Source: Chiloscyllium plagiosum
Taxonomy: Eukaryota
NCBI RefSeq assembly: GCF_004010195.1
Contig: NC_057751.1
Coordinates: forward strand, 18,353,185-18,417,184
DNA length: 64,000 nucleotides
Direction of reading: 5' to 3'
Shown: one piece after another, positions 1 to 64,000 of the stretch
How the letters are laid out: each line of letters starts with the position of its first letter
Numbering within the stretch: the first letter of the stretch is position 1
The notes under the pieces: generated by a model
What the model was told of the DNA's origin: nothing
Databases searched by the model: none
What the model saw: only the letters and a program-made list of their open reading frames with translations
Program-made: the position numbers and the translations under genes

Positions 1-1960
1 GGTACATACTTATCAAGGACATTCAATAGTTGCTCCTTGAACAAGCTCCACATATCATTTACACTCTTGCCTTGGAGTCTACTTTTCCAAGCCACACATC
101 CTAGGTCGTGCCTCACAGCATCATAATTTCCCTGCCCCCATCTATAACTCTTGCCCTGTAGTGCACACTTATCCCTCTCCATCACTAGTGTAAAAGTCAC
201 CGAATTGTGGTCACTATCCCCAAAGTGCTCACCTACCTCTAATTCTAACACCTGGCCTGGTTCATTACCCAGACCCAAATCCAGTATGGCCTCACCTCTT
301 GTTGGCCTGTCTACATATTGTGTCGGGAAACTCTCCTGCACACATTGAACAAACGCTGACCCATCTAACGAACTTGAGCTATAGCTTTCCCAATTAATAT
401 CAGGAAAGTTAAAGTCCCCCATAACAACCACCCTATTACTTTCACTCTTCTCCTGAATCATCCTCGCAATCCTTTCTTCTACGTTTCTAGGACTATTAGG
501 AGGCCTGTAAAAAACTCCTAACAGGGTGACCTCACCTTTCCTATTCCTAACCTCAGCCCAAACTACCTCAGATGGCGAGTCTTCATCCATCATCCTTTCC
601 ACCCCTGTAATACTATCTTTGACAAGCAATGCCACACCTCACCCTCTTTTACCCCCACCTCTGACCCCACTAAAACATTTAGACCCTGGACCTGCAACAG
701 CCAATCCTGTCCCTGTTCTGCCCATGTCTCCGTAATAGCCACAACATCGAAATCCCAGGTACCAATCCATGCTGCAAGTTCACCTACCTTATTTCATATA
801 CTTCTTGCATTGAAGTATACACACTTCAAGCCATTTTCCTGTTTACAGGCACCCTCCTTTGAGATTGATGCTTTGTTCCTAAGCTCCCTACAATCCAGGT
901 CCTGCACCCTAAAGCTACAGTCTAGGTTCCCATGCCCCTGCAGAGTTAGTTTAAACCTCCCCCAAGAGCACTAGCAAACCTCCCACCAAGGTTACTGGTG
1001 CCCCTCAGGTTCAGGTGTAGACCATCCTGTTTATAGAGTTCCCACCTTCCCCAGCAAGAACCCCAGTTATCGAAATACTGGAATCCCTCCCTCCTGCATC
1101 ATCCCTGTAGCCACGCATTTAACTGTTCTGTCTCCCTATTCCTCGACTCTCTATCACGTGGCACGGGTAACAAACCAGAGACAACAACTCTGTTCGTTCT
1201 AACTCTGAGCTTCCAACCTCGCTCCCTGAAAGCCTGCCTATCATCCTCAGCCCTCCTCCTACCTATGTCATTGGTGCCAATGTGGACCACGACTTCGGGC
1301 TGCTCCCCCTCCCCCTTAAGGACTCAGAAAACACGATCAGAGACATCACGTACCCTTACACCTGGGAGGCAACATACCAAACGTGAGTCTCTCTCGCCCC
1401 CACTAAACCGCCTATCTGTGCCCCGAACTATCGAGTCCCCAATTACTATTGCTCTGCTCTTCTCCACCCTTCCCTTCTGAGCAACGGGGACAGGCTCCAT
1501 GCCTGTTCTTGAGGGGAACGGCCACAGGGGGTCCCTGCACTGGCTGTTTCCTCCCAGTCCCCCTCACTGTCACCCATCTGTCTGCAATCTTTGGAGTTGC
1601 TACTTCCCTAAAGCTCCGATCTATGACCCCCTTTGCATCCCGAATGATCCTAAGTTCATCCAATTCCAGCCGCAGTTCCCTAACACGGTCTTGGAGGAGC
1701 TGGAGATGGGTGCACTTCCTGCAAGTGTAATCAGCAGGGACGTCCATGGCATCCCTCACCTCAAAAATGTTGCAAGAGGAACATTGCAATGCCTTCACTG
1801 CCATCCCTCTAAAAGTAACCTTTTTTAAAAAAAAACTGGGTCTAAAGAATAGAACAAGCAAAATGCAGCACTTACTCACTTACCACAACGGGTCTTATTA
1901 TTAGGTTAGAGGAGGAGGGCACTACAGAGTTAGTGCCTCGGGTTCTTCTCCTGCGCGCTT
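1..1960 (-). mobile_element. CR1 LINE, 5' portion (ORF1 zinc finger/coiled coil/SGNH esterase, then ORF2 APE endonuclease running off the window's left edge)
   Basis: ORF 1412-1879 has CSSC..CRKC zinc finger plus coiled coil (LQLLQDRVRELRLELDELR). ORF 1099-1290 has VHIGTNDIG (SGNH block III), with GDS at ~1430. Minus strand near 830 reads KCVYFNARS (APE start) and SDHN near 210. ORF1 is frameshifted/deleted around 1500. Confidence 0.93.
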
Positions 1961-2094
1961 TTAAAGGGAAAAAAAAACCTACCCGGCAAACAAACTGTCT
2001 CACCTTAGCTGTAGCCTTCCGGGTTCCTTTACACTGTGCTGCTGCTCGCACTCAAAAATGGGGGAGGTTAACTTTCCGTATATTATAGGTCCAA

Positions 2095-4495
2095 ATATAT
2101 TACAGTTCCATTACTTTAGATGGATCCGTTCTTGTCGTTTTCGTTACACAGTATACAGACTGGCCATAAAAGAGCAAAGCCACATTGGATTTGGTAATCG
2201 GTAATGAACCCGCTCGGATGTTAGATTTGGACGTAGTTGAGCACTTTGATGATAGTGACCACAATTCGGTCAAATTCATTTTAATGATGTAAATGGATAT
2301 GTATATAGCGTGCGACAAGAGTTAAGCTTCGTAAAAAAATACACTTATGATGCGATTAGTTAAGACTTAGAAAGCATTAGGATGCGGAAGGAAACTTCAG
2401 GGGATGGACACAACCGAAATGTGGAGATTATTCAACGAACAGCGACTGATAAGTATTTGCCCTCGAGGCAGGGATGAAGTGATCAAGCGAGGGAACCGTG
2501 GTTGACTGAAGAATTTAAATCTTTGGCAGGTGGAAAAAGAAACCTTATGTTGGTATGAGACGTGAAGACTCAGTTAGGATGCTTGAGACTTAAAAGTTAG
2601 CCAGGAAAGATCGCAAGAGAGAGCGATAAGAAGACATGATAATTCGTTGTTCGATACGAAAAAGCAAATCCCTAAAGCTTTTGATCGGTATGTCAATAAC
2701 AAATGAATGACTAGAGCAAAATTCGGGCCAATTAATCAGAATAGTGGGAAGTTGTGTGTAGAGTTCGAGGAGGTTGGGCAAGTGCGAAATGAATATTTTT
2801 CGTGAGTGTTCACACTGGAAAAAAGACAATGTTATCGAGGAGAGTACTGCAATACAGGCTACGAGACTAGATGGGATTGAGGTTCACAAGGACGAGTTGC
2901 GAGCAATGACTGAAAGCGTGAAAATTGAGAGATCCCTTGGGCCGGATGGGATGTATCCCAGGATTCTTTGGGAAGCTAGGGAGGAGATTGCCGAGCTTTT
3001 CGCTTTTATCTTTATGTTGCTGTTGTCGACAGAAATAGTGCCAGAAGACTGGAGGATAGCAAATGTTGTCTCCGTGTTCTTGAAGGGGAGTGGAGACTAC
3101 TGTGTAAATTATAGACCAGTGAGCCTTACTTCTGTGTTGGGTAAAAAGTTTGAAAAGTTTATAAGCAAGATAGGATTTATATTCATCTAGAGAGTAATAG
3201 GCTGAGTAGGGATAGTGACCGCGGATTTTTGAAGGGCGAGTTTTGTCTCACAACCTTATTGAGTTTCTTGAGATAGTCCCCAGACAGGTGGATGACGATA
3301 AAGCGGTTGACATGGTATAAATGGACTTCAGTAAGGCGTTTGATACAGTTAACTATGGTTGGCTATTTCACAAAATACAATGGCATTGGATTGAGTTTGA
3401 GTTAACGTTTTGGATCAGAAATTGGCGGGCTGAAAGCAGACAGAGGGTGATGGTAGATGGAAAATGTTCATTCTGGATTTTAGTTGCTCGTAGTCTATTG
3501 CAAGGATCTGTTTTGGGGCCAATGATCTTTATCATTTTTTATAAATGACCTGGATAAGATCCTGCAAGGATGGTTTAGTAAATGGCGAATGTCACTAAGG
3601 TCAGTGGAGTTGTGGGCAGTGCTGGAGGACCTTGTACGGTACAGAGAGACAGAGATTAGCTGCAGTGCTGGGCTGAGAGGTGGCAAATGGAGTTTTGTGC
3701 GGAGAATTGCGAGGTGATTCACTTTGGGAGGGGTGACTGGAATAAAGAGTACTGGGCTAATGGTAAGATTCTTCGTAGTGTGGATGAGAAGAGAGATCTC
3801 AGTGTCCATGCACACAGGTCCCTGAAAGTTGCACCCAGGTTGATAGGGTTGTTAGGAAGGCATACGGTGTGTTAGCGTTTAGTGATACAGCGATTGAATT
3901 TAAGTACCACGAGGTCATGTTGCAGCTTTCCAAAACTCTGATGTGACCGCAGTTTAAGCATTGCATACAGTTCCAGTCGCCACATTATAGGAAGGATGTG
4001 GAAGCTTTGGAAAAGTGTCAGAGGAGATTTCCGAGGATGTTGTCTGGTGTGGAGCGAAGGCCTTATGAGGAAAGGCAGAGAGCCTTGAGATTGTTTTTGT
4101 TAGAGAGAAGGAGGTTGAAGGGTGACTTAACTGAGACATATATGATAATCAGAGAGTTAGATAGGTTCGACAGTGAGAGCCTTTTTTTTCTCAGAGGGTG
4201 ATGGCTAGCACGAGGGGACATAGTTTTGAATTGAGGAGTGATAAGTGTAGGACAGATGTTAGAGGTAGTTTATTTGCCCAAACAGTATGGGGGGAGGAGA
4301 GGTTGGAAAGACCTGCCTGTAACTGTAGTAGACGATCCAACATTGAGGGCCTTTAAATTTTCATTAGACAGATATATGGGTGAAAATTGAATAATGTAAG
4401 TTAGATGGGGTTCAGATTGTTTCCACAGGTCGGCGCAACATCAGTGGCTGAAAGCCATAAACAGCGTTGTGATATTCTATGTTCTACATTCTATG
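2095..4495 (+). mobile_element. CR1 LINE, 5'-truncated, decayed ORF2 (endonuclease C-terminus, RT, 3' end)
   Basis: SDHNS at ~2255; GPDGMYPRIL, PEDWRIANV, NYRPVSLTSV (2774-3190); DFSKAFD, QGSVLGP (3321-3548); KCQRRFPRML; ends in TTCTATG-type tail at ~4475-4495. Confidence 0.93.
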
Positions 4496-5370
4496 TTGAG
4501 GGCTTATAGCTAAAGTTATCCAGATGGATGCTGTAAATCCATTCAGTTTATCCTTGTTACATTGTGGCATGCAACTTAGGAATTAACCTAAATCAGTCCA
4601 TTTGAATTTGTTTTTGCGTATGAGATGAGAGTACCACTTAAATTAATTTAGAAAGAAATGGTGCGTTGGAGTTCAGAGACTACATTACAGATATGTGCCA
4701 AAAAACAAATGAGAGTTTAAGTAGAGTGTGTAAGTTGGCTGGATATCATTAAAAAAAACCACTTCATGTTACAAAAATAGGACACAGGCAAGAGATTTAA
4801 AAAAGTGCTTTGTCTAGTTGATAGAAAGTATCCAATTTACTGACAGGGGTATGTGAACTTTTAAAGGCAAAGTTTAGTGGGCCTCATCAAATATAAAGAA
4901 AATGGACTGAGGGGAATTATTTGATAAGAACAACAGATAGAACGGTGCTTCATGGGAATATGTTCAAACGTTATTGCGACGGAGAAGGAAATTTAAAGGA
5001 GAATGTGTTACATGATACAACTCCGAGTTTCAAGCCAAATCCCAAAAAATTCTACATTTGATAACCCAAAACTTTCACGCTACGATAGGGAAATTATCAG
5101 AATTTGAAATAATTTATTCCAATAGTAAAATCCAAATGAACTTCAATATTAATTACAACCACATGAATAGATATGTTGGAATCATGTGAGAAGTGCTAAA
5201 TTGAATGCACCGTATTGGTTGTAGGTTAATGCTGTCTCTTTTCAGCAACATCCTTGCAGCCTTAACGAAATAATACTGACATAACTTCAAAAGGAGATTG
5301 AAAGAATACTCAATGATGACATAATCGAAGTAAGTTGCAGTGAACAGAGCTCACATCGTGATGTTATCAA
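4493..5370 (+). mobile_element. Gmr1-like Ty3/gypsy pol relic, part 1: integrase C-terminal half, then start of RT
   Basis: Manual translation: MLRAYS*SYPDG..SPFEFVFAYEMRVPLKLI (integrase core end), LKAKFSGPHQI (GPY/F motif, ~4865), HGNMFKRY, then QQHPCSLN..QKEIERILNDDIIEVSCSEQSS (RT N-terminus, ~5243-5350). Many stops. Confidence 0.8.
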
Positions 5371-5379
5371 AAAAAATGA

Positions 5380-6013
5380 TACATATGGGATTTTGGCTTT
5401 CATTAACGAGGGATCGAGTTTTAGAGCCATGATGTTTTGCTACAGCTCTACAAGTCCATGGTGAGACCACACTTGAAATATTGTGTCCAGTTCTGGTTGC
5501 CCTATTATAGAAAAGATACACAGGCTTTGGAGAGGGTACAAAGAAGATTTACCAGGATACTGCCTGGACGGGAGGGCTTGCCTTATGAAGAAAGGTTGAA
5601 TATGCTCCACTTTCCTCTCTGGAGAGAAGGAGGAAGAGACAGACCTGATCGAGGTATGCAAGATAATGAGAGGAATAGATAGAGTCTATAGCCAGAGACG
5701 CTGACCCAGGGCAGGATTGACGGGTATGAGGGGTCATAGTATTAAGATATTAGGGGAAAGGTATAGAGGAGACGTAAGAGATAGGTTCTTTACGCAGGGA
5801 GTTGTGAATGCATGGAATATGTTGCCAGCGGTAATGGTGGAAGCAGAGTCATTAGGAACATTTAAGCGACTGTTGGACAGGCACATGGATAGCAGTGAGT
5901 TGTGGGGTGCGTCGGTTAAATTATTATTTTTTTACATTAGAATTAAACTTCAGCACAACATCGTGAGCTAAAGGGCCTGTTCTGTGCTGTACTTTTCGAT
6001 GTTCTATGTTCTA
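5380..6013 (+). mobile_element. CR1 LINE 3' fragment
   Basis: LYKSMVRPHLKYCVQFW..LERVQRRFTRILPG, FFTQGVVNAWNMLP; TTCTATG tail at ~5995-6013. Confidence 0.92.
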
Positions 6014-6089
6014 AAAAGCTCCTGACGATCATGTGAACTCGTCATGTAATTGAATTCAGTCATGTAGTATAATACCTATGCGACAATGA

Positions 6090-9000
6090 TAAACAAAGAA
6101 AAATAACAGTACACTGGAACAGGCCCTTCGGGCTTCCGAGTCTATGCCAGCACATTTTGCTCTTCCATCCCAAAACTTCCTTCACTGAAAGGATCGTATC
6201 TCACTATTGCCTTCCCGTTCACAAAGTTCTTCATGAATGCTGCTATTGTACTTGCTTCCACCAATTCCTCCTCGGAATGTGTTCCAAGCAATCATCATCC
6301 TTGTGTGAAAAGTGTGCTTCGTACATCTCTTTTAAGCATCACCCTCGCACATTGAAGCTGTGTCGCCTAGGAATTGACCCTCACACTCTGAGAAAAAAAG
6401 CGCCATACTTTCCAGTCAATCTATGCCATTCCCATTATGACAAACGTCTACTCTGTCTACCCCCAACTTCCACTGAAAACCTGTCCAATTTATCCAAACT
6501 TTCATCATAGCTAACATTCCTCATATGAGGCAACATACTGGTCAACCTTTCCAGTACACTCTCCAATGCAACCAGATCATTCTGATAGTGTGGTGATCAG
6601 ACTGTACACAATATGTCAAGTGTGGCCTTATTAAAGTTCGATAAACCTGCAGACTAAATTGTCTATCCTTGTACTCAATGCCACTTTCAATGAAGGCAAG
6701 CATGCCAAAGGACTCTTTATTACTACTTTATCTATTGCGATGCCACCTTCAGTGATCTGTGGATGTTCATGCCCAGATACCACTGCTAATCAATACTTCA
6801 CAAGGATCTCTCATTCACCATGTAACTTCCACCTGCATTCGTACTTGCAAAATGCATCACGTCACATTTGTCTGGATTCCACTCCATCTGCCATTTTTCA
6901 GTTTATGCCACCAGTTGGTCTATGTCTTGCTCTATCCCTTTACAACTTTTCTCACCATCTGCTTCGCCACCAATCTTTGCATCATCCACAAACTTAGCAA
7001 TTAGGTCGGCTAGGATTTCCTCCAAATTCAATATGTAGACCACAAACAGCAGAGGTCCCAGCACTGATTCAGATGGAAAACCAGTAGTCACAGTCCTCCA
7101 GTCCGAAAAGCATTCATCCACCGCTACCTTCTATCTCCTTGGAATAAGCCAATTTCGTATCCAACTTGCCAGATCACATCTGATAACATAAGCCTTCACC
7201 ATTTGCACCACTCTGTCATGCTGGACTTATAAAATGCTCGACTGAAGTCTATGTATTCAACATCAAATACTTTTCCCTTATCAATTAACCTCATCTCCTC
7301 CTCCCAAACTTAGTGAGGCACGAACCTCCTCACAAAACCTAACTGTCTATCACTAATCATTCCATTTACTTCTAACTGTATTGGGACGTTGTACCGAAGA
7401 ATCATTTCCAATATTTTATCAACCACTGACGTGAGACTCACAGGCCTGTAATTTCCAAAATTATCCCTGTTACCTTTATTAAAAGGTTGGACAACATTAG
7501 ATATTCGCCACATCTCTGGACTTCACCTGTGGCCAAAAAGGATACAAAGATATTGTCAATATTCTAGTAATTTATTCTCTTGCCTCCTTCACTATTCTAG
7601 GACAGATTCCATCAGGACGCAAGGAGTTATCTGCCTGAATAAGTTTTAAGACACAGATCATTTGTCTGAGAAATTCGACTCTCTCTTTTTTGAGATCATC
7701 TTCCATACATTTATTGTCTTTGGTGAATACCGAGATCAAACATTTATTTAGGCCTTTTGTCACCACACATAGGTTCACTCTTTTGTCATTGAGTGGGCCT
7801 GCCCTTCCATTAGTTGTCATCTTGCTTTTTCATGCATATATGAAATGCTTGGGGTTTTCCTTAATCCTGTTTGTTAATGCCTTTTCAAGATGTCTTTTAA
7901 CCTTTGTAATTCCTTGTTAAAGTTCTTTACTAATTTCCTTATATACTTCAAGGGTATCATCAGTTTCCAGCATCCTGCAACTTCTTTATGTATCTATTTT
8001 TTTTCTTTCTGACCAAGGTCATACATTCCCTTGTCAACTCTGGTTCATGTAACTTGAACTACCTATACTTCATTTTCGAGGGAAGTCGTATCAACTGCCA
8101 GTTGGAATACTCCCAAATGTCTTTTTGTGGATTTACCCTCAAATAACTGCCTCCAATCAACAAGTTCTAGTTCCTGCCTAATATTGTTGTAGTTTGGCTT
8201 CCTCCAGCACATTCGCCCGAGAATAACTGATAACTTTAGTCATGAGTATATTGAAATTAATCTCGGTCCCGTGGCCGGGCTCATTTCTCAAAACCAGGGT
8301 TACTATAATCCCTTACCTGGCTGAATTGCTTACATACTGTCAAGAAACACTCCTGAATGTCCCTTACAAATTGTGCTCCATCCAAGCACGAAGTGAGTCC
8401 AAATCAATATACGGAAGTTCATATCACTCACCATGACAATTCTGCTATTTTTCTATCTTTCCAAAAATTGTCTGCACATATTCTCCTCTGTCTCCCGCTG
8501 GCACTTCAGAGGCCTGGGTTATAGCTTCAGCATTATGATGTCATCTTTCGTCTTCCTGAGGTCTAGTTACATTGGCACGCGTCCTCTGATGTATCCTCAC
8601 TCAGTACAGCTTTGAGATATTCATTTACCAGTAATGCAATCCCCCAACCCTTTAACTTCCATTATTATTGCGACTAAAACATCTCAATCCTGCGACATTC
8701 ACCTGCCAGTCCTGCCCCTGTTTCAGCCAAGTCTCTTTAATCGCAATCACGTCATATTTCCAAGTACTAACCAAAGCTCTAAATTCACCTTTCTAACCTA
8801 TCATACTTCCCGCATTGAAACATTAGCATTTCAGATCACCTCCCCATTCATTTCAGCAGTTTTTCTCTGCCTGTTCTTGTTCTCAGTAATGTTTGCCTTT
8901 GTTTTCTATCTCTCTGTGAATTTCTGCATTTACTGCCGTAGTTTCCTGGTTCCCATCTCCCTGCCATACGAGTACCTTCCCAAACCACTGTGCCAAGCAT

Positions 9001-9725
9001 ACACCGCCCCCCCCCCCCCCCCGGCCCGCTACCCCTCAAGGAAACCTGATCATGTCGAGGCGTAACCCGTCCATTTTGTACAGGTTCCACCTCCCCCAGA
9101 ACTAGTCCCACTATTCCACTATCCTAAACCCTCCCCACTACATCATCTTTTCAGCCACTTTTAAATTCTAAAAACTGTACAGATTCTACTTTAACTGGCT
9201 CATGGTACTTGGAGGTATCCAGAGTTAACCATCATTGGTCCGACATTTCAAATTTCTTCCCAATTCTCTATATTCTGCTTGTAGGATCCTATCCTTTTTT
9301 ACTGTGTCATTCGTACTTAGGCGTACTGCGAAAATTGGCTCTTTGCAATCCCTCTCCCCCACCAGAATGTCGTGAAACCGCTCAGACACATCCAGGATAC
9401 GAGCACCAAGGAGATAGCACACCATTTTGGACTCTTGTTTGCGGCCACAGAAATGCGTATCTATTCACCTTACATCTGAATGCCCTATTTCGACGCTTGC
9501 CTAACCCCCGTCTGTAGCAGAGGCAATCATGGTGCCATGATTTATTTTGCTGCTGCTAACGTCTGATAAGCCATTCCCTTAAACAGTAACAAAAGCGTTG
9601 TGTCAGTTTTGCAGGGGCATATCCATATTCCTGCATATATCTGCTTCACACTCTTCCTCTGCCTGGTGATCACTCATTACTTTCCAGCTTGTTGAGTCCT
9701 CAGTGTGACCATGTCTCTGTACCTG
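6090..9725 (-). mobile_element. CR1 LINE, long decayed copy (ORF1 esterase remnant, endonuclease, RT, tail)
   Basis: Minus-strand ORF fragments VCYLLGARILDVSER..LSTNDT (esterase), NYRPVSLTSVV, SVLGPLLFVVYI..KFVDDAKIGG; tail at ~6090-6130. Confidence 0.88.
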
Positions 9726-9734
9726 ATATCGTTC

Positions 9735-10590
9735 TGAGAATGTGAGACAAGAAACTGTCATTTCTCAGCCTGCATCAATCAAAAATTGATGCAGGCAGTT
9801 ACATCTATCCATAAGTGTGTTAAAGTCATGACATTCAGTATGAAGTAAGCAACAGCCACATTTCAAAGATTAACGATAAGACTGTGTCAGTATTACCCGT
9901 TTGTGCAGTGTACGTAGAAGAATTGGAGATTTTTCTTCAAACAAAAAGTAAATGTTAGGAGCATGTAACGGCCTTGTTCAACCAACATCAGGAGGCGGGC
10001 ATTCTTGTAAACCCGGCTAAACATGACCAAATTAATGCCCAAGTCACCTTCCGAGGCCATACCTTTGGACCTCGGCAGTTTGCTCATTGGGATGTGAGAA
10101 ACATGATTATTGGGAGCTTCCCATGGCATCGACAAAGAAGGAAGCGCCCCAATCCCTGACCCTGAGTCGTTTTAAAGAAAAAAACGTTGTTACAAATTTT
10201 TGTAGCATGTTTCCTCCAAAGACCGACTTGAAAAAGAAGTGCATTAAATTGCTGTGAATGAATGAGTGTCAGATGTAAAAGCCTGAAATCTTTGTCGACC
10301 ACCTCTCCAGTTTTAGCAAAACCGAATTTTGTAGAATTTAAAGTGGGTGAGAAGAGTGAGGTTGTTGAACTCTTTAAAAAAGGTGATGTGAGTATAGAGA
10401 GACTTATTTATGTTGGCATGACACAATTTTTCATGCCTAACATATTCCCTTATTTTATATTTCTGGGGAATTGTGAGGATACAAATACCAGACTGTTCAC
10501 ATGGATATTTTCGTTCTAAGCTTTATATTTTAAAATTATCACGTTACAGGATGAGAGAACATAATTTCCAACAGATTGTCACGACTATGA
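9735..10590 (+). mobile_element. Gmr1-like gypsy pol relic, part 2: RT core and RNase H
   Basis: KVMTFSMK*ATATFQRL, CAVYVEELEIF (decayed YxDD), EAGILVNPAK..QVTFRGHT, LSTTSPVLAKPNF, ending RENII..LSRL* near 10590. It continues part 1 across the CR1 insertions. Confidence 0.78.
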
Positions 10591-11751
10591 TGAAGTACAT
10601 TGGAGGCATTCAGTGATCGAAGAAAAGAACTGAAATGAACTCATATTTAGAGTTGGAGCAATCTATGCAAATAGAATGTGCAGCACTCCTCACGTGAGAT
10701 TAAAAGCTTTGAAAAATAATCATTTTTGTACGCATTTTTTTTAAAGACGAAGAATGACAGGATTGTCCTTTTTAAGGATCTGTATTTGTGTTGTTTCTCT
10801 TGCAAAGCGGTGCTGACATAATTGTGCCGATATGTCTCCTTCTGCCATGCAGTTAGTAAACAACTTTAAAGTTCACCTTATTGTTTCGTTTTTAAATGAC
10901 GCCTTCGAACAATGAATGGGTTGGTTCAGAGCTAACACGGACTCATGAAGATGTTTAGACTAGCTTTCAGTGAGTCAGACGGCTTCTGCTGACTGCTAAC
11001 CAAAGCGCTCGAAATCTTGGCTGCTGAAAGCTTTGAAAGCGAATTCTCAGAGAGGCTTCTTAAAAAAATCAAAAAGGGCATGATGCTTCTTTCTTCTGGA
11101 ATGGAGTCAGGTCGTATGTGAGAATCATAACTATTTTGTTGCTTAACTTTTTTTGCCAAAAGATGTTTTTATGGAATGCGACATGGTTTGGAATAGTTGA
11201 TGATTTTTTTCAACAATAGACAGCAATCTCAAGTATTGCATTAGAGTTCAAATTATGGCAGTTAATTTTCTTCCTTGTATTGTGAACGTGTGGTAGGAAT
11301 AAAGTTTGCCTTTATGAACTCTACTGGTGGACCAATTGAATCACAATGTAAAAGTTAAAATATAGGTTATCTGCTCACCTATTGATCTGTGGGGGCAGTC
11401 TGGTGTTGTTTATAACAAGAGAGTTGAGGGTCGACGAAGAAAAAGGTATCCTGATGGGAGCTGTGTACTGGCCTGCAAACAGTAGTCTGAATATTGTAAG
11501 AAAATAAATCAGGAGTAAGAAAAGGCATACAATTTAGGCCAAATTGCAATAATTGTGGAAAATTCTAATATGCACGTGGACTAGAGAAGAAGGGTTTCGC
11601 TGGGTATCAACTTAATCACGGGACATTAAAGACTTTGAACCTAAAATCAGTTTTGTATATCGAGTGTTCTTTTTTTAAAAGATAAAGAATGACAGGACTG
11701 CTCCCGTTGAGGGATATATGGTTATGTTGTTTTGTAGTGGGTCTCAAGTGA

Positions 11752-12020
11752 AGGGGCAGGACAATGGCTGAGTGTTTACGAATGTTGCCTTACATCACCC
11801 GGGACAACGTATTGGTTCCACCTTCGGGCGTCTGTCGGTGAGAGTTTGTACATTCTCCCCGATTCCATGTGGGTGTCATTCAGGTGCTTCAGTTTCCTTC
11901 ACTGGTCCAAAGATGTGCAGGCTAGGTGGATTAGTCATGAAAAATCTGGGTTTACAGGGAGTGGGTGGGGTGGGGATGTGGATGGGTTGGAGGGTGGGAT
12001 GCTGTTTTGGAGGGTCAGTG
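11752..12020 (+). mobile_element. HE1-type tRNA-derived SINE, decayed
   Basis: GGGGCAGGACAATGGCTGAGTG head (A box), GGTTCCACC B-box remnant, GAGTTTGTACATTCTCCCC and GTCCAAAGATGTGCAGGCTAGGTGGATT core shared with 52527-52859. Confidence 0.75.
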
Positions 12021-13269
12021 GGATAAATGACCTTATTCCACGTTGTGGGGCATCATTAAATTTCAAGAAATGACGTTTGGAGCAGCTTATGGGAGAGATA
12101 ACTAGAGAACAATTAACGTTGGATTCAATGATGTGTAATGAGGCAGACTTGATTTTGGCGCTTAACGTGAAAAAACATGGAGGAGACTGCAACCATTTTA
12201 TGACAGAATTGGGAAGAAAGAATCTGACGTTGGATCGAACTGTATTAAGATTGAGGAAAGGTGATGACAAAAATATTTGTGAGGAACTGTCCCGAGTTGA
12301 TTGGATGAAGTCAAACATGGAACACAATTGCACGAGTTTTATGTGAGTAATTCTGCTGGAGGCCCAGCAGAACTTAAATTCAAGGAACAATAAACATATG
12401 GAGGTGATAAACATATTGCCGTGGTTGATGAGACAAATTAGCGGCAGCATAAGGTCCTAACAATAGAATCATACAGTGTCATACTGATTGCTGGGAAGCC
12501 AGAGGATTGGGAACCACTTGAAAACTAGCAGAAGACAACTAAAAAAATTGAAATAAGGTGCGAGAAGATGAAGGACGATGCAAGACAGTTAGTGATATAA
12601 AATACGATTGAAATTAGTTTGCAGATATAGACAACGTTAGAGAAGCAAGAATGAACATTGGACACTAAAAACAAGACGAGATGATTGAGAATGTAAACAC
12701 AAGAAGTGGAGCAATTGAATGGCTAATTTGCACCCATTGTCACAATGAACGAACTACGCAGCATACTATAACGTCAAGACAGTCACGGAGCAGAGGATAG
12801 TGTAATGGCAATCACTAAGGAGAACGTGATGGGGAAATGTCTAAAGGTGAATAAATTGTTCTGACCTGACCGACTACGTCCCGGAATTCAGAAGGGCATT
12901 GCTGAGAAGACTTGAAGAAACCTTCATTGTGATTTTTCTGTAGTTCTAGACGATTAGAAAATGAATAATATTGGACAAGGTGTGAAACAGTGAACAGAAT
13001 GTTATATTGCCGCTGAGTCAGACATACTCCACTTGGATATAATCTCAAGTTTCATTCTGCATGCTTTGAATTTACTCAGGGTGATAAGAATCTCTCTAAT
13101 GTTCAATGTTCCACCAACAGCTGCTCTCGCCATAATCCTGACATCCATTCAGTGCTATGCTTGGTCACAGTATCGAACTCTCTCTCCAACGTTAACCCCA
13201 AAACTGGAGAAAGGCTGCACATCAACCAATTCCACTCCAGTCCTCGGCTAAGTCCAGGTGCTAACAGTA

Positions 13270-15835
13270 AACTTTTTTTAATTTTCCTGTCAGGAATCAA
13301 AGCACAACATACAACAACTTAGAGATACCCGAGCAGTCCAGCACCTTTCTTGGCTCCCCTGTCCCCTGACTGCATCCCTGTCTCCAAACCCACGTCCTGT
13401 CGTATATTCATGATCCCTTCTGAACTTCCGCTCTCTGATGTTGAGCTTCTTGTACTCAGCAAAGGTCTCAGTTTGATCCCCCTGCGACTCTACCTTAATG
13501 AATGTTGGGCAAGATATGTTGTTGAGCTCTTCTTCCATCTGTCACAAATACCTTGTGGTCCAACTCCAACAGTCTCCCTCCACTTGCACCCCTTCCTCTG
13601 GCTTTTTACCTGCACTCAACCTGTTCATTGGGGACTGTCAGCGTGAGATTGTTCGCCTCTGTTTCTCTGCCCCCACCCCCATTTATTCGAACGCAAGCTT
13701 CCAGAACTAATTGCATCCAGGCTTTCAGATCCAAAGCTGACTTTTTTAATAAGCCTTCTGAAAAGCCTTCTGTTGTTATCTGATGTACTCATATCTACTT
13801 TGCAGAGGCTGAGCGCCAGCTCTCGGATACTTCCTCCTATTTCCACCTGGACCATAATTGCGCCATGGAATATTATGCCATTCAGCCAACTATGTGACCA
13901 ACATCATTGCATTTGGTGATCTCCCATCTACTACGTTCAAGCTGATGCTGTCCCAAACCCGCAAAGCTCGATTCTACCTCCTTTCCAATATCCACAAACA
14001 GGTCTACCCGGGCAGCTCACAGATTCAGCTGACTCCTGCCCCATAGAATTCACAGCTTCTTTCCTTGAATCGGTATTTTCCCCCCAGTCTAGACACTGCC
14101 CACTTACATCCGCGATTCCTCTGACATTTTATGCTCGTGTCAGAATTTCCAGCTTGCAGTCTCCAACCGCACGCTCTTTACCACGGATGTGCAATCCCTT
14201 TACACGTCCATCTCCCCACAGGTTGGTCTCAGTGCACTCCAATTCTTCTTGGAGCAGCCACGTGAACAATTCCTATTTTCCAACAGCCACATCGAACTGG
14301 CCGAGATCGGCCTCAAACTGAATAATTTCGGATTTAGGTCATTCATGTTCTTCAGTACAGAGCGTTGGCTCTGGACATATACAACATCCCCAATTAGACC
14401 TGTCTCTCTGCGATATACATGGAACTTGCCTTGCTCCGATCCTATACCGAATCCCATCCACAGCTCTTTCTCAGCACCATTGATGCAATCGTTTGTGTTG
14501 CCTCCCTTACTCAAATGGAATTAGAAATGCTTCTCAGTTTTGCTTCCAAGTCCATTAACAACCCAATTTCATCTCATCCATCTTTGACTCCTTCCACCAC
14601 TTTTTCGATATATCGGTTTCCATTTTTAAAGACAGATTGTCTGCTAATATTCATTATTAACCTAACGACTCCCACAATTATCTTGACTATTTTTCCTCAC
14701 ACCCTGCTTACTGTGAAGACTTTATACCATTCTTCAAGGTCCTCCATCTGTGCCACATCTGTTCTGGTGATGGCAAATTAATAAGGGCGTCTCCGAAATA
14801 TCCAACTTCTTCCTCAAACAAGGATTCCTGAGTACTGTTGTTCAGACGGCCTCCAGCTGGGACCAAACCATCTCCTGCACATTGCCCCTCACACCATCAT
14901 CTCTTCCCTTGTGTGATACTGCTAGTGTCTCCTTTCTCCATTGCTGACATCCCACAACCATCCACATGCAGAGTATCATTGACTGCCTTTTCTGTCACCT
15001 CAAGTGTGATGTCACCAAAAGACACATTTTCCAACCATCTCCCTTGTCTGCCTTGCAGCGGGACTATTTCCTCCAGAACACTGTGGTCCACTCTGATACC
15101 CTCCACCCACAACCTCACAGCACCTGCACTGCAGCCACACAATGTGACCTGCGAACTTACTTTCTCCATCCTCATCATCCAAGAACTCAAACACAACACA
15201 ATGTCAAGCATTGCTTTAGCTGCACTTCCCACAATCTAATCTGCTGCATTTGCTGCTTAAAATGTGGTTTTCTCTACCTTGCAAAAGCAAAGCATAGACT
15301 TAGCAACCATAACGCAGAACACCTACATTCTGCCCGCTAATTTGCCTGCCACATCAACACACGGCAGTGCGCCCTCACCAACATCTCAATCTCAGTTTGT
15401 TTGTTTTTTCGCACATCTTCAGCGAAGTTCAGTACAAACTGGATGAACAGTATCTCACTTTCCACTTGGGATCTCGACAGCGTTCCAGATTTAACATCGC
15501 GTTCAATAACTTCAGGGATTTACCGCACACAAGACCTCAGAAATGGGACCTCAATAACATACAGTCTACTATTCCCAACGGGACTAACGGTCCCTATTAA
15601 GAGCTATTCCCAGGTCGGCATCCACTCTTTTTCTGTCCAACTGCTTTTCTCTGTCTGGACTCTGACCCCAGCTATTGTTTACAACTTACCCTCCCCCAAC
15701 ATCCTTTCTTCTGCATGAAAACGACATTTTCCTTCGTACTGAAGGATCCCACGACCCGAAACGTAAACCCTGATTTCTCTCTACAGGCGCTGACAGACAT
15801 CAGAAGTGATACACTAATTCTTTTTTACTCTGGAA
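13270..15835 (+). mobile_element. Penelope-like element, near full length, decayed (RT + GIY-YIG, 3' pLTR with HHR remnant)
   Basis: LSDVELLVLSKGLSLIP N-terminus; KARFYLLSNIHK; LFTTDVQSLYTSI (RT motif A); HNLICCICCLKCGFLYLAKAKHRL..EHL (decayed GIY-YIG); CTGAAGGA..CCCGAAACGTA at 15739-15765. Confidence 0.88.
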
Positions 15836-15867
15836 AGTTACAGATCACTTAGCTGGAACTGGGGCAT

Positions 15868-16012
15868 CACCATTCATTATGAAGGGCCTCTCTTTATGCT
15901 TATGCCAGAAACATCGATGATTCTCCTCGGTTGCTACCTGACTGGATGTGCTTTTCCAGCGCCAAACTTTTCGACTCTGATCTCCAGCATCTGCAGTCCT
16001 CACTTTCTCCTG
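15868..16012 (+). mobile_element. Short Penelope pLTR-derived element, decayed HHR
   Basis: ..TTATGAAGGGC..GCCAGAAACATCGAT..TTTTCCAGC..CTCCAGCATCTGCAGTCCTCACTTTCTCCT, same family as 52156-52372. Confidence 0.75.
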
Positions 16013-16279
16013 CTCGGACGTTATCAAGATTTTCAAATCGATTTTTAAGGACACGCTTTTGGATTACTGGTGTGAGGTAAGATCGCGTGAAGGTTGCATG
16101 GCCCTGACAAGGGGAGTTCTTGTCTCATCACTCGTTCATAATTCTTTGAGGAATTAACGAGCAGTTGGACAAAGAACAGAAAATGGACGGGATCTACTTG
16201 GATTTCCAGAACCACCATTGCAAGGTGCTGCACAGGAGGCTGCTGAATAAGATTCGAAGTCAAGGTAATCGAGTAACGT

Positions 16280-16760
16280 TGTTATGGACCAGGCTAGACA
16301 CCCTCAAAAATATGTTAGCAAGGTAAGCCGAGACTCGAACCTTTTCTTGTTTTAAAGAATGATATGAAGTGTTTTTTCAGGTTTTATGCAACTGGTGACA
16401 GTACTCAGCTTTATGTACAGCACTGTTTATTCAAACACTATTGTTAAAACACTAATAAAGAAAAGTGGAATTTAGAATAAGGTAGCTGTTAAAAAACTAG
16501 ACCGATCCAATACAGTAACTATTCGTCATGATTTGGTCCAATATAGTCACATTCCATAAGCATTACCCTTGGCACAAAGATACAGGTTCTTCAAAGCAGG
16601 AGTAAACAACATCTGGAGAGATTTTAGAGACAGAGTAAATTTGGAATCCTTCCCTGGAGCTGGCAACTCTTCTGGTACTCAACACATCTTGTAACTAAAA
16701 ATAACTAGAAAATCCTGAACGGCGTTAACTGGGCATTCGTCTTCTGTTGTGTTCACTTTC
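16280..16760 (-). mobile_element. Gypsy LTR fragment (3' end of LTR, inverted)
   Basis: TGTTATGGACCAGGCTAGAC is the near reverse complement of the LTR end GGTCTGGCCTGGTCCATAACA at 33493-33513. Confidence 0.75.
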
Positions 16761-17889
16761 TAGCCTCCGAGGCTCCACCTCTGCCTTTCCAACCTTTCTG
16801 CATAAAGAAAAGGACGAAATAAACTTTTATTTAAAGTGACAACATCGTCAGAACGTAGGGGCACGATTCGAGAATTGATTGCCAGAAGGCAGACAATGAG
16901 GATAAAGGGACATTTACAACATGGCAGCTTGTGACTGTTGCATTTCCGCAGACTGCAGTTTTGGAACAACAACAACAATTCAAGTTATGCATAGACAAGG
17001 TGGACCAACCGATTGAAACCATTGTTACTGTTTGCAAATAAGTGGAGGCGTCGCTGTGTTGAAGAAGTGGTAAGGTTAAGAAGTACTTGGACAGACTAGG
17101 ACAGTGGACAAATGGAACAAAATATGTGTAAGTCTGATTTTTGGCGGAAAGAATAGAGACATAGTCTATTTCTGAATCGGAAAAAGCATCGGAAATCTGA
17201 CGCATGAAGGAATTAGGAATCCAAGTTCAGATTGTCTTAAGATTAATGTGTATGTTCAGTTGCTGCTTAGAAAGGTAAATGTCGTGTTGACATTGATTTC
17301 AAGAGGGCTAGAATGGAACAAGAGTGGCTTACTGCTAAGGCTGTATAAGGCTCTAGTCACACTGCATTTGGAATATTGTCAGCAGTTTTTGCTCTGCATC
17401 GAAGGAAGGATAAACCAGCATTGGAGGAAGTCCAGGAGATATTTACAAACCAATTACCAACAGAAATAAGACAGCAGTTGAGGACACTGGGTCAGTAACT
17501 CAATGGAGTTTAGAAAGGTACGGGGGGAATCCCAATGAAATTTACAGAACCCTGGGTGGCCTAGATAGAATGGACTGGAGAAAGTGTTTCCACCCATAGG
17601 AAGGCGAGAACCGGAGTGCACAGCCACAGAGAGAAGGGGCGATCCTTTAGCATCGAGAAGGGAATATTTTTTTAGCAAGACAGTGGTTCTTCTGTGTTGC
17701 TCTTAGCCATAGAGTACTACGGATTCCATGTCATTAAGACAGTAACAGATAAGTTCTTGATTGGTGAGGGGGTCAATGGTATGAGGAAAACGAAAGAGAA
17801 TGAGATTGGGGAACATGTCAGCCATGATCGAATGAAAGAGCCAAATGGCTTAATTCTGATCCTACATCTTATGTTGTTATGTGAAAGAC

Positions 17890-18950
17890 CATAGTGTAGC
17901 GAACCGGGATCTTTACCGTTTTGGATAGGTGTCTTTGTCCCTTTGACAAGAGTTTTTGTCTATGGGTTGTACATATTTATCAGACATGTTACGGGACTTT
18001 GACCATATAGATGCTTTTATCGCTGTGAAGGAGCCTTTGACAGATCGGATAGGAGCCTTTGACAGATGGCATCATTGTATTTATCACAGTGTGGATAGGA
18101 GTCTTTGACAGACTTGATGGAGATCTTTGTCAGACTGGATAAAGTACCATTAACAGAAGTCATTTAGCATCGCAAAGAGACCTGTAACACATCAGACTGG
18201 GGCCGTTGGAGAGAAGCCACTCAAAACCAAATTGGTCTGTTTCTTAAAACTCGAAATTGACTTCGTCAGGCCCCGTCTTGGCGTTTGACAGATAGTGTAG
18301 GAGCATTTGACAGTTATGTTGGCTCCATTGAGATATCAGGTAGGAGCCTTCAGCAATTCGGATGGGGTCCCGGAAAAAAAGTCGACTCATGCCTTTAACA
18401 GAACTGTTAGGTAGCTTTGACAGATGGAATGAATACGTGTTTCAGGCCAAATAGCAGCTTGGACAGGGCTGACAGCAACATTTTAGAGATACTTTTGGGA
18501 CTTTGAAATAATATATCTCGCGGCTTTTGTCAGTCCACATGGGGGTCTTGGTAAGGGTTTTTGACATACGAGACAAAATAATTTGTCAGACTGATTCAGG
18601 TGTGACCCTGTCACAGTCAGGTCAGTAGGATTTGACAGTAGTGGCAGATACCTTTGCAGAGGCTAGACGTCTTTGTTGCTGGATAGGTTCATTTTGACAG
18701 TCTAAATATGATGTCCTCTTGTGGCGCAGTGATGGTGTCCCTACTTGGTGGCTTGAGTTCTATCCCCAACTGTGCAGTAGTGTTTCTGAGCAGCTTGATT
18801 TGAGAAAGCCTTTTGACAAACAAAATAGCGCTCAAGAATTTTGGTTGCTTGGGTAGGATCTTTGACAGACAGTTTTGATAAGGACAACGAGACTTTGAAA
18901 GCAAACAGCAAAAAGCTTGGACCACAGTCGGTAACAATCAGACTTTCAAT
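17890..18950. repeat. Degenerate ~22-bp minisatellite (consensus approx. GGAGCCTTTGACAGATCGGATA)
   Basis: The core CTTTGACAGA recurs at ~21-22 bp spacing; best-preserved copies at 18030-18066. Confidence 0.8.
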
Positions 18951-19441
18951 TGAAGATTAAATGTTCATGTCCCTGTCAGTCTTCTGTTTTGCCGCTGATT
19001 AATCTATCCATGCATAACGATAATTAAACAGATAAATCATCTCTCTGATCAGAGCTTCAGGATTGTTTGTAGAACTCGCAAACAAGATGCTGTAAATTCC
19101 ACTTGACACCATAACATTTCATTGTCGACGTCCAGACATTCTTAAAGGGGCATTTTTCCAGAACCATATCTTCCTTCTCCAGAAGCAATGCAGTGATGAA
19201 ATTGTCTATCAAATCAAATCCGAGAATTACAGAACAATTCGAAATGTTTAGAATGGACATCTTCACTGGAGTGTCACTCTCACCATGATTGTTTAGAACA
19301 CTTCTTAAATTTTGTTCAGAATGACTTGCCTGACTGGCTCAGGTGAATTGTTGGAACTGCGTATTCGGGCCTGCCGTTCAATGCAATAATAACAACAAAA
19401 ATCTTCCTACCACTTAACAGACAATTGACCAACATCGTGGG

Positions 19442-22400
19442 CTCAGATGTTCTTTACATGAATAAGGTTTTTGGCGTGTGTTCTTTCTTTGACTGCAGAC
19501 AAAATTAAGTAATTACCTTGGCCTGCAGTTTTTGTCAAAGCAAAAAAAAGTGAAGACTGTCGCTGCAGGCCACCTATTAACAATGATTTCGGAATCTTAA
19601 TTGGAACATGAAGACGTTGATGGAAATATTACACTGTACATCAAAAAAGTAGTGAAGTGTCGAGAAATGTCCCTTGAACACTTAGTAAGGTTTATTTGCT
19701 GTATTGTCTGTTAAAAGCTTGCAACACTAGTCATTTTTTTCGAATCCATATTTGGAACTCCCATACGTTACCATGCCATGAACATATATTTTGTAGATAA
19801 TTCAATTTTGATTTGCAATCCAAGTTTTTTTAGATTAGATTTTAGATTACATTACAGTGTGGAAACAGGCCCTTCGGCCAAACAAGTCCACACCGTCCCG
19901 CCGAAGCGCAACCCACCCATACCCCTACATTTACCCCTTTCTGCTAACTCCAAAAAATGAAACGTGAATTGAAAACACAACCTGCTCTGGCAATATGTTG
20001 CAGAGCAAAATCTCAGAGTTCTCTGATATTTCACCTTCGAACTGTCCCTTTTGCATTACAGTGGACTTAAATGGGCAATTGTCTTTGAAAATGTATTGCC
20101 TCCTAAAACAGAAACTTTATGTCATCTGCCATGCAGCTCGGAACTTAATTATGTATTTTGGTGAAACAACTTGAGTGACCATGTTAGAATTTGTTCGAAA
20201 CAATTCATCACTCCATCCTACGGAGGGGAGCTGCAAGGGTTATTGTTGCAGACCGTCTTTTATGAATGTTTATGTCATCTGACTGAAAAATGTACAAGTT
20301 AATGAAAATGTTGCAGACTGCGTCGGAGTAGCAAGATATTGCGAAATAATTTAGCTCCGCAAGAGGCTTATGTGTTGCTATGAATGCAGAATATTGAAGA
20401 AATTTCAGTCTAGTTATTTCCACTGACAGTTGTCTGGAAGGCAGTCTGTAAAAGATTGAGCAAGCGCCACTGAACTCGAAACATGAACTCAGTTTCTCCT
20501 CCTAGATACTACCAGATCTCTTTAGTTATAACATCTTTTTTTCGTGTTTCTGCAAAGTCTTGGTTTCTTTACTAGTTAAAGCAGTAAAAGGTGACCATTG
20601 CATTTGAATGTGCAAATTTAGTTTTGTGGCAGTGAACTTAGATAAGAAATTGAATGTGGAGCAACTGTTATGTTCTTCCTCCTTTTATTTTAGGAGCATA
20701 TAATCATATCACAGAATCACAGAATCCCTACAGTGTGGGAACTGGGCATTTGACCCAACACATTCTCACTGACACTCTGAAGAGTAACATACCCAGATGC
20801 ATTCCCGTACCCTGTTGCACTACATTTCTCCTAACTAATATACCTATCCTACAAAGCTCTGAATAGTATGGGCAATTTAGCGTGGCCAATTCGCTAAACC
20901 TGCACACCTGACTGTGGAAGGAAACCAGAGCATGTGAAGGAAACTCAAACAGTGTTGCAATGAACACTGGACTTTGAATGACTGACGAAAGTAGGGCAAT
21001 TTGAGGAAGTGCATTTTATATCCAACAAAAGAAACAAGAATGCACAATGCCATGTGAAATTGATATTCTGAACTGATCGAACGGTTGACAGGATTAAATA
21101 CTTCCCAGTAGCAGGAAACTCAACACTGCATCGACAATGCAAGCAGTTCCGGAAACATCAGACTGAACATATGGCAGAACAATGGAGACTCAGTTGTTCT
21201 TTTCATGAGTAAGGTTTTTGGCGTGTGTTCTTTCTTTGACTGCAGACAAAATTAAGTGATTACCTTGGCCTGCAGATTTTGTCAAAGCAAAACAAAAGTG
21301 AAGACTGTCGCTGCAGGCCACCTATTAACAATGATTTCGGAATCTTAGTTGGAATATGAAGACGTTGATGGAAATATTACACTGTACATCAAAAAAGTAG
21401 TGAAGTGTCGAGAAATGTCTCTTGAACACTTAGTAAGGTTTATTTGCGGTATTGTCTGTTAAAAGCTTGCAACACTAGTCATTTTTTTCGAATCCATATT
21501 TGGAACTCGCAAATGTTACCATGCCATGAGCACATATTTTGTAGCTAATTCAATTTTGATTTGCAATCCAAGTTTTTTTTAGATTAGATTTTAGATTACA
21601 TTACAGTGTGGAAACATGCCCTTCGGCCCAACAAGTCCACACCGTCCCGTCGAAGCGCAACCCACCCATACCCCTACATTTACCCCTTTCTACTAACTCC
21701 AAATAATGAAACGTGAATTGAAAACACAACCTGCTCTGGCAATATGTTGCAGAGCAAAATCTTAGAGTTCTCTGATATTTCACCTTCCAACTGTCCCTTC
21801 TGCATTACAGTGGACTTGAATGGGCAATTGTCTTTGAAAATGTACTGCCTCCTAAAACAGAAACTTTATGTCATCTGCCATGCAGCTCGGAACTTAATTA
21901 TGTATTTTGGTGAAACAGCTTGAGTGACCATGTTAGAATTTGTTCGAAACAATTCATCACTCCATCCTACGGAGGGAAACTGCAAGGGTTATTGCTGCAG
22001 ACCGTCTTTTATGAATGTTTATATCGTCTGACTGAAAAATGTACAAGTTAATGAAAATGTTGCAGACTGCGTCAGAGTAGCAAGATATTGCGGAATAATT
22101 TAGCTCCGCAAGAGGCTTATTTGTTGCTATGAATGCAGAATATTGAAGAAATTTCAGCAAAGTTATTTCCACTGACAGTTGTGTGGAAGGCAGTCTGTAA
22201 AAGATTGAGCAAGCGCCACTGAACTCGAAGCATGAACTCAGTTTCTCCTCCTAGATACTACCAGATCTCTTTAGTTATAACTTTTTTTTCGTGTTTCTGC
22301 AAAGTCGTGGTTTCTTTACTAGTTAAAGCAGTAAAAGGTGACCAATTGCATTTGAATGTGCAAATTTAGTTTTGTGGCAGTGAACTTAGATAAGAAATTG

Positions 22401-22932
22401 AATGTGGAGCAACTGTTATGTTCTTCCTCCTTTTATTTTAGGAGCATATAATCATATCACAGAATCATAGAATCCCTACAGTGTGGGAACTGGGCATTTG
22501 ATGCAACACATTCTCACTGACACTCTGAAGAGTAACATACCCAGATGCATTCCCGTACCCTGTTGCACTACATTTCTCCTGACTAATATACCTATCCCAC
22601 AAAGCTCTGAATAGTATGGGCAATGTAGCGTGGCCAATTCGCTAAACCTGCACACCTGACTGTGGAAGGAAACCAGAGCATGTGAAGGAAACTCAAACAG
22701 TGTTGCAATGAACACTGGACTTTGAATGACTGACGAAAGTAGGGCAATTTGAGGAAGTGCATTTTATATCCAACAAAAGAAACAAAAATGCACAATGCCA
22801 TGTGAAATTGACATTCTGACTGATCGAACGGTGGACAGGATTAAGTACTTGCCCAGTAGCAGGAAACTCAATACTGCATCGACAATGCAAGCAGCTCCGG
22901 AAACATCAGACTGAAGATATGGCAGAACAATG
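19442..22932. repeat. Direct tandem duplication, two ~1.75-kb units (19442-21188, 21189-22932)
   Basis: Near-identical sequence offset by ~1747-1749 bp; duplicated ORF pairs 19852/21601, 20208/21957, 20728/22476. Each unit contains an HE1 tail fragment and a decayed HE1 SINE. Confidence 0.97.
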
Positions 22933-23224
22933 AAAGAGTGTTTTAGGCAAACAGTGTAGCGATTGACCATTCACATCCCCCAGCGTGTGCCAATACGCAA
23001 CAGTGTAACTGCTGATATGACTGCAACCTCACATTTCCACCTCATTTCTTAAAAATAATATGCTTCGGATTGAACCTAACCAAGTACACTGCTTCGAATA
23101 TATTTTGAGGTAGAGGTTTCCGAAGACTTTTGACCATGTCAGGGGTGCAGGTAAATCCGCCCCCCCCCCCCCCCCCATCTCGGTAATATAGACATGACAC
23201 CTGATTTTTCGACAACAAACGCCA

Positions 23225-24080
23225 TTTCTGTATTCTCTCATCCTCTAAATATTTAAATTAACGGGACCCCTCATGTTCCAGTAAATTTCATTCAAAAGAC
23301 ATCTTACCCTTTTAAAATTTTGCATGTATCAGCCTGTTCTGTTCAATATGAACACATTTAACAATGCTCTAGGCAAAATGTGAATTCAGATCTGCATCAA
23401 TGGGCTACGACGAATACATTAGTTATCTTCTTTAAATAAGTGGACTAATATTGTAGCAAATACTTCATACACAGTGTCATCAATGCTATGCATGACTGAC
23501 GCACAACCTTCTAACTTTGTTTTCAATTGTCCTCGTTGCAAGCCGGGGCATCCTTTTATAATTAATTATTTGCATTCCTTAAATACATCCAACATTTGTG
23601 ATTCTTGCAGGACATACTGATCTCCCTGTAACTCGAAGGTCTGCAAACTCTCATTGTTGGGTAAATAGGTTTCATTTTCGTGAACCTTGATAAAGTGGCA
23701 TTCTCACATTTTGCCACCATGTACTCTCATGATGAAGCTTTGCCCCCTTAATTCCTTAAACCAAACTATGTTCGTTTCTTATATCCACTGCACAATTGAC
23801 TTTCCTACTTCACTTTATGAATAAATTTGGGAAATATAGATAACCTCGATTTATGTTAGTTATTTGCTCAGACTAGAAGTAGTTGACGTCCCAGAATATT
23901 TATTTATTTACTCATGAGTTGAATGCACACTTAAATCCAGTTTCTGTTTCGTATCTATCAGGCGATCTTCTGTCACTAACGCATGCTTCCAGTTACACAT
24001 GAATGTTTATTTTCCTAAAAAATAGTATTTAACGCAGCTCTTTTTCAAATATGTCTGGAAAACTAGGGATTATACGTTCT
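23225..24080 (-). mobile_element. Very old CR1 RT/3' fragment
   Basis: Weak similarity to minus-strand CR1 RT text elsewhere (e.g. AATATTGTAGCAAATACTTC, TCACATTTTGCCAC). Confidence 0.5.
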
Positions 24081-24347
24081 GTTTGTCCACAGCAGTCAGC
24101 GTGGAGAACTGTGTGTTACCTTATTAAATGAACCTTTGAATGTGATATGCAGATGCACCAGGTGTTTGAAATTTGACGCTATCATCATAGTTGCAGGTGG
24201 AATTTCAGGCAGTGTCGCATGTTAACTTGCTGAATTTTGTGTAGATATTAGTTGGGAATTGCGAGCATTTTTGCCCCAATCTCTCCAGAAATTATGCTCT
24301 TGCCGTCAGGGAGTGGAATAGAGATGAACAGATCACTAACTGAGTAC

Positions 24348-24866
24348 TTAGAACATAGAAGAATACAGCGCAGTACAGGCCCTTTGGCCCTCGATGTTGC
24401 GCCGATCCAAGCCCACCTAACCTATAATAACCCACTATCCTCCATATACCTATCCAATGCCCGCTTAAATGCCCATAAAGAGGGAGAGTCCACCACTGCT
24501 ACTGGCAGGGCATTCCATGAATTTACGACTCGCTGAGTGAAGAACCTACCCCTAACTTCAGTCCTATATCTACCCCCCCTTAATTTAAAGCTATGCCCCC
24601 TTGTAATACCCGACTCCATACGCGGGAAAAGGTTCACACTGTCAACCCTATCTAACCCCCTAATCATCTTGTACACCTCAATCAAGATGATTAGGGGGTT
24701 AGATAGGGTTGACAGTGTGAACCTTTTCCCGCGTATGGAGTCGGGTATTACAAGGGGGCATAGCTTTAAATTAAGGGGGGGGTAGATATAGGACTGAAGT
24801 TAGGGGTAGGTTCTTCACTCAGCGAGTCGTAAGTTCATGGAATGCCCTGCCAGTAGCAGTGGTGGA
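24348..24866. mobile_element. Young CR1 3' fragment (minus strand) folded back into a long palindrome
   Basis: Tail TAGAACATAGAA at 24349. Arms 24489-24671 and 24683-24866 are reverse complements with an 11-nt loop. The same peptide MIRGLDRVDSVNLFPRMESGITRGHSFKLRGG appears on both strands. Confidence 0.95.
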
Positions 24867-26189
24867 GAATCCCAAATGACCGCCAGCATGCAGGCCTTTT
24901 CCTAAACAAATTCTGCTTAATAGCACTGTCAATACCCCCGTCCATCTTTTTAATGATACTTGAGCTCTGTTTGGACTTGTCATTCCTTAAGTGCACAGAA
25001 GATGAGTGGGAACTTTTCCACATTGGAACATAGATGCCAGTGTTATAATTATATTGGAACAGCTTCGTTAAAGATATATCAGGATTTGGAGGATACGTCT
25101 TCAGTATCATTTTCAGAATATTATGTAGGCCCGTCACCTTTGCTGTGACTTCTTGTTAATTGTGTGACCGCCACCGTATCCAAATGTCATGTGGAGTGAA
25201 GGTTAATTGACTAGGTACTGATATGTGTCATGTTGGTTATCTCTGAAGTAGTTATTATATTATCCTTTTATACGTTTACACTGTTTGTCCAACGTCTGAA
25301 ATAGCTGATTTATGTTTTTAGCATTTAATAAGCAGTGTATTGAATTCGACGCATCAAAGCGAAACAGAACAGTTGAATGCATTCAGCGAACATTTGTAAA
25401 TAACTTTCATGGCGACGTACCTTGAGTTTCTCACTGGTGGATCGTTGTCTGTAAAAATATGTCAGCTTCTATTGCCTCAGCCATGAATCAGTTCTTTGGC
25501 TGGAACAGAATTCTCCCATTGTCACAGAAGATGGGCCAACCACTGATTCTACTCATTAAATACTTGTGCTATCTGATATAGGCAGTCATGAGTGTGTCAG
25601 GTGTGTGGCGTATATATTAACGTTCTCCTGTTGATTTGTGTTAAATACATTCCTTCTTAATAACTCGATTTCTAGAATAATACGAAATATGTGTACAAAT
25701 TCGTACACATATGAATTTATGAAACAAATTGAATTTCTGGAGCGGAACTCTACAGTTTTAGCAACATTGCTGAAAACAGAAGTCGAGTTAATACTTCAGG
25801 TCAAATGACACGCTCCAGCAATCTCTGTTTTGGCATACAATTTCCAACATTCGCCTTCTTTATTATATTTTTGCAGTTAGTTTTTGGGAAGGTAGTAATT
25901 GTTTTAGCTGTCCCGCAATCATTTTACGCCTTACTCAAAATCTAATGACGTTAATTATATTTTGTGACTCCGTGATTGCCGCTCGATTCTTTCGTGGAGA
26001 TTCAAAGGTGCAATGGAACATTACTATGTATCGGTAGGCGTCCAAGGCAACTGGTGTAATACGAGTCATATTTATATGTAATACTTTGTTCATGATCACA
26101 TTGATCTCGGGAAAATGTGTTTCTCACAAACACTTGTTTTGCTTCGTAATCGAATATAATTCACCTCTGTTTCATGTTTATTTTTGCAG

Positions 26190-27096
26190 CAAAACTAAAC
26201 AAAATTGAGATTCTCGTCTGTGGAGACTGTGGACTTTCCATTTGTCTGTCTACATGGACATCATGGCACCATCAGATGCACTGGTCATGCTTTCAGTTGC
26301 CAATTCCTAACATCATTCTTATCATAGATCTCCCTTTGTAAGTTCATTATATACATAACAATTGTTACCCTAGACTGTTCTGTTTGGATCACCGTTGTCT
26401 TCAGTTTCGACTGGTTTGTCGTGACCTGCTGCTGATAGTTTAAGATAACACTGTACTAATGGTAGCTATTATTTTTATAACACTCGATATTCTTATCTTT
26501 TCAAAAGACATCGCAATTTTGTTTGCTTTTGATCATCAGATAATAATTAACAGAATACATTGGGGTTACAGAGCAAGAACAACATTTTTTCCCTCAGATT
26601 TTGGGGAAGCTTTCCTTTGCTTTCACAGTGCTTAACTTGATTGAATCCCTTTTATTCTGATTGTGACATGTAACTTTCTAACCATCAGATGATAGAATTG
26701 AACCGGTGAACCAGGGGAAAGCGTTCATAGTCAAAGGGATGAGAAACAGAAAGATGACGAGGTGCAGAACCGAAATAAATCTGTCAACTTACTGTTTGCT
26801 ATTTCTGGAGTTTTATTTTGCTGTGGTAAACACATGTTGTGACATGGATAATGACCAAACTGACAAATACTACTCACTACCAAAGCAACCACACATGCGC
26901 AAGATACATTACTACTGACACTGCCGCCTTCCTGAGGTATTTGAGCTGCTCTCTAAACAGTTGGATTTATGCATCAACCCAGAGGAAATTCAGAGAAAAG
27001 ATCATAAAAACATTCGTGTCTCCATGGACATTAATGGTAATATTGATTAGAAAGCATGAACAAATGGAAGCAAGAACCCCTAAAACCTTTCTCTAA
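26190..27096 (+). pseudogene. GPR139-like class A GPCR pseudogene, large coding exon (TM1 end to C-terminus)
   Basis: Acceptor TTTTTGCAG at 26181-26189 (phase 1), then (A)KLNKIEILVCGDCGLSIC, YMDIMAPSDALV (TM2), CKFIIYITIVTLDCSVWITVVFSFDWFVVTCC** (TM3, DRF->DWF), PFILIVTCNFLTIR** (TM5), NRNKSVNLLFAISG (TM6), FLRYLSCSLNSWIYASTQRKFRE (TM7/helix 8). Multiple stops and frameshifts. Confidence 0.88.
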
Positions 27097-27689
27097 ATAA
27101 AACTGAAATTAAACATATTCTTATTGCAGAACTTGCTTCTTTATAGTACAATGAAAATTGCATATTACTTTGTCGACATTTTTTCCATCTTATAGCATAC
27201 ATGTCTGGTTGCATTGCTTTCATGCATGCTTCTACAAGTGAATTGACAGAATTGTGAAGCACATCACCATTTGACAGAAAAAGACGATCAAACCTACGGA
27301 GATTGCAGTCTGTGGTGACGTCATGCAAACATTGGTCACGGGGAAAGACATGGTGTATATCGATGCAAAGCAAATGCCGAGAATGAAGAGTCAATTACTT
27401 CGTGTACAGAACTTTACTCAAATAATTAAGTAAAATATTGGAAGTAATGACATTCGTAATAGCAAATAAGTAAAGCACAGCTTGGTGTATCTTTTTCTTG
27501 CCGGACACTGGGAAATGTTTCGGTGCATTGGGAAAGTTGTATTGTGGGGTGAGTCCAATCGGGAGAAAATGGACTGTGGAATGAATGTTTTTATTAAAAC
27601 ATAGACTTTTTTTATTCTTTGTAAAAAATCATAAAATTTAATTGCACTTCCATGCAAAGCAAATTCACGGAAGTGACATTTGCACAATG

Positions 27690-28210
27690 TAAGGGTCAAG
27701 AAGCTATTTTTCGACTTATTTATTTAAAAAAGATGTATTATTTCATTGCTACTAGTTCAGAGAAGGTTCACCAGCATGATCCCAAAATGAATGCACTGTC
27801 TTATGAGCAAAAGTTATCAGATTATGACTACATTCACCAGAGTTAAAACAATGAGAGTAGATCACTTCGGAAAAATAAAACAGGATTCTGAAGTTGTTTA
27901 TTAAGGTAGATTTTGAGAATATATTCCCCTTCAGAGGACTTTATCTCACTGTAAATGAAAGCCAATGTAAGACCCTGATGAGAAGGAAGTTCTTCGAGAG
28001 TCCTTAGACGTCCTCTGCATAGACAGCCGTGTAGGCAGAATGGCTTCGTATGTTTAAAGTTAAGATCGAGAGATCCTTCATCAGTCGTGACATCAAGTGT
28101 TACAGGGAAATTGCAGAAAGTTGGAATGTGAAAAAAATTGGATCGACTATGAATTTATTGAAAGACCACTCAGCCTCTAGGGATTGAAAGGTGTATTCCT
28201 GTTCCGATTA
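27690..28210 (+). mobile_element. Old CR1 3' fragment
   Basis: TTCAGAGAAGGTTCACCAGCATGAT..TCTTATGAGCAAAAG (QRRFT..SYE) and ATGAGAAGGAAGTTCTTC motifs. Confidence 0.6.
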
Positions 28211-28244
28211 TGAGGAGGCGATCGTTCCTTCCAGTGATAAGGTA

Positions 28245-28550
28245 TGTGGTATTATCACTGGAGTGTTTACCTAGAGACTCAGGCAATGTTCCGAGGACCG
28301 GGTTCAGATCCCATCACGGCGATCAATAAATTCAATACAGATTTTGAATTAAAAATCGAATGAGTGCTATAAATCCATTACCAATTTTCGGGAAAACCCA
28401 CCGGTTTCACTGACATCCTGTAGGGAAGAAAACTGCCATCTTTACCTGATCTGGCCTACATGTGACTTCATACCAACAGCAATGTGGTTCGCTCTCAACT
28501 GGCCTCTGGCCTAAAAGGATGGCAATGAATGCTGCCTCGCCAGCGTTACA
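28245..28550 (+). mobile_element. tRNA-derived SINE of a second family
   Basis: B box GGTTCAGATCCC at ~28301; body GGCCTACATGTGACTTCA..GCAATGTGGTT. A decayed relative lies at ~63035-63290. Confidence 0.65.
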
Positions 28551-28599
28551 AAATAAATGTATCATCCTGTTTCAGAATGGAGAAATAATTCATCAGGCC

Positions 28600-29558
28600 T
28601 TATAGACCTACAAACGGCTTATTCTTTGGGAATATGAGTTTGAACCTTAAGACATAATATGCCGAAATTTCCATCATATTAGTCAGACAAAAGCTGAAGC
28701 AAAAGAAACAACTTTGGAACCAAATTGGTTCGCTACTATAAATTAGGAAACGAAATGTACCAGCTATACTTGAGCTGGTCTCATGTGACACAGACAAAGA
28801 ACAATACAGCTCAAAGGACTCACTCATTGGTACCAAACCACTGCAGAAAGAATGAAAGGAAATAGAATAGAACAGCTGTCATCACATTAGATTCCAGAAA
28901 GGATGATCAGAAACGGAGCCCTGTTAAAAACACACACAGCAATTCCTGGCGACCTTTCCTAAAATTGGTCAAACACGTTTATGTGCTCCTATAACAAGGT
29001 AATCTGATCTTCCTATCCTATTTTCGGATGGGATCGAAAAAGCAGAGTTTCTGATATATCTGTATGTATTGCTTTGAAAACGCCTTGAAGTTTTTTCTTT
29101 CTTTTTTTAAAATGCGATGAGAAGGGAGTGGCCAGTTATCCCAGTTCAGGGTTTTTCTTTTTCTGAATTTTAGCTTGCATTTTTGTTTATGGCTATTGAT
29201 CAAAGAAACAGCTTCATGCTGGTACTCTCTGTCTCTGACATCTCTCCTGAAATAATCTTTTTTGACTTTAACTTCTGTTTGCCTTGGGGGGTGCAAATGT
29301 GAATGTTACAATACAATTAACTTGCCATTGAGTCGAGTGAGTTATCAGGTAGGTTAGGTTATTCTAAATTCGATTCTCTTTTCTTTGGGTTTCCTTCAGT
29401 AGTCATTAAATACATTCTGTTTTGTTTAAAACGGATTGGTTAGGCAAACTGCAGCGCTCCTGGAATATCCACTGTACACCTGCTGAAAACAATGTGAAAA
29501 GTTCACGTCTTGGCTGCCTTCTTTAAATGGACTGAGGAGTTCTGGCCTGATAAACAAC
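28600..29558 (+). mobile_element. Probable solo gypsy LTR
   Basis: 3' part (AAATACATTCTGTTTTGTTTAAAAC..TCTGGCCTG..AACA) parallels 33366-33513. The 5' boundary is uncertain. Confidence 0.6.
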
Positions 29559-31349
29559 AAATGGATAATCCAAGCAATGACCTGACGTCATTTGTTCAGA
29601 ATCACTCATTCCAGAAAGGAGACGCAAGAACCTTGATACAAGAAAAGATGGGGCATTTGGATTTTTTTTATTTGTGCTGATCTTCCAGTATTTACTTACT
29701 GTGCTGTGAACTTCTGACGCTTCGCCTGACAACAGCCTGTAACTGTTACTTAAACTGTTAACCTAAAGAGAATCGTGATATATGAAATTGTTGATTTTTT
29801 TTCTCAATCCATGCTGCAACACAGCAAATACAGGGAGGAGAAAAAGAGGCTACTGAAATCTGCACGGATTACGAGCTTAAAGAAAAAGATGAAGAAAAAA
29901 GCTTTTAGCTAAAATCTGTTTCATTTAATTTTCAAATCCCACCTTCTCCAAAATAGGTGCGCCTGATTACCAATAATATGAAAAAAAAATCACATTTTAT
30001 GTGAACGCGTTCCAAACAGTTTTCGCAGGGAATGATTGCCGTTTTCCAGCTTCTTTTCGAAGCAAGCATGCATTATGTCATCAAATGTGAACATTTGCAA
30101 TTCACGGACAAAATATAACAATACTGGTTTATGTTACCATGTCACACAAGTGGACTGCCGAGGCAACTGCCAAATCTGTGAAGGGAGACACCAGCTTAAA
30201 CTCATCAGTCAACTTTACCAATGTGCCAACAAATGCCTTTTGGTCGATAATATCAATAATTCCTCTGGAAGCTTGGAGTTGATATTCCAGTCGAGGAACT
30301 CACAAATGAGAACATTTTCTCAATGATAATTCCGACACAGTTGCTGTGAAGCGACAGCTTCTGGAATTGAGGCAACAGCATGTTTGAATGCGTTTGACAT
30401 CGTCAAATGCTGACAACATAAACTTGGTTGGACGGACCTTTCTTATTTAATACGGCAGCCTCACACTGAAACACAAGAGGACATTACTGTAGGCTTGGGT
30501 TCAATGTACGGCATAGGTTTATGACGGTAATACTGTGGAGATGAGTCAAATAAACCAAACAGAAATATTTTGCACAATTTGGCAGATTGCATGAGACTTC
30601 AACTCAATCTAATTTTGTCACGTCACTGAGTTCAAATGGAGGGAGCACCATCCCCCGATCACATCCACAGTTTTGACTGAAGTGTTGGTTTCTGCTCTCA
30701 GTCTTGAGAGTTTTATAAATCATATTTCGTTAAGGAATTGACCTTATTTGTTTTTAAAGTTCTTCAAACAACAAATTCGGATTTCTCAACGAAAATATCT
30801 GGACTGGAATTTTCAATGTAAAATATTTAAAATAAATGATGTTTCCAATGTTATAAGCTATCTATTGTCTTAGGGAGTAGCAGCATTGTTAACATTTAGC
30901 TTCAACCAGGACATGTGAAGCTACAATGGGAACAGTTTCAATCCAAATGTTCTTAACCTAAAGTGAACAACAAAACATCCTTATTCTCCTCAACTGAAAA
31001 CAAATTATTGTTCTCAATATGTACTCTGCCCGATTATAGAAGTTCGCCATATACTGAAAGTCTCACAATCACTTTAATATCTTCACACTCTCAACTGAAA
31101 ATCGCAACATGATCTTTAACTCCAAAAAGATCATTGAATATGCCAAAAGGCTGCCTCAGAGAACGAACCAAAACATCCAACTCAGTATTTCCAGTGCCAT
31201 TGTCTCTGCTTTGTCTATCTCTTTGACTACCTCTTCCTTCTTGAAATATTTTTCTATTGAGGTAAAAGGATTTATTTTCAAATGGGCGTTATTAAGTCAG
31301 TTTTTTTTAAAAAATACTTGTTATTCAAGTTGGCTCTATTCATTGGAAT

Positions 31350-31670
31350 TTAGAACAACGAGACTTGGAAAGTGCAGATTTTTTCAGTCTTGATTGGTTG
31401 AATATGAAGATGGTCCCTTCCTTTATGAGCGAGTTTAGGACCACAGGGTATAGTCTCAGAATAAAGGGATGCCAATCTAAGACTAAGAACAGAAGGAATT
31501 TCATTCCTCGGAGGATTCCTAGATTTCGACGTTCCATGCCACAGCGAACTGTAGGGAAAGAAACCTTGTGTATGTTTAAGCTGAGATACATTGTTGATCA
31601 GCAGACGGAGTGACTGTAATGCAGAAAGAGCAGGAAAATTGACTTAGGGAGTACCACTTAAGACAAAGCT
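31350..31670 (+). mobile_element. CR1 3' fragment
   Basis: FRTTGYSLRIKG..RRNF motif (ORF 31365-31613). Confidence 0.65.
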
Positions 31671-31834
31671 TCTCCATTAACAAGGTTATGTTGTCGTTGA
31701 TTTTGTCAGAGAGGTTGTAGATGACACAGATTCCAAAACGTCTGGGTTGTAGGGGTTTAGTGCCAAGCTAATAATAGCAAACATGTACTTCCTCTGTTGT
31801 TGTGGTTCTGCTCGCCCAGCTGGGAATTTGTGTT

Positions 31835-31874
31835 GCAGACGTTTTGTCCCCTGTCTAGGTGACATCCTCAGTGC
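31835..31874 (-). ncRNA. Minimal hammerhead ribozyme motif with core mutation (GAAA->AAAA)
   Basis: Reverse complement reads GCA CTGAGGA T GTCACCT AGAC AGGGGAC AAAAC GTC TGC. Confidence 0.6.
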
Positions 31875-32913
31875 TTGGGAGCCTCCTGTGAAGCGCTTCT
31901 GTGATGTTTCCTCCGGCATTTATAGTGATTTGTATCTGCCGCTTCTGGTTGTCAGTTCCAGCTGTCCGCTGCAGTGGCCGGTATATTGGATCCAGGTCAA
32001 TGTGCTTATTGATTGAACCTGTGGATGAATGACATGCCTCTCGGAATTCCCTGGCTGTTCTCTGTTTGGCTTGTCCTATAATAGTGGTGTTGTCCCAGTC
32101 GAACTCATGTTGCTTGTCATCTGAGTGTGTGGCTACTAAGGATAGCTGGTCGTATAGTTTCGTGGCTTGTTGGTGTACATGGATGCGGATCGTTAGCTGT
32201 CTTCCTGTTTGTCCTATGTAGTGTTTTGTGCAGACCTTGCATGGGATTTTGTACACTACGTTGGTTTAGCTCATGCTGGGTATCGGGTCCATCGTCCTGG
32301 TGAGTTGTTGTCTGAGAGTGGCTGTTGGTTTGTGTGCTTTATAAGTCCTAATGGTCGCAGTAGTCTGGCTTTCAGTTCGGAAATGTTCTTGATGTATGGT
32401 AACGTGGCTAGCCCTTTGGGTTGCGGCATGTCCTCGTTCTTTTGTCTTTCTCTTCGGCATCTGTTGATGAAATTGCGCAGCTATCCGTTTTTGGCGAATA
32501 CATTGTATAGGTGTTCTTCTTCCTCTTTTTGCAGTTCTGGTGTACTGCAGTGTGTTGTGGCCCTTTTGAATAGTGTCTTGATGCACCTTCATTTGTATGT
32601 GTTGGGGTGGTTGCTTTCGTAGTTCATGACTTGGTCTGTGTGTGTGGCTTTCCTGTATACATTTGTGGTGAATTCTCCGTTTGGTGTTCTCTGCACAACA
32701 CTACTATTACAGGACAAGCCAAACAGAGAACAACCAGGGAATTCCTAGAGGCATGGCATTCATCCACAGATTCAATCAATAAGTACATCGACCTGGACCC
32801 AATGTACCAGCTACTGCAGCGGACAGCTGGAACTGACAACCGGAAGTGGCAGATACAAATCACTATAAATGCCGGAGAAAACATCACAGAAGCGCTTCAC
32901 AGGTGCCTCCCAA

Positions 32914-32953
32914 GCACTGAGGATGTCACCTAGACAGGGGATGAAACGTCTGC
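32914..32953 (+). ncRNA. Minimal type I hammerhead ribozyme motif, core intact
   Basis: GCA-CTGAGGA-T-[GTCACCT AGAC AGGGGAT stem II]-GAAAC-GTC-TGC. Stem I is GCA/TGC, with palindromic ACGT in place of stem III. Predicted cleavage after C32950. Confidence 0.75.
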
Positions 32954-33516
32954 AACACAAATTCCCAGCTCGGCGAACAGAACCACAACAACGAGCACCC
33001 GAGCTACAAATCTTCTCCCAAACTCTGAGGTACTTCCTCTGGCAAAGGCTTTCAAGTTAAAAAAAAAACTCGAACGCAGGAGGTGTGGCCAGTTCTCCCT
33101 GTTCAGCTTCTGTTAGCTTGCTTTTTGAAGCGTCGCGTGAAAATGAAAACGCTGCTGGATTCTGAGAAGCAGGTCCACGCTTGTACTCTCTGACTTTTAT
33201 CCTTTAACAACTAGTATTTAATTTTATCTTTTATGCCAAGAGTTGGGATTGTTGCAATGATTTGGAGCAGCATCATTAAGTTGGAATGGTCTCTTGGGTT
33301 TTTGGAGAGGTTACGTTATTCGGTATTCTGTTTTCTGTTGATGGTGTTTCATTCAGTAAAATTGTAAATACTTCTGTTTTGTTTAAAACTAATTGGTTTG
33401 ACCAGCTGATTCTATCCTAAAATACCAATTTTACGCCCGCTTAAAAAACTAGCGAGTTTAGCGTGTGGGCTACAATCTTGAAACAATTGAGGGGTCTGGC
33501 CTGGTCCATAACAGAT

Positions 33517-33534
33517 TGGCGGCTCGTTTGGGAT
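33517..33534 (+). promoter_or_regulatory. Primer-binding site, tRNA-Pro type
   Basis: TGGCGGCTCGTTTGGGAT matches TGGGGGCTCGTCCGGGAT at 15/18 positions, 3 nt after the LTR end. Confidence 0.8.
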
Positions 33535-33639
33535 TTATTTCTTTCATTCCAAATAGGAGCTATATTTGTTGCACTCAAATGCAGCTAAGTATTAATGTAT
33601 TTTGTTCCGGGTGTTTAATTCGAATGGTGCAGTGCTTAG

Positions 33640-35320
33640 GGTAACAGTGGCTCTTTCTGGAGGTGGAAGAAATGACTTTGGGTGTTTTAAAAAGCTGATT
33701 AAGTTCCAGATGCTGGAATTCGCATGCAAGCTGGAGTTGGAGCCTTCCATGAGGAAAGAAGAGATAATTTCAGCAATAGCTCAGCAATTTAATTTGCTGG
33801 AAACGCCATCAGAATCTTCAGAGATGGCTAAAAGTTAACTGAAAAAGAAGCAGTGTGGGTTCGAAGCAAAATACAAGGCATTAGGATCAAAAGCAGAAGA
33901 AGGAGAATAGAAAAGAGAGAAAGGGCGATAGAGGAAAGGAAGACAGTGAGAGTTTTGAAATTCAGAAATTGGCACTTAGGGGTTCAATGATGCACTTTCT
34001 AAAGTAGCGAGACTCATGTGGAAGAGCAGAGTGTTAAAACGGCAATATTAGGAGCCGAAATAGGTGATACTTATGTGTTTGACCTCAAAGCAAAGTTTGA
34101 TTTCCAGAATCAATTTCAATCCCTGATGGATAGAAATTAGGGAAAGATAAGCCATCACAAGGAAATGGAAAGGTCGATCTCAGTGAAGATCAGAAAGACT
34201 ACTTACCAAATGGTTAAAAAGGAACACTTGAAGGGGACAGGGAAGTTATACAGCTCCGGTGTATTCATTGCAAAAAAAAGTAGGCCAAGTGAAAGCACTG
34301 TTAAAGTGGGTTAGGAAAACCACTGGGAAGCCAGATGTAAGATAACAGGATTAGCCATTGACTTTTGTTGGAATGATGACAGAAAGCATGGTGGAGGCAA
34401 GAAAGCACCATCAGAGTGTACACGCTGGTCTGAGGTTGGTTAAGGAGGAAGTACCAGATCGTCTTTAACCACATACCTGAGAAGGTAAAGTTTATTCGCA
34501 TCTGCCACAGGCAGCTGGTAAGCAGATTACAATATTTAGAGTCATAGGATTTTCTCAAACTGTGATGTTGAAATATGAGGAGCCATGTACTTTTGAACGG
34601 CTAACGCCAGAAAAAGGGAATTCACGGTGAGACAAAAAAAAGTTCATCTATGTGAAGTGAGGTAAGAGAGTCCAGTGAAAAGTGGATGATTCGTGGTATG
34701 AGTTCTGGTAAATCTCTCAGCTCCATTTGTCCTTGCTGAAGAAGCAGCTGGTACACCATTAGGATGGCTACCTACTGTGGTTTAAAAGCCACTGGAAGCT
34801 CTGACAACTAAAGTATTGCAAGGCACGTATCATGGAACGTTTCCTGACTATATCAGCTAAAATATGATATATGAAATAGTGCAGATAAAAACATTGAATT
34901 GGAATTAGCAGGGACCCTGTTTGATCAGGCAGTGGCACAAATCAGGAGCAGATGGATGACAATGCAGACATCTTAAGTTCAGAATAAATAACGGAGTTAC
35001 AGCAGAAAGATGAAAATTAAAGCGATTGTATCAAAAGGCATAAACATAAAACAAGTCCGAATGTATCTCTAAATGCCGTTATCTTCAAAATTATGTCTTA
35101 ATGAGGAAATGGAGGCCATCACATATTCAGGCAGATGAGAAATGTGCAGAACATCATCAAATCGCATTGTCAGTGGGTTATAGAAAGGAGGTGTTGAGCG
35201 TGGCACAACCACTTGGGAGACTTTTAAGAGTGAGGAAAACACAAGCCAAAATACAAAATAAAACATGTTTACGGCCTGAACTACACAGGGAATTATTTGA
35301 ATTTTGTCAGATGCTGGGTC
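33640..35320 (+). mobile_element. Gmr1-like gypsy internal region: gag, zinc knuckle, protease remnant, integrase N-terminal zinc-binding region (decayed, truncated)
   Basis: LEFACKLEL..RKEEIISAIAQQFNL (gag); RCIHCKK..G (knuckle, ~34258); protease remnant ~34530; MRKWRPSHIQADEK..GYRKEVLSVA..RVRKTQAKIQ..FCQ (35101 onward), with no RT in between. Confidence 0.8.
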
Positions 35321-35706
35321 AGAATCCTGGAACTTGCTCGCTTCAAGTGGCGCCGGGTTTCTGCACCACACGGAACGAATCTGTTGCCACCACCTTCTCA
35401 GATCAATTCCTAACTGGTAATAAATGCTGTCACACCAGAGACTTCAACATCATACGAGTGAATGAAATAGCCCCACCATGCTCTTGGTTGTAGACTATTA
35501 TCTAACTTCCGTGAAAAGTACTCCAGCGTGACGACCCACCAAACATCAGAAATAGTGACACTGAGCTGGAGAGTTTGGTAATGGGTGAAAGGCTGGGGAA
35601 TTATCTGTCTTCGAATGTGATTGTGGCGAGTGCAATATTGAGTTAGTTATCATGTATTAACATTTAACGAACCATGCCAGTCAGATTATTGCATTAGGAC
35701 TGTGTG

Positions 35707-35834
35707 GAGAAGAGGAGGACAGCAGATGCTGGAATTGAGAGTCGAAAAGTAGGCGCTGAAAAAGCACAGCAGGTCAGGCAGCATCCGAGGAGCAGGAGAA
35801 TTGACGTTTCTGGCATAAGGCCTTAAACAGGAAT
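35707..35834 (-). mobile_element. Short Penelope pLTR-derived element, decayed HHR
   Basis: GCACAGCAGGTCAGGCAGCATCCGAGGAGCAGGAGAATTGACGTTTC, same family as 52156-52372. Confidence 0.8.
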
Positions 35835-36564
35835 ACTCTGAAGTGTTCATAGCAAGGGAATTTGCACGGAGACATTTAGTGTATACTTTTGATTGCGTCT
35901 CCTGTTTCGATCTGCTAACATATGCTTTTCTTGCTATGCCGTATTTTGATCTGAGGTTTGGGATCATTGCAAATGTTGTTTCCTGGTACCTTGATGCATT
36001 TAGAGGCTGTTATGGGACAGAAGAGTTTTCTTGCTGTTGGGTTGGGGATAAGGGACATGGGTATTCACTGTATAGTTAATATTGAGAGGTCATGTGTGGT
36101 TTCAAAGATATGGGTAATGGTGACTTTTAAACAATTAATCTTAGGATCAGTCCTAATATTCATTGAAGGATTCAGTAACAGTGGAAAATCAATGCAGTGG
36201 TTCAGAGTCCTGTTTAAATGTATCATCAGGGTTAGGATGGATTCTGGGATAGGTGCAGTATTTGTACCGTTACGTGTACAGTGAATATTGAAACTGGATT
36301 ATAATTTTGTCAATTTTTGATTGTCAGTTGTGTTTAATGCCTGGATAGGGAATCCTGGAGTTGGAGTTGCTTAAGGCACATATGGATTGGTCCCTTGGAG
36401 CAGTTTGTTGTTAACAGCTGAACACAGGTTAGCATCAAGATAAGTTTGAAATCCATATGAGGATAAATGCATGAGATTTGGGCAGTTCACCCACATTTCA
36501 TTTCAGGAGAGAGTTTCTAGAATTTAAGTTCAGACACTGAAGAAAATAAGACGTTACCTAGTTA

Positions 36565-36856
36565 TTAGATTCCCTACAATGTGGAAACAGGCCCCTCAGC
36601 CCAACAAGTCCACACCGACTCTTTGAAGAGTGATTCACCCAGACCCATTCCCCTCTGACTAATGCAACTAACACTATGGACAATTTAGCATGGCCAATTC
36701 AACTGCCCTGCACATATTTGGACTGTGGGAGGAAACCCACGCTGACACGAGGAGAATGTGCAAACTCCACACAGACAGTCACCAGAGGCTAGAATTGAAC
36801 CTGGAAGCCTGGTGCTGTGAGGCAGCAGTGCTAACCACAGAGCCACTGTGCCACCC
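36565..36856 (-). mobile_element. HE1-type SINE
   Basis: Full head-to-tail similarity to 52527-52859 (A and B boxes on the minus strand, CR1-like tail). Confidence 0.9.
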
Positions 36857-37179
36857 GCTGACTAGCGTGGACGATAACTTACAGGTATGGCTTATGTGCA
36901 CCAATTACACGTATCCCTCTCGTTGGTCGCAGTCATGGGCTTGCAAGTTGCTTTCAACGTCATTTTGATGAATTTCTGCAGATGTCAGTGGTGTCCACTG
37001 CTGGAGCTGAGAAATGCTGGTCGATTGATGCCAGTTAACTGGGCTTCTTTCTCCTGGATGGTGTCAAACATTTTGTGTGTTGATGAACCTGTACCCATCC
37101 AGCTCAGTGGGGAGCATGCGATCATACTTTTCATGTGTGCCTTGGAGATGGTGGACCGGATTTCACCAGTATGCAGCTG

Positions 37180-39970
37180 AATCGGGCAGAAATTTGGTGA
37201 GGCCACAGCAGGAGTATTGTATGCAGTTCTCATCATCGCAATTTAGGGATTATGCAATTATACTGCATGGGTTGCAGAGGATATGCATCAGCACATAATC
37301 TGGGTTGGTGAATTTCAGTAATGAAAAAAGAAAACACATCAGTGTGGACTTTATCTTCAGAGCAGAGCAATTCATGGGATGGGAACCTTGCAGAGAGCAA
37401 CAATTTTATCAGGACCATGGGCAGGGTAAATGGAAAGCCGCTCTTTTCTGAACTCGAAGCGTCAGTAAGAAAGAGACATAACTTTCAATTGGAAGACATG
37501 AGATTTCGTGGGAGGAAAATGTTTTCATGCAGAATATGGTTGGATTCTGGAAGGTGCTGGAAGGCTGATTGTGATGGGCAATCTCACAACCTTGAACATG
37601 TCCTAACAAAATTATGGAGGAATAACTAAGATAAAGCCAGGAACGTTGTTTCCACAGGCACGTGAAACTAAATGTTGGGACTATAACCTCAGAATAAAGG
37701 GATGCAGAGCCAGCACCGATTTGAGATGGAATAAAATCTTCAGAAAAATGATAGTGAAATTGTGAAATTCCCTGCCAACTGAAACAGTTGCAGAAACCTC
37801 CTTGAGTGCATTGACGGCAAAGATAGATTTTTGAACAGTAAAGGAATTAAGAGTTTTTGTGAGAGAGACGGTAAGTGAATCTGAGTCCACAAAATATCGG
37901 ACATGGTCTTATTGAATGTCAGAGAAGGGACGATGGGGGCAGATGAACTACCCTTCTCATGTTTCTTATGTTCTTGTGTTATTACGTTGTTATGTGCACT
38001 TGATGTGTCATCATATTCACAGAACCGACTCAATGGGGGCAGGGGGAGCTTCCTTCTGTAGTGATTCAGTTAATGCTTTCCTCGACTTATACATTTACTG
38101 CATCCGTTCTGCAATATTACCACATTTGTTCTTCAGAGATGAACTAGATAAAGCGGGATAGGCATCGTGTCACCGATATGAAAACTAGAAATTATTCTGT
38201 AAATAATAGGAATGGTCATGGAGAGATGTCTGGATTGAGATTCACGATATTCCTGGCCTTTCCATTCTGGGCGCTACGTATGTTTGATTGGATAAACCAT
38301 ACAATCCGTGTGCGGGAACAGAACGTTCAGCCTCTCATGTTTGCCCCATAATTCAATAAGTTCACGGCTGACCTGAATGCAATCTCAAAGCTGCATTCCA
38401 GTCCACCCCGGCAACCATAAACTCTCTTGTTATGCAGGATTCTCTCTATCTCTTACTTAAAAGGCATTCAAAGTCTCTGTTATAACCACATTTTCAGGAA
38501 GAGTGTTCCAAAAGCATTCAATTAGACCAGAAGATGAAGGAGCAGCAGTAGTGCATTTACATCATCGAGCCTGCTCTGCCAGTCAATTAGATTATGGCTG
38601 ATCTGCTGATCACAGACTCTCCTTCATTCTCTTTTCCCCATAATCCTTGATTGCATTCCCAATTAACAGTCTTTTTTTCACATCCTTGAATATATTTGAT
38701 AACACACTGTCGCAAACCCTCAACAACGAAGAATTCCACAGATTCAGTCCCCTCTGACTGAAGCAATAGCTCATTCCTCTGTTTGAAATGTGTGGCCCCT
38801 TATTCTGAGATTATTCAATTTGATCCTACATTCATCCAAGAGGGGAAAAATACATTCTGTCCATATTTACCCCATTCTACCCCCTTGGCTCATGTATCCT
38901 CTCACTTTTGATTTTGCTGAATTCCAACCAGTCCAACTCCACACTCTCTTCTTCGAGGATACTCTTTCCATATACAATTGCAAGCTCATGATCCTTCTCT
39001 GGACTGTTTATGTGTCCTTAAGTAATAGTCCTGAAAATATATTTCTTGCAGATATTCAAGAAATTCAAAATGGGGTTGGATGATCATTTGGGCTGGAACA
39101 GTGTCAAAGCATGTTGGTAACAGGCAGGGATTTGCAACTCAGATTGGTTTCACAGGTCAGCACAATATCGAGAGCCAGATGCCCTGTACTGCGCTATAAT
39201 TTTCCACATTCAACGACATGTTCTCAACAATGATGCTCATTTGTCGAATCAGTGCAGGACCGTTGGGCCGGCAACACGTTTATGAATCTGTACGGTCTAA
39301 TTTATACCTTGTTCTGTAATATAAACCCACATTTTAAAAGTAAAAAATCAGAGGCTGTGTCAATGATTGATTACAGACACCGGTTTTGTATCTCAAATAA
39401 AAGAATTAACAATTTATTAAGTCATCAATGCCTTAAGCTGACAAACATTTCAGCATCGTCAGTTGATTACGATCTATGCTTTAAAACTGAAAGATTCTTT
39501 TCAGCACCCATTCACAGAAATGGCATAGAGTCAAACAAAGACAGTTGTGGGACAAAATAAAGAAAATAGCAAAGCAATCCGGATCAATTAATAGAGTCAT
39601 ACTGCAGATAACCGACCATTCAGCCCAAACACTTCATGCTGTCCAGGTTGCCAAGCAAACGCTATCGCATTTGATTTCATTTGATGCATTTTCATTCAAA
39701 TCTTTTCTGCTCATGTACTTACAGAAACGTGTTTAAATCGTTGCAACTGTACTTTCATCCTTTTTTTAAACCATAAACCACTCACTCGGTGAAAACGTTG
39801 TCCCTCGTGTGTTTTTCATGTCTGTTTCCTCTCACCTTAAATGACTGCCGTCCAATTTTGAACTGCCCCACCCAAGGGAAAAGATCCTTGTTTTCCAAAC
39901 TCTGACATTCCAATGAAACAAGACCCAGCAAATCCATTGCTTTTTTTTTAAACTCAAGCCCTTCATTCGG
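37180..39970. mobile_element. Cluster of old CR1 3' fragments on both strands
   Basis: VRPQQEYCMQF (37190, +), CCTCAGAATAAAGGGATG (37687, +), minus-strand tails at ~38310, ~38525 and ~39595. Confidence 0.6.
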
Positions 39971-39974
39971 TCTC

Positions 39975-42900
39975 TGCTGGAAAAGGTGGGAACTGTAAGG
40001 TAAGGACAGGTTGCACTGAAACAGGAGGGGCACCAATGTCCTGCGCAGGAGTTTTAACAGTGCACTTCAGGAACGTTTAAACTCGTTTGGCTGTGGGAGG
40101 TAAACCAGCGCTACAGATCGGAGAGGATGTTTAGTTGTTGGTCAGATAGAAATAGAATAGAGAGAATTTGTCAGGAAGGATACACAGCTGATTGGGCAAA
40201 CGGATAGGTTAAAGTGCGCCTGTTTCAATGCAAGGAAAGTCAGGACTAAGAGTAACGAACTTAGAGCAATAACCAGTTCTTGGAACAACGGTGTTTGGCA
40301 GTAACAAAGACATGTATTTCACAGAGGCAGGCAAGTTTGATGGATGTTCCAGTGTTTAGACCTTTTAAAAAAAAACAACGAGGGGGAAAAGAGCATTATT
40401 TAAATATTTTACAAAGAACAGCGATGAGGTGAAAGAGGGAGAAGTAGCATCATTAGTTAGAGAGTGCATCACAGCTGTAGAAAAGGAGCTTGTTAAGGAG
40501 GGCTGAGTAAGTGTGGGTGGTAATAAGTAACAGAAAATGAGCAGTCACCCAACTCCCCTTCCCACCCCCCCCACCCCCCCACACCCACCCCACTTCCTAA
40601 TAGCTGCTGAGGATTGAAGAAACGATTGTGCAGTAGATCTAGGAATGACGCACAATGTATGGGTGAATACACCTTCAACAAATTAATTGGAACCTCCTTG
40701 TTGCAGATTGGCTTGGCGGAGCTGATTTCATCTGGTATGTACAGGAATCATTCCTGATATCATACGTAGATAGTCCAACAAGGGAGAGGCCATATTCGAT
40801 TTGCTGCTAGGCAATGTGCCAGGCCAGGTGCCAGCTCTCGTAGTGGGACAGTATTTCGGTGACAGTGACCACAACTCCTTACCCGTGCTATAGCCAAGAA
40901 GAGGGATAGGAAAAGGTAGTGTTGGAATATATTTAACTGGAGGAGGGGAAGTTATACTGCTCTTAGACAGGGGCTGTGGAGAAGAATTGGAAACAATTGT
41001 TCCAAAGAAAATGTAAAACAGAAATATGGAGGGTGTTTAAGGAGCACTTTTTGTGTTGGATAACATTATCCACTGAAACCAGCAAGGAATGATAACGGAA
41101 GGAGCCGTGGACGAGAAGAAAAGAGAAGCTTCCCATCAAGAGGAAGAAGAAGGCTTACTTGAGTTTGAGTTATCAAGGATTGGGTACAGCTTTAGATAAT
41201 TATAGAATAGCGAGAGAAGAGATCAAAAATGGACTGAGTAGAGATCAGAGGGGGCATTAGAAAGGCTTGCTGGAAAGTCTTAGAAAACTCAAAAGCGTCT
41301 ACCCTAAAGTGACGAATAAATGAATGCACAGAGAGAGGGGAGGGTTGATAATAGATAGTGGCGGAAACTTGTGCCTGGAGTTTGACGAGGTTGGGGAGGC
41401 CCTAAATGCTTCTGTATTCACTGGAGAGATGGACCTTGTTGAGGGCGAGAACATCCTGGAACAGTTTGATATTTAAAAAGTGGATGCTGAAAATGCTTGG
41501 TATCATCAAGATAGACAAGTGCGCACGGCCGGACCAGGTGTATCAAAAGTAACTACAAGAAGCGAGAAATGAGATTACTGTGGCTCTGGCGATGAATTTT
41601 GCACCTTCATTCTCCATGGTAGTAGTACTGAATTGTTAAAGGGAAGCGGATGTTATACTTTTATTCAAGAAAGGGAATTGGGAAATTCCCAGTAATTACA
41701 GAGCAGTAAATCTTACATCTGCGGTGAGCAAGATACAGGAAAAATATTCTGGATCATAGAGAAATAGAGAAGTGTAGCGTAGAAACAGACGCTTCTGTCC
41801 AACTCGTCCATGCCAAACAGATATCCTAAATTAGACTACTCCCATTTGGCAGCATTTGGCCCATATCACTCTCAACCCTTACTATTCATGTGTCCATCTA
41901 GATGTATTTTCAATGTTCTTCAGGAAGGGCTAATGCCCGAAACGTCGATTCTCCTGTTCCCTAGATGCTGCCTGACCTGCTGCGCTTTTCCAGCAACACA
42001 TTTCCATCTCTGATCTCCAGCATCTGCAGACCTCACTTTCTCCTCATTCAGTGAAGAGGGCTGGGATAAAAGTAAATATCAATTCCTGGACACAGCTTTG
42101 GGTGGGCGAAAGGACACAATGAGTGGCAGTGGATGGAAAATACTCTGTTTGGAGGTCGGTGTCCAGTGTTGTCCCACATCGATCTGTTCTACGTACCACG
42201 ATCTTTGCAATTTTGAAAAATGACTTGGATGAAGAAGTGGAATGCTGGGTTATTAAGTTTGCGATGGCACAAAGGTCAGTGGTGCCGTAGATAGTGTCGA
42301 GGGCTGTTTCAGGCTACAACAAAGCATTGACAGGACGCAGAGATGCGTAAGAAGTATAATATCGAATTCAACCTGGATAAATGTGAAGTGATTCATTTTG
42401 GAAAGTCGGATTTGAATGCTGAAGATAGAGTTAAAGATAGAATTATTAGTAATGTGGTGGAACAACTGGATCTTGAGGTCCAAGTAAGTAGATTCCTTAA
42501 AGTAGCCATCCAAATTGACCGGGTTGTTCAGAAGACATATGATTTTAGGCTTCCATTAACAAGGGGATTGAGTTTAAAAGCGGCGAGGCTTTGCTCTATA
42601 AAATACGAGTTTGACAATACTTGGCATTTGAGTCCATTTGAGTCACCTCATTATCAGAATGATGTAGATGCATTCGAAAGTGTGCAGTGGAGAATTAACG
42701 GGATGCTGCCTGGATTGAAGTACTTGATTTGTGAAGAGACGTTGAACGAGGTCGGGTTTTTCACACTGTCGAGAAGAAGGAAGAGAGGTGACTTCATAGA
42801 GACGTTCAAGGTTATGAGAAGAACAAAAAGAATAGATAGTCAAAGACTTTTCCCCAGCGCAGAAATGACTGTCACAAGGGATCATAATTTTTAAGGTGAC

Positions 42901-43300
42901 TAGCCGAAGTAACAGTGGAGATGTCTGGGGTAGTTTCTTTATGCAGAGAGTGATGAGAGCGTTGAATACATTCCCACTGGTGGTGGCAGAGTCAGGGACT
43001 TGGCGACATTTCAGCCAATGCTAGTCAAGCACAAGAACAGCAGGGAACTGAGGGTTCTGTAGGTTAGGTTATAGAACATAAAAGAATACAGCACAGTATA
43101 CAGGCCCTTTGGCCCTCGATGTGGCGCCGATCCAAGCCCACCTAATCTACACTAGCCCACTATACTCCATATGCCTATCCAATGCCCGCTTAAATGTCCA
43201 TAAAGGAGATGAGGTTGAACTTAGATTTACATAAATGCTCTGCGCAAAGTCGTGGGTCAAATGAACTGTACTGTGCTGTATTGTTCTATATTCTGTTCTT
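39975..43300 (+). mobile_element. CR1 LINE, long decayed copy with nested inserts (41755-42045, 43072-43210)
   Basis: ORF1 end GTNVL; KCACFNARK (APE start, ~40212); GDSDHNS (~40860); EFNLDKCEVIHFGK (42343-42894); tail at ~43270-43295. Confidence 0.85.
41916..42044 (+). mobile_element. Short Penelope pLTR-derived element with a 10-nt inverted 5' stub
   Basis: TTCTTCAGGA|AGGGCTAATGCCCGAAACGTCGATTCTCC..CTCACTTTCTCCT. TTCTTCAGGA is the reverse complement of the expected TCCTGAAGAA. Confidence 0.85.
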
Positions 43301-44850
43301 AGCAATAGTCTAGTCAAAACTTTCTGAACCCTCTTGAAGTTAATAATACCCTTCCTATAGCAGTGCGACGAGAACTGCACACAGTTCTACAGAAACTGTC
43401 CTCAACAACTTCCTTTTGAACAACAACAAGTCCCAAATCCTATATTCAATGTTCTCAGCAATGAAAACAAGCGTGCTAAATGCGTTCTTAAACAACCTGT
43501 CTGCAAGTGAAAAAAAGAAGTCAAGGAATTATGTACCTGATCACCTAGTTCTGTCCATCCTTCTGTCCATCCCTTAATGTAAATTAAACACCACCTACAC
43601 TCCTTAACCCTGTAACCTAATTGAAAAAAAATTATATGTAATCTTGGATAACTGTATTCACTGTCCAATACGCCATCCCTTTAAAAGTCATGCGCAAACA
43701 TACAAGCCAGGCCTTTTAAATTCTCTTTTTTTTTCATAAATTACAAACAAAAGGTTGCCGAGCATAGATCCCTATTAACACCGCTATTCACTGACCTCCA
43801 GTACGTAAAACAACACTCCACCACGACCCTCTGTCGATTCAAATCAAGCCAATTGTATGTCCAGTTGGCAAGCTCACCGTGCATCCCATTTCATCTAAGT
43901 TTATAAATTCGTCTATAATGTGGAACTGTCTCAAGATTTTACTATAGCCCATGTAGACAATATCTACCTTTGTCCCCTCATCAGTCTTTTTGTTTACTTC
44001 CTTAAAAGACTCATTCAATTCCTTATACACGATTTCACTATCATAAAACCATACTGACTATACCTTAGTTAGTTCTGGTCCGTCCAAATGCATGCAAATC
44101 CTATGTTTTAGAATGACCTCCAACAACTCATCCACCACTAATGTCAGGTTTTATGTCGACCCCAGTATTCCCATTTCAGCAATTGTTAAATAAAGTCATA
44201 AACTCCGTTGACCCCCATTACCTCACATCATCATTTGTTGCAAATGATGAAATGTTTCTGCTAGGATCCGCAATTTGTTTTAACCATAGCTTCTCACAAA
44301 CTTTTCGAATACAGTTAATCATGTGCTGGAGACATATCCACCTTTATGTTTTTCTAAAGCCTTCAGCACTTCCTCTTCGTAAAGTGAACTGTTTACATAA
44401 CATGGACATTTGTTTTCCTGAATTCACTAACCTCCAATGACTTCTCCACATTAAACATCAATGCGAACTTTTCATTCAGTGTCACTCCCATCACCTGAGG
44501 TTCAACACTTGGAAAACCTCGTTGAACTTTCAGAGGCACTATTTCCTCTCTCGTTGCTGCTTTGTTCTTAATGTACTTGTGGAATGTCATTGGATTACAA
44601 TTAACTTTATCTGCAAAGGCGAGCTCACAACAAGTTTTTGTCGTCTTGATTTCCCTCTTAAGAATTTCCCTACATTATTTATACGCTGCAAGAGATTCAT
44701 TTGGGCTCAGCAGTTCATATCTAATACCTGATTCTTTCTCATTATTGACTAGGACATTATTATGTTTCCTCATTTATTGCTCCTTACTGTTACCAGCCTT
44801 AACGTTTACTCCAACAGGAAGTTAATTCCTATCATTGTCGCACGTTCTGA
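43300..44850 (-). mobile_element. Old CR1 RT fragment
   Basis: FKRVQKVLTRLL, KVDIVYMGYSK, TFHKYIKNK on the minus strand. Confidence 0.75.
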
Positions 44851-46376
44851 AGTCTCTCACTACAAATGTATCGTCTATGTTTGGATGAGGAAATGATGCT
44901 GAAACAAATGGTTATCATGATGCTTTGTTTCACAAATAAGGATGTGGAGCCTTGTTTGTTTTTCTGTGGAAGTAGCCATTAGTATCACCTTTCATAATTC
45001 ACTCAGGTAAATGTAATACCAGAAGATCAAAAGCGGTAGAGCAAAGAAATGCCAACTTGGTTTTCTAATTGAATCATGGCGGATTCGAAATTCCTCGTGT
45101 CATTTTAGAACCCTTTCACAACGACTACTTTGTTTGGTTGCTTTTGATCTTCAGTATCCACAATCCTTTTTTTTTGCAGGATGACTCTACTCACGAATTC
45201 AGATGAATGCGCTCTGTAGAATCTTACAGTCATCTTTAAATTGTAAGAGTGCTAGGCACTTTAAATAAATAACGATATTTCTCATATGAAAGTAGCCCAG
45301 AAACAGAGGTAACAGTTTAAGAGTAGAAAGAGGGGTTTTCACATTGTGGTGACCCAAAAATATTGCACCTAGAGACTTGTGATTTCATGGACCTCTATAC
45401 CTCACGCAACGGTTCAGGCAATATGATTGAATATCGTGAAGCGTGAGATAGCTATTGTTCTGAAGAATTGAAGAAATCAAATGGAAAAGGTAGAAAGACA
45501 ATTCTGATTTGAAAGACAATCCATGATCATCTCGAATGCCATTGCTGGCTGGATGGTGGAACAGCCTCCTCCTTTTTGTAGGGTCAGTATTTAGATGAGG
45601 AAATGGTGCTATAACACAATTCATTACCACCTTCTCACGAATTTAGATTGTACAAACTCTATAGCATCGGCATATTAACGTCAGCCGAATGACAATTGAC
45701 AATTAATCTAAATGTATGTTGTATGTTACGTTTGTGTTCTTTGCTATGTTTCGCTTCCATGTTATGAATTTGTGTCAAGGTGGTATATGTGCTATAAGAC
45801 GCTGATGGCTTGTTTTCTGCAGTAACTGTTGTTTGTACTTTATCAATTGAGTCAATATATTCCTTTATTCACTTTGGCAGGTAACATTCTCAATGGTGTC
45901 TATTGAATATACCTGACGTGATCTCCAGTTTAGAAAGCGATTTGACTGTTCCTCATTGTATAATGACTTAAAAATCTCCAACTCCAATCAACTCAGCAAT
46001 TTCTGTTAACATTATCCAAATGCTTCGATGTTCCGTGAAAAATTACAGCTTCCTTTCTTCTGTTTACCTCTTTTCGTATCTGTACTGCCATGTTAGAGAT
46101 TTACCAAATAGGTTGTCCCTTTTCAGAATCATTGTAGTTTGGGAAAAGTTGAAATATTGTGTGGGATAGCCATTGTGAGCGAGCATTGTGAGACTTTCAA
46201 ACGAATTGCGATGTTACTGATCCACATTTATTGCTGTACCACGTGTCTGAGGGAGCAACACATCCAAGGCACGCAAAAGCCACCTTCCTATAAAATTTCA
46301 CATTATCCTTTCCCAATGTTATTCCACATTTCCCGTGTATCACGAACTTATTTGGGCATGTCTCCATTTACTCTTT

Positions 46377-47216
46377 CAGGAGAAAGTGAGGACTGCAGAT
46401 GCTGGAGATCAGAGCTGAAAATGTGTTGCTGGAANNNNNNNNNNNNNNNNNNNNNNNNNNNNNNNTTGGCTGAGACAAGGTGGGGGGAGGGGAAATGAGG
46501 AAACTGGAGAAATCTGAGTTCATCCCTTGTGGTTGGAGGGTTCCTAGGCGGAAGATGAGGCGCTCTTCCTCCAGCCGTCGTGTTGCTATGGTCTGGCGAT
46601 GGATGAGTCTAAGGACCTGCATGTCCTTGGTGGAGTGGGAGGGGGAGTTGAAGTGTTGAGCCACGGGGTGGGTTGGGTTGGTTGTTCCGGGTGTCCCAGA
46701 GGTGTTCTCTGAAATGTTCTGTAAGTAGGCGGCCTGTCTCCCCAATATAGAGGAGGCCACATCGGGTGCAGCGGATACAGTAAATGATGTGTGTGGAGGT
46801 GCAGGTGAATTTGTGGCGGATATGGAAGGATCCCTTGGGGCCTTGGAGGGAAATAAGGGGGGAGGTGTGGCGCAAGTTTTGCATTTCTTGCGGTTGCAGG
46901 GGAAGGTGCCGGGAGTGGAGGTTGGGTAGGTGGGAGGTGTGGACATGACGAGGGAGTCACGGAGGGAGTGGTCTTTTCAGAACGGTGATAGGGGAGTGGA
47001 GGCAAATATATCCCTGGTGATGGGGTCCTTTGGAGGTGGCGGAAATGACGATGGATGATACGATGTATATGGAGGTTGGTGGGGTGGAAGGTGAGGACCA
47101 GTGGGCTTCTGTCCTGTTGGCGATTGGAGGGGCGGGGCTCAAGGGCGGAGGAGCGGGAAGTGGAGGAGATGCGGTGGAGGGCATCATCGATCTCGTCTGG
47201 GGGGAGATTGCCATCT
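46377..47216 (-). mobile_element. Young 5'-truncated Penelope-like element (GIY-YIG and 3' pLTR), spanning an assembly gap
   Basis: PLVLTFHP, CNRKKCKTC, HIIYCIRCTRCGLLYIGETGR..FREHL, LEEERLIFRLGTLQPQGMN. Terminus AGGAGAAAGTGAGGACTGCAGATGCTGG. Flanks TCCATTTACTCTTT (46363-46376) and TCCATTTTCTCTTT (47217-47230). Confidence 0.93.
46435..46465. other. Assembly gap (31 N)
   Basis: Run of N. Confidence 1.
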
Positions 47217-49686
47217 TCCATTTTCTCTTTACCTTGTCTGTCGATCTCTCATTGTGAACCATTCCAACAGCGTTACCATCGTTTTCTCTCTCTTCCCCAT
47301 CGATAACTCTCTGAGCTTCAAGTTTAACATACATTGAAGAAGCAGGAATAAGCTATTCACCTCCTTGCGAGTGTTGCCTCATTTATTATATTCATGGTTG
47401 ATATGATTCTCACCTAAAATCTTACACACTCCTCACCTTCTGATAAAACTTAATCATTTGATACAACAAGCCGGTTATGAAAGCTCGTCTCTCCATTCAG
47501 AGAGAAACAGTTCCAGATTTTGTCAGCTTACAATTTATGGCCAGCAACCCAGAGAATCATGTTGCCCTCATTCACGTATGTAATGCAAATCGCTCGAGAA
47601 ATGCAGAGAAGTCTATTTCCGTATGGGAAGAGGAGCAACAGAAAAACGAGCAGCGGCCATTGTTCATCCTTTAAGACCCTTGTTTGTGCCCATGATGCAA
47701 GAGTATGTGCCAGAACCGATGTGCCATTGTGCAAGAATGAAGGCATTAAAATCGCAAGTATTAAAAGATCATTCCACTGATACAACCTACCATTAAGAAA
47801 GAGAAAGGCCTCAATTCAGTATCAGCTGCAGTTAAAAATATAAAAGTGGCAGTCACTATGAGCTGGAACAACATTGTAAGACTTCAGAAATACAGAAGGC
47901 AGTCAATCAGCCAACGTATGCCTACCAGTTGGATTACGTATTCTGAATCTATTACCTGGGGTGATCCTTTTTTCAGGTCCCTGTGCCTCATTACATTCGC
48001 CCTCTGTCTCTCCCCAAAATAACAATGGGCCTCTTGAATGCTTCAAATAAACATGCAATTCCAGGCAGTGCATTTCGGATCCGAACTGTACGCCGTTTTT
48101 CTCTTTTTCTCATACCACGCTGTCTTCCTTTGCATGGAACTTCAGGTATGAGACCACGGGGTCACTTTTATTTGACAGGAAACAACTTCTGCCGACCTAT
48201 TGTGTTCATTCCCTGACGATTTTGCAGATCTTTATCAGATCGTCCTCTGAGTCTACTTCTCTCTAAGAGACAAATCTCAACATCTTCCGTCTGACCTGAT
48301 CATTGAAGTTCCTCATTCCCGAAACTATTCCTGACAGTCACTTCTGCATGCTCTCTCCAATGGATCTGCCCAAACTACCATCGGGACTCAATCAGAAGCT
48401 GAGGATTGGCGATGCCTATTTTCGATTAAAACACTGTGATGATCTCACTTTGTAATATGATCACCCTATGAATTTGAGGGCTTTGAGAAGTACAGTTAAT
48501 GTGCCAGGGTAAGGAGCAAATCCAAAAACAACTTCTGCAAAAACTTACTATTGAAATATTTCAGGAAGTTTCTAAGAAGAGGAGGGACGTGATTTGGAAG
48601 AAGGGTTCCAAAAAGTTGAAAAATTTATGCGCAGGGTTCGTGCATATTCAAAGTTTAATGTGAATTCCATACTTGATGTTCTTTTGTCCCAACACTGATG
48701 TGACTTTTATACTTTCTGACAGTGTACACTATTCATCTGCCGCAGTCCCAAAATGAATTGAAATTCTTCCAAAAAAATTTTAAGTGCCTATGACATTTTA
48801 ATCGAGTTTAATCAGACGTCAGATAAAAGCAAACTACTGTTCATGCTGGAAATTCGACACATATGCAGGGACTGCTGGAGAGGATCAGCGAGTATGGCAG
48901 AATTCATGTGAGAGAAACAAGAATTATGTTTCGTGTCATAAATGACTGTACTTCAGAACCTTATTTTAGACTGTAGCAAGAAATATATCGTGATCCTCAA
49001 ACCTTCAAGAGGTAGTTTCCTAATCGCATTCTGGAAATATTACTGACTATTTGTGCTGCAAAACCACATTCCAAAGGAACCATTTCACTCAAGTTTAAAT
49101 CTAACATTCACTCAGTAACTTGGAAAATTACTCGGTTGTGACCTGTCCACAATATCCTCTTCACAATAAAAAAAAGGCTAAATCTAAACTGACTATCAAT
49201 GTCCATTAATCCTCTATCAGTCATCAAGGAAAGTGATGAAAATGTTATTGTATAGGCCAGTGACAGTAAATACATTTAACTTAATATACTTAATGTTCGT
49301 CTTGACAGTGTTCTTGTCTTGGCAATGTCTGGCCGTGAGGCATTGAGGGCAGAGACTGGCAAATGAAGACTTAAATTGACAGGACCTGGTTTCAACTGAG
49401 ATTGACCATGGGATCACTGACACTGTGTTCCTCTGGCCTCACCCAATACACACCAAACACTTGGAGCCAGTAGGTACGACCCATTTCCAACGTCACTCCA
49501 GTTTATTGGTTTAAAAATCAGAACTGAATCCATCGGATTAAACTCCATGACCGATGATTAAGGTCGCCTGTCACAGGCTGGACCTAACAGCAAGGTGTGG
49601 AATGGTTCACAAGGCATTAAGAGGCAGTTCGGCCATTATAGCATTGTGAGAGCATGTCATTCGCATCGTCATTCTGTGTCAGTCCA

Positions 49687-50024
49687 ATCGAGAATGTGGT
49701 GCTGGACAAGGACAGCTGGTCAGGCAGCATCCGAGGACCAGGATAATCGACGATTTGGACATAAACCCTTCACCAGGAATGGCCAATTCCCTTTGCCCAT
49801 GTGTTTGTTTTTAAACTTGAAAGCCTTTTCCATGAGGAAGTATCTGAAAGTCATGGTCAAATTGGTCCTAAAACCAATCTAATGCAGACACATCATTCCT
49901 GATGGAGGGCTTAAGCCCGAAACGTCGTTTCTCCTGTTCCTCGGATGCTGCCTGACCTGCTGTGATTTTCCAGCATCTCATTCTCGACTCGGATCTGCAA
50001 CGTCTGCAGTTCTCACTTTCTCCC
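49687..50024. mobile_element. Composite Penelope pLTR-derived insertion: inverted half + enclosed LTR segment + forward half
   Basis: Minus half 49687-49781 and plus half ~49893-50024 (CTGATGG-A-GGGC TTAA GCCC-GAAAC-GTC). Decayed 14-bp TSD; empty site at 53822-53835. Confidence 0.8.
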
Positions 50025-52155
50025 TCTGCGCCATTCCACCAACACCTTCTGTCCCTCCCAACCCTGCTTACTATTTCATTCCAATTCCCATCCAATATCC
50101 CCTCTTGAATGTTTTGAAATGAACGTGACACTGCTACATTGCCAGACACTACATTTGGGCGGATGCTTCCCAATGTTAACAAGGTGAGGTTGCACGCGTT
50201 TCTTTTTAGAGGGGTCTCAAACACAGATTCCAACGTGTCTGGTTTAGATGGGTTTAGGGCCAGTTTGACCATAACTAACAAATGTGCCTCAGGGAAAAAG
50301 GCTTTCGAGTTATAAAGGAACACATGTGAAAAGGGGATTGCTCAGTTCTTCGACCTCAGCTTTTCTCTGCTTCCACAAAGAACAAAGAATAAATAAAATT
50401 ACAGCACGTGAACAGGCCCTTCAGCTTCCAAGCCTATGCCTATTGAGATCATCTATCGACAGTTTTCATCTATTTTCAAAGAATCTGTATTCCTCTGCTC
50501 TCTGGCCAGTAAAGTATTTGTCTAGATACTTCTTAAATGATGCTCTCGCAGCCGTCTCTACCAACTGCACTGGTATCACGTACCAGGAACCTACTAAATT
50601 CTGAATAAAGAAAAGTCCACACATAGTCCTCTTCAGCTTTATCACACACACCTTGAAATCGTAACGCCTCGTCATTCAGTCCCCGCTGCTGTAGGAAAAA
50701 AGGTTCTTGCTGTTCAACATCTCTTTACCTCCCATAGTTTGATAGACCTCAATACGTTCCCTCTCAACCATCGTCTTTCTAATGGAAATAAATGTAACCT
50801 ACTCAACGTCTATTCATAGCTAGCGCCCTCCATACCAGGCAACATCCTAGTGAATCTCCACTGCGCACTCTCCAAAGCATCTACATCCTTCTGACAATGT
50901 GGCGACCAGAGTTGCATTCAGTATTCCAAATGTGGCCGATCCAATGCCGTTTACAACTGGAACATCACCTCTCAACACATGTCGTCAATACCCCGTCTAA
51001 TGAAAAAAAAACTTGCCAGATGACTTCTTGACCAGTCTATCGACCTGTATTGCTAACGTCAGCACACAATGGATCTGACAATGCAGATCTCACTGTGCAC
51101 CAGGGCTTTTTCATTTATCAAAAAAATTGTTCTAGGATAGGATGTTCTGAAATGCATCACATTGCAAAAGACCAGTTTGAACTTCGTCTGCTAGTCTCCA
51201 TTTAACCATCCCATCTATATATATTCTGCCCCACATTCTCACAATCCCCTTTACTATCTGCTTCTCCACTAACTTTAGTGTCATCTGCAAACTTGCTAAT
51301 CAGAACTTTTATACTTTCCTCCAGATCATTTATGCATTTCACAAACAACATAAATATGGTTGCAGCACATTTCAGTGTGGAATACCACTGGTAACTTATC
51401 TCCATTTTGATAAACTGCTTTCCACTACTATTCTCTGTCTCCTGCTATTCATCCAGGTCTCTATCCATCTTGCTAGTACACCCTGTACTCCATGTGACTT
51501 CACTTTCTCCACCAGCCTACCATGGGACAACTAACCAAACGCCTAATTCAAGTCTATGTATATTATATCTACAGGCCTTCCCTCATTCTTCGGTCATTGC
51601 TTTGTCACTTGCTCCAAAAAACTACTAAATTGGTAAGAAATTATGATCCCTCCTCAAAACCATGCCACCTATCACGGAGAAGACCATTTTCTTCTACATG
51701 GGAATGGATTCTATTCTCCCCGTGTCTGTGTGGGTTTCCTCCGGGTGCTTCACCATCTTCCCCAGCAGCTTTTCTACCCTGATGTCATGCACACCTGTCT
51801 ATAATGACCTGGATTACCCTTGCGACACTTCTTAAACAACCGGAGAACATTAGCAATGCTCGAGTCCTCCGGGACAAATTCAGTCTTCAATGATGCTGCA
51901 AAGGTGTCTGTTAAGGCCCCAACTACATTCTCTCTCGCTTCCCTCAGTAACCTGCGATAGATGCAAACCAGACCTGAGGACCTGTTCATGTTAATGCCTT
52001 TTAGAATGCACAACACCTCCTCCCTCCTTATGCCAATGTAACCAAAAGTAATCACACATCTATCTCTAACTTCAACATCCGTCATGTATCTCTCCTCCGT
52101 GAATACCAACACTAAGTACACGATTAGAATCTTACCTAGTTTCCATTACCCCAGG

Positions 52156-52372
52156 AGAAAGTAAGGTCTGCAGATGCTGGAGATCAAAGTTGAAACTTTA
52201 TTGCTGGAACAGCACAGCAGGTCAGGCAGCATCCAGGGAACAGGAGATTCGACGTTTCGGGCACAGGCCCTTCTTCAGGACCTGAAGAAGGGCCTGTGCC
52301 CGAAACGTCGAATCTCCTGTTCCCTGGATGCTGCCTGACCTGCTGTGCTGTTCCAGCAATAAAGTTTCAACT
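52156..52372. mobile_element. Palindromic non-autonomous Penelope pLTR derivative with HHR cores on both strands; 13-14 bp TSD
   Basis: Perfect 92-bp arms 52188-52279 and 52281-52372. CTGAAGA-A-GGGC CTGT GCCC-GAAAC-GTC at 52282-52309 and its mirror. (T)CCATTACCCCAGG at 52142-52155 and 52372-52385. Confidence 0.93.
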
Positions 52373-52526
52373 CCATTACCCCAGGCTTAGCTTTCCTCCT
52401 TTGTCCTCAATTCGGCCAATCCTTTCTGCATTTACCTTCTATTAAAAAAATGAAGGATTTTCCTTAACACCTTTTGCTACAGATATTAATTGAACCATAT
52501 TAGTTTTCTTAATTCCTCGTTTCATG

Positions 52527-52859
52527 TTAGATTAGATTAGATTACATTAGATTAGATTACTTACAGTGTGGAAACAGGCCCTTTGGCCCAACAAGTCCAC
52601 ACCGCCCCGCCGAAGCGCAACCCACCCACACCCCTACATTTACCCCTTACCTAATACTAGGGGCAATATAGCATGGCCAATTCACCTGACCTGCACATCT
52701 TTGGACTGTTTGAAGAATACCGGAGCACCCGGAGGAAACTCATGCAGACACGGGGAGAACGTGCAAACTCCACACAGTCAGTCGCCTGAGGCGGGTATTG
52801 AACCCGGGTCTTTGGCGCTGTGAGGCAGCAGGGCTAACCACTGTGCCACCGTGCCGCCC
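52527..52859 (-). mobile_element. HE1-type tRNA-derived SINE, young full-length copy
   Basis: Minus strand GGGCGGCACGGTGGCACAGTGGTTAG (A box), GGGTTCAATACCC (B box), conserved core, CR1-like 3' end and (TCTAA)n tail. Confidence 0.95.
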
Positions 52860-54157
52860 ATCGGGAAAGTATTGGTCCTACTTTCCTGATATTCGTCCAA
52901 CGTTTCGTCGGTTTACAGTTGCACAAATCTTATGCATGTTTCCTTTATCGCCTTAGCTTTTTTCACAAATTCGCCTGTCACCAATGTTCCCAATCTTCCC
53001 ATTTCTATTGTTCATCTTCATAGCTACATGTCTGTCCTCCAGTGTAATAAGCCTCACTTTAAAAGCCCCCAACATATCCAATATAGATTTACCCATAAAC
53101 AGCTGCCACCTATCCACACACCGCTTCTCCTGCGGAATTTTGCTATAGCAGCGCTTCTATACCCTGGCACTGTGAGGCAGCAGTGCTAACCACTGAGCCA
53201 CCATGCCGCATTAATTTGCAAAGTAAAGGTTTGTTCGCAAATGCATATTCAGCAAGTGCATCGTGGACCAATTTCTCTTACTCCCAATCAACCCTATTGG
53301 ACAAGGGAAGAAAGATTCATGGGAGAGAGGACTGCATGGATTCAGATTGGCATAATTCAGATCAAATTCGTTCAGAACCGCATACCTCCATGCTTCCCTG
53401 TGCCACACAACCACGCTTCACCTTCGTCCTGTTGGGAAAGCTGTCATTTTGTTTTACCCATGTGGAATGGACAATCTTGTGTTCGTCTTAACAGTGTTGG
53501 TGTCTTGGCAATGTCTGGCCGTGAGTCAGTAAGAACAGAGATTCGAAAAGGAAGAGTTGAACTGACACTGCGTTCCTCTGGTCTCTCCATGGATACCTCC
53601 CCCAAACGCTTGGAGCAATCAGGAACGATCCATTCCCAACATCACTCCAGTTTATTGTTTTAAAACTCAGATCTGATTCCATTGGATTCAACTCCATGAC
53701 CGATGCTTACGGTCAGCTGTCACGGGCCGGAGCCAACATCAAGGCGCAGTAAGGTTCACAAGGCACAGAACAGCCGTTCGTTCATCATGCCTATGTGAGA
53801 GCACTTCATTCCCAACCTGACTCTGTGTCATTCCACCAACACACCCTACCCTCCAACATCCCTGCTCACCATTTCCATTCTAATTCCCATGCAACATCCC
53901 TTCTTGAATATTTTCGATTGAACATGCTTCAGCCACATTTCCAAGTACGATACTTGGGAGGATGTTACTCCGTTAACAAGGTTAAGTCATACTTCTTTCT
54001 TTTTAGGGGGTCTCAAACCCACATTCCACTGTGCCTGGTTTAGATGGGTTTGAGGGCCGATTTGACCATAACTAACAGAGAAGAGGCTTTCAAGTTGACA
54101 AAATGTGCCAAAGGGATTAACCAATTCTTCCAGCTCAGGTGTTCTCTGTTTTGTCCA

Positions 54158-56118
54158 AGGAACAAAGAATAAATTGCAGCACGTGAACAGGCACTTAAGC
54201 CCTCCAACCCTGCATCTGTCTAGATCCTATATCTAAAGTTTTCATCTATTTTCGAAGGATCTGTATCCCTCTGCTCCCTGCTCAGTTAGGTATTTGTCTA
54301 TATACTTCTTAAATTATGCTATCGTATCCATCTCTACTAACTGAACTGGCATCACATACCAGTTGCGCACCAGCGTCTGGGTAAAAAAATGTCCACGCAT
54401 AGTTCCCTTCAACTTTACCTCACTCACCTTGAACTCATGACGTGTAGTAATTCAGTCCTCCGCTCTGGGAAAAAAAGGCTTCTTGCTGTTCACCTTGTCT
54501 ATACCACCCATAATTTGTTAGATCTCAATCAGTTCCCTCCTGAAACTTTGTCTTTCTAACGAAAACAAACCTAATCTACTCAATTTCTCTTCACAGCTGG
54601 CGCCCTCCATACCAGGCAACATCCTGGTGAATCTTCACTGCACCATCTCCATGACGTTCACATCCTTCTGGCAATGTGACGACCTAAGAACTGTACGCAT
54701 AATTCCAAACGTGGCCGAACCAATGTCGTTTACAACTGGAACATCACTTGCCAACACTTGTAGTCAATACCCTGTCCGCTGAAAGAAAGCATGCCATGTG
54801 CCTTCTTGACCACTCTATCGACCCGCGTTGTCAGGTTCATGATTGAACACACATTACATTAATTTTCCCCAGGACTTTTTCATTTAGCGAAAATGTTGTT
54901 CAAAAATAGGATCTTCTGAAATGCATGCACATGCCCGGATTGAACTTCATCTGCCATTTCTCCACCCAACCATACGATCTATATGTATTGTGCTACTTTT
55001 TTCTCGCAGTTCCCTTCACTATTAGCTACTCAACGAGCTTTAGTGCCATCTGCAAACTTCCTAATACGAACTTTTTTTTATTTCTCCAGATCATTTATGT
55101 ATATCACAAAAAGCAGTGGTTTCAGCTTGTATCAGTGTGGAGCACCACTGGTAACATAACTATTTGCAAAGTTCACTTCCACTACTACTCTTCGTCTCCT
55201 GTTGTTCAGCCAGTTCTCTATTCATCTCGGTTGTACACCCTGTACTCCACGTGACTTCACTTTCTCCATCAGCCTACATGGGGAAACTTATGAAACGCGG
55301 TACTGAAGTTTTGCATATGACATTTACAGGCCTGCCCTCAACTTTCGTGCATTGTTTTGTCACTCCCTCAAAAAAATCTACTAAGTTGGTAAGGCATGAT
55401 GTTCCCAATACAAAACCATGCTGCCTATCATGGATAAGCCGATTTTATTCTAAATGGAAGTAGATCTTTTTCCTCATCATCTTCTCCAGCAGCTTTTCTA
55501 CCATTGACGTCAGGCACATCGGACTACAATGACCTGGATTGCCCTTACGACTCTTCTTGAACAAGGGGACAACATTAGCAATCCTCTAGTCATCCGGGAC
55601 AATGATGCCGCAAAGGTGTATGTAAAGGCCCCAGCTATATCCCCTCTCGATTCCCTCACTAAACTGGGATAAATCCAAACCAAATATGAGGTCTTGTTCA
55701 CGTTAATGCCTTTAAAAATAAACCACACACCCTCGCTCCTTCTGCCAACTTGACCGAGAGTAATCATACATCGGTCCCTAATTTCAATATCCATCATGTT
55801 GAATACCGACACTAAGTACTCCTTCAGAATATTGCGAATTTTTCATGACTCCAGGCATAGCTTTTCTCCTTTGGCCTGAAGTGGGTCAACCCTTTCTCCA
55901 TTTACCCTCTTGATCCTAATAAAAGAATGGAAGGCTTTGTGATTTTCGTTTACTCGCTTTGATGCAGATATCACATGAGCCAAATTCCCAATACTCTTTA
56001 AAATCTTCGCACATAATCAAAATAGGGTTACCCTTAAACAGCTGCCAACCATCCACACACCTCAGCTCCTGCCGAGTTTTACTATAGTTGCCCATCCCCC
56101 GATTTATCATTCTTCCCA
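54158..56118 (-). mobile_element. CR1 LINE ORF2, decayed (unit B copy)
   Basis: Colinear with 50375-53160. Confidence 0.85.
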
Positions 56119-57029
56119 ACTAGTGAAGAAACAGCAATTGGTATGTAAATGTAACTGATGTAATGCTCGGAGAACAACCTCAGTGTGGTGTTCTCAAGTA
56201 TCTATTGGCTTGTTGTTGAAAACGATAGAGGTTGTGTGTTTAGACGATGCTGACTGAACAACATTGATGAGTCTCTGTACTACACGGCACTTTACTGATC
56301 GCTGGTGTTGGAGTGAGACGAATTTAATGAAAATATCGCGATAAGAAAGAGATCATTTGGCCTAGGGGCCCTCAAACTCCTTGAGTTTTGTTGAAGAAGC
56401 ATTCATCCTGGCAAGTGGAGAACTTTGGTGATTGTGCTTTGCAGGTAGTGGATCGCCTTCGACGAGTTAGAAGGTGAGATCTTGCTGAATGCTCGCCAAC
56501 ATCTTGCAGTCACCATATTTATACAGCTAATCCAGTTCAGTTTCAATATGGCAACTTGTATTATTAATTTGCGAACTCACTGATAATAATGAATGTCTCA
56601 GTGAGATTGTTAAATCCCTTTAAATGGTAATCCCCAGGATGTTGATGGTGATGTGATTCAGACATCGTCAAAACATATGGCCGCAGTACACTTTGTTGGG
56701 TTTGGTCATTTCCTGGCATTTATGTGCTGCGAATATGATTTGACAGTTTCCAGCTCAAGGCGAGATATTGTCCAGGATTGGTGCATTTGGGCATCGACTG
56801 CTTCAGTATGTGTGAACAATGGAGATGTCATAAGACCTTGATGAAACTTCACAGCAATGTTTAGTTAATGTCCTGTAAATATTTGAATCCTTATGATGAA
56901 AACAGGCACAGAACAATGAGAAAAAAGTGAAGCTGAGTGCTTGTCTCTATGTAATGTGACATATTACTGCGCGTTTAAAACAATTTATTTTGTGCTCTTT
57001 CTCTTGCAAGGAGGTGTTGCCAGAATGAT

Positions 57030-57720
57030 GATGGTTTGTCTGCTTCAGAAACAATAGTTAAACAATATTGAGCTCAATAAGATTTTATTTTTCAAGTTAA
57101 TCAAAAGCAGCATATGTGGCTGGGGTCAGGCTCACACAAACCCAAAGTTTTAATTTTTCTTCAGTTTAAGGTAGAGGTGATGTTTGGACAGAGGGGAATC
57201 TGATAGATACAGATCTGTCTCTTCTGCAGAAACTAAAACGCCTCTGTTCTCTCTGTGTTGCTAGACAGTTTAGTTTTCCTATGTTTTTTTTTCTCCATAA
57301 CTGGTGATATCAGGTGAAAAATAACGAAGTGTGTTTAGTGGAATAAAAAAAAACAGAAGTTGCTGGGAAAACTCAGCAGTTCTGGCAGCATCTGTACAGA
57401 GAAACCAGAGTTAAAGTTTCGGGTCCACTGACACTTGTTCAATACTCGTGTGTTCATGTGATGTTGCTGCATTATTAATCCTCAACTATTAATTGAGGAT
57501 TAATAGTTAAGCAACATATTCATTTGGTCACCTTTATTACGTCAAAATCATGTGAATTCCTTTTTGGTTGCTGCATTTTAACTGTGGTGTAAGAACAAAG
57601 TGTATTTTGCTTAACCCCTAATAGTTTGATCAAATGAATCACATCTGGAACAGTACACTTTTGGCATGCCTTTCACTCAATAAGATTTCGGGTCTGACCT
57701 GCTTCCTTGATATGTCTTCG
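57030..57720 (+). mobile_element. Probable gypsy LTR relic containing a decayed pLTR-type insert (57345-57445)
   Basis: AACAAAGTGTATTTTGCTTAA..GGTCTGACCTGCTTCCTTG resembles the LTR 3' part at 29410-29530 and 33370-33490. Confidence 0.5.
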
Positions 57721-57743
57721 TGTGTGTATGTATACATACACAT

Positions 57744-58010
57744 ATTAGACTACTTACAGTGTGGAAACAGGCCCTTCGGCTCAACAAGTCCACACCAACC
57801 CTCCAAAGAGCAACGCACCCAGACCCATTCCCCGAACACTACGGTCAATTTAGCATGGCCAATTCACCTGACCTGCACATCTTTGGACCGTGGGAGGAAA
57901 CTCATGCAGACACAGAGAGAATGTGCAAACTCTACACAGACAGTTACCTGAGGCGGGAACTGAACCGAGGTCTCTGGTACTGTAAGGCAGCAGTGCTAAC
58001 CACTATGCCA
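57744..58010 (-). mobile_element. HE1-type SINE inserted in a CA/TG-rich microsatellite
   Basis: Similarity to 52527-52859; flanks TGTGTGTATGTATACATACACA and CACACACATACACATG. Confidence 0.9.
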
Positions 58011-58073
58011 CACACACATACACATGCTTGCATGCATACACACACACACAGATATTTACATATGTGTGTGTGT

Positions 58074-60100
58074 AGCAATACAGCGCAGAACAGGCCCTTC
58101 AGCCCCCAATGTTGCGTCGATCTGTGAACTATTCTCAGCTCGTCCCCCTACACTATCCCATCATCATCCATGTGCTTATCCAAAGATTGTTTACATCTCC
58201 CTAATGTCGCTGAGTTAACTACATTGGCAGGCAGGGCATTCCACGCACTTACCAATCTCTGAGTAAAGAACCTGCCTCTGACATCTGTCTTAAATCTATC
58301 ACCCCCTCAATGTGCAGCTATGCCGCCTCGTACAAGCTGACATCATCATTCTAGGAAAAGGACTTTCGCTGTCTACTCTATCTAATCCTCTGATCATCTT
58401 GTATGCCTGTATTAAATTCCCTTTTAGACTTCTTCTTTCCAAAGAGAATAAACCCAAGTCGCTCAGCCTTTACTCATAAGACCTTCCCTCCAGACCAGGC
58501 AACATCCTGGTAAATCTCCTCTGCACCTTTTCCAATGATTCCACATCCTTCCCGAAGTATGGCGATCAGAACTGTACTCAATATTCCAAGTGCAACCGCA
58601 TGAGCATTTTGTATAGTTGCAGCATGATATTGCGGTTCCAGAATGCAATCCCTCTACCAATGAAACCTAACACACCCTATGCCTGCTTAACAGCACTATC
58701 AACATGGGTGGCAACTTTCAAGGATCTATGCATATGCACTCCAAGATCCTTCTGCACATCCACATGACCAATAATCTTTCCATTGGCCCAGTACTCTGCC
58801 TTCCTGCTATTCTTCCAATGTGCATCACCTCACATTTAGTTGCATTTAACTCCCTTTGCCACCTTTCAGTCCAATTCTACAGTTTATCCAAGACACCCTG
58901 CAAACTGTAACATTCTTCCAAACACTCCACCAACTTTAGTCTCATCTGCAAATTTACTAATCCATCCACCTATGCCTGCGTCTAAGTTCTTAATAAAAAT
59001 GACAAGCAGCACTGGATCAAACCAGATCATTGTGGCACATACTCGTAACTGTACTTCAGGCTGAATATTTTCTATCAACCACCACTCGCTGCCTTCTTTC
59101 AGAGAGCCAGTTACTAATCCAAACTGCTAAATCACCCTCAATCCCATGCCTATGCAGTTTCTCCAAGAGCCTACCTGTGGAACCTTATCAAAGACTTTAT
59201 TAAAGTCCATGTATACCACGTCAACTGTCCTTCCCTCATCTACATGCTTGGTCACCTTCTCAAAAATCTCAATGAGGTTTGTGAGACACGACCTGCCCTT
59301 GACGAAACCACGTTGACTATTTGAAATCAAATTGTTGCTTGCTAGATGATTATAAATCTCATCTCGTATAATCATTTCCAAACTTTTTACTACAGCAGAA
59401 GTAAGGCTCACTGATCTATAATTATCTGGGTCATGTCTACTGACCTTCTTGAACAAGGGCACAGCAATTGCAATCCTCCAGTCTTCAGGTAATAAACCTG
59501 CAGACAATGACATCTCAAAGTTCAAAGCCAAAGACTCTGCTATCTCATTTCTAGCTTCCCAGAGAATCGTCGGATAAACTTCATCCAGCCCAGGGGACTT
59601 GTCTACTTTCACTCCTTCTAGAAGTGATAACACCTTCTCCTAACTAACGTCGATCCTTTCTAGTCTAATATCTCGTATCTCATTCTTCTCCTCTGCAATA
59701 TTCTAATTTTCTTGATGAGAAATATTCGATTAGCACCTCTCCGATCTACACAGGGTCCACACTGATCTTCCCACTTTGGTCTTTGACTGGCCCTATTCCT
59801 ACCCTAGTCATCCTTTTATTCCTCACATACCTATAGAAAGCTTTAGGATCCTCCTTTATTCTATTTGCTAAAGATTGCTCATGTTCTCTGTTTGCTCTTC
59901 TTAACTCTCTCTTTAAATCCGTCTGCAGTTCTCCATCGCTTCATCTGAACCACTTTGTCTCATCAACACATATGCCTCCTTCTTCCCGTTCACAAGGAAT
60001 GAAATTTCTGTCGTAAACCACGCTTCCCTTACCTTATCACTTCCTCCCTCTCTGACAGGGACATACCTATCAAGGACACGCAATATCTGTTCCTTAAATT
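58074..60100 (-). mobile_element. CR1 LINE ORF2, 5'-truncated, moderately young
   Basis: ORF 59127-59633 KSPGLDEVYP..PEDWRIA..NYRSVSLTS..GFVKGRSCLTNL..VYMDFNKVFDKVP; ISKFADETKVGG. Confidence 0.92.
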
Positions 60101-60747
60101 TTGAGGGGGTTTGGTCCACTTCATAACAATTGCCACAGATACAACTGGAATAAAATACTGAAGTGGCAATTTAACTGAACATGCATCAGACTCAAATTTC
60201 AAAATCTGAATGAGAAACTGCCGGAACAGAATGTAATCGGTCTGGCTATGTGACTGAACTCTATACATATGGCAAATAAACCAGTAGCTATTATAAATGA
60301 ATCACAAATCATGTGTAATATGTGTAAGATTCAAAAATGCTCGAGAAGTCTGGCAACATCTGTAGAGAGAAAGCAGAAATAACATTTTGGGCCCAGTGAC
60401 TCTACATCAGAACCTTATATGGATAAATAGAGACTGTGAAGCTGAATTGTCATGTTGATGGATCACTCCTTGGCAAACTCTGCTACGTTTTCTTTGTTGG
60501 GCAAGTTTTGACATTCAAATTATTTTGGCTTTTCATTGCTTGAATAATTCCCAACATTTTATTGAAAACAGTTTGAGCCGCTGATGTAATGTGTTTGTTC
60601 AAGTAAGTGTAACTAAAAGAAACGAAAACGTTCACAGTAATGTCAGTGGGGATTTATTCCCTGTGTATATCGTGGACCATTTAAATTAACCGGTTCAGAG
60701 GACCTTCAGCTGAACTATCGTTTTCAGACCATTTGAAGCAACTGGAA

Positions 60748-60817
60748 ATGGAACCTGCAATAATTGTTCAGGTGGAACGGATTTACATGCCGATTCTAGC
60801 AGCTGTTGGAGTCCCTG
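60748..60817 (+). CDS. Probable first coding exon of a GPR139-like GPCR gene (rest lies beyond the window)
   Basis: ATG in GAAATGG context, MEPAIIVQVERIYMPILAAVGVP+G, then a GTAAG donor at 60818. Its phase 1 matches the phase-1 acceptor of the paralogous exon at 26190. The IYxPILAAxGVP motif is typical of TM1 in this family. Confidence 0.8.
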
Positions 60818-61188
60818 GTAAGCTATAACCTCTGTTGCTGATGCTGAACATCGATGCGAGCTCTGTTGCGTTTGTTGACATCTGTTCTCATGGAGTTTAT
60901 CTCACAGCTGTTTGTTCAGTCGAACAATTGACTCAAGGAATTATTCTGTCCACAGTGCTGCCGCCTGTTCCAAACAAGATTGCTTTATAATTGCAATAAG
61001 TTTGATTTGTTAAGTTCTTCATTCAGAGTTGTAGTTGAACAAAGAAGCAGAGGGGCATGTTTAAGGCTGAAATGTGGTAACGTCTCTTTCTCTCCGAGGG
61101 TTGTGAGTCTTCAGAATTCTGTGCTTCAAAGGATGGTGAATGCATTTTTAAAAAATCATGAACGCAGTCAATGTTTTGATGACCAATG

Positions 61189-61351
61189 AGACGAAAGCTT
61201 ACCAAGGATATTCAAAAATGTTCAGGAATGTAGAATTTAGATAATAGCTATGTCAGCCTGAAATTGATGTGAAATTGTAACAGGATGGAAGGGCTAAATA
61301 TGTAATTCCTTCTCTATGTTCGTATGATCCACGTGTTAATGGAATGTTACT

Positions 61352-61386
<35 letters not shown>

Positions 61387-61546
61387 CGAAAGCTTACCAA
61401 GGATATTCAAAAATGTTCAGGAATGTAGAATTTAGATAATAGCCATGTCAGCCTGAAATTGCTGTGAAATTGTAACAGGATGGAAGGGCTAAATATGTAA
61501 TTCCTTCTCCATGTTCGTATGATCCACGTGTTAATGGAATGTTACT

Positions 61547-61580
<34 letters not shown>
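61189..61580. repeat. Tandem duplication of a 195-bp unit ending in a (GT)n microsatellite
   Basis: AGACGAAAGCTTACCAAGG.. at 61189 and 61384, near-identical, each followed by (GT)n. Confidence 0.97.
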
Positions 61581-61582
<2 letters not shown>

Positions 61583-61684
61583 ATGTGTGCACATGCGCTG
61601 TGAAAAGGCTTCTGGCTTAGAGCCAGGGATCAGAGAATCAGATGTTTATTTACAGTTTTATTGTGTGAGTCTCACGATCAGAAT

Positions 61685-61995
61685 TAGAATAATCGAATCA
61701 CCGAAGTTTGGAAGCAGGTCATTCGGCCATCAATTCTACATCAAACTGTCAAAGAATACTTACCAACCTACACAAATCCTTTCTCCCTCATTTCCTATGC
61801 CTAATCCACTTATTCCGCGCACTACAGACAATTTAGAATTCTAATCTTACGACCTTACACATTTTTGTACTATGGGAGGAAACTGGATTATCCAGAGGAA
61901 TCTCCTGCACACACAGGCAGAATACAAAAACTGCACAAGTTGCACCAAGTTGGAATTGGGCCGAGTTCACTGACTCTGTGAAGCCATAGTTGCAC
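61685..61995 (-). mobile_element. Decayed HE1-type SINE
   Basis: ACTACAGACAATTTAG..TATGGGAGGAAACTGGATTATCCAGAGGAA core. Confidence 0.6.
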
Positions 61996-63434
61996 TGAAA
62001 AATTACTTTGGTGTGAGTGTTTTCAGCGACAACAAAGGTCCTCTACAGTCCAAATGTTACAGTGAAGAAGCAGGACATACTCAGACCGTACTCTGTGTTA
62101 AACTTTGCTTGAAATTTATCTATATTACTGTTAATGCTATGTTGTTTAATTTTGTGCATGCCTGAGAGTATTTCGGATTTGTGGAAGGCGAAAAAAAGGA
62201 AACACCAGTCATAAATTAACGTAAGTTCAGAAGAAACTAACGTTGAGAAAGTGCCGTGACAGAATTTGATCGGGAAGAAGACAGGAGGCACGTAGCTATG
62301 TAGATATGTGTAGAGCGAGCAAGATTGGCAAGAGATTCGGAGAGAGCGAATGATGAAAAGATGATAGGGATACAGTGTAAAGAGACAGGGGAGGAAATAG
62401 CTGTGGTTGGGAGGGGTGACTGAGTTTCACAAAGTTGAGACGGCGATGCGAAATCACAGTTTGGAGTTTGTAAGATAGAGTGACGGTGAGGGAGAGAGAA
62501 TAAATGAGAGGAGACGTGGAGATGAAGATGTACTCAGATAGGAGGTGTAGCTGTGCAACAAATAAATCATTCACAGAAAATCGTTAGAGAATTTATGTTT
62601 CTTTTTGCTGTCAGAATGCTATCTGATTGATTTATATTTCAGGTTGGCCTCGCTCCCTCTAACTTTTTCCTTTCAGTATTTCTCTTCCACCAATTTGTTG
62701 CCATTCAGAACTTCGAAACTGCCTCTGTGATCAAAATAGAATCATTTCTTCACACCCAGGATTTTGAAACACCCTTAAAAGTTTGTTCCCACGGAAATTG
62801 AGAAAGCGCAAGTCTGTTGGGCTGTAATGTAATTGAATTCTACAAATCAGTCTTGTGGAATTATTAAATTTGCTTTGCACCCATGGTTACTTCGTCAATA
62901 ATATCAGTGGACAACGAGTTTGATGATTGAAATGGATCTTGAAGCATTTACTGGATATTAGATTTACTGAAACACTGCTACAATATTTCCCATCGCATAC
63001 CTATTTTCAGGCAAGCGAATTGTAAGTAAACGTGATGGCACAGTGGTAGCACAACTGATATGGTAATTGCAGAGTCTCTGACTGTGTCGGCATAGGTTCA
63101 AATCCCATTGCTGCGGGGTTAATTTGATTTCAATAATTAAATAAAGTTTCAAGCATACTCAAAAACATGTCTCCTTTAGTGAAGGAAATCAGTTGGCCAA
63201 TATGTGACTTCAGAAACGTGCTTCATTGTTAACTATCTTCAAAGAATTTCAAGTGACCAACAAAAGCTGGCACATGGTGATTTTCAATGCATGAAATATT
63301 AAGGAAAGACTTATTCTGTACATCTATTATTCCGAACTAGCTGCTTATGTCAAATTGTGTTCATTTCAGTTTCATAAAGCTTCCTTTCTTTGCAAATGGC
63401 ATGTTCAGTCCAAACGTCTTACAAGTTATACAGC

Positions 63435-64000
63435 CATAGAGTCATAGAGATGCACAGCATGGAAACAGGCCCTTCAGTCCAACCCGTCCATACCGACTAG
63501 ACATCCCAACACAATCTAGTTCCACCTGCCTGCACCCGGCCCTTATCCCTCCAAACTTATCCTGTTTATATACCCGTCCAAATGCCTCTTAAATGTTGCA
63601 ATTTTACCAGCATCCAATACTTCCTCTGGCAGCTCATTCCATACATGTACCACCCTCTGTGTGGAAAAAGTTGTGCCATAGATCTCTTTATATCTTTTCC
63701 CTCTCACCCTGAACCCATGCCCTATAGTTCATGACTCCCCGCCCCAGGGAAGACTTTGCCTATTTCGCCTATTCCCCTCATAATTTGTAAATATATATAA
63801 GGTCACCCCTCAGCCTCCGACACTCTAGGGAAAACAGCCCCAGCCTGTTCAGCATCTCGCTATAGTTCAAATCCTCCAAACCTGGCAACATCCTTGTAAA
63901 TCTTTTCTGAACCCTTTCAAGATTCACAACATCTTTCTGATAGGAAGTAGACCAGTGGCCTAACCAATGTCCTGCACCCCCGCAACATGACCTCCCAACT
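63435..64000 (-). mobile_element. CR1 LINE 3' end (continues past the window)
   Basis: CATAGAGTCATAGAG tail, GGAAACAGGCCCTTCAGTCC, CCTGGCAACATCCTTGTAAATCTTTTCTGAACCCTTTC (antisense of ERVQKRFTRMLPG). Confidence 0.9.

Follow-up and report, generated by a model that had tools for sequence, protein, structure and literature searches.

A head-to-head Penelope/Poseidon-type insertion in Chiloscyllium plagiosum with two minimal hammerhead motifs that appear to have decayed at a single CpG

The window analysed here, a 64,000-bp stretch of Chiloscyllium plagiosum DNA, contains a 1,257-bp segment (31785-33041) flanked by an exact 12-bp direct repeat (Table 1). The rough chance of such a repeat near the arm ends is 3e-4, and we take it, from the repeat itself, as a target-site duplication (TSD). 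The segment includes two inverted arms of 298 bp each, 93% complementary and 601 bp apart, whose 3' ends both face outward to give a head-to-head unit. The arms differ at 21 of 298 positions (16 transitions; six differences of CpG type). An initial annotation of this DNA had described an exact 12-bp TSD and a junction at ~32694, and both were found, at 31785-31796/33030-33041 and 32694-32696. Its ~300-bp inverted copy of the 3' end corresponds to the 298-bp right arm; this is not a pure copy, however, as it runs on for 36-37 bp into a tail that occurs only on the right arm and has no counterpart at the left.

Table 1. Features of the insertion at 31785-33041 (positions in the window).
Feature	Position	Strand	Remarks
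TSD (putative), left copy	31785..31796		Last base also complements 32992, giving a 1-nt ambiguity of the end
Left inverted arm	31796..32093	-	3' 298 bp of the truncated copy
Element body, 5'-truncated Penelope/Poseidon copy, ~900 bp	31797..32696	-	3' end at left, stopping short of the tail; from tblastn with P0003
Minimal hammerhead motif, minus arm	31835..31874	-	G10.1-C11.1 retained; G12>A at 31845
Linker end and GIY-YIG endonuclease	31858..32337	-	C-x2-C between the two motifs; in-frame stop at 32266-32268
RT end/thumb and linker	32340..32696	-	86% identity to P0003 residues 185-301; two in-frame stops
Head-to-head junction	32694..32696		Loose ends behind 32693 and before 32695; from P0011 and P0003 sequences
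Right inverted arm	32695..32992	+	Second, shorter 5'-truncated copy, beginning within the endonuclease
Minimal hammerhead motif, plus arm	32914..32953	+	Core 32917-32923; G12 at 32943; palindrome at 32946-32949; cleavage predicted after 32950; stem I of 3 bp
ATG formed by A9, unpaired U and G10.1	32923..32925	+	In the frame of the family ORF N-terminus
Stop of the endonuclease frame	32931..32933 (minus arm: 31855-31857)	+	Top of stem II
One-sided tail	32993..33029	+	36 family bases to 33028 and one extra G; from P0011 and family loose ends
TSD (putative), right copy	33030..33041		Repeat; tail, TSD and flank spanned by contig record 22 of run X4

At the inner junction there is a 2-nt microhomology (32695-32696), and the family sequence departs on either side of it; position 32694 may be a silent change in the body, or else a single untemplated base. 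The target site has no marked AT richness, and blastn within the 64-kb window found no further copy of this element's family. Contig record 22 of run X4 covers 33000-33407 (tail, duplication and right flank) with two other letters and one gap; provided that the X4 sample is independent, the right junction is not peculiar to this assembly. The run comparison covered 32100-33600, which takes in the right and inner junctions, and no empty allele occurred among the matches listed.

That the segment is an old, dead, 5'-truncated insertion from an abundant carpet-shark family of Penelope/Poseidon type is, in our judgement, nearly certain. Its minus-strand frame 31855-32265 (136 aa) has a VVY-C-x2-C-YIG motif and ends in STEDVT-stop. 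A protein search with this frame yielded, from 352 candidates, eight proteins that are 60-92% identical, all from Chiloscyllium punctatum, Hemiscyllium ocellatum or Stegostoma tigrinum (carpet sharks), which confirms the Penelope insertion with a minus-strand GIY-YIG region originally proposed. P0003 has the RT core and endonuclease in one frame; it aligned by tblastn at 87% over 32699-32340 and 32337-31858, and the body fragments are 86-88% identical to it. A frameshift near 32338 splits the endonuclease part from the upstream RT part. With this frameshift and three in-frame stops in the body, the element is dead. The RVT_1 score of P0011 was 43.5 bits against a cut-off of 29.6, and the GIY-YIG scores of P0005 and P0009 (15.2 and 18.4 bits) lay under the curated Pfam cut-off of 22.6. 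None of five fragments of the broken element itself matched Pfam (a further test of two fragments gave one spurious match), and its identity therefore rests on its homologs.

The cysteines of the endonuclease and a zinc finger in the linker separate Penelope/Poseidon from Neptune elements (Craig et al., 2021; PMC8557442). A C-x2-C lies between the endonuclease motifs in this copy and five relatives, with the downstream histidines kept in the alignment, and the CX2-5CxxC zinc finger present in Neptune was found in the RT-EN linker of none of the eight proteins. By these definitions the sequence places the element in Penelope/Poseidon and not in Neptune. A protein scan of viral contigs produced 127 candidates, none of which was confirmed, and a metagenome scan found distant families only (27-61% best-segment identity), this shark family being absent from it. 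Two of the C. punctatum proteins, P0006 (annotated as MAP3K7 isoform X3) and P0008 (5'-nucleotidase domain protein 1 isoform X3), end in the family endonuclease; these endings are either exonised pieces of the element or annotation artefacts.

Four of the 24 listed sequencing runs (X4, X13, X15 and X21) were compared with 32100-33600, and the figures given are those of the matches listed. Summed contig depth in the two DNA-like runs was 0.2-4 million over the element versus 16-160 over the flank at 33120-33221, a depth that marks a very abundant family and is not a copy number. The family sequences break off at 33028 in all four runs (87, 229, 65 and 67 loose ends in X4, X13, X15 and X21, respectively, among the matches listed) and at 32989-32992 in two of them (6 and 25 in X15, 45 in X21, likewise among those listed), with smaller groups of listed loose ends at 33024 and 33031. 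These two family-wide 3' ends coincide with both ends of the insertion, and the tail lies between them: the body stops at the proximal family end and the right arm at the distal one. At 32759 both arms carry T, against C in 72-98% of the family depth, and this shared minority letter argues for their origin from the same subfamily. Family reads in X21 have a strand bias consistent with sense transcription; no X21 RNA reads were found on the unique flank at 33069-33221. Among the X21 reads, 17 of 231 have an additional A at 32940, within the 3' strand of stem II, and 16 of 239 are one base short at 32958, after stem I; these probably represent a transcribed subfamily with a different stem II.

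Overall, we assign a probability of about 0.8 to the explanation that a single insertion from this abundant family produced head-to-head truncated copies that are now dead, with both ribozymes mutated. Both arms run unbroken across the predicted cut site, ending 42 and 78 nt past it, so the RNA that was copied was uncleaved at this ribozyme. How the two copies came to be joined is less secure, and we consider it somewhat probable that both strands were primed and the products joined at the microhomology. The element protein would nick both target strands 12 nt apart, and each 3'-OH would prime reverse transcription of uncleaved element RNA at one of two internal start sites, ~+70 (proximal) and ~+106 (distal) from the ribozyme ATG. 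Both cDNAs would stop early, at ~900 nt and ~335 nt, and would anneal via the two shared bases before fill-in, after which the arms would decay neutrally. At a single locus, two RNAs and one RNA used twice are indistinguishable, and a 2-nt microhomology is weak. There is a precedent in the Poseidon element PAc of Anolis carolinensis, in which cutting and extension affect both strands, the tail is bounded by two start sites, unprocessed RNA is the main substrate and the ribozyme is protein-assisted, reverse transcription proceeding without ribozyme cleavage (Frangieh et al., 2024; PMC11167929).

Instead of two primers, a single template might have given the inverted arm through self-priming or strand switching, with fold-back on an antisense template; element identity and neutral decay would stand as before. 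Head-to-head orientation is what self-priming was proposed to explain in rotifer Penelopes (Arkhipova et al., 2013; PMC3846280), and the minority variant common to both arms at 32759 is as expected from one template. That model, however, needs palindromes at the junction, whereas here two unrelated parts of the ORF are joined and the arms are 601 bp apart. Furthermore, the right arm has a tail that the body lacks, and so it cannot have been copied from the cDNA of the body. We consequently regard a one-template origin as unlikely, and priming from both strands as the better account.

The insertion carries a genuine minimal-hammerhead motif, as had been argued from a stem II unrelated in sequence between two families around a constant core. 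In the plus arm, stem II can be taken to pair 32925-32931 with 32936-32942 (seven positions, a 4-nt loop and one A.G mismatch at 32928/32939), an unpaired U lies at 32924 between A9 and G10.1, and the palindrome ACGU (32946-32949) replaces helix III. The core pattern had three exact matches in the window (this motif, at 32917-32950, and two of a second family, described below) versus 0.00 in 100 shuffles; an Rfam search of the whole window (E<=5) gave 15 matches, with no hammerhead or other ribozyme among them. The metagenomes gave 80 loci of distant relatives; 50 extend as far as the endonuclease, and a minimal hammerhead occurs in eight, compared with 0.05 in shuffles. All eight lie in the sense orientation and downstream of the match to the endonuclease, and have both the extra base and the palindrome; pairing was a selection criterion for these and four of them are near kin. 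Across 13 motifs from the different families (including the eight selected for pairing, four being near kin) most stem II positions have three to five pair types. One distant relative, L110 (1093-1125), has a U3-A8 core covariant, a change that has been described for Schistosoma elements (Cervera and De la Pena, 2014; PMC4209133).

Conceivably, two overlapping reading frames produce the motif as a by-product, and the family has no working ribozyme. The motif is indeed coded in two frames, and its A.G mismatch looks like a family trait (a Thr codon and a Gly codon in the two frames, from different copies). In addition, a stricter, core-only pattern matched 67 viral loci, which we rejected as unrelated: they represent ten variants of one sequence, in which stem II is not evident. 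No pile-up of 5' ends was found at 32951 in one poly(A) single-cell run, which is a weak test (962 reads, 22 of them at >=99% identity). Against this possibility, the hammerheads of the distant relatives are all in sense with the extra base and far exceed the shuffled expectation, and stem II letters change among families while pairing persists. Moreover, cleavage has been shown for the anole motif, which occupies the same position, and core mutations affect it (PMC11167929). A mere by-product is accordingly improbable, and the ribozyme of the family is probably a weak self-cleaver assisted by dimerization or by protein. The palindrome does point to dimer-dependent cleavage, as initially proposed; this locus, however, cannot form a dimer in cis, its motifs being on opposite strands. 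The dimer MFE folds failed to give the active fold, and the palindrome duplex contributed only -3.1 kcal/mol.

The overlap of the hammerhead with the ORF stop, also noted initially, proved to extend to the family. The C-terminal ends are EDVT in P0003, P0007, P0008 and P0013 and DEVS in P0005, while P0004 and P0009 read through; to judge from these sequences, the overlap is a family trait. Nor is it peculiar to this family, as the first in-frame stop borders on or overlaps the motif in three of the eight metagenome hammerheads (L071, L072 and L112). The ribozyme AUG lies 8 nt upstream of the endonuclease stop in a different frame. The plus-strand frame at 32869-33027 passes through motif and tail and matches residues 1-53 of P0011 at 91% identity. 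P0011 itself extends without a frame break into RVT_1, an RT of this family, and thus the arm encodes the N-terminus of the ORF. The AUG at 32923 may be the true start; a second in-frame ATG (32869-32871) is the annotated start of P0011. Codons of the two frames, taken from different copies, seem to hold the A.G mismatch in place.

It is possible, though we hold the idea tentatively, that the 40-nt ribozyme is triple-coded, with the stop of the previous ORF and the AUG of the next within 11 nt and the conserved unpaired base supplying the U of that AUG. Of the 13 tabulated motifs, the other 11 have A as this base, and an AUG role for it is therefore not general. If triple coding were true, the unit would be without any UTR, and termination and re-initiation would occur on the ribozyme in tandem transcripts. 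Translating ribosomes would block its folding, and cleavage 25 nt past the AUG would sever the ORF from its start, making the ribozyme a switch between translation and cleavage and not an end-processing step. We found no description of a start/stop overlap in a ribozyme in the literature, the accessible part of PMC8557442 being silent on it, and publication elsewhere is possible.

The 21 differences between the arms were polarised as 11 derived in the plus arm and seven in the minus arm, with three unpolarised; the plus-arm changes were assigned by read depth (eight) and proteins (three), and the minus-arm changes by proteins and the core. Eight of the 21 positions fall among the best 40 of 376 matches listed, and at these the family has the minus-arm letter (at least 99% of depth in X4). 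The K2P distance between the arms is 0.075. We consider it very likely that the arms decayed neutrally, by ~3.7% each, and the roughly even split is as this predicts. The inverted pair might be suspected of stemming from two separate insertions, or from two older copies through later inversion or recombination, since arms 7% apart contrast with an exact 12-bp duplication. At such divergence, however, an exact 12-mer is expected with a probability of 0.42. A single duplication encloses both arms, the junction itself has none, and each arm has its own private differences. We therefore judge two events very improbable, and retain the single insertion.

Within the ribozyme, two adjacent positions distinguish the arms: at 32942-32943 the plus arm has TG and the minus arm CA. 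The plus-arm hammerhead had been called complete: its core, 3-bp stem I and seven-position stem II with one mismatch stood, but C11.1>U makes a G10.1.U11.1 wobble of the G-C pair at the base of stem II, and the unpaired U had gone unmentioned. In the minus arm the reported G12>A was found (A at 31845), though it is not the sole difference in the ribozyme. The catalytic core (C3-A9, G12-A14, A15.1-U16.1 and H17) is thus complete in the plus arm and broken in the minus arm. G12 has an established role in hammerhead catalysis, and the minus-arm hammerhead is predicted to be catalytically dead. The G10.1-C11.1 pair is absent from the plus arm and present in the minus arm, P0011 and P0012. These two C. 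punctatum proteins read RQGTKRL across the motif in the second frame, like the minus arm, versus RQGMKRL in the plus arm. Since the proteins give C11.1 and the plus arm gives G12, CG is the family state. This state rests on two proteins, position 32942 being outside the best 40 of 376 matches, a gap that tells little because the CpG-type sites of clear polarity at 32809 and 32847 are likewise outside the matches listed. The sequences indicate that both arms were mutated at one CpG by decay on opposite strands, the plus arm losing C11.1 and the minus arm G12, so that the pair is not one intact and one mutated hammerhead, as first described, but two derived copies. With two positions differing, 31835-31874 is also no single-variable control, contrary to its suggested use as a natural negative control.

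In folding predictions for the lone 40-mer, stem II had a probability of 0.08-0.13 in the plus arm and 0.95-0.98 (basal pairs) in the minus arm; in a 103-nt context these fell to 0.00 and 0.16. In read-through RNA, 38 of 40 minus-arm motif positions pair with the other arm, as do all 40 in the plus arm, and the other arm would sequester the plus-arm motif. A longer helix around the minus-arm motif was rejected as a family feature, as it depends on private changes at 32971 and 32977. Neither hammerhead copy at this locus is likely to cleave, according to these models. A natural on/off pair, in which the plus-arm ribozyme was kept active and the minus-arm one lost, as the initial annotation implied from the core bases all present in the plus arm and the loss of G12 in the minus arm, is the least credible reading, given that decay of the same CpG removed G10.1-C11.1 from the plus arm, which also has more derived changes (11 vs 7), that the plus-arm stem II forms with a probability of 0.12 by itself and 0.00 in context, that 40/40 motif positions pair with the other arm in read-through RNA, that at least one difference within 40 bases is expected anyway (probability 0.95), and that the unique flank is without X21 RNA reads.

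The window contains further elements of this kind. A fold-back insertion of the second family (52142-52385) has a 14-bp duplication (52142-52155, 52372-52385), a 185-bp palindrome (99.5%) and two intact minimal-hammerhead cores back to back, at 52251-52278 (minus strand) and 52282-52309 (plus strand); it is much younger than the 31785-33041 element and a better substrate for assays. Decayed end pieces of this second family occur at 49688-50025, 41919-42046, 35703-35834 and 15899-16012, and damaged cores at 49899, 41919 and ~35803-35830. A Penelope-like fragment on the minus strand (46368-47352) has a C-x4-C-x2-C linker motif (46368-46976; Neptune-type, by a looser pattern), and its 3' end shares sequence with the second hammerhead family; its ribozyme position lies at or near an assembly gap (N run, ~46435-46465). 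Plus-strand frames at 14093-15790, which by eye we take to resemble a Penelope RT and endonuclease, are followed by a hammerhead-like core (15739-15765), and together these are probably a third family. Other repeats include a 378-bp palindrome (24489-24866; arms 96.8% alike), which is related to a repeat at 58077-58403 and at whose ends no duplication of at least 8 bp was found, and tandem duplications at 19442-22932 (1,747 bp, 96.5%) and 61189-61578 (195 bp, 98.5%). The right flank of the inverted-arm element includes another repeat (33222-33425), 70% identical to 29351-29562 and of raised depth in the runs, and an 80-aa frame (33596-33838) that resembles the start of an LTR-element gag, for which Pfam gave no match.

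The locus itself is of little weight, being one decayed copy of an abundant family whose architecture and ribozyme type have already been published. Except for the stop overlap, the correct points of the initial annotation are all in the available text of PMC4209133. The value of the locus is as a clean fossil that agrees with Poseidon in vitro: two start sites bounding the tail, an uncleaved template and priming of both strands. The start and stop inside the ribozyme, as a trait of the family, offer a testable role for the ribozyme in the Penelope cycle, for which the decayed 31785-33041 copy is the wrong substrate.

Several known systems resemble this insertion. The tandem direct repeats of a short non-coding hammerhead unit that typify non-LTR retrozymes are absent; the arms are inverted and derived from coding sequence, and a tandem retrozyme was rejected as there is no direct repeat of a unit. 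A retrozyme preprint (10.64898/2026.07.22.740005) sampled one cartilaginous fish. The motifs are closer to the min-HHRs of metazoan Penelope-like elements, which cleave weakly and as dimers only (PMC4209133). Shared features are the lack of helix III, the palindromic 15.2-16.2 region, a long helix II (7-8 bp), a short helix I and the unpaired base between 9 and 10.1. The G10.1-C11.1 pair conserved in that set is present in the shark family and was lost from the plus arm. Pairs of min-HHRs lie on opposite strands 100-700 bp apart; those here are also on opposite strands, at ~1.04 kb. The present case differs from that set in its shark family, which the available text does not name, its 3-bp helix I and the mutation of both copies.

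The architecture has its counterpart in the EN+ PLE units with an inverted pLTR and tail (PMC3846280, PMC8557442). In common with them, there is an inverted 5'-truncated copy at the 5' end, a 30-40-bp tail at one end, coding of the first ORF residues by pLTR and tail, and microhomology at junctions. The TSD is 12 bp here and 8-10 bp in those units, and this insertion has no junction palindrome and no direct 5' pLTR, its body being truncated in the RT thumb.

The mechanism is most like that of PAc (PMC11167929). Unlike PAc, the shark copy is dead and its target is not notably AT-rich, and in the shark family the stop of the previous ORF also lies within stem II, a statement that the available text on PAc does not make. 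Both combine an RT with a GIY-YIG at the C terminus, and stem II is where the ORF begins in PAc and would begin here; the cut follows 26 nt further downstream in PAc, and here its predicted distance from the A of the ATG is 28 nt. Two internal RT start sites bound the tail, within an AC-rich stretch; in PAc they lie 111-118 nt inside the ORF, and here at ~+70 and ~+106. PAc copies uncleaved RNA, and both arms of this insertion likewise derive from uncleaved RNA.

Follow-up and report, generated by a model that had tools for sequence, protein, structure and literature searches.

In the available parts of the published descriptions (PMC8557442, PMC3846280), a typical insertion of a Penelope-like element (PLE) comprises an inverted 5'-truncated copy, a 30–40-bp tail that is often present at one end only, and a hammerhead motif in the pLTR. 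The minimal hammerhead (min-HHR) motifs of metazoan PLEs, as treated in the accessible sections of Cervera and De la Pena (2014, PMC4209133), are mostly single or form opposite-strand pairs 100–700 bp apart; they show one additional nucleotide separating position 9 from 10.1, the G10.1–C11.1 pair, and palindromic positions 15.2–16.2, and self-cleave poorly in vitro. Purified green-anole Poseidon PAc cleaves and extends both target strands; it begins reverse transcription at two neighboring internal positions, which flank the tail and lie one genomic tail length apart, neither start site being strand-preferred in vitro (Frangieh et al., 2024, PMC11167929). The PAc hammerhead lies ~60–100 nt upstream of the start sites, its cleavage requires protein and is not needed, and no ends are found at the cut site; palindromic mini-insertions were outside the scope of that study (PMC11167929). 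Animal non-LTR retrozymes are presented, in the available part of a preprint (bioRxiv 10.64898/2026.07.22.740005), as short, non-coding, hammerhead-bearing, and related to PLE pLTRs; they consist of direct repeats in tandem, from which circular RNAs are supposed to arise.

The insert at positions 52142–52385 of the window (the whole analyzed stretch of 64 kb from the Chiloscyllium plagiosum genome) resembles the EN+ PLE unit Pen2a_Av of Adineta vaga, as figured by Craig et al. (2021, Fig. 2), in that an inverted 5'-truncated copy lies head to head with a direct copy. Also shared with units of this type, as far as they are covered in the accessible parts of PMC3846280 and PMC8557442, are the ~31-bp tail on one inverted repeat only, the short TSD around the whole, and the hammerhead in the terminal repeat. 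Unlike such units, the palindrome keeps only the terminal ~126 nt, with no ORF and no direct pLTR pair; only one base, immediately upstream of the hammerhead, separates its arms, and its host is the shark-like vertebrate Chiloscyllium plagiosum, where this one subfamily has ~19,000 exact 25-mer matches. Helix II of the palindrome is 4 bp long, whereas lengths of 6–8 bp are given for the min-HHRs of Schistosoma and Drosophila virilis in the accessible sections of PMC4209133. Like retrozymes as the preprint presents them, the palindrome is short, non-coding, hammerhead-bearing, and related to PLE pLTRs, but it is an inverted pair with a TSD and not a tandem direct repeat.

The locus is not a new kind of mobile element: its layout is typical of PLEs, and it is an ordinary member of thousands of PLE stump insertions. 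The insert is probably a severely 5'-truncated PLE insertion, formed by priming of element-RNA cDNA from both cut target strands.

Structure of the Insertion

The features of the insert and of two related segments of the window are as follows; element coordinates are set by alignment to the natural copy L048 (coordinates 0–126).

52142..52155, no strand: left TSD copy TCCATTACCCCAGG, 14 bp; same letters as 52372–52385, and contigs with the empty allele join 52141 to 52372
52156..52187, minus strand: 32-nt tail of the long arm, element coordinates 95–126, the 3' end of the insertion unit; absent from the other arm, and matching the 3' ends of other copies as well as the PLE copy at 46377
52188..52279, minus strand: body of the tailed arm, coordinates 92 to 1; hammerhead boxes at 52251–52279, predicted cut between 52251 and 52250 (L048 alignment)
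52280..52280, no strand: center base, A on the plus strand (T in the sense of the tailed arm), from inverted-repeat detection
52281..52372, plus strand: tail-less inverted arm, coordinates 1–92; hammerhead boxes at 52281–52309, predicted cut after C52309
52372..52385, no strand: right TSD copy TCCATTACCCCAGG, from its identity with the left copy
46377..46976, minus strand: 3' end of a 5'-truncated, frameshifted PLE copy, with the end of a GIY-YIG-type ORF (…LIFRLGTLQPQGMN…), a shortened 3' region, and the terminal ~58 nt as in the tail end of the palindrome (alignment, ORF reading, Pfam)
55842..55861, no strand: uninterrupted target site in a ~75%-identical paralogous segment (paralog alignment)

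The insert of ~216 bases consists of the last 126 nt of a probable PLE (minus strand) head to head with a second copy of nt 1–92 (plus strand). The two 92-nt arms, 52188–52279 and 52281–52372, are 100% complementary and, together with the single base 52280 between them, form a near-perfect 185-bp palindrome; an inverted repeat of this length is far beyond chance. Within the 126-nt unit, the minimal hammerhead motif is followed by ~60 nt and then by the 32-nt tail. The insert is asymmetric, the left side being longer by 32 nt (52156–52187), the reverse complement of the element's 3' tail. The tail-less arm shows no differences from L048 over 92 nt, and the tail shows one, at coordinate 117. Read from the center outward, each arm gives CCTGAAGA-A-GGGC-CTGT-GCCC-GAAAC-GTC. 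The TSD copies are identical at 14/14 positions; T52372 belongs to both the arm and the TSD, and a terminal GG/CC is common to the element end and the TSD. Direct pseudo-LTRs or a partial tandem, which are not required of truncated copies, are absent from 52142–52385, and tandem direct repeats of hammerhead units are likewise absent from the locus, the two units being inverted. A reading of this DNA made from the sequence alone (below, the sequence-only reading) had described the complementary arms around 52280 and the flanking TSD, and inverted-repeat detection and the comparison of the TSD copies bear it out on both points.

Relation to Penelope-Like Elements

The left terminus of the insert matches 46377–46434 with 88% identity over 58 nt, next to the end of the GIY-YIG-type ORF, in agreement with the match to the 3' end of a Penelope copy near 46378 reported earlier. 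The shortened 3' region of this PLE copy contains a 31-nt N-run (46435–46465). At the sister locus L106, the 126-nt unit is found ~190 nt downstream of a PLE-type ORF end with the same …LIFRLGTLQPQGMN… signature. Domain matches are weak: at E<=0.01, Pfam gave no match on six ORFs of the 64-kb window, and at E<=10 the window yielded only a sub-threshold GIY-YIG match and no RT domain. The ORF at 46377..46976 matches GIY-YIG with E=0.0059 and 17.3 bits, below the cut-off of 22.6; among protein homologues with weak matches to both domains, P0002 matches RVT_1 (E=0.0077) and GIY-YIG (21.7 bits), both below the curated cut-offs. Three long stretches were retrieved: a 5' truncation is seen in two of them, and 2,669 nt of the remaining one, L107, read N. 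The direct pseudo-LTR or partial tandem arrangement is seen in the sister loci L076 and L107; the PLE layout features present at the locus itself are the inverted 5'-truncated copy lying head to head, the one-sided tail in the 30–40-bp range, and the TSD around the whole unit.

Hammerhead Motif

Each arm carries the catalytic boxes CUGAAGA ... GAAA-C-GUC in type-I order by direct reading, with the min-HHR hallmarks of an extra A9 between positions 9 and 10.1, a GGGC/GCCC helix II, and C-G at 15.2/16.2. The boxes are kept in most of 46 sister arms, these arms having been chosen by a pattern covering coordinates 1–12; in a divergent subfamily (5/46 arms), the fourth helix II pair is U-A, not C-G. 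Helix I, of 4–5 bp, is retained as AUUC/GAAU in longer sister copies and is missing from the palindrome copy, where its 5' strand is replaced by the opposite arm and only C1-G30 is left (plus a U-A pair on the minus-strand RNA). The predicted RNA fold of the palindrome has an energy of -194.9 kcal/mol, compared to -65.2 +/- 4.8 kcal/mol in 200 shuffles. Predicted to be locked in the 92-bp hairpin and devoid of helix I, the palindrome copy would not cleave. The sequence-only reading had placed minimal hammerhead boxes on both arms in the "inverted pLTR" layout known for PLEs, with the caveat that helix I is largely lost and that the hairpin would compete with the ribozyme fold; boxes and layout are supported, and the predicted fold bears out the caveat.

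The Rfam covariance scan that it had proposed gave no hammerhead match: none in the 64-kb window at the gathering score, and at E<=10 none on the locus or on any of four sister copies whose helix I is intact. At E<=10, the locus does match microRNA-precursor models, which reflects only the long hairpin.

Sister Loci With the Same Center

The exact center CCCTTCTTCAGG-N-CCTGAAGAAGGG is present at 48 loci of the 3.56-Gb genome, with no occurrence of the reversed pattern used as a control, and 46 of these 48 loci were examined; the same center is found in at least four subfamilies, and the differences that define these appear in both arms in mirror image. The genome search for same-center copies with independent TSDs, put forward by the sequence-only reading, has a positive outcome: 29/46 loci have an own exact TSD of >=8 nt, all of them different, with lengths of 9–17 bp and a mode of 15, compared to 8/300 in a control with mismatched flanks. 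In the 29 loci with a TSD, the short arm has its outer end at 84–95 nt. The tail is on one side only at 42/46 loci; at L036, the arms are full-length and tailed on both sides.

The center base is A at 16, C at 11, G at 10, and T at 9 of the 46 loci; given this spread, it is often not templated by the element. Within the window's subfamily, 16 copies that are nearly identical have C in eight cases, G in four, T in three, and A in one. It is only an idea that the mostly G/C center base of this subfamily might be a non-templated base derived from a cap.

Tails, Start Sites, and Independence of the Arms

Exact matches to a 25-mer from the subfamily of the window copy number 19,180 in the genome, and the first 100 of these, an unselected sample, correspond to 76 loci, 24 head-to-head pairs and 52 singles; eight of the 36 singles retrieved also carry an inverted arm or arm fragment (directly abutting in six, doubtful in two). 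The outer ends of singles fall either at 126 or at 91–108, with 17 tailed and 11 tail-less among 28. The outer end of the short arm in pairs coincides with the tail-less ends of single-arm copies.

Pairs strongly prefer mixed arms: 23/24 consist of one tailed and one tail-less arm, whereas an independent choice by each arm would give 48% (P=5e-7). In eight pairs, the tail-less arm extends further in the 5' direction than the tailed arm, e.g., L053 (0–92 vs. 59–126) and L089 (2–92 vs. 55–126), each within one TSD. Because the tail-less arm here holds 5' sequence absent from the tailed arm, neither arm of these eight pairs can be a copy of the other, and both were copied separately from RNA. More generally, the mirror half is made anew at each insertion, since the same center, with a varying base and separate TSDs, occurs in at least four subfamilies, the ends coincide with those of single tail-less copies, and the arms of many pairs are not mutual copies.

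As in PAc, there is no accumulation of 5' ends at the predicted cut (coordinate 29/30); those of the arms are concentrated immediately upstream of the hammerhead. The cut site was therefore rejected as the RNA 5' end, no 5' ends being clustered at coordinate 30. The motif TCATTCC at coordinate -3, which we take to be initiator-like, is a candidate transcription start.

Origin of the Palindrome

These observations are consistent with the following scheme. The element's enzyme would cut both target strands ~14 bp apart, and each free 3' end would prime its own cDNA on the element RNA. The cDNA begun at the outer start site (coordinate ~126) would include the tail, and the one begun at the inner site (~92) would lack it. 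Each would extend to the RNA 5' end, which in this family would lie no more than a few bases from the hammerhead's upstream edge; a template jump or host end-joining would then connect the cDNA ends and leave one additional base at the center. On this view, the hammerhead is carried along in the copied RNA and does not give rise to the center. The palindrome copy itself is symmetric, and its own sequence fits two independent cDNAs as well as one cDNA copied back; the distinction rests on the sister loci.

In LINE-1 twin priming, the other target strand primes a second time, which yields an inverted 5' segment inside one TSD. The present insert is similar in the second priming from the other strand and in the inverted segment inside one TSD. 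It differs in that the inverted LINE-1 segment comes from another region of the RNA, closer to the 5' end, whereas both arms here are the same part, and in that the second arm here starts at a fixed internal start site. L1-type twin priming was rejected as the exact model, as both arms cover the same RNA segment.

The sister loci provide genome-scale in vivo support for copying from both cut strands and for two start sites, which until now had been demonstrated for a single lizard element and in vitro alone. Two further observations are not explained by the published mechanism: the two arms nearly always use different start sites, in contrast to the anole enzyme in vitro, where the start site does not depend on the strand (PMC11167929), and arm 5' ends are concentrated immediately upstream of the hammerhead, not at its cut site. 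Both can guide experiments on PLE integration and on the role of the hammerhead. As a speculative and rather improbable extension of the mixed pairing and the independent arms, a dimeric PLE particle might in vivo prime both nicked strands in a coordinated but asymmetric manner, with one protomer acting at the outer site and its partner at the inner one, on RNAs starting at helix I of the minimal hammerhead, with a dimer-forming hammerhead bringing the two template RNAs together; if so, the ribozyme motif would have a structural, not a cleaving, role in integration.

Alternative Explanations

Copying back of a single cDNA is the alternative that survives best, although we regard it as unlikely. 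Here a single target-primed cDNA would fold back at the RNA 5' end, copy itself, and stop ~32 nt before reaching its own start; in 2013, self-priming was the reading given to palindromes at inverted PLE junctions, according to the accessible part of PMC3846280. The perfect symmetry of the window copy with its 1-nt center agrees with such a course, as does L036, whose doubly tailed arms are what a complete copy-back would give. To our knowledge, however, an intramolecular fold-back cannot have a 1-nt loop, and copy-back cannot yield the eight pairs in which the tail-less arm reaches beyond the tailed one. The overlap of short-arm ends (84–95) with those of tail-less singles (91–108) also points to a separate priming event, and extension of both strands has been shown in vitro (PMC11167929).

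Priming from both cut strands is also to be preferred over a separate non-autonomous element of MITE-like or retrozyme-like character, with transcription and retrotransposition of the hairpin itself, as the sequence-only reading had suggested; we consider this very improbable. It would account for the exact center common to 48 loci and for most short arms ending within a few bases of one another. However, the center base varies among near-identical copies; the same center occurs in at least four subfamilies, with their differences mirrored in both arms; centers in the unselected sample range widely (match spacing of 60–378); the tail is one-sided in 23/24 pairs, and the arms are not mutual copies in eight; the locus has no tandem direct repeats and no Rfam hammerhead match; and a hairpin RNA of -195 kcal/mol would presumably be a poor template. 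A MITE in the sense of a DNA transposon derivative was rejected: the ends are unequal (one-sided tail), the TSD varies between 9 and 17 bp among sister loci, and the arms are a retroelement 3' end.

Palindromes are a known artefact class of long-read libraries, and no contig examined spans the whole insert, but a fold-back chimera of the assembly has a negligible chance given the perfect 14-bp TSD with a one-sided tail, the independent X3 contig across the left junction, the empty allele of other samples ending exactly at the TSD, and the same layout at thousands of sister loci.

Empty Site and Age of the Insertion

The flanks of the insert show 74.7% identity to the paralogous segment over 1.6 kb, and the paralog at 55740–56000 runs straight through a single copy of the target site, in line with the empty site at ~55842–55861 noted previously. 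Allele calls rest on short assembled contigs, not raw reads, and contigs break in the repeat, so that none of those examined spans the whole palindrome. A contig of X3 crosses the left junction (51950–52179); contigs of X7, X8, X13, and X2 give no clear filled or empty call, the order within the X7 contig being uninterpretable. Contigs of X1, X5, and X6 (three samples from two studies) have the empty allele, with 52141 joined directly to 52372; at a cut-off of at least 95 in 100 identity, they differ from the flanks by 3–5 letters over 209–336 aligned bases.

Because contigs of other samples carry the empty allele, the insertion is both young and polymorphic, with some individuals having it and others lacking it; the earlier claim of a recent, non-coding insertion stands. 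The locus is a very clean example that shows recent activity of the element in Chiloscyllium plagiosum. Its youth is indicated by the identical arms, by the single difference over 126 nt from the sister copy L048, and by the empty allele in three samples.

Structure and allelic state of the palindromic insert

The insert consists of two 92-nt arms with 100% complementarity, identified by a repeat search of the window, between two copies of a target-site duplication (TSD) that were read directly:

52142–52155, left TSD copy, TCCATTACCCCAGG
52156–52187, minus strand, 32 extra bases at the left end (tail)
52188–52279, minus strand, long (tailed) arm
52280, single base at the centre
52281–52372, plus strand, short (tail-less) arm
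52372–52385, right TSD copy, TCCATTACCCCAGG

The extra bases make the insert asymmetric and align as the reverse complement of the 3′ tail of other repeat copies. From the centre outward, both arms start CC-TGAAGA-A-GGGC-CTGT-GCCC-GAAAC-GTC. The insert RNA is predicted to fold into a single hairpin at −194.9 kcal/mol, compared with −65.2 ± 4.8 in shuffles. The left flank matches 54283–55855 at 74.7% identity across 1.6 kb, and in this paralog a single, uninterrupted site leads on into sequence equivalent to the right flank. The arms, one-base centre, TSD and uninterrupted paralogous site are all as described in the sequence-only reading. The palindrome sits in one of the two paralogous segments (50507–52155 and 54283–55855), which may represent an older repeat or a segmental duplication. 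A separate repeat family, with copies 91–92% identical (52537–52648, 19830–19939, and 21579–21688) that open with GATTAGATTAG-type short repeats, lies directly downstream of the insertion.

The insertion is genuine, young, and polymorphic. Public runs labelled as the same organism supplied contigs that were compared with 51950–52600 at a tool cut-off of 95 in 100. In one contig each of runs X1 (602 nt), X5 (259 nt), and X6 (383 nt), representing three samples from two studies, 52141 is joined directly to 52372, which omits exactly the insert and one TSD copy. These contigs match the flanks at no less than 95 in 100, with 3–5 other letters over 209–336 placed bases, and hence represent the empty allele, not the 75% paralog. 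The contig of run X3 (457 nt) covers 51950–52179, crossing the left TSD and entering 24 nt of the tail, and is therefore the filled allele. None of the run contigs compared bridges the whole palindrome, as they break within the repeat; a second contig comparison (X7, X8, X13, and X2) yielded no clear allele call. The window arms are mutually identical and, against a natural sister copy (L048), show 1/126 differences in the long arm and 0/92 in the short arm. At 52076/52077, about 65 nt left of the TSD, contigs of X5, X7, and X8 show a break or change, possibly a second local variant; the order in X7 is hard to read.

Identity of the repeat unit

A sequence search revealed further copies of the ~125-nt unit in the window:

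15903–16012, unit copy
35716–35832, unit copy
41924–42044, unit copy, different subfamily
49700–49778, minus strand, unit copy without tail
49897–50023, plus strand, unit copy with tail

At 46377, the final ~58 nt of the unit come after an ORF end reading …IIYCIRCTRCGLLYIGET…/…VAQHFNSPSHS…RRLEEERLIFRLGTLQPQGMN…; the sister locus L106 has this ORF end too, with a complete unit ~190 nt beyond it. GIY-YIG in the window ORF fragment is below the Pfam cut-off (E = 0.0059). The closest database proteins are uncharacterised, from a bamboo shark (72% and 58% identity), and one of these two homologues has RVT_1 followed by GIY-YIG, both sub-threshold in Pfam. The sole long copy retrieved, L107, is N across 2,669 nt, its ORF being unreadable. 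The protein evidence by itself is weak, but the RT/GIY-YIG order from these sub-threshold matches, taken together with the tail, the inverted copy, and the hammerhead motif, is what a Penelope-like element (PLE) would show, and the link to Penelope drawn earlier from sequence is upheld by the position of the unit downstream of a PLE-type ORF end, with the tail, inverted copy and motif.

N runs occur within or next to PLE copies in the window (46435–46465), L107, and L044; the 31-nt run in the window falls where the truncated PLE at 46377 has its shortened 3′ region. The copies at 49700–49778 and 49897–50023 form an older head-to-head pair, separated by a ~118-nt spacer and sharing 78–86% identity with the palindrome; only the plus arm has a tail, in keeping with the one-tail rule of the sampled pairs described below. 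The copy at 41924–42044 has its 5′ end TTCTTCAGG directly before AAGGGC, a 9-nt inverted stub occupying the place of the CUGAAGA box.

PLE minimal hammerheads have the boxes, an extra base between 9 and 10.1, G10.1–C11.1, and palindromic 15.2/16.2, without helix III (PMC4209133); the unit's motif has all of these sequence features. In a divergent subfamily the fourth pair of helix II changes from C–G to U–A, and helix I spans 4 bp (AUUC/GAAU) in sister copies of greater length. The other arm occupies the place of the helix I 5′ strand in the window copy, and by the predicted fold the 92-bp hairpin would dominate there. The Rfam hammerhead models, a check proposed earlier, gave no score for the motif in the window or in sister copies with helix I. 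According to PMC4209133, published PLE minimal hammerheads cleave poorly; that of the anole PLE cleaves only with protein (PMC11167929).

Same-centre loci across the genome

The sequence-only reading had suggested a distinct family and a count of copies with the same centre and independent TSDs. In the 3.56-Gb genome, 48 loci match the exact centre pattern (12 nt, any base, 12 nt), and none matches the reversed control pattern. Excluding two loci on small contigs, 46 were analyzed. At least four sequence subfamilies are represented, with diagnostic differences mirrored in both arms. Oriented by the tailed arm, the centre base is A in 16, C in 11, G in 10, and T in 9. The tail is one-sided at 42 of the 46 loci and two-sided at one (L036); none was found at the remaining three (two divergent copies, one N-masked). 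Flanking exact repeats of at least 8 nt are present at 29/46 loci (9–17 bp, mode 15, all different), compared with 8/300 when flanks of different loci were paired. The same-centre loci are separate insertion events, and the mirror half must be remade at every insertion, because otherwise subfamily changes would be unmirrored and the centre base inherited. A separate self-propagating hairpin family is thus not supported, given the variable centre, the subfamilies with mirrored changes, and the distinct TSDs.

In subfamily A, to which the window copy belongs, 16 near-identical copies (L003…L044 and the window copy) have as centre base C in 8, G in 4, T in 3, and A in 1, i.e., C or G in 12; such a C/G-rich centre might, as an idea only, reflect non-templated C added at the capped RNA end.

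Arm ends in an unselected sample

Exact genomic matches to a 25-mer of the window arm number 9,501 + 9,679. The first 100 listed, spanning 18 Mb of contig C1, comprise 24 head-to-head pairs (match spacing 60–378 bp, mostly 143–176) and 52 singles. All 24 pairs and the first 36 of the 52 singles were aligned, with a natural 200-nt copy from L048, left unchanged, as the reference. Numbering starts with the first C of CCTGAAGA as coordinate 1 and reaches 126 at the final tail base; the ribozyme cut is predicted at 29/30.

Outer ends fall in two classes, 126 or 91–108. Unambiguous single-arm copies (n = 28) include 17 with the tail and 11 without, while 23/24 pairs have one tailed and one tail-less arm (L047 is ambiguous); independent arms at single-copy frequencies would give 48% mixed pairs (P = 5e-7). 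Inner (5′) ends concentrate a short way upstream of the hammerhead: among the 28 singles, 16 end at −7 to +5, 6 reach further upstream, and 6 are truncated within the unit, and 36/48 pair arms end at −9 to +11. No clustering at the predicted cut site was seen in singles or pair arms. TSDs flank the singles, which begin sharply at (CA)TT|CCTGAAGA.

In 8/24 pairs the tail-less arm has 5′ sequence absent from the tailed arm; the converse holds in 4. Examples, each within one clean TSD, are:

L053, tail-less arm 0–92, tailed arm 59–126
L089, tail-less arm 2–92, tailed arm 55–126
L065, tail-less arm −3–91, tailed arm 17–126

A tailed arm is not derivable from a tail-less one, nor a longer tail-less arm from a shorter tailed one; therefore, both were copied independently from RNA. 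The asymmetric pairs as direct evidence of independent cDNAs, the strictness with which pairs follow the one-tail rule, and the presence/absence polymorphism of the window copy may each go beyond the PLE descriptions in the papers cited here.

An inverted arm or arm fragment overlooked by the 25-mer is carried by 8/36 singles; it abuts the main arm directly in L081, L083, L089, L099, L100, and L105, and is doubtful in L086 and L087. L048 and L054, long-armed pairs, have a common flank in opposite orientation; at least some pairs were therefore secondarily copied within a larger duplicated segment.

Proposed mechanism

The window insert is a PLE insertion in miniature. PMC8557442 and PMC3846280 give as typical an adjoining inverted 5′-truncated copy, a 30–40-bp tail, often at one end only, and a hammerhead in the pseudo-LTR (pLTR); in an example from the latter, two inverted pLTRs lie within a 9-bp TSD and one of them has a 31-bp tail. 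In work with the purified anole PLE, both target strands were cleaved and extended, and reverse transcription began at a pair of neighbouring internal sites separated by the length of the tail; hammerhead cleavage was dispensable, and reads did not end at the cut site (PMC11167929).

At the window locus, nicks ~14 bp apart would provide two 3′ ends, with priming at coordinate ~126 from one and at ~92 from its partner. Each cDNA would run off the RNA 5′ end at ~1, and the union of their ends, through a template jump to the opposite cDNA or through end-joining by the host, would leave a single extra base. The asymmetric pairs, with independently copied arms, argue against the snap-back proposed in 2013. 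L1-type twin priming is ruled out, as both window arms cover the same RNA segment. The insert differs from MITEs, also excluded, in its unequal ends, TSD length varying among sister loci, and retroelement origin; retrozymes are dismissed for lack of tandem direct repeats.

At L012, L026, L031, L076, L079, and L107 the sequence runs past 126 with TCGAAG(ATT…), in L107 for ~125 nt to the next unit. The template RNA therefore reaches beyond the tail, consistent with internal initiation, and copying has at least one further, more distal start. If the unit lay at the transcript 5′ end, initiation at the first start-site copy would give a run-off product exactly the size of the abundant stumps. TCATTCC, just upstream of the unit, resembles an initiator.
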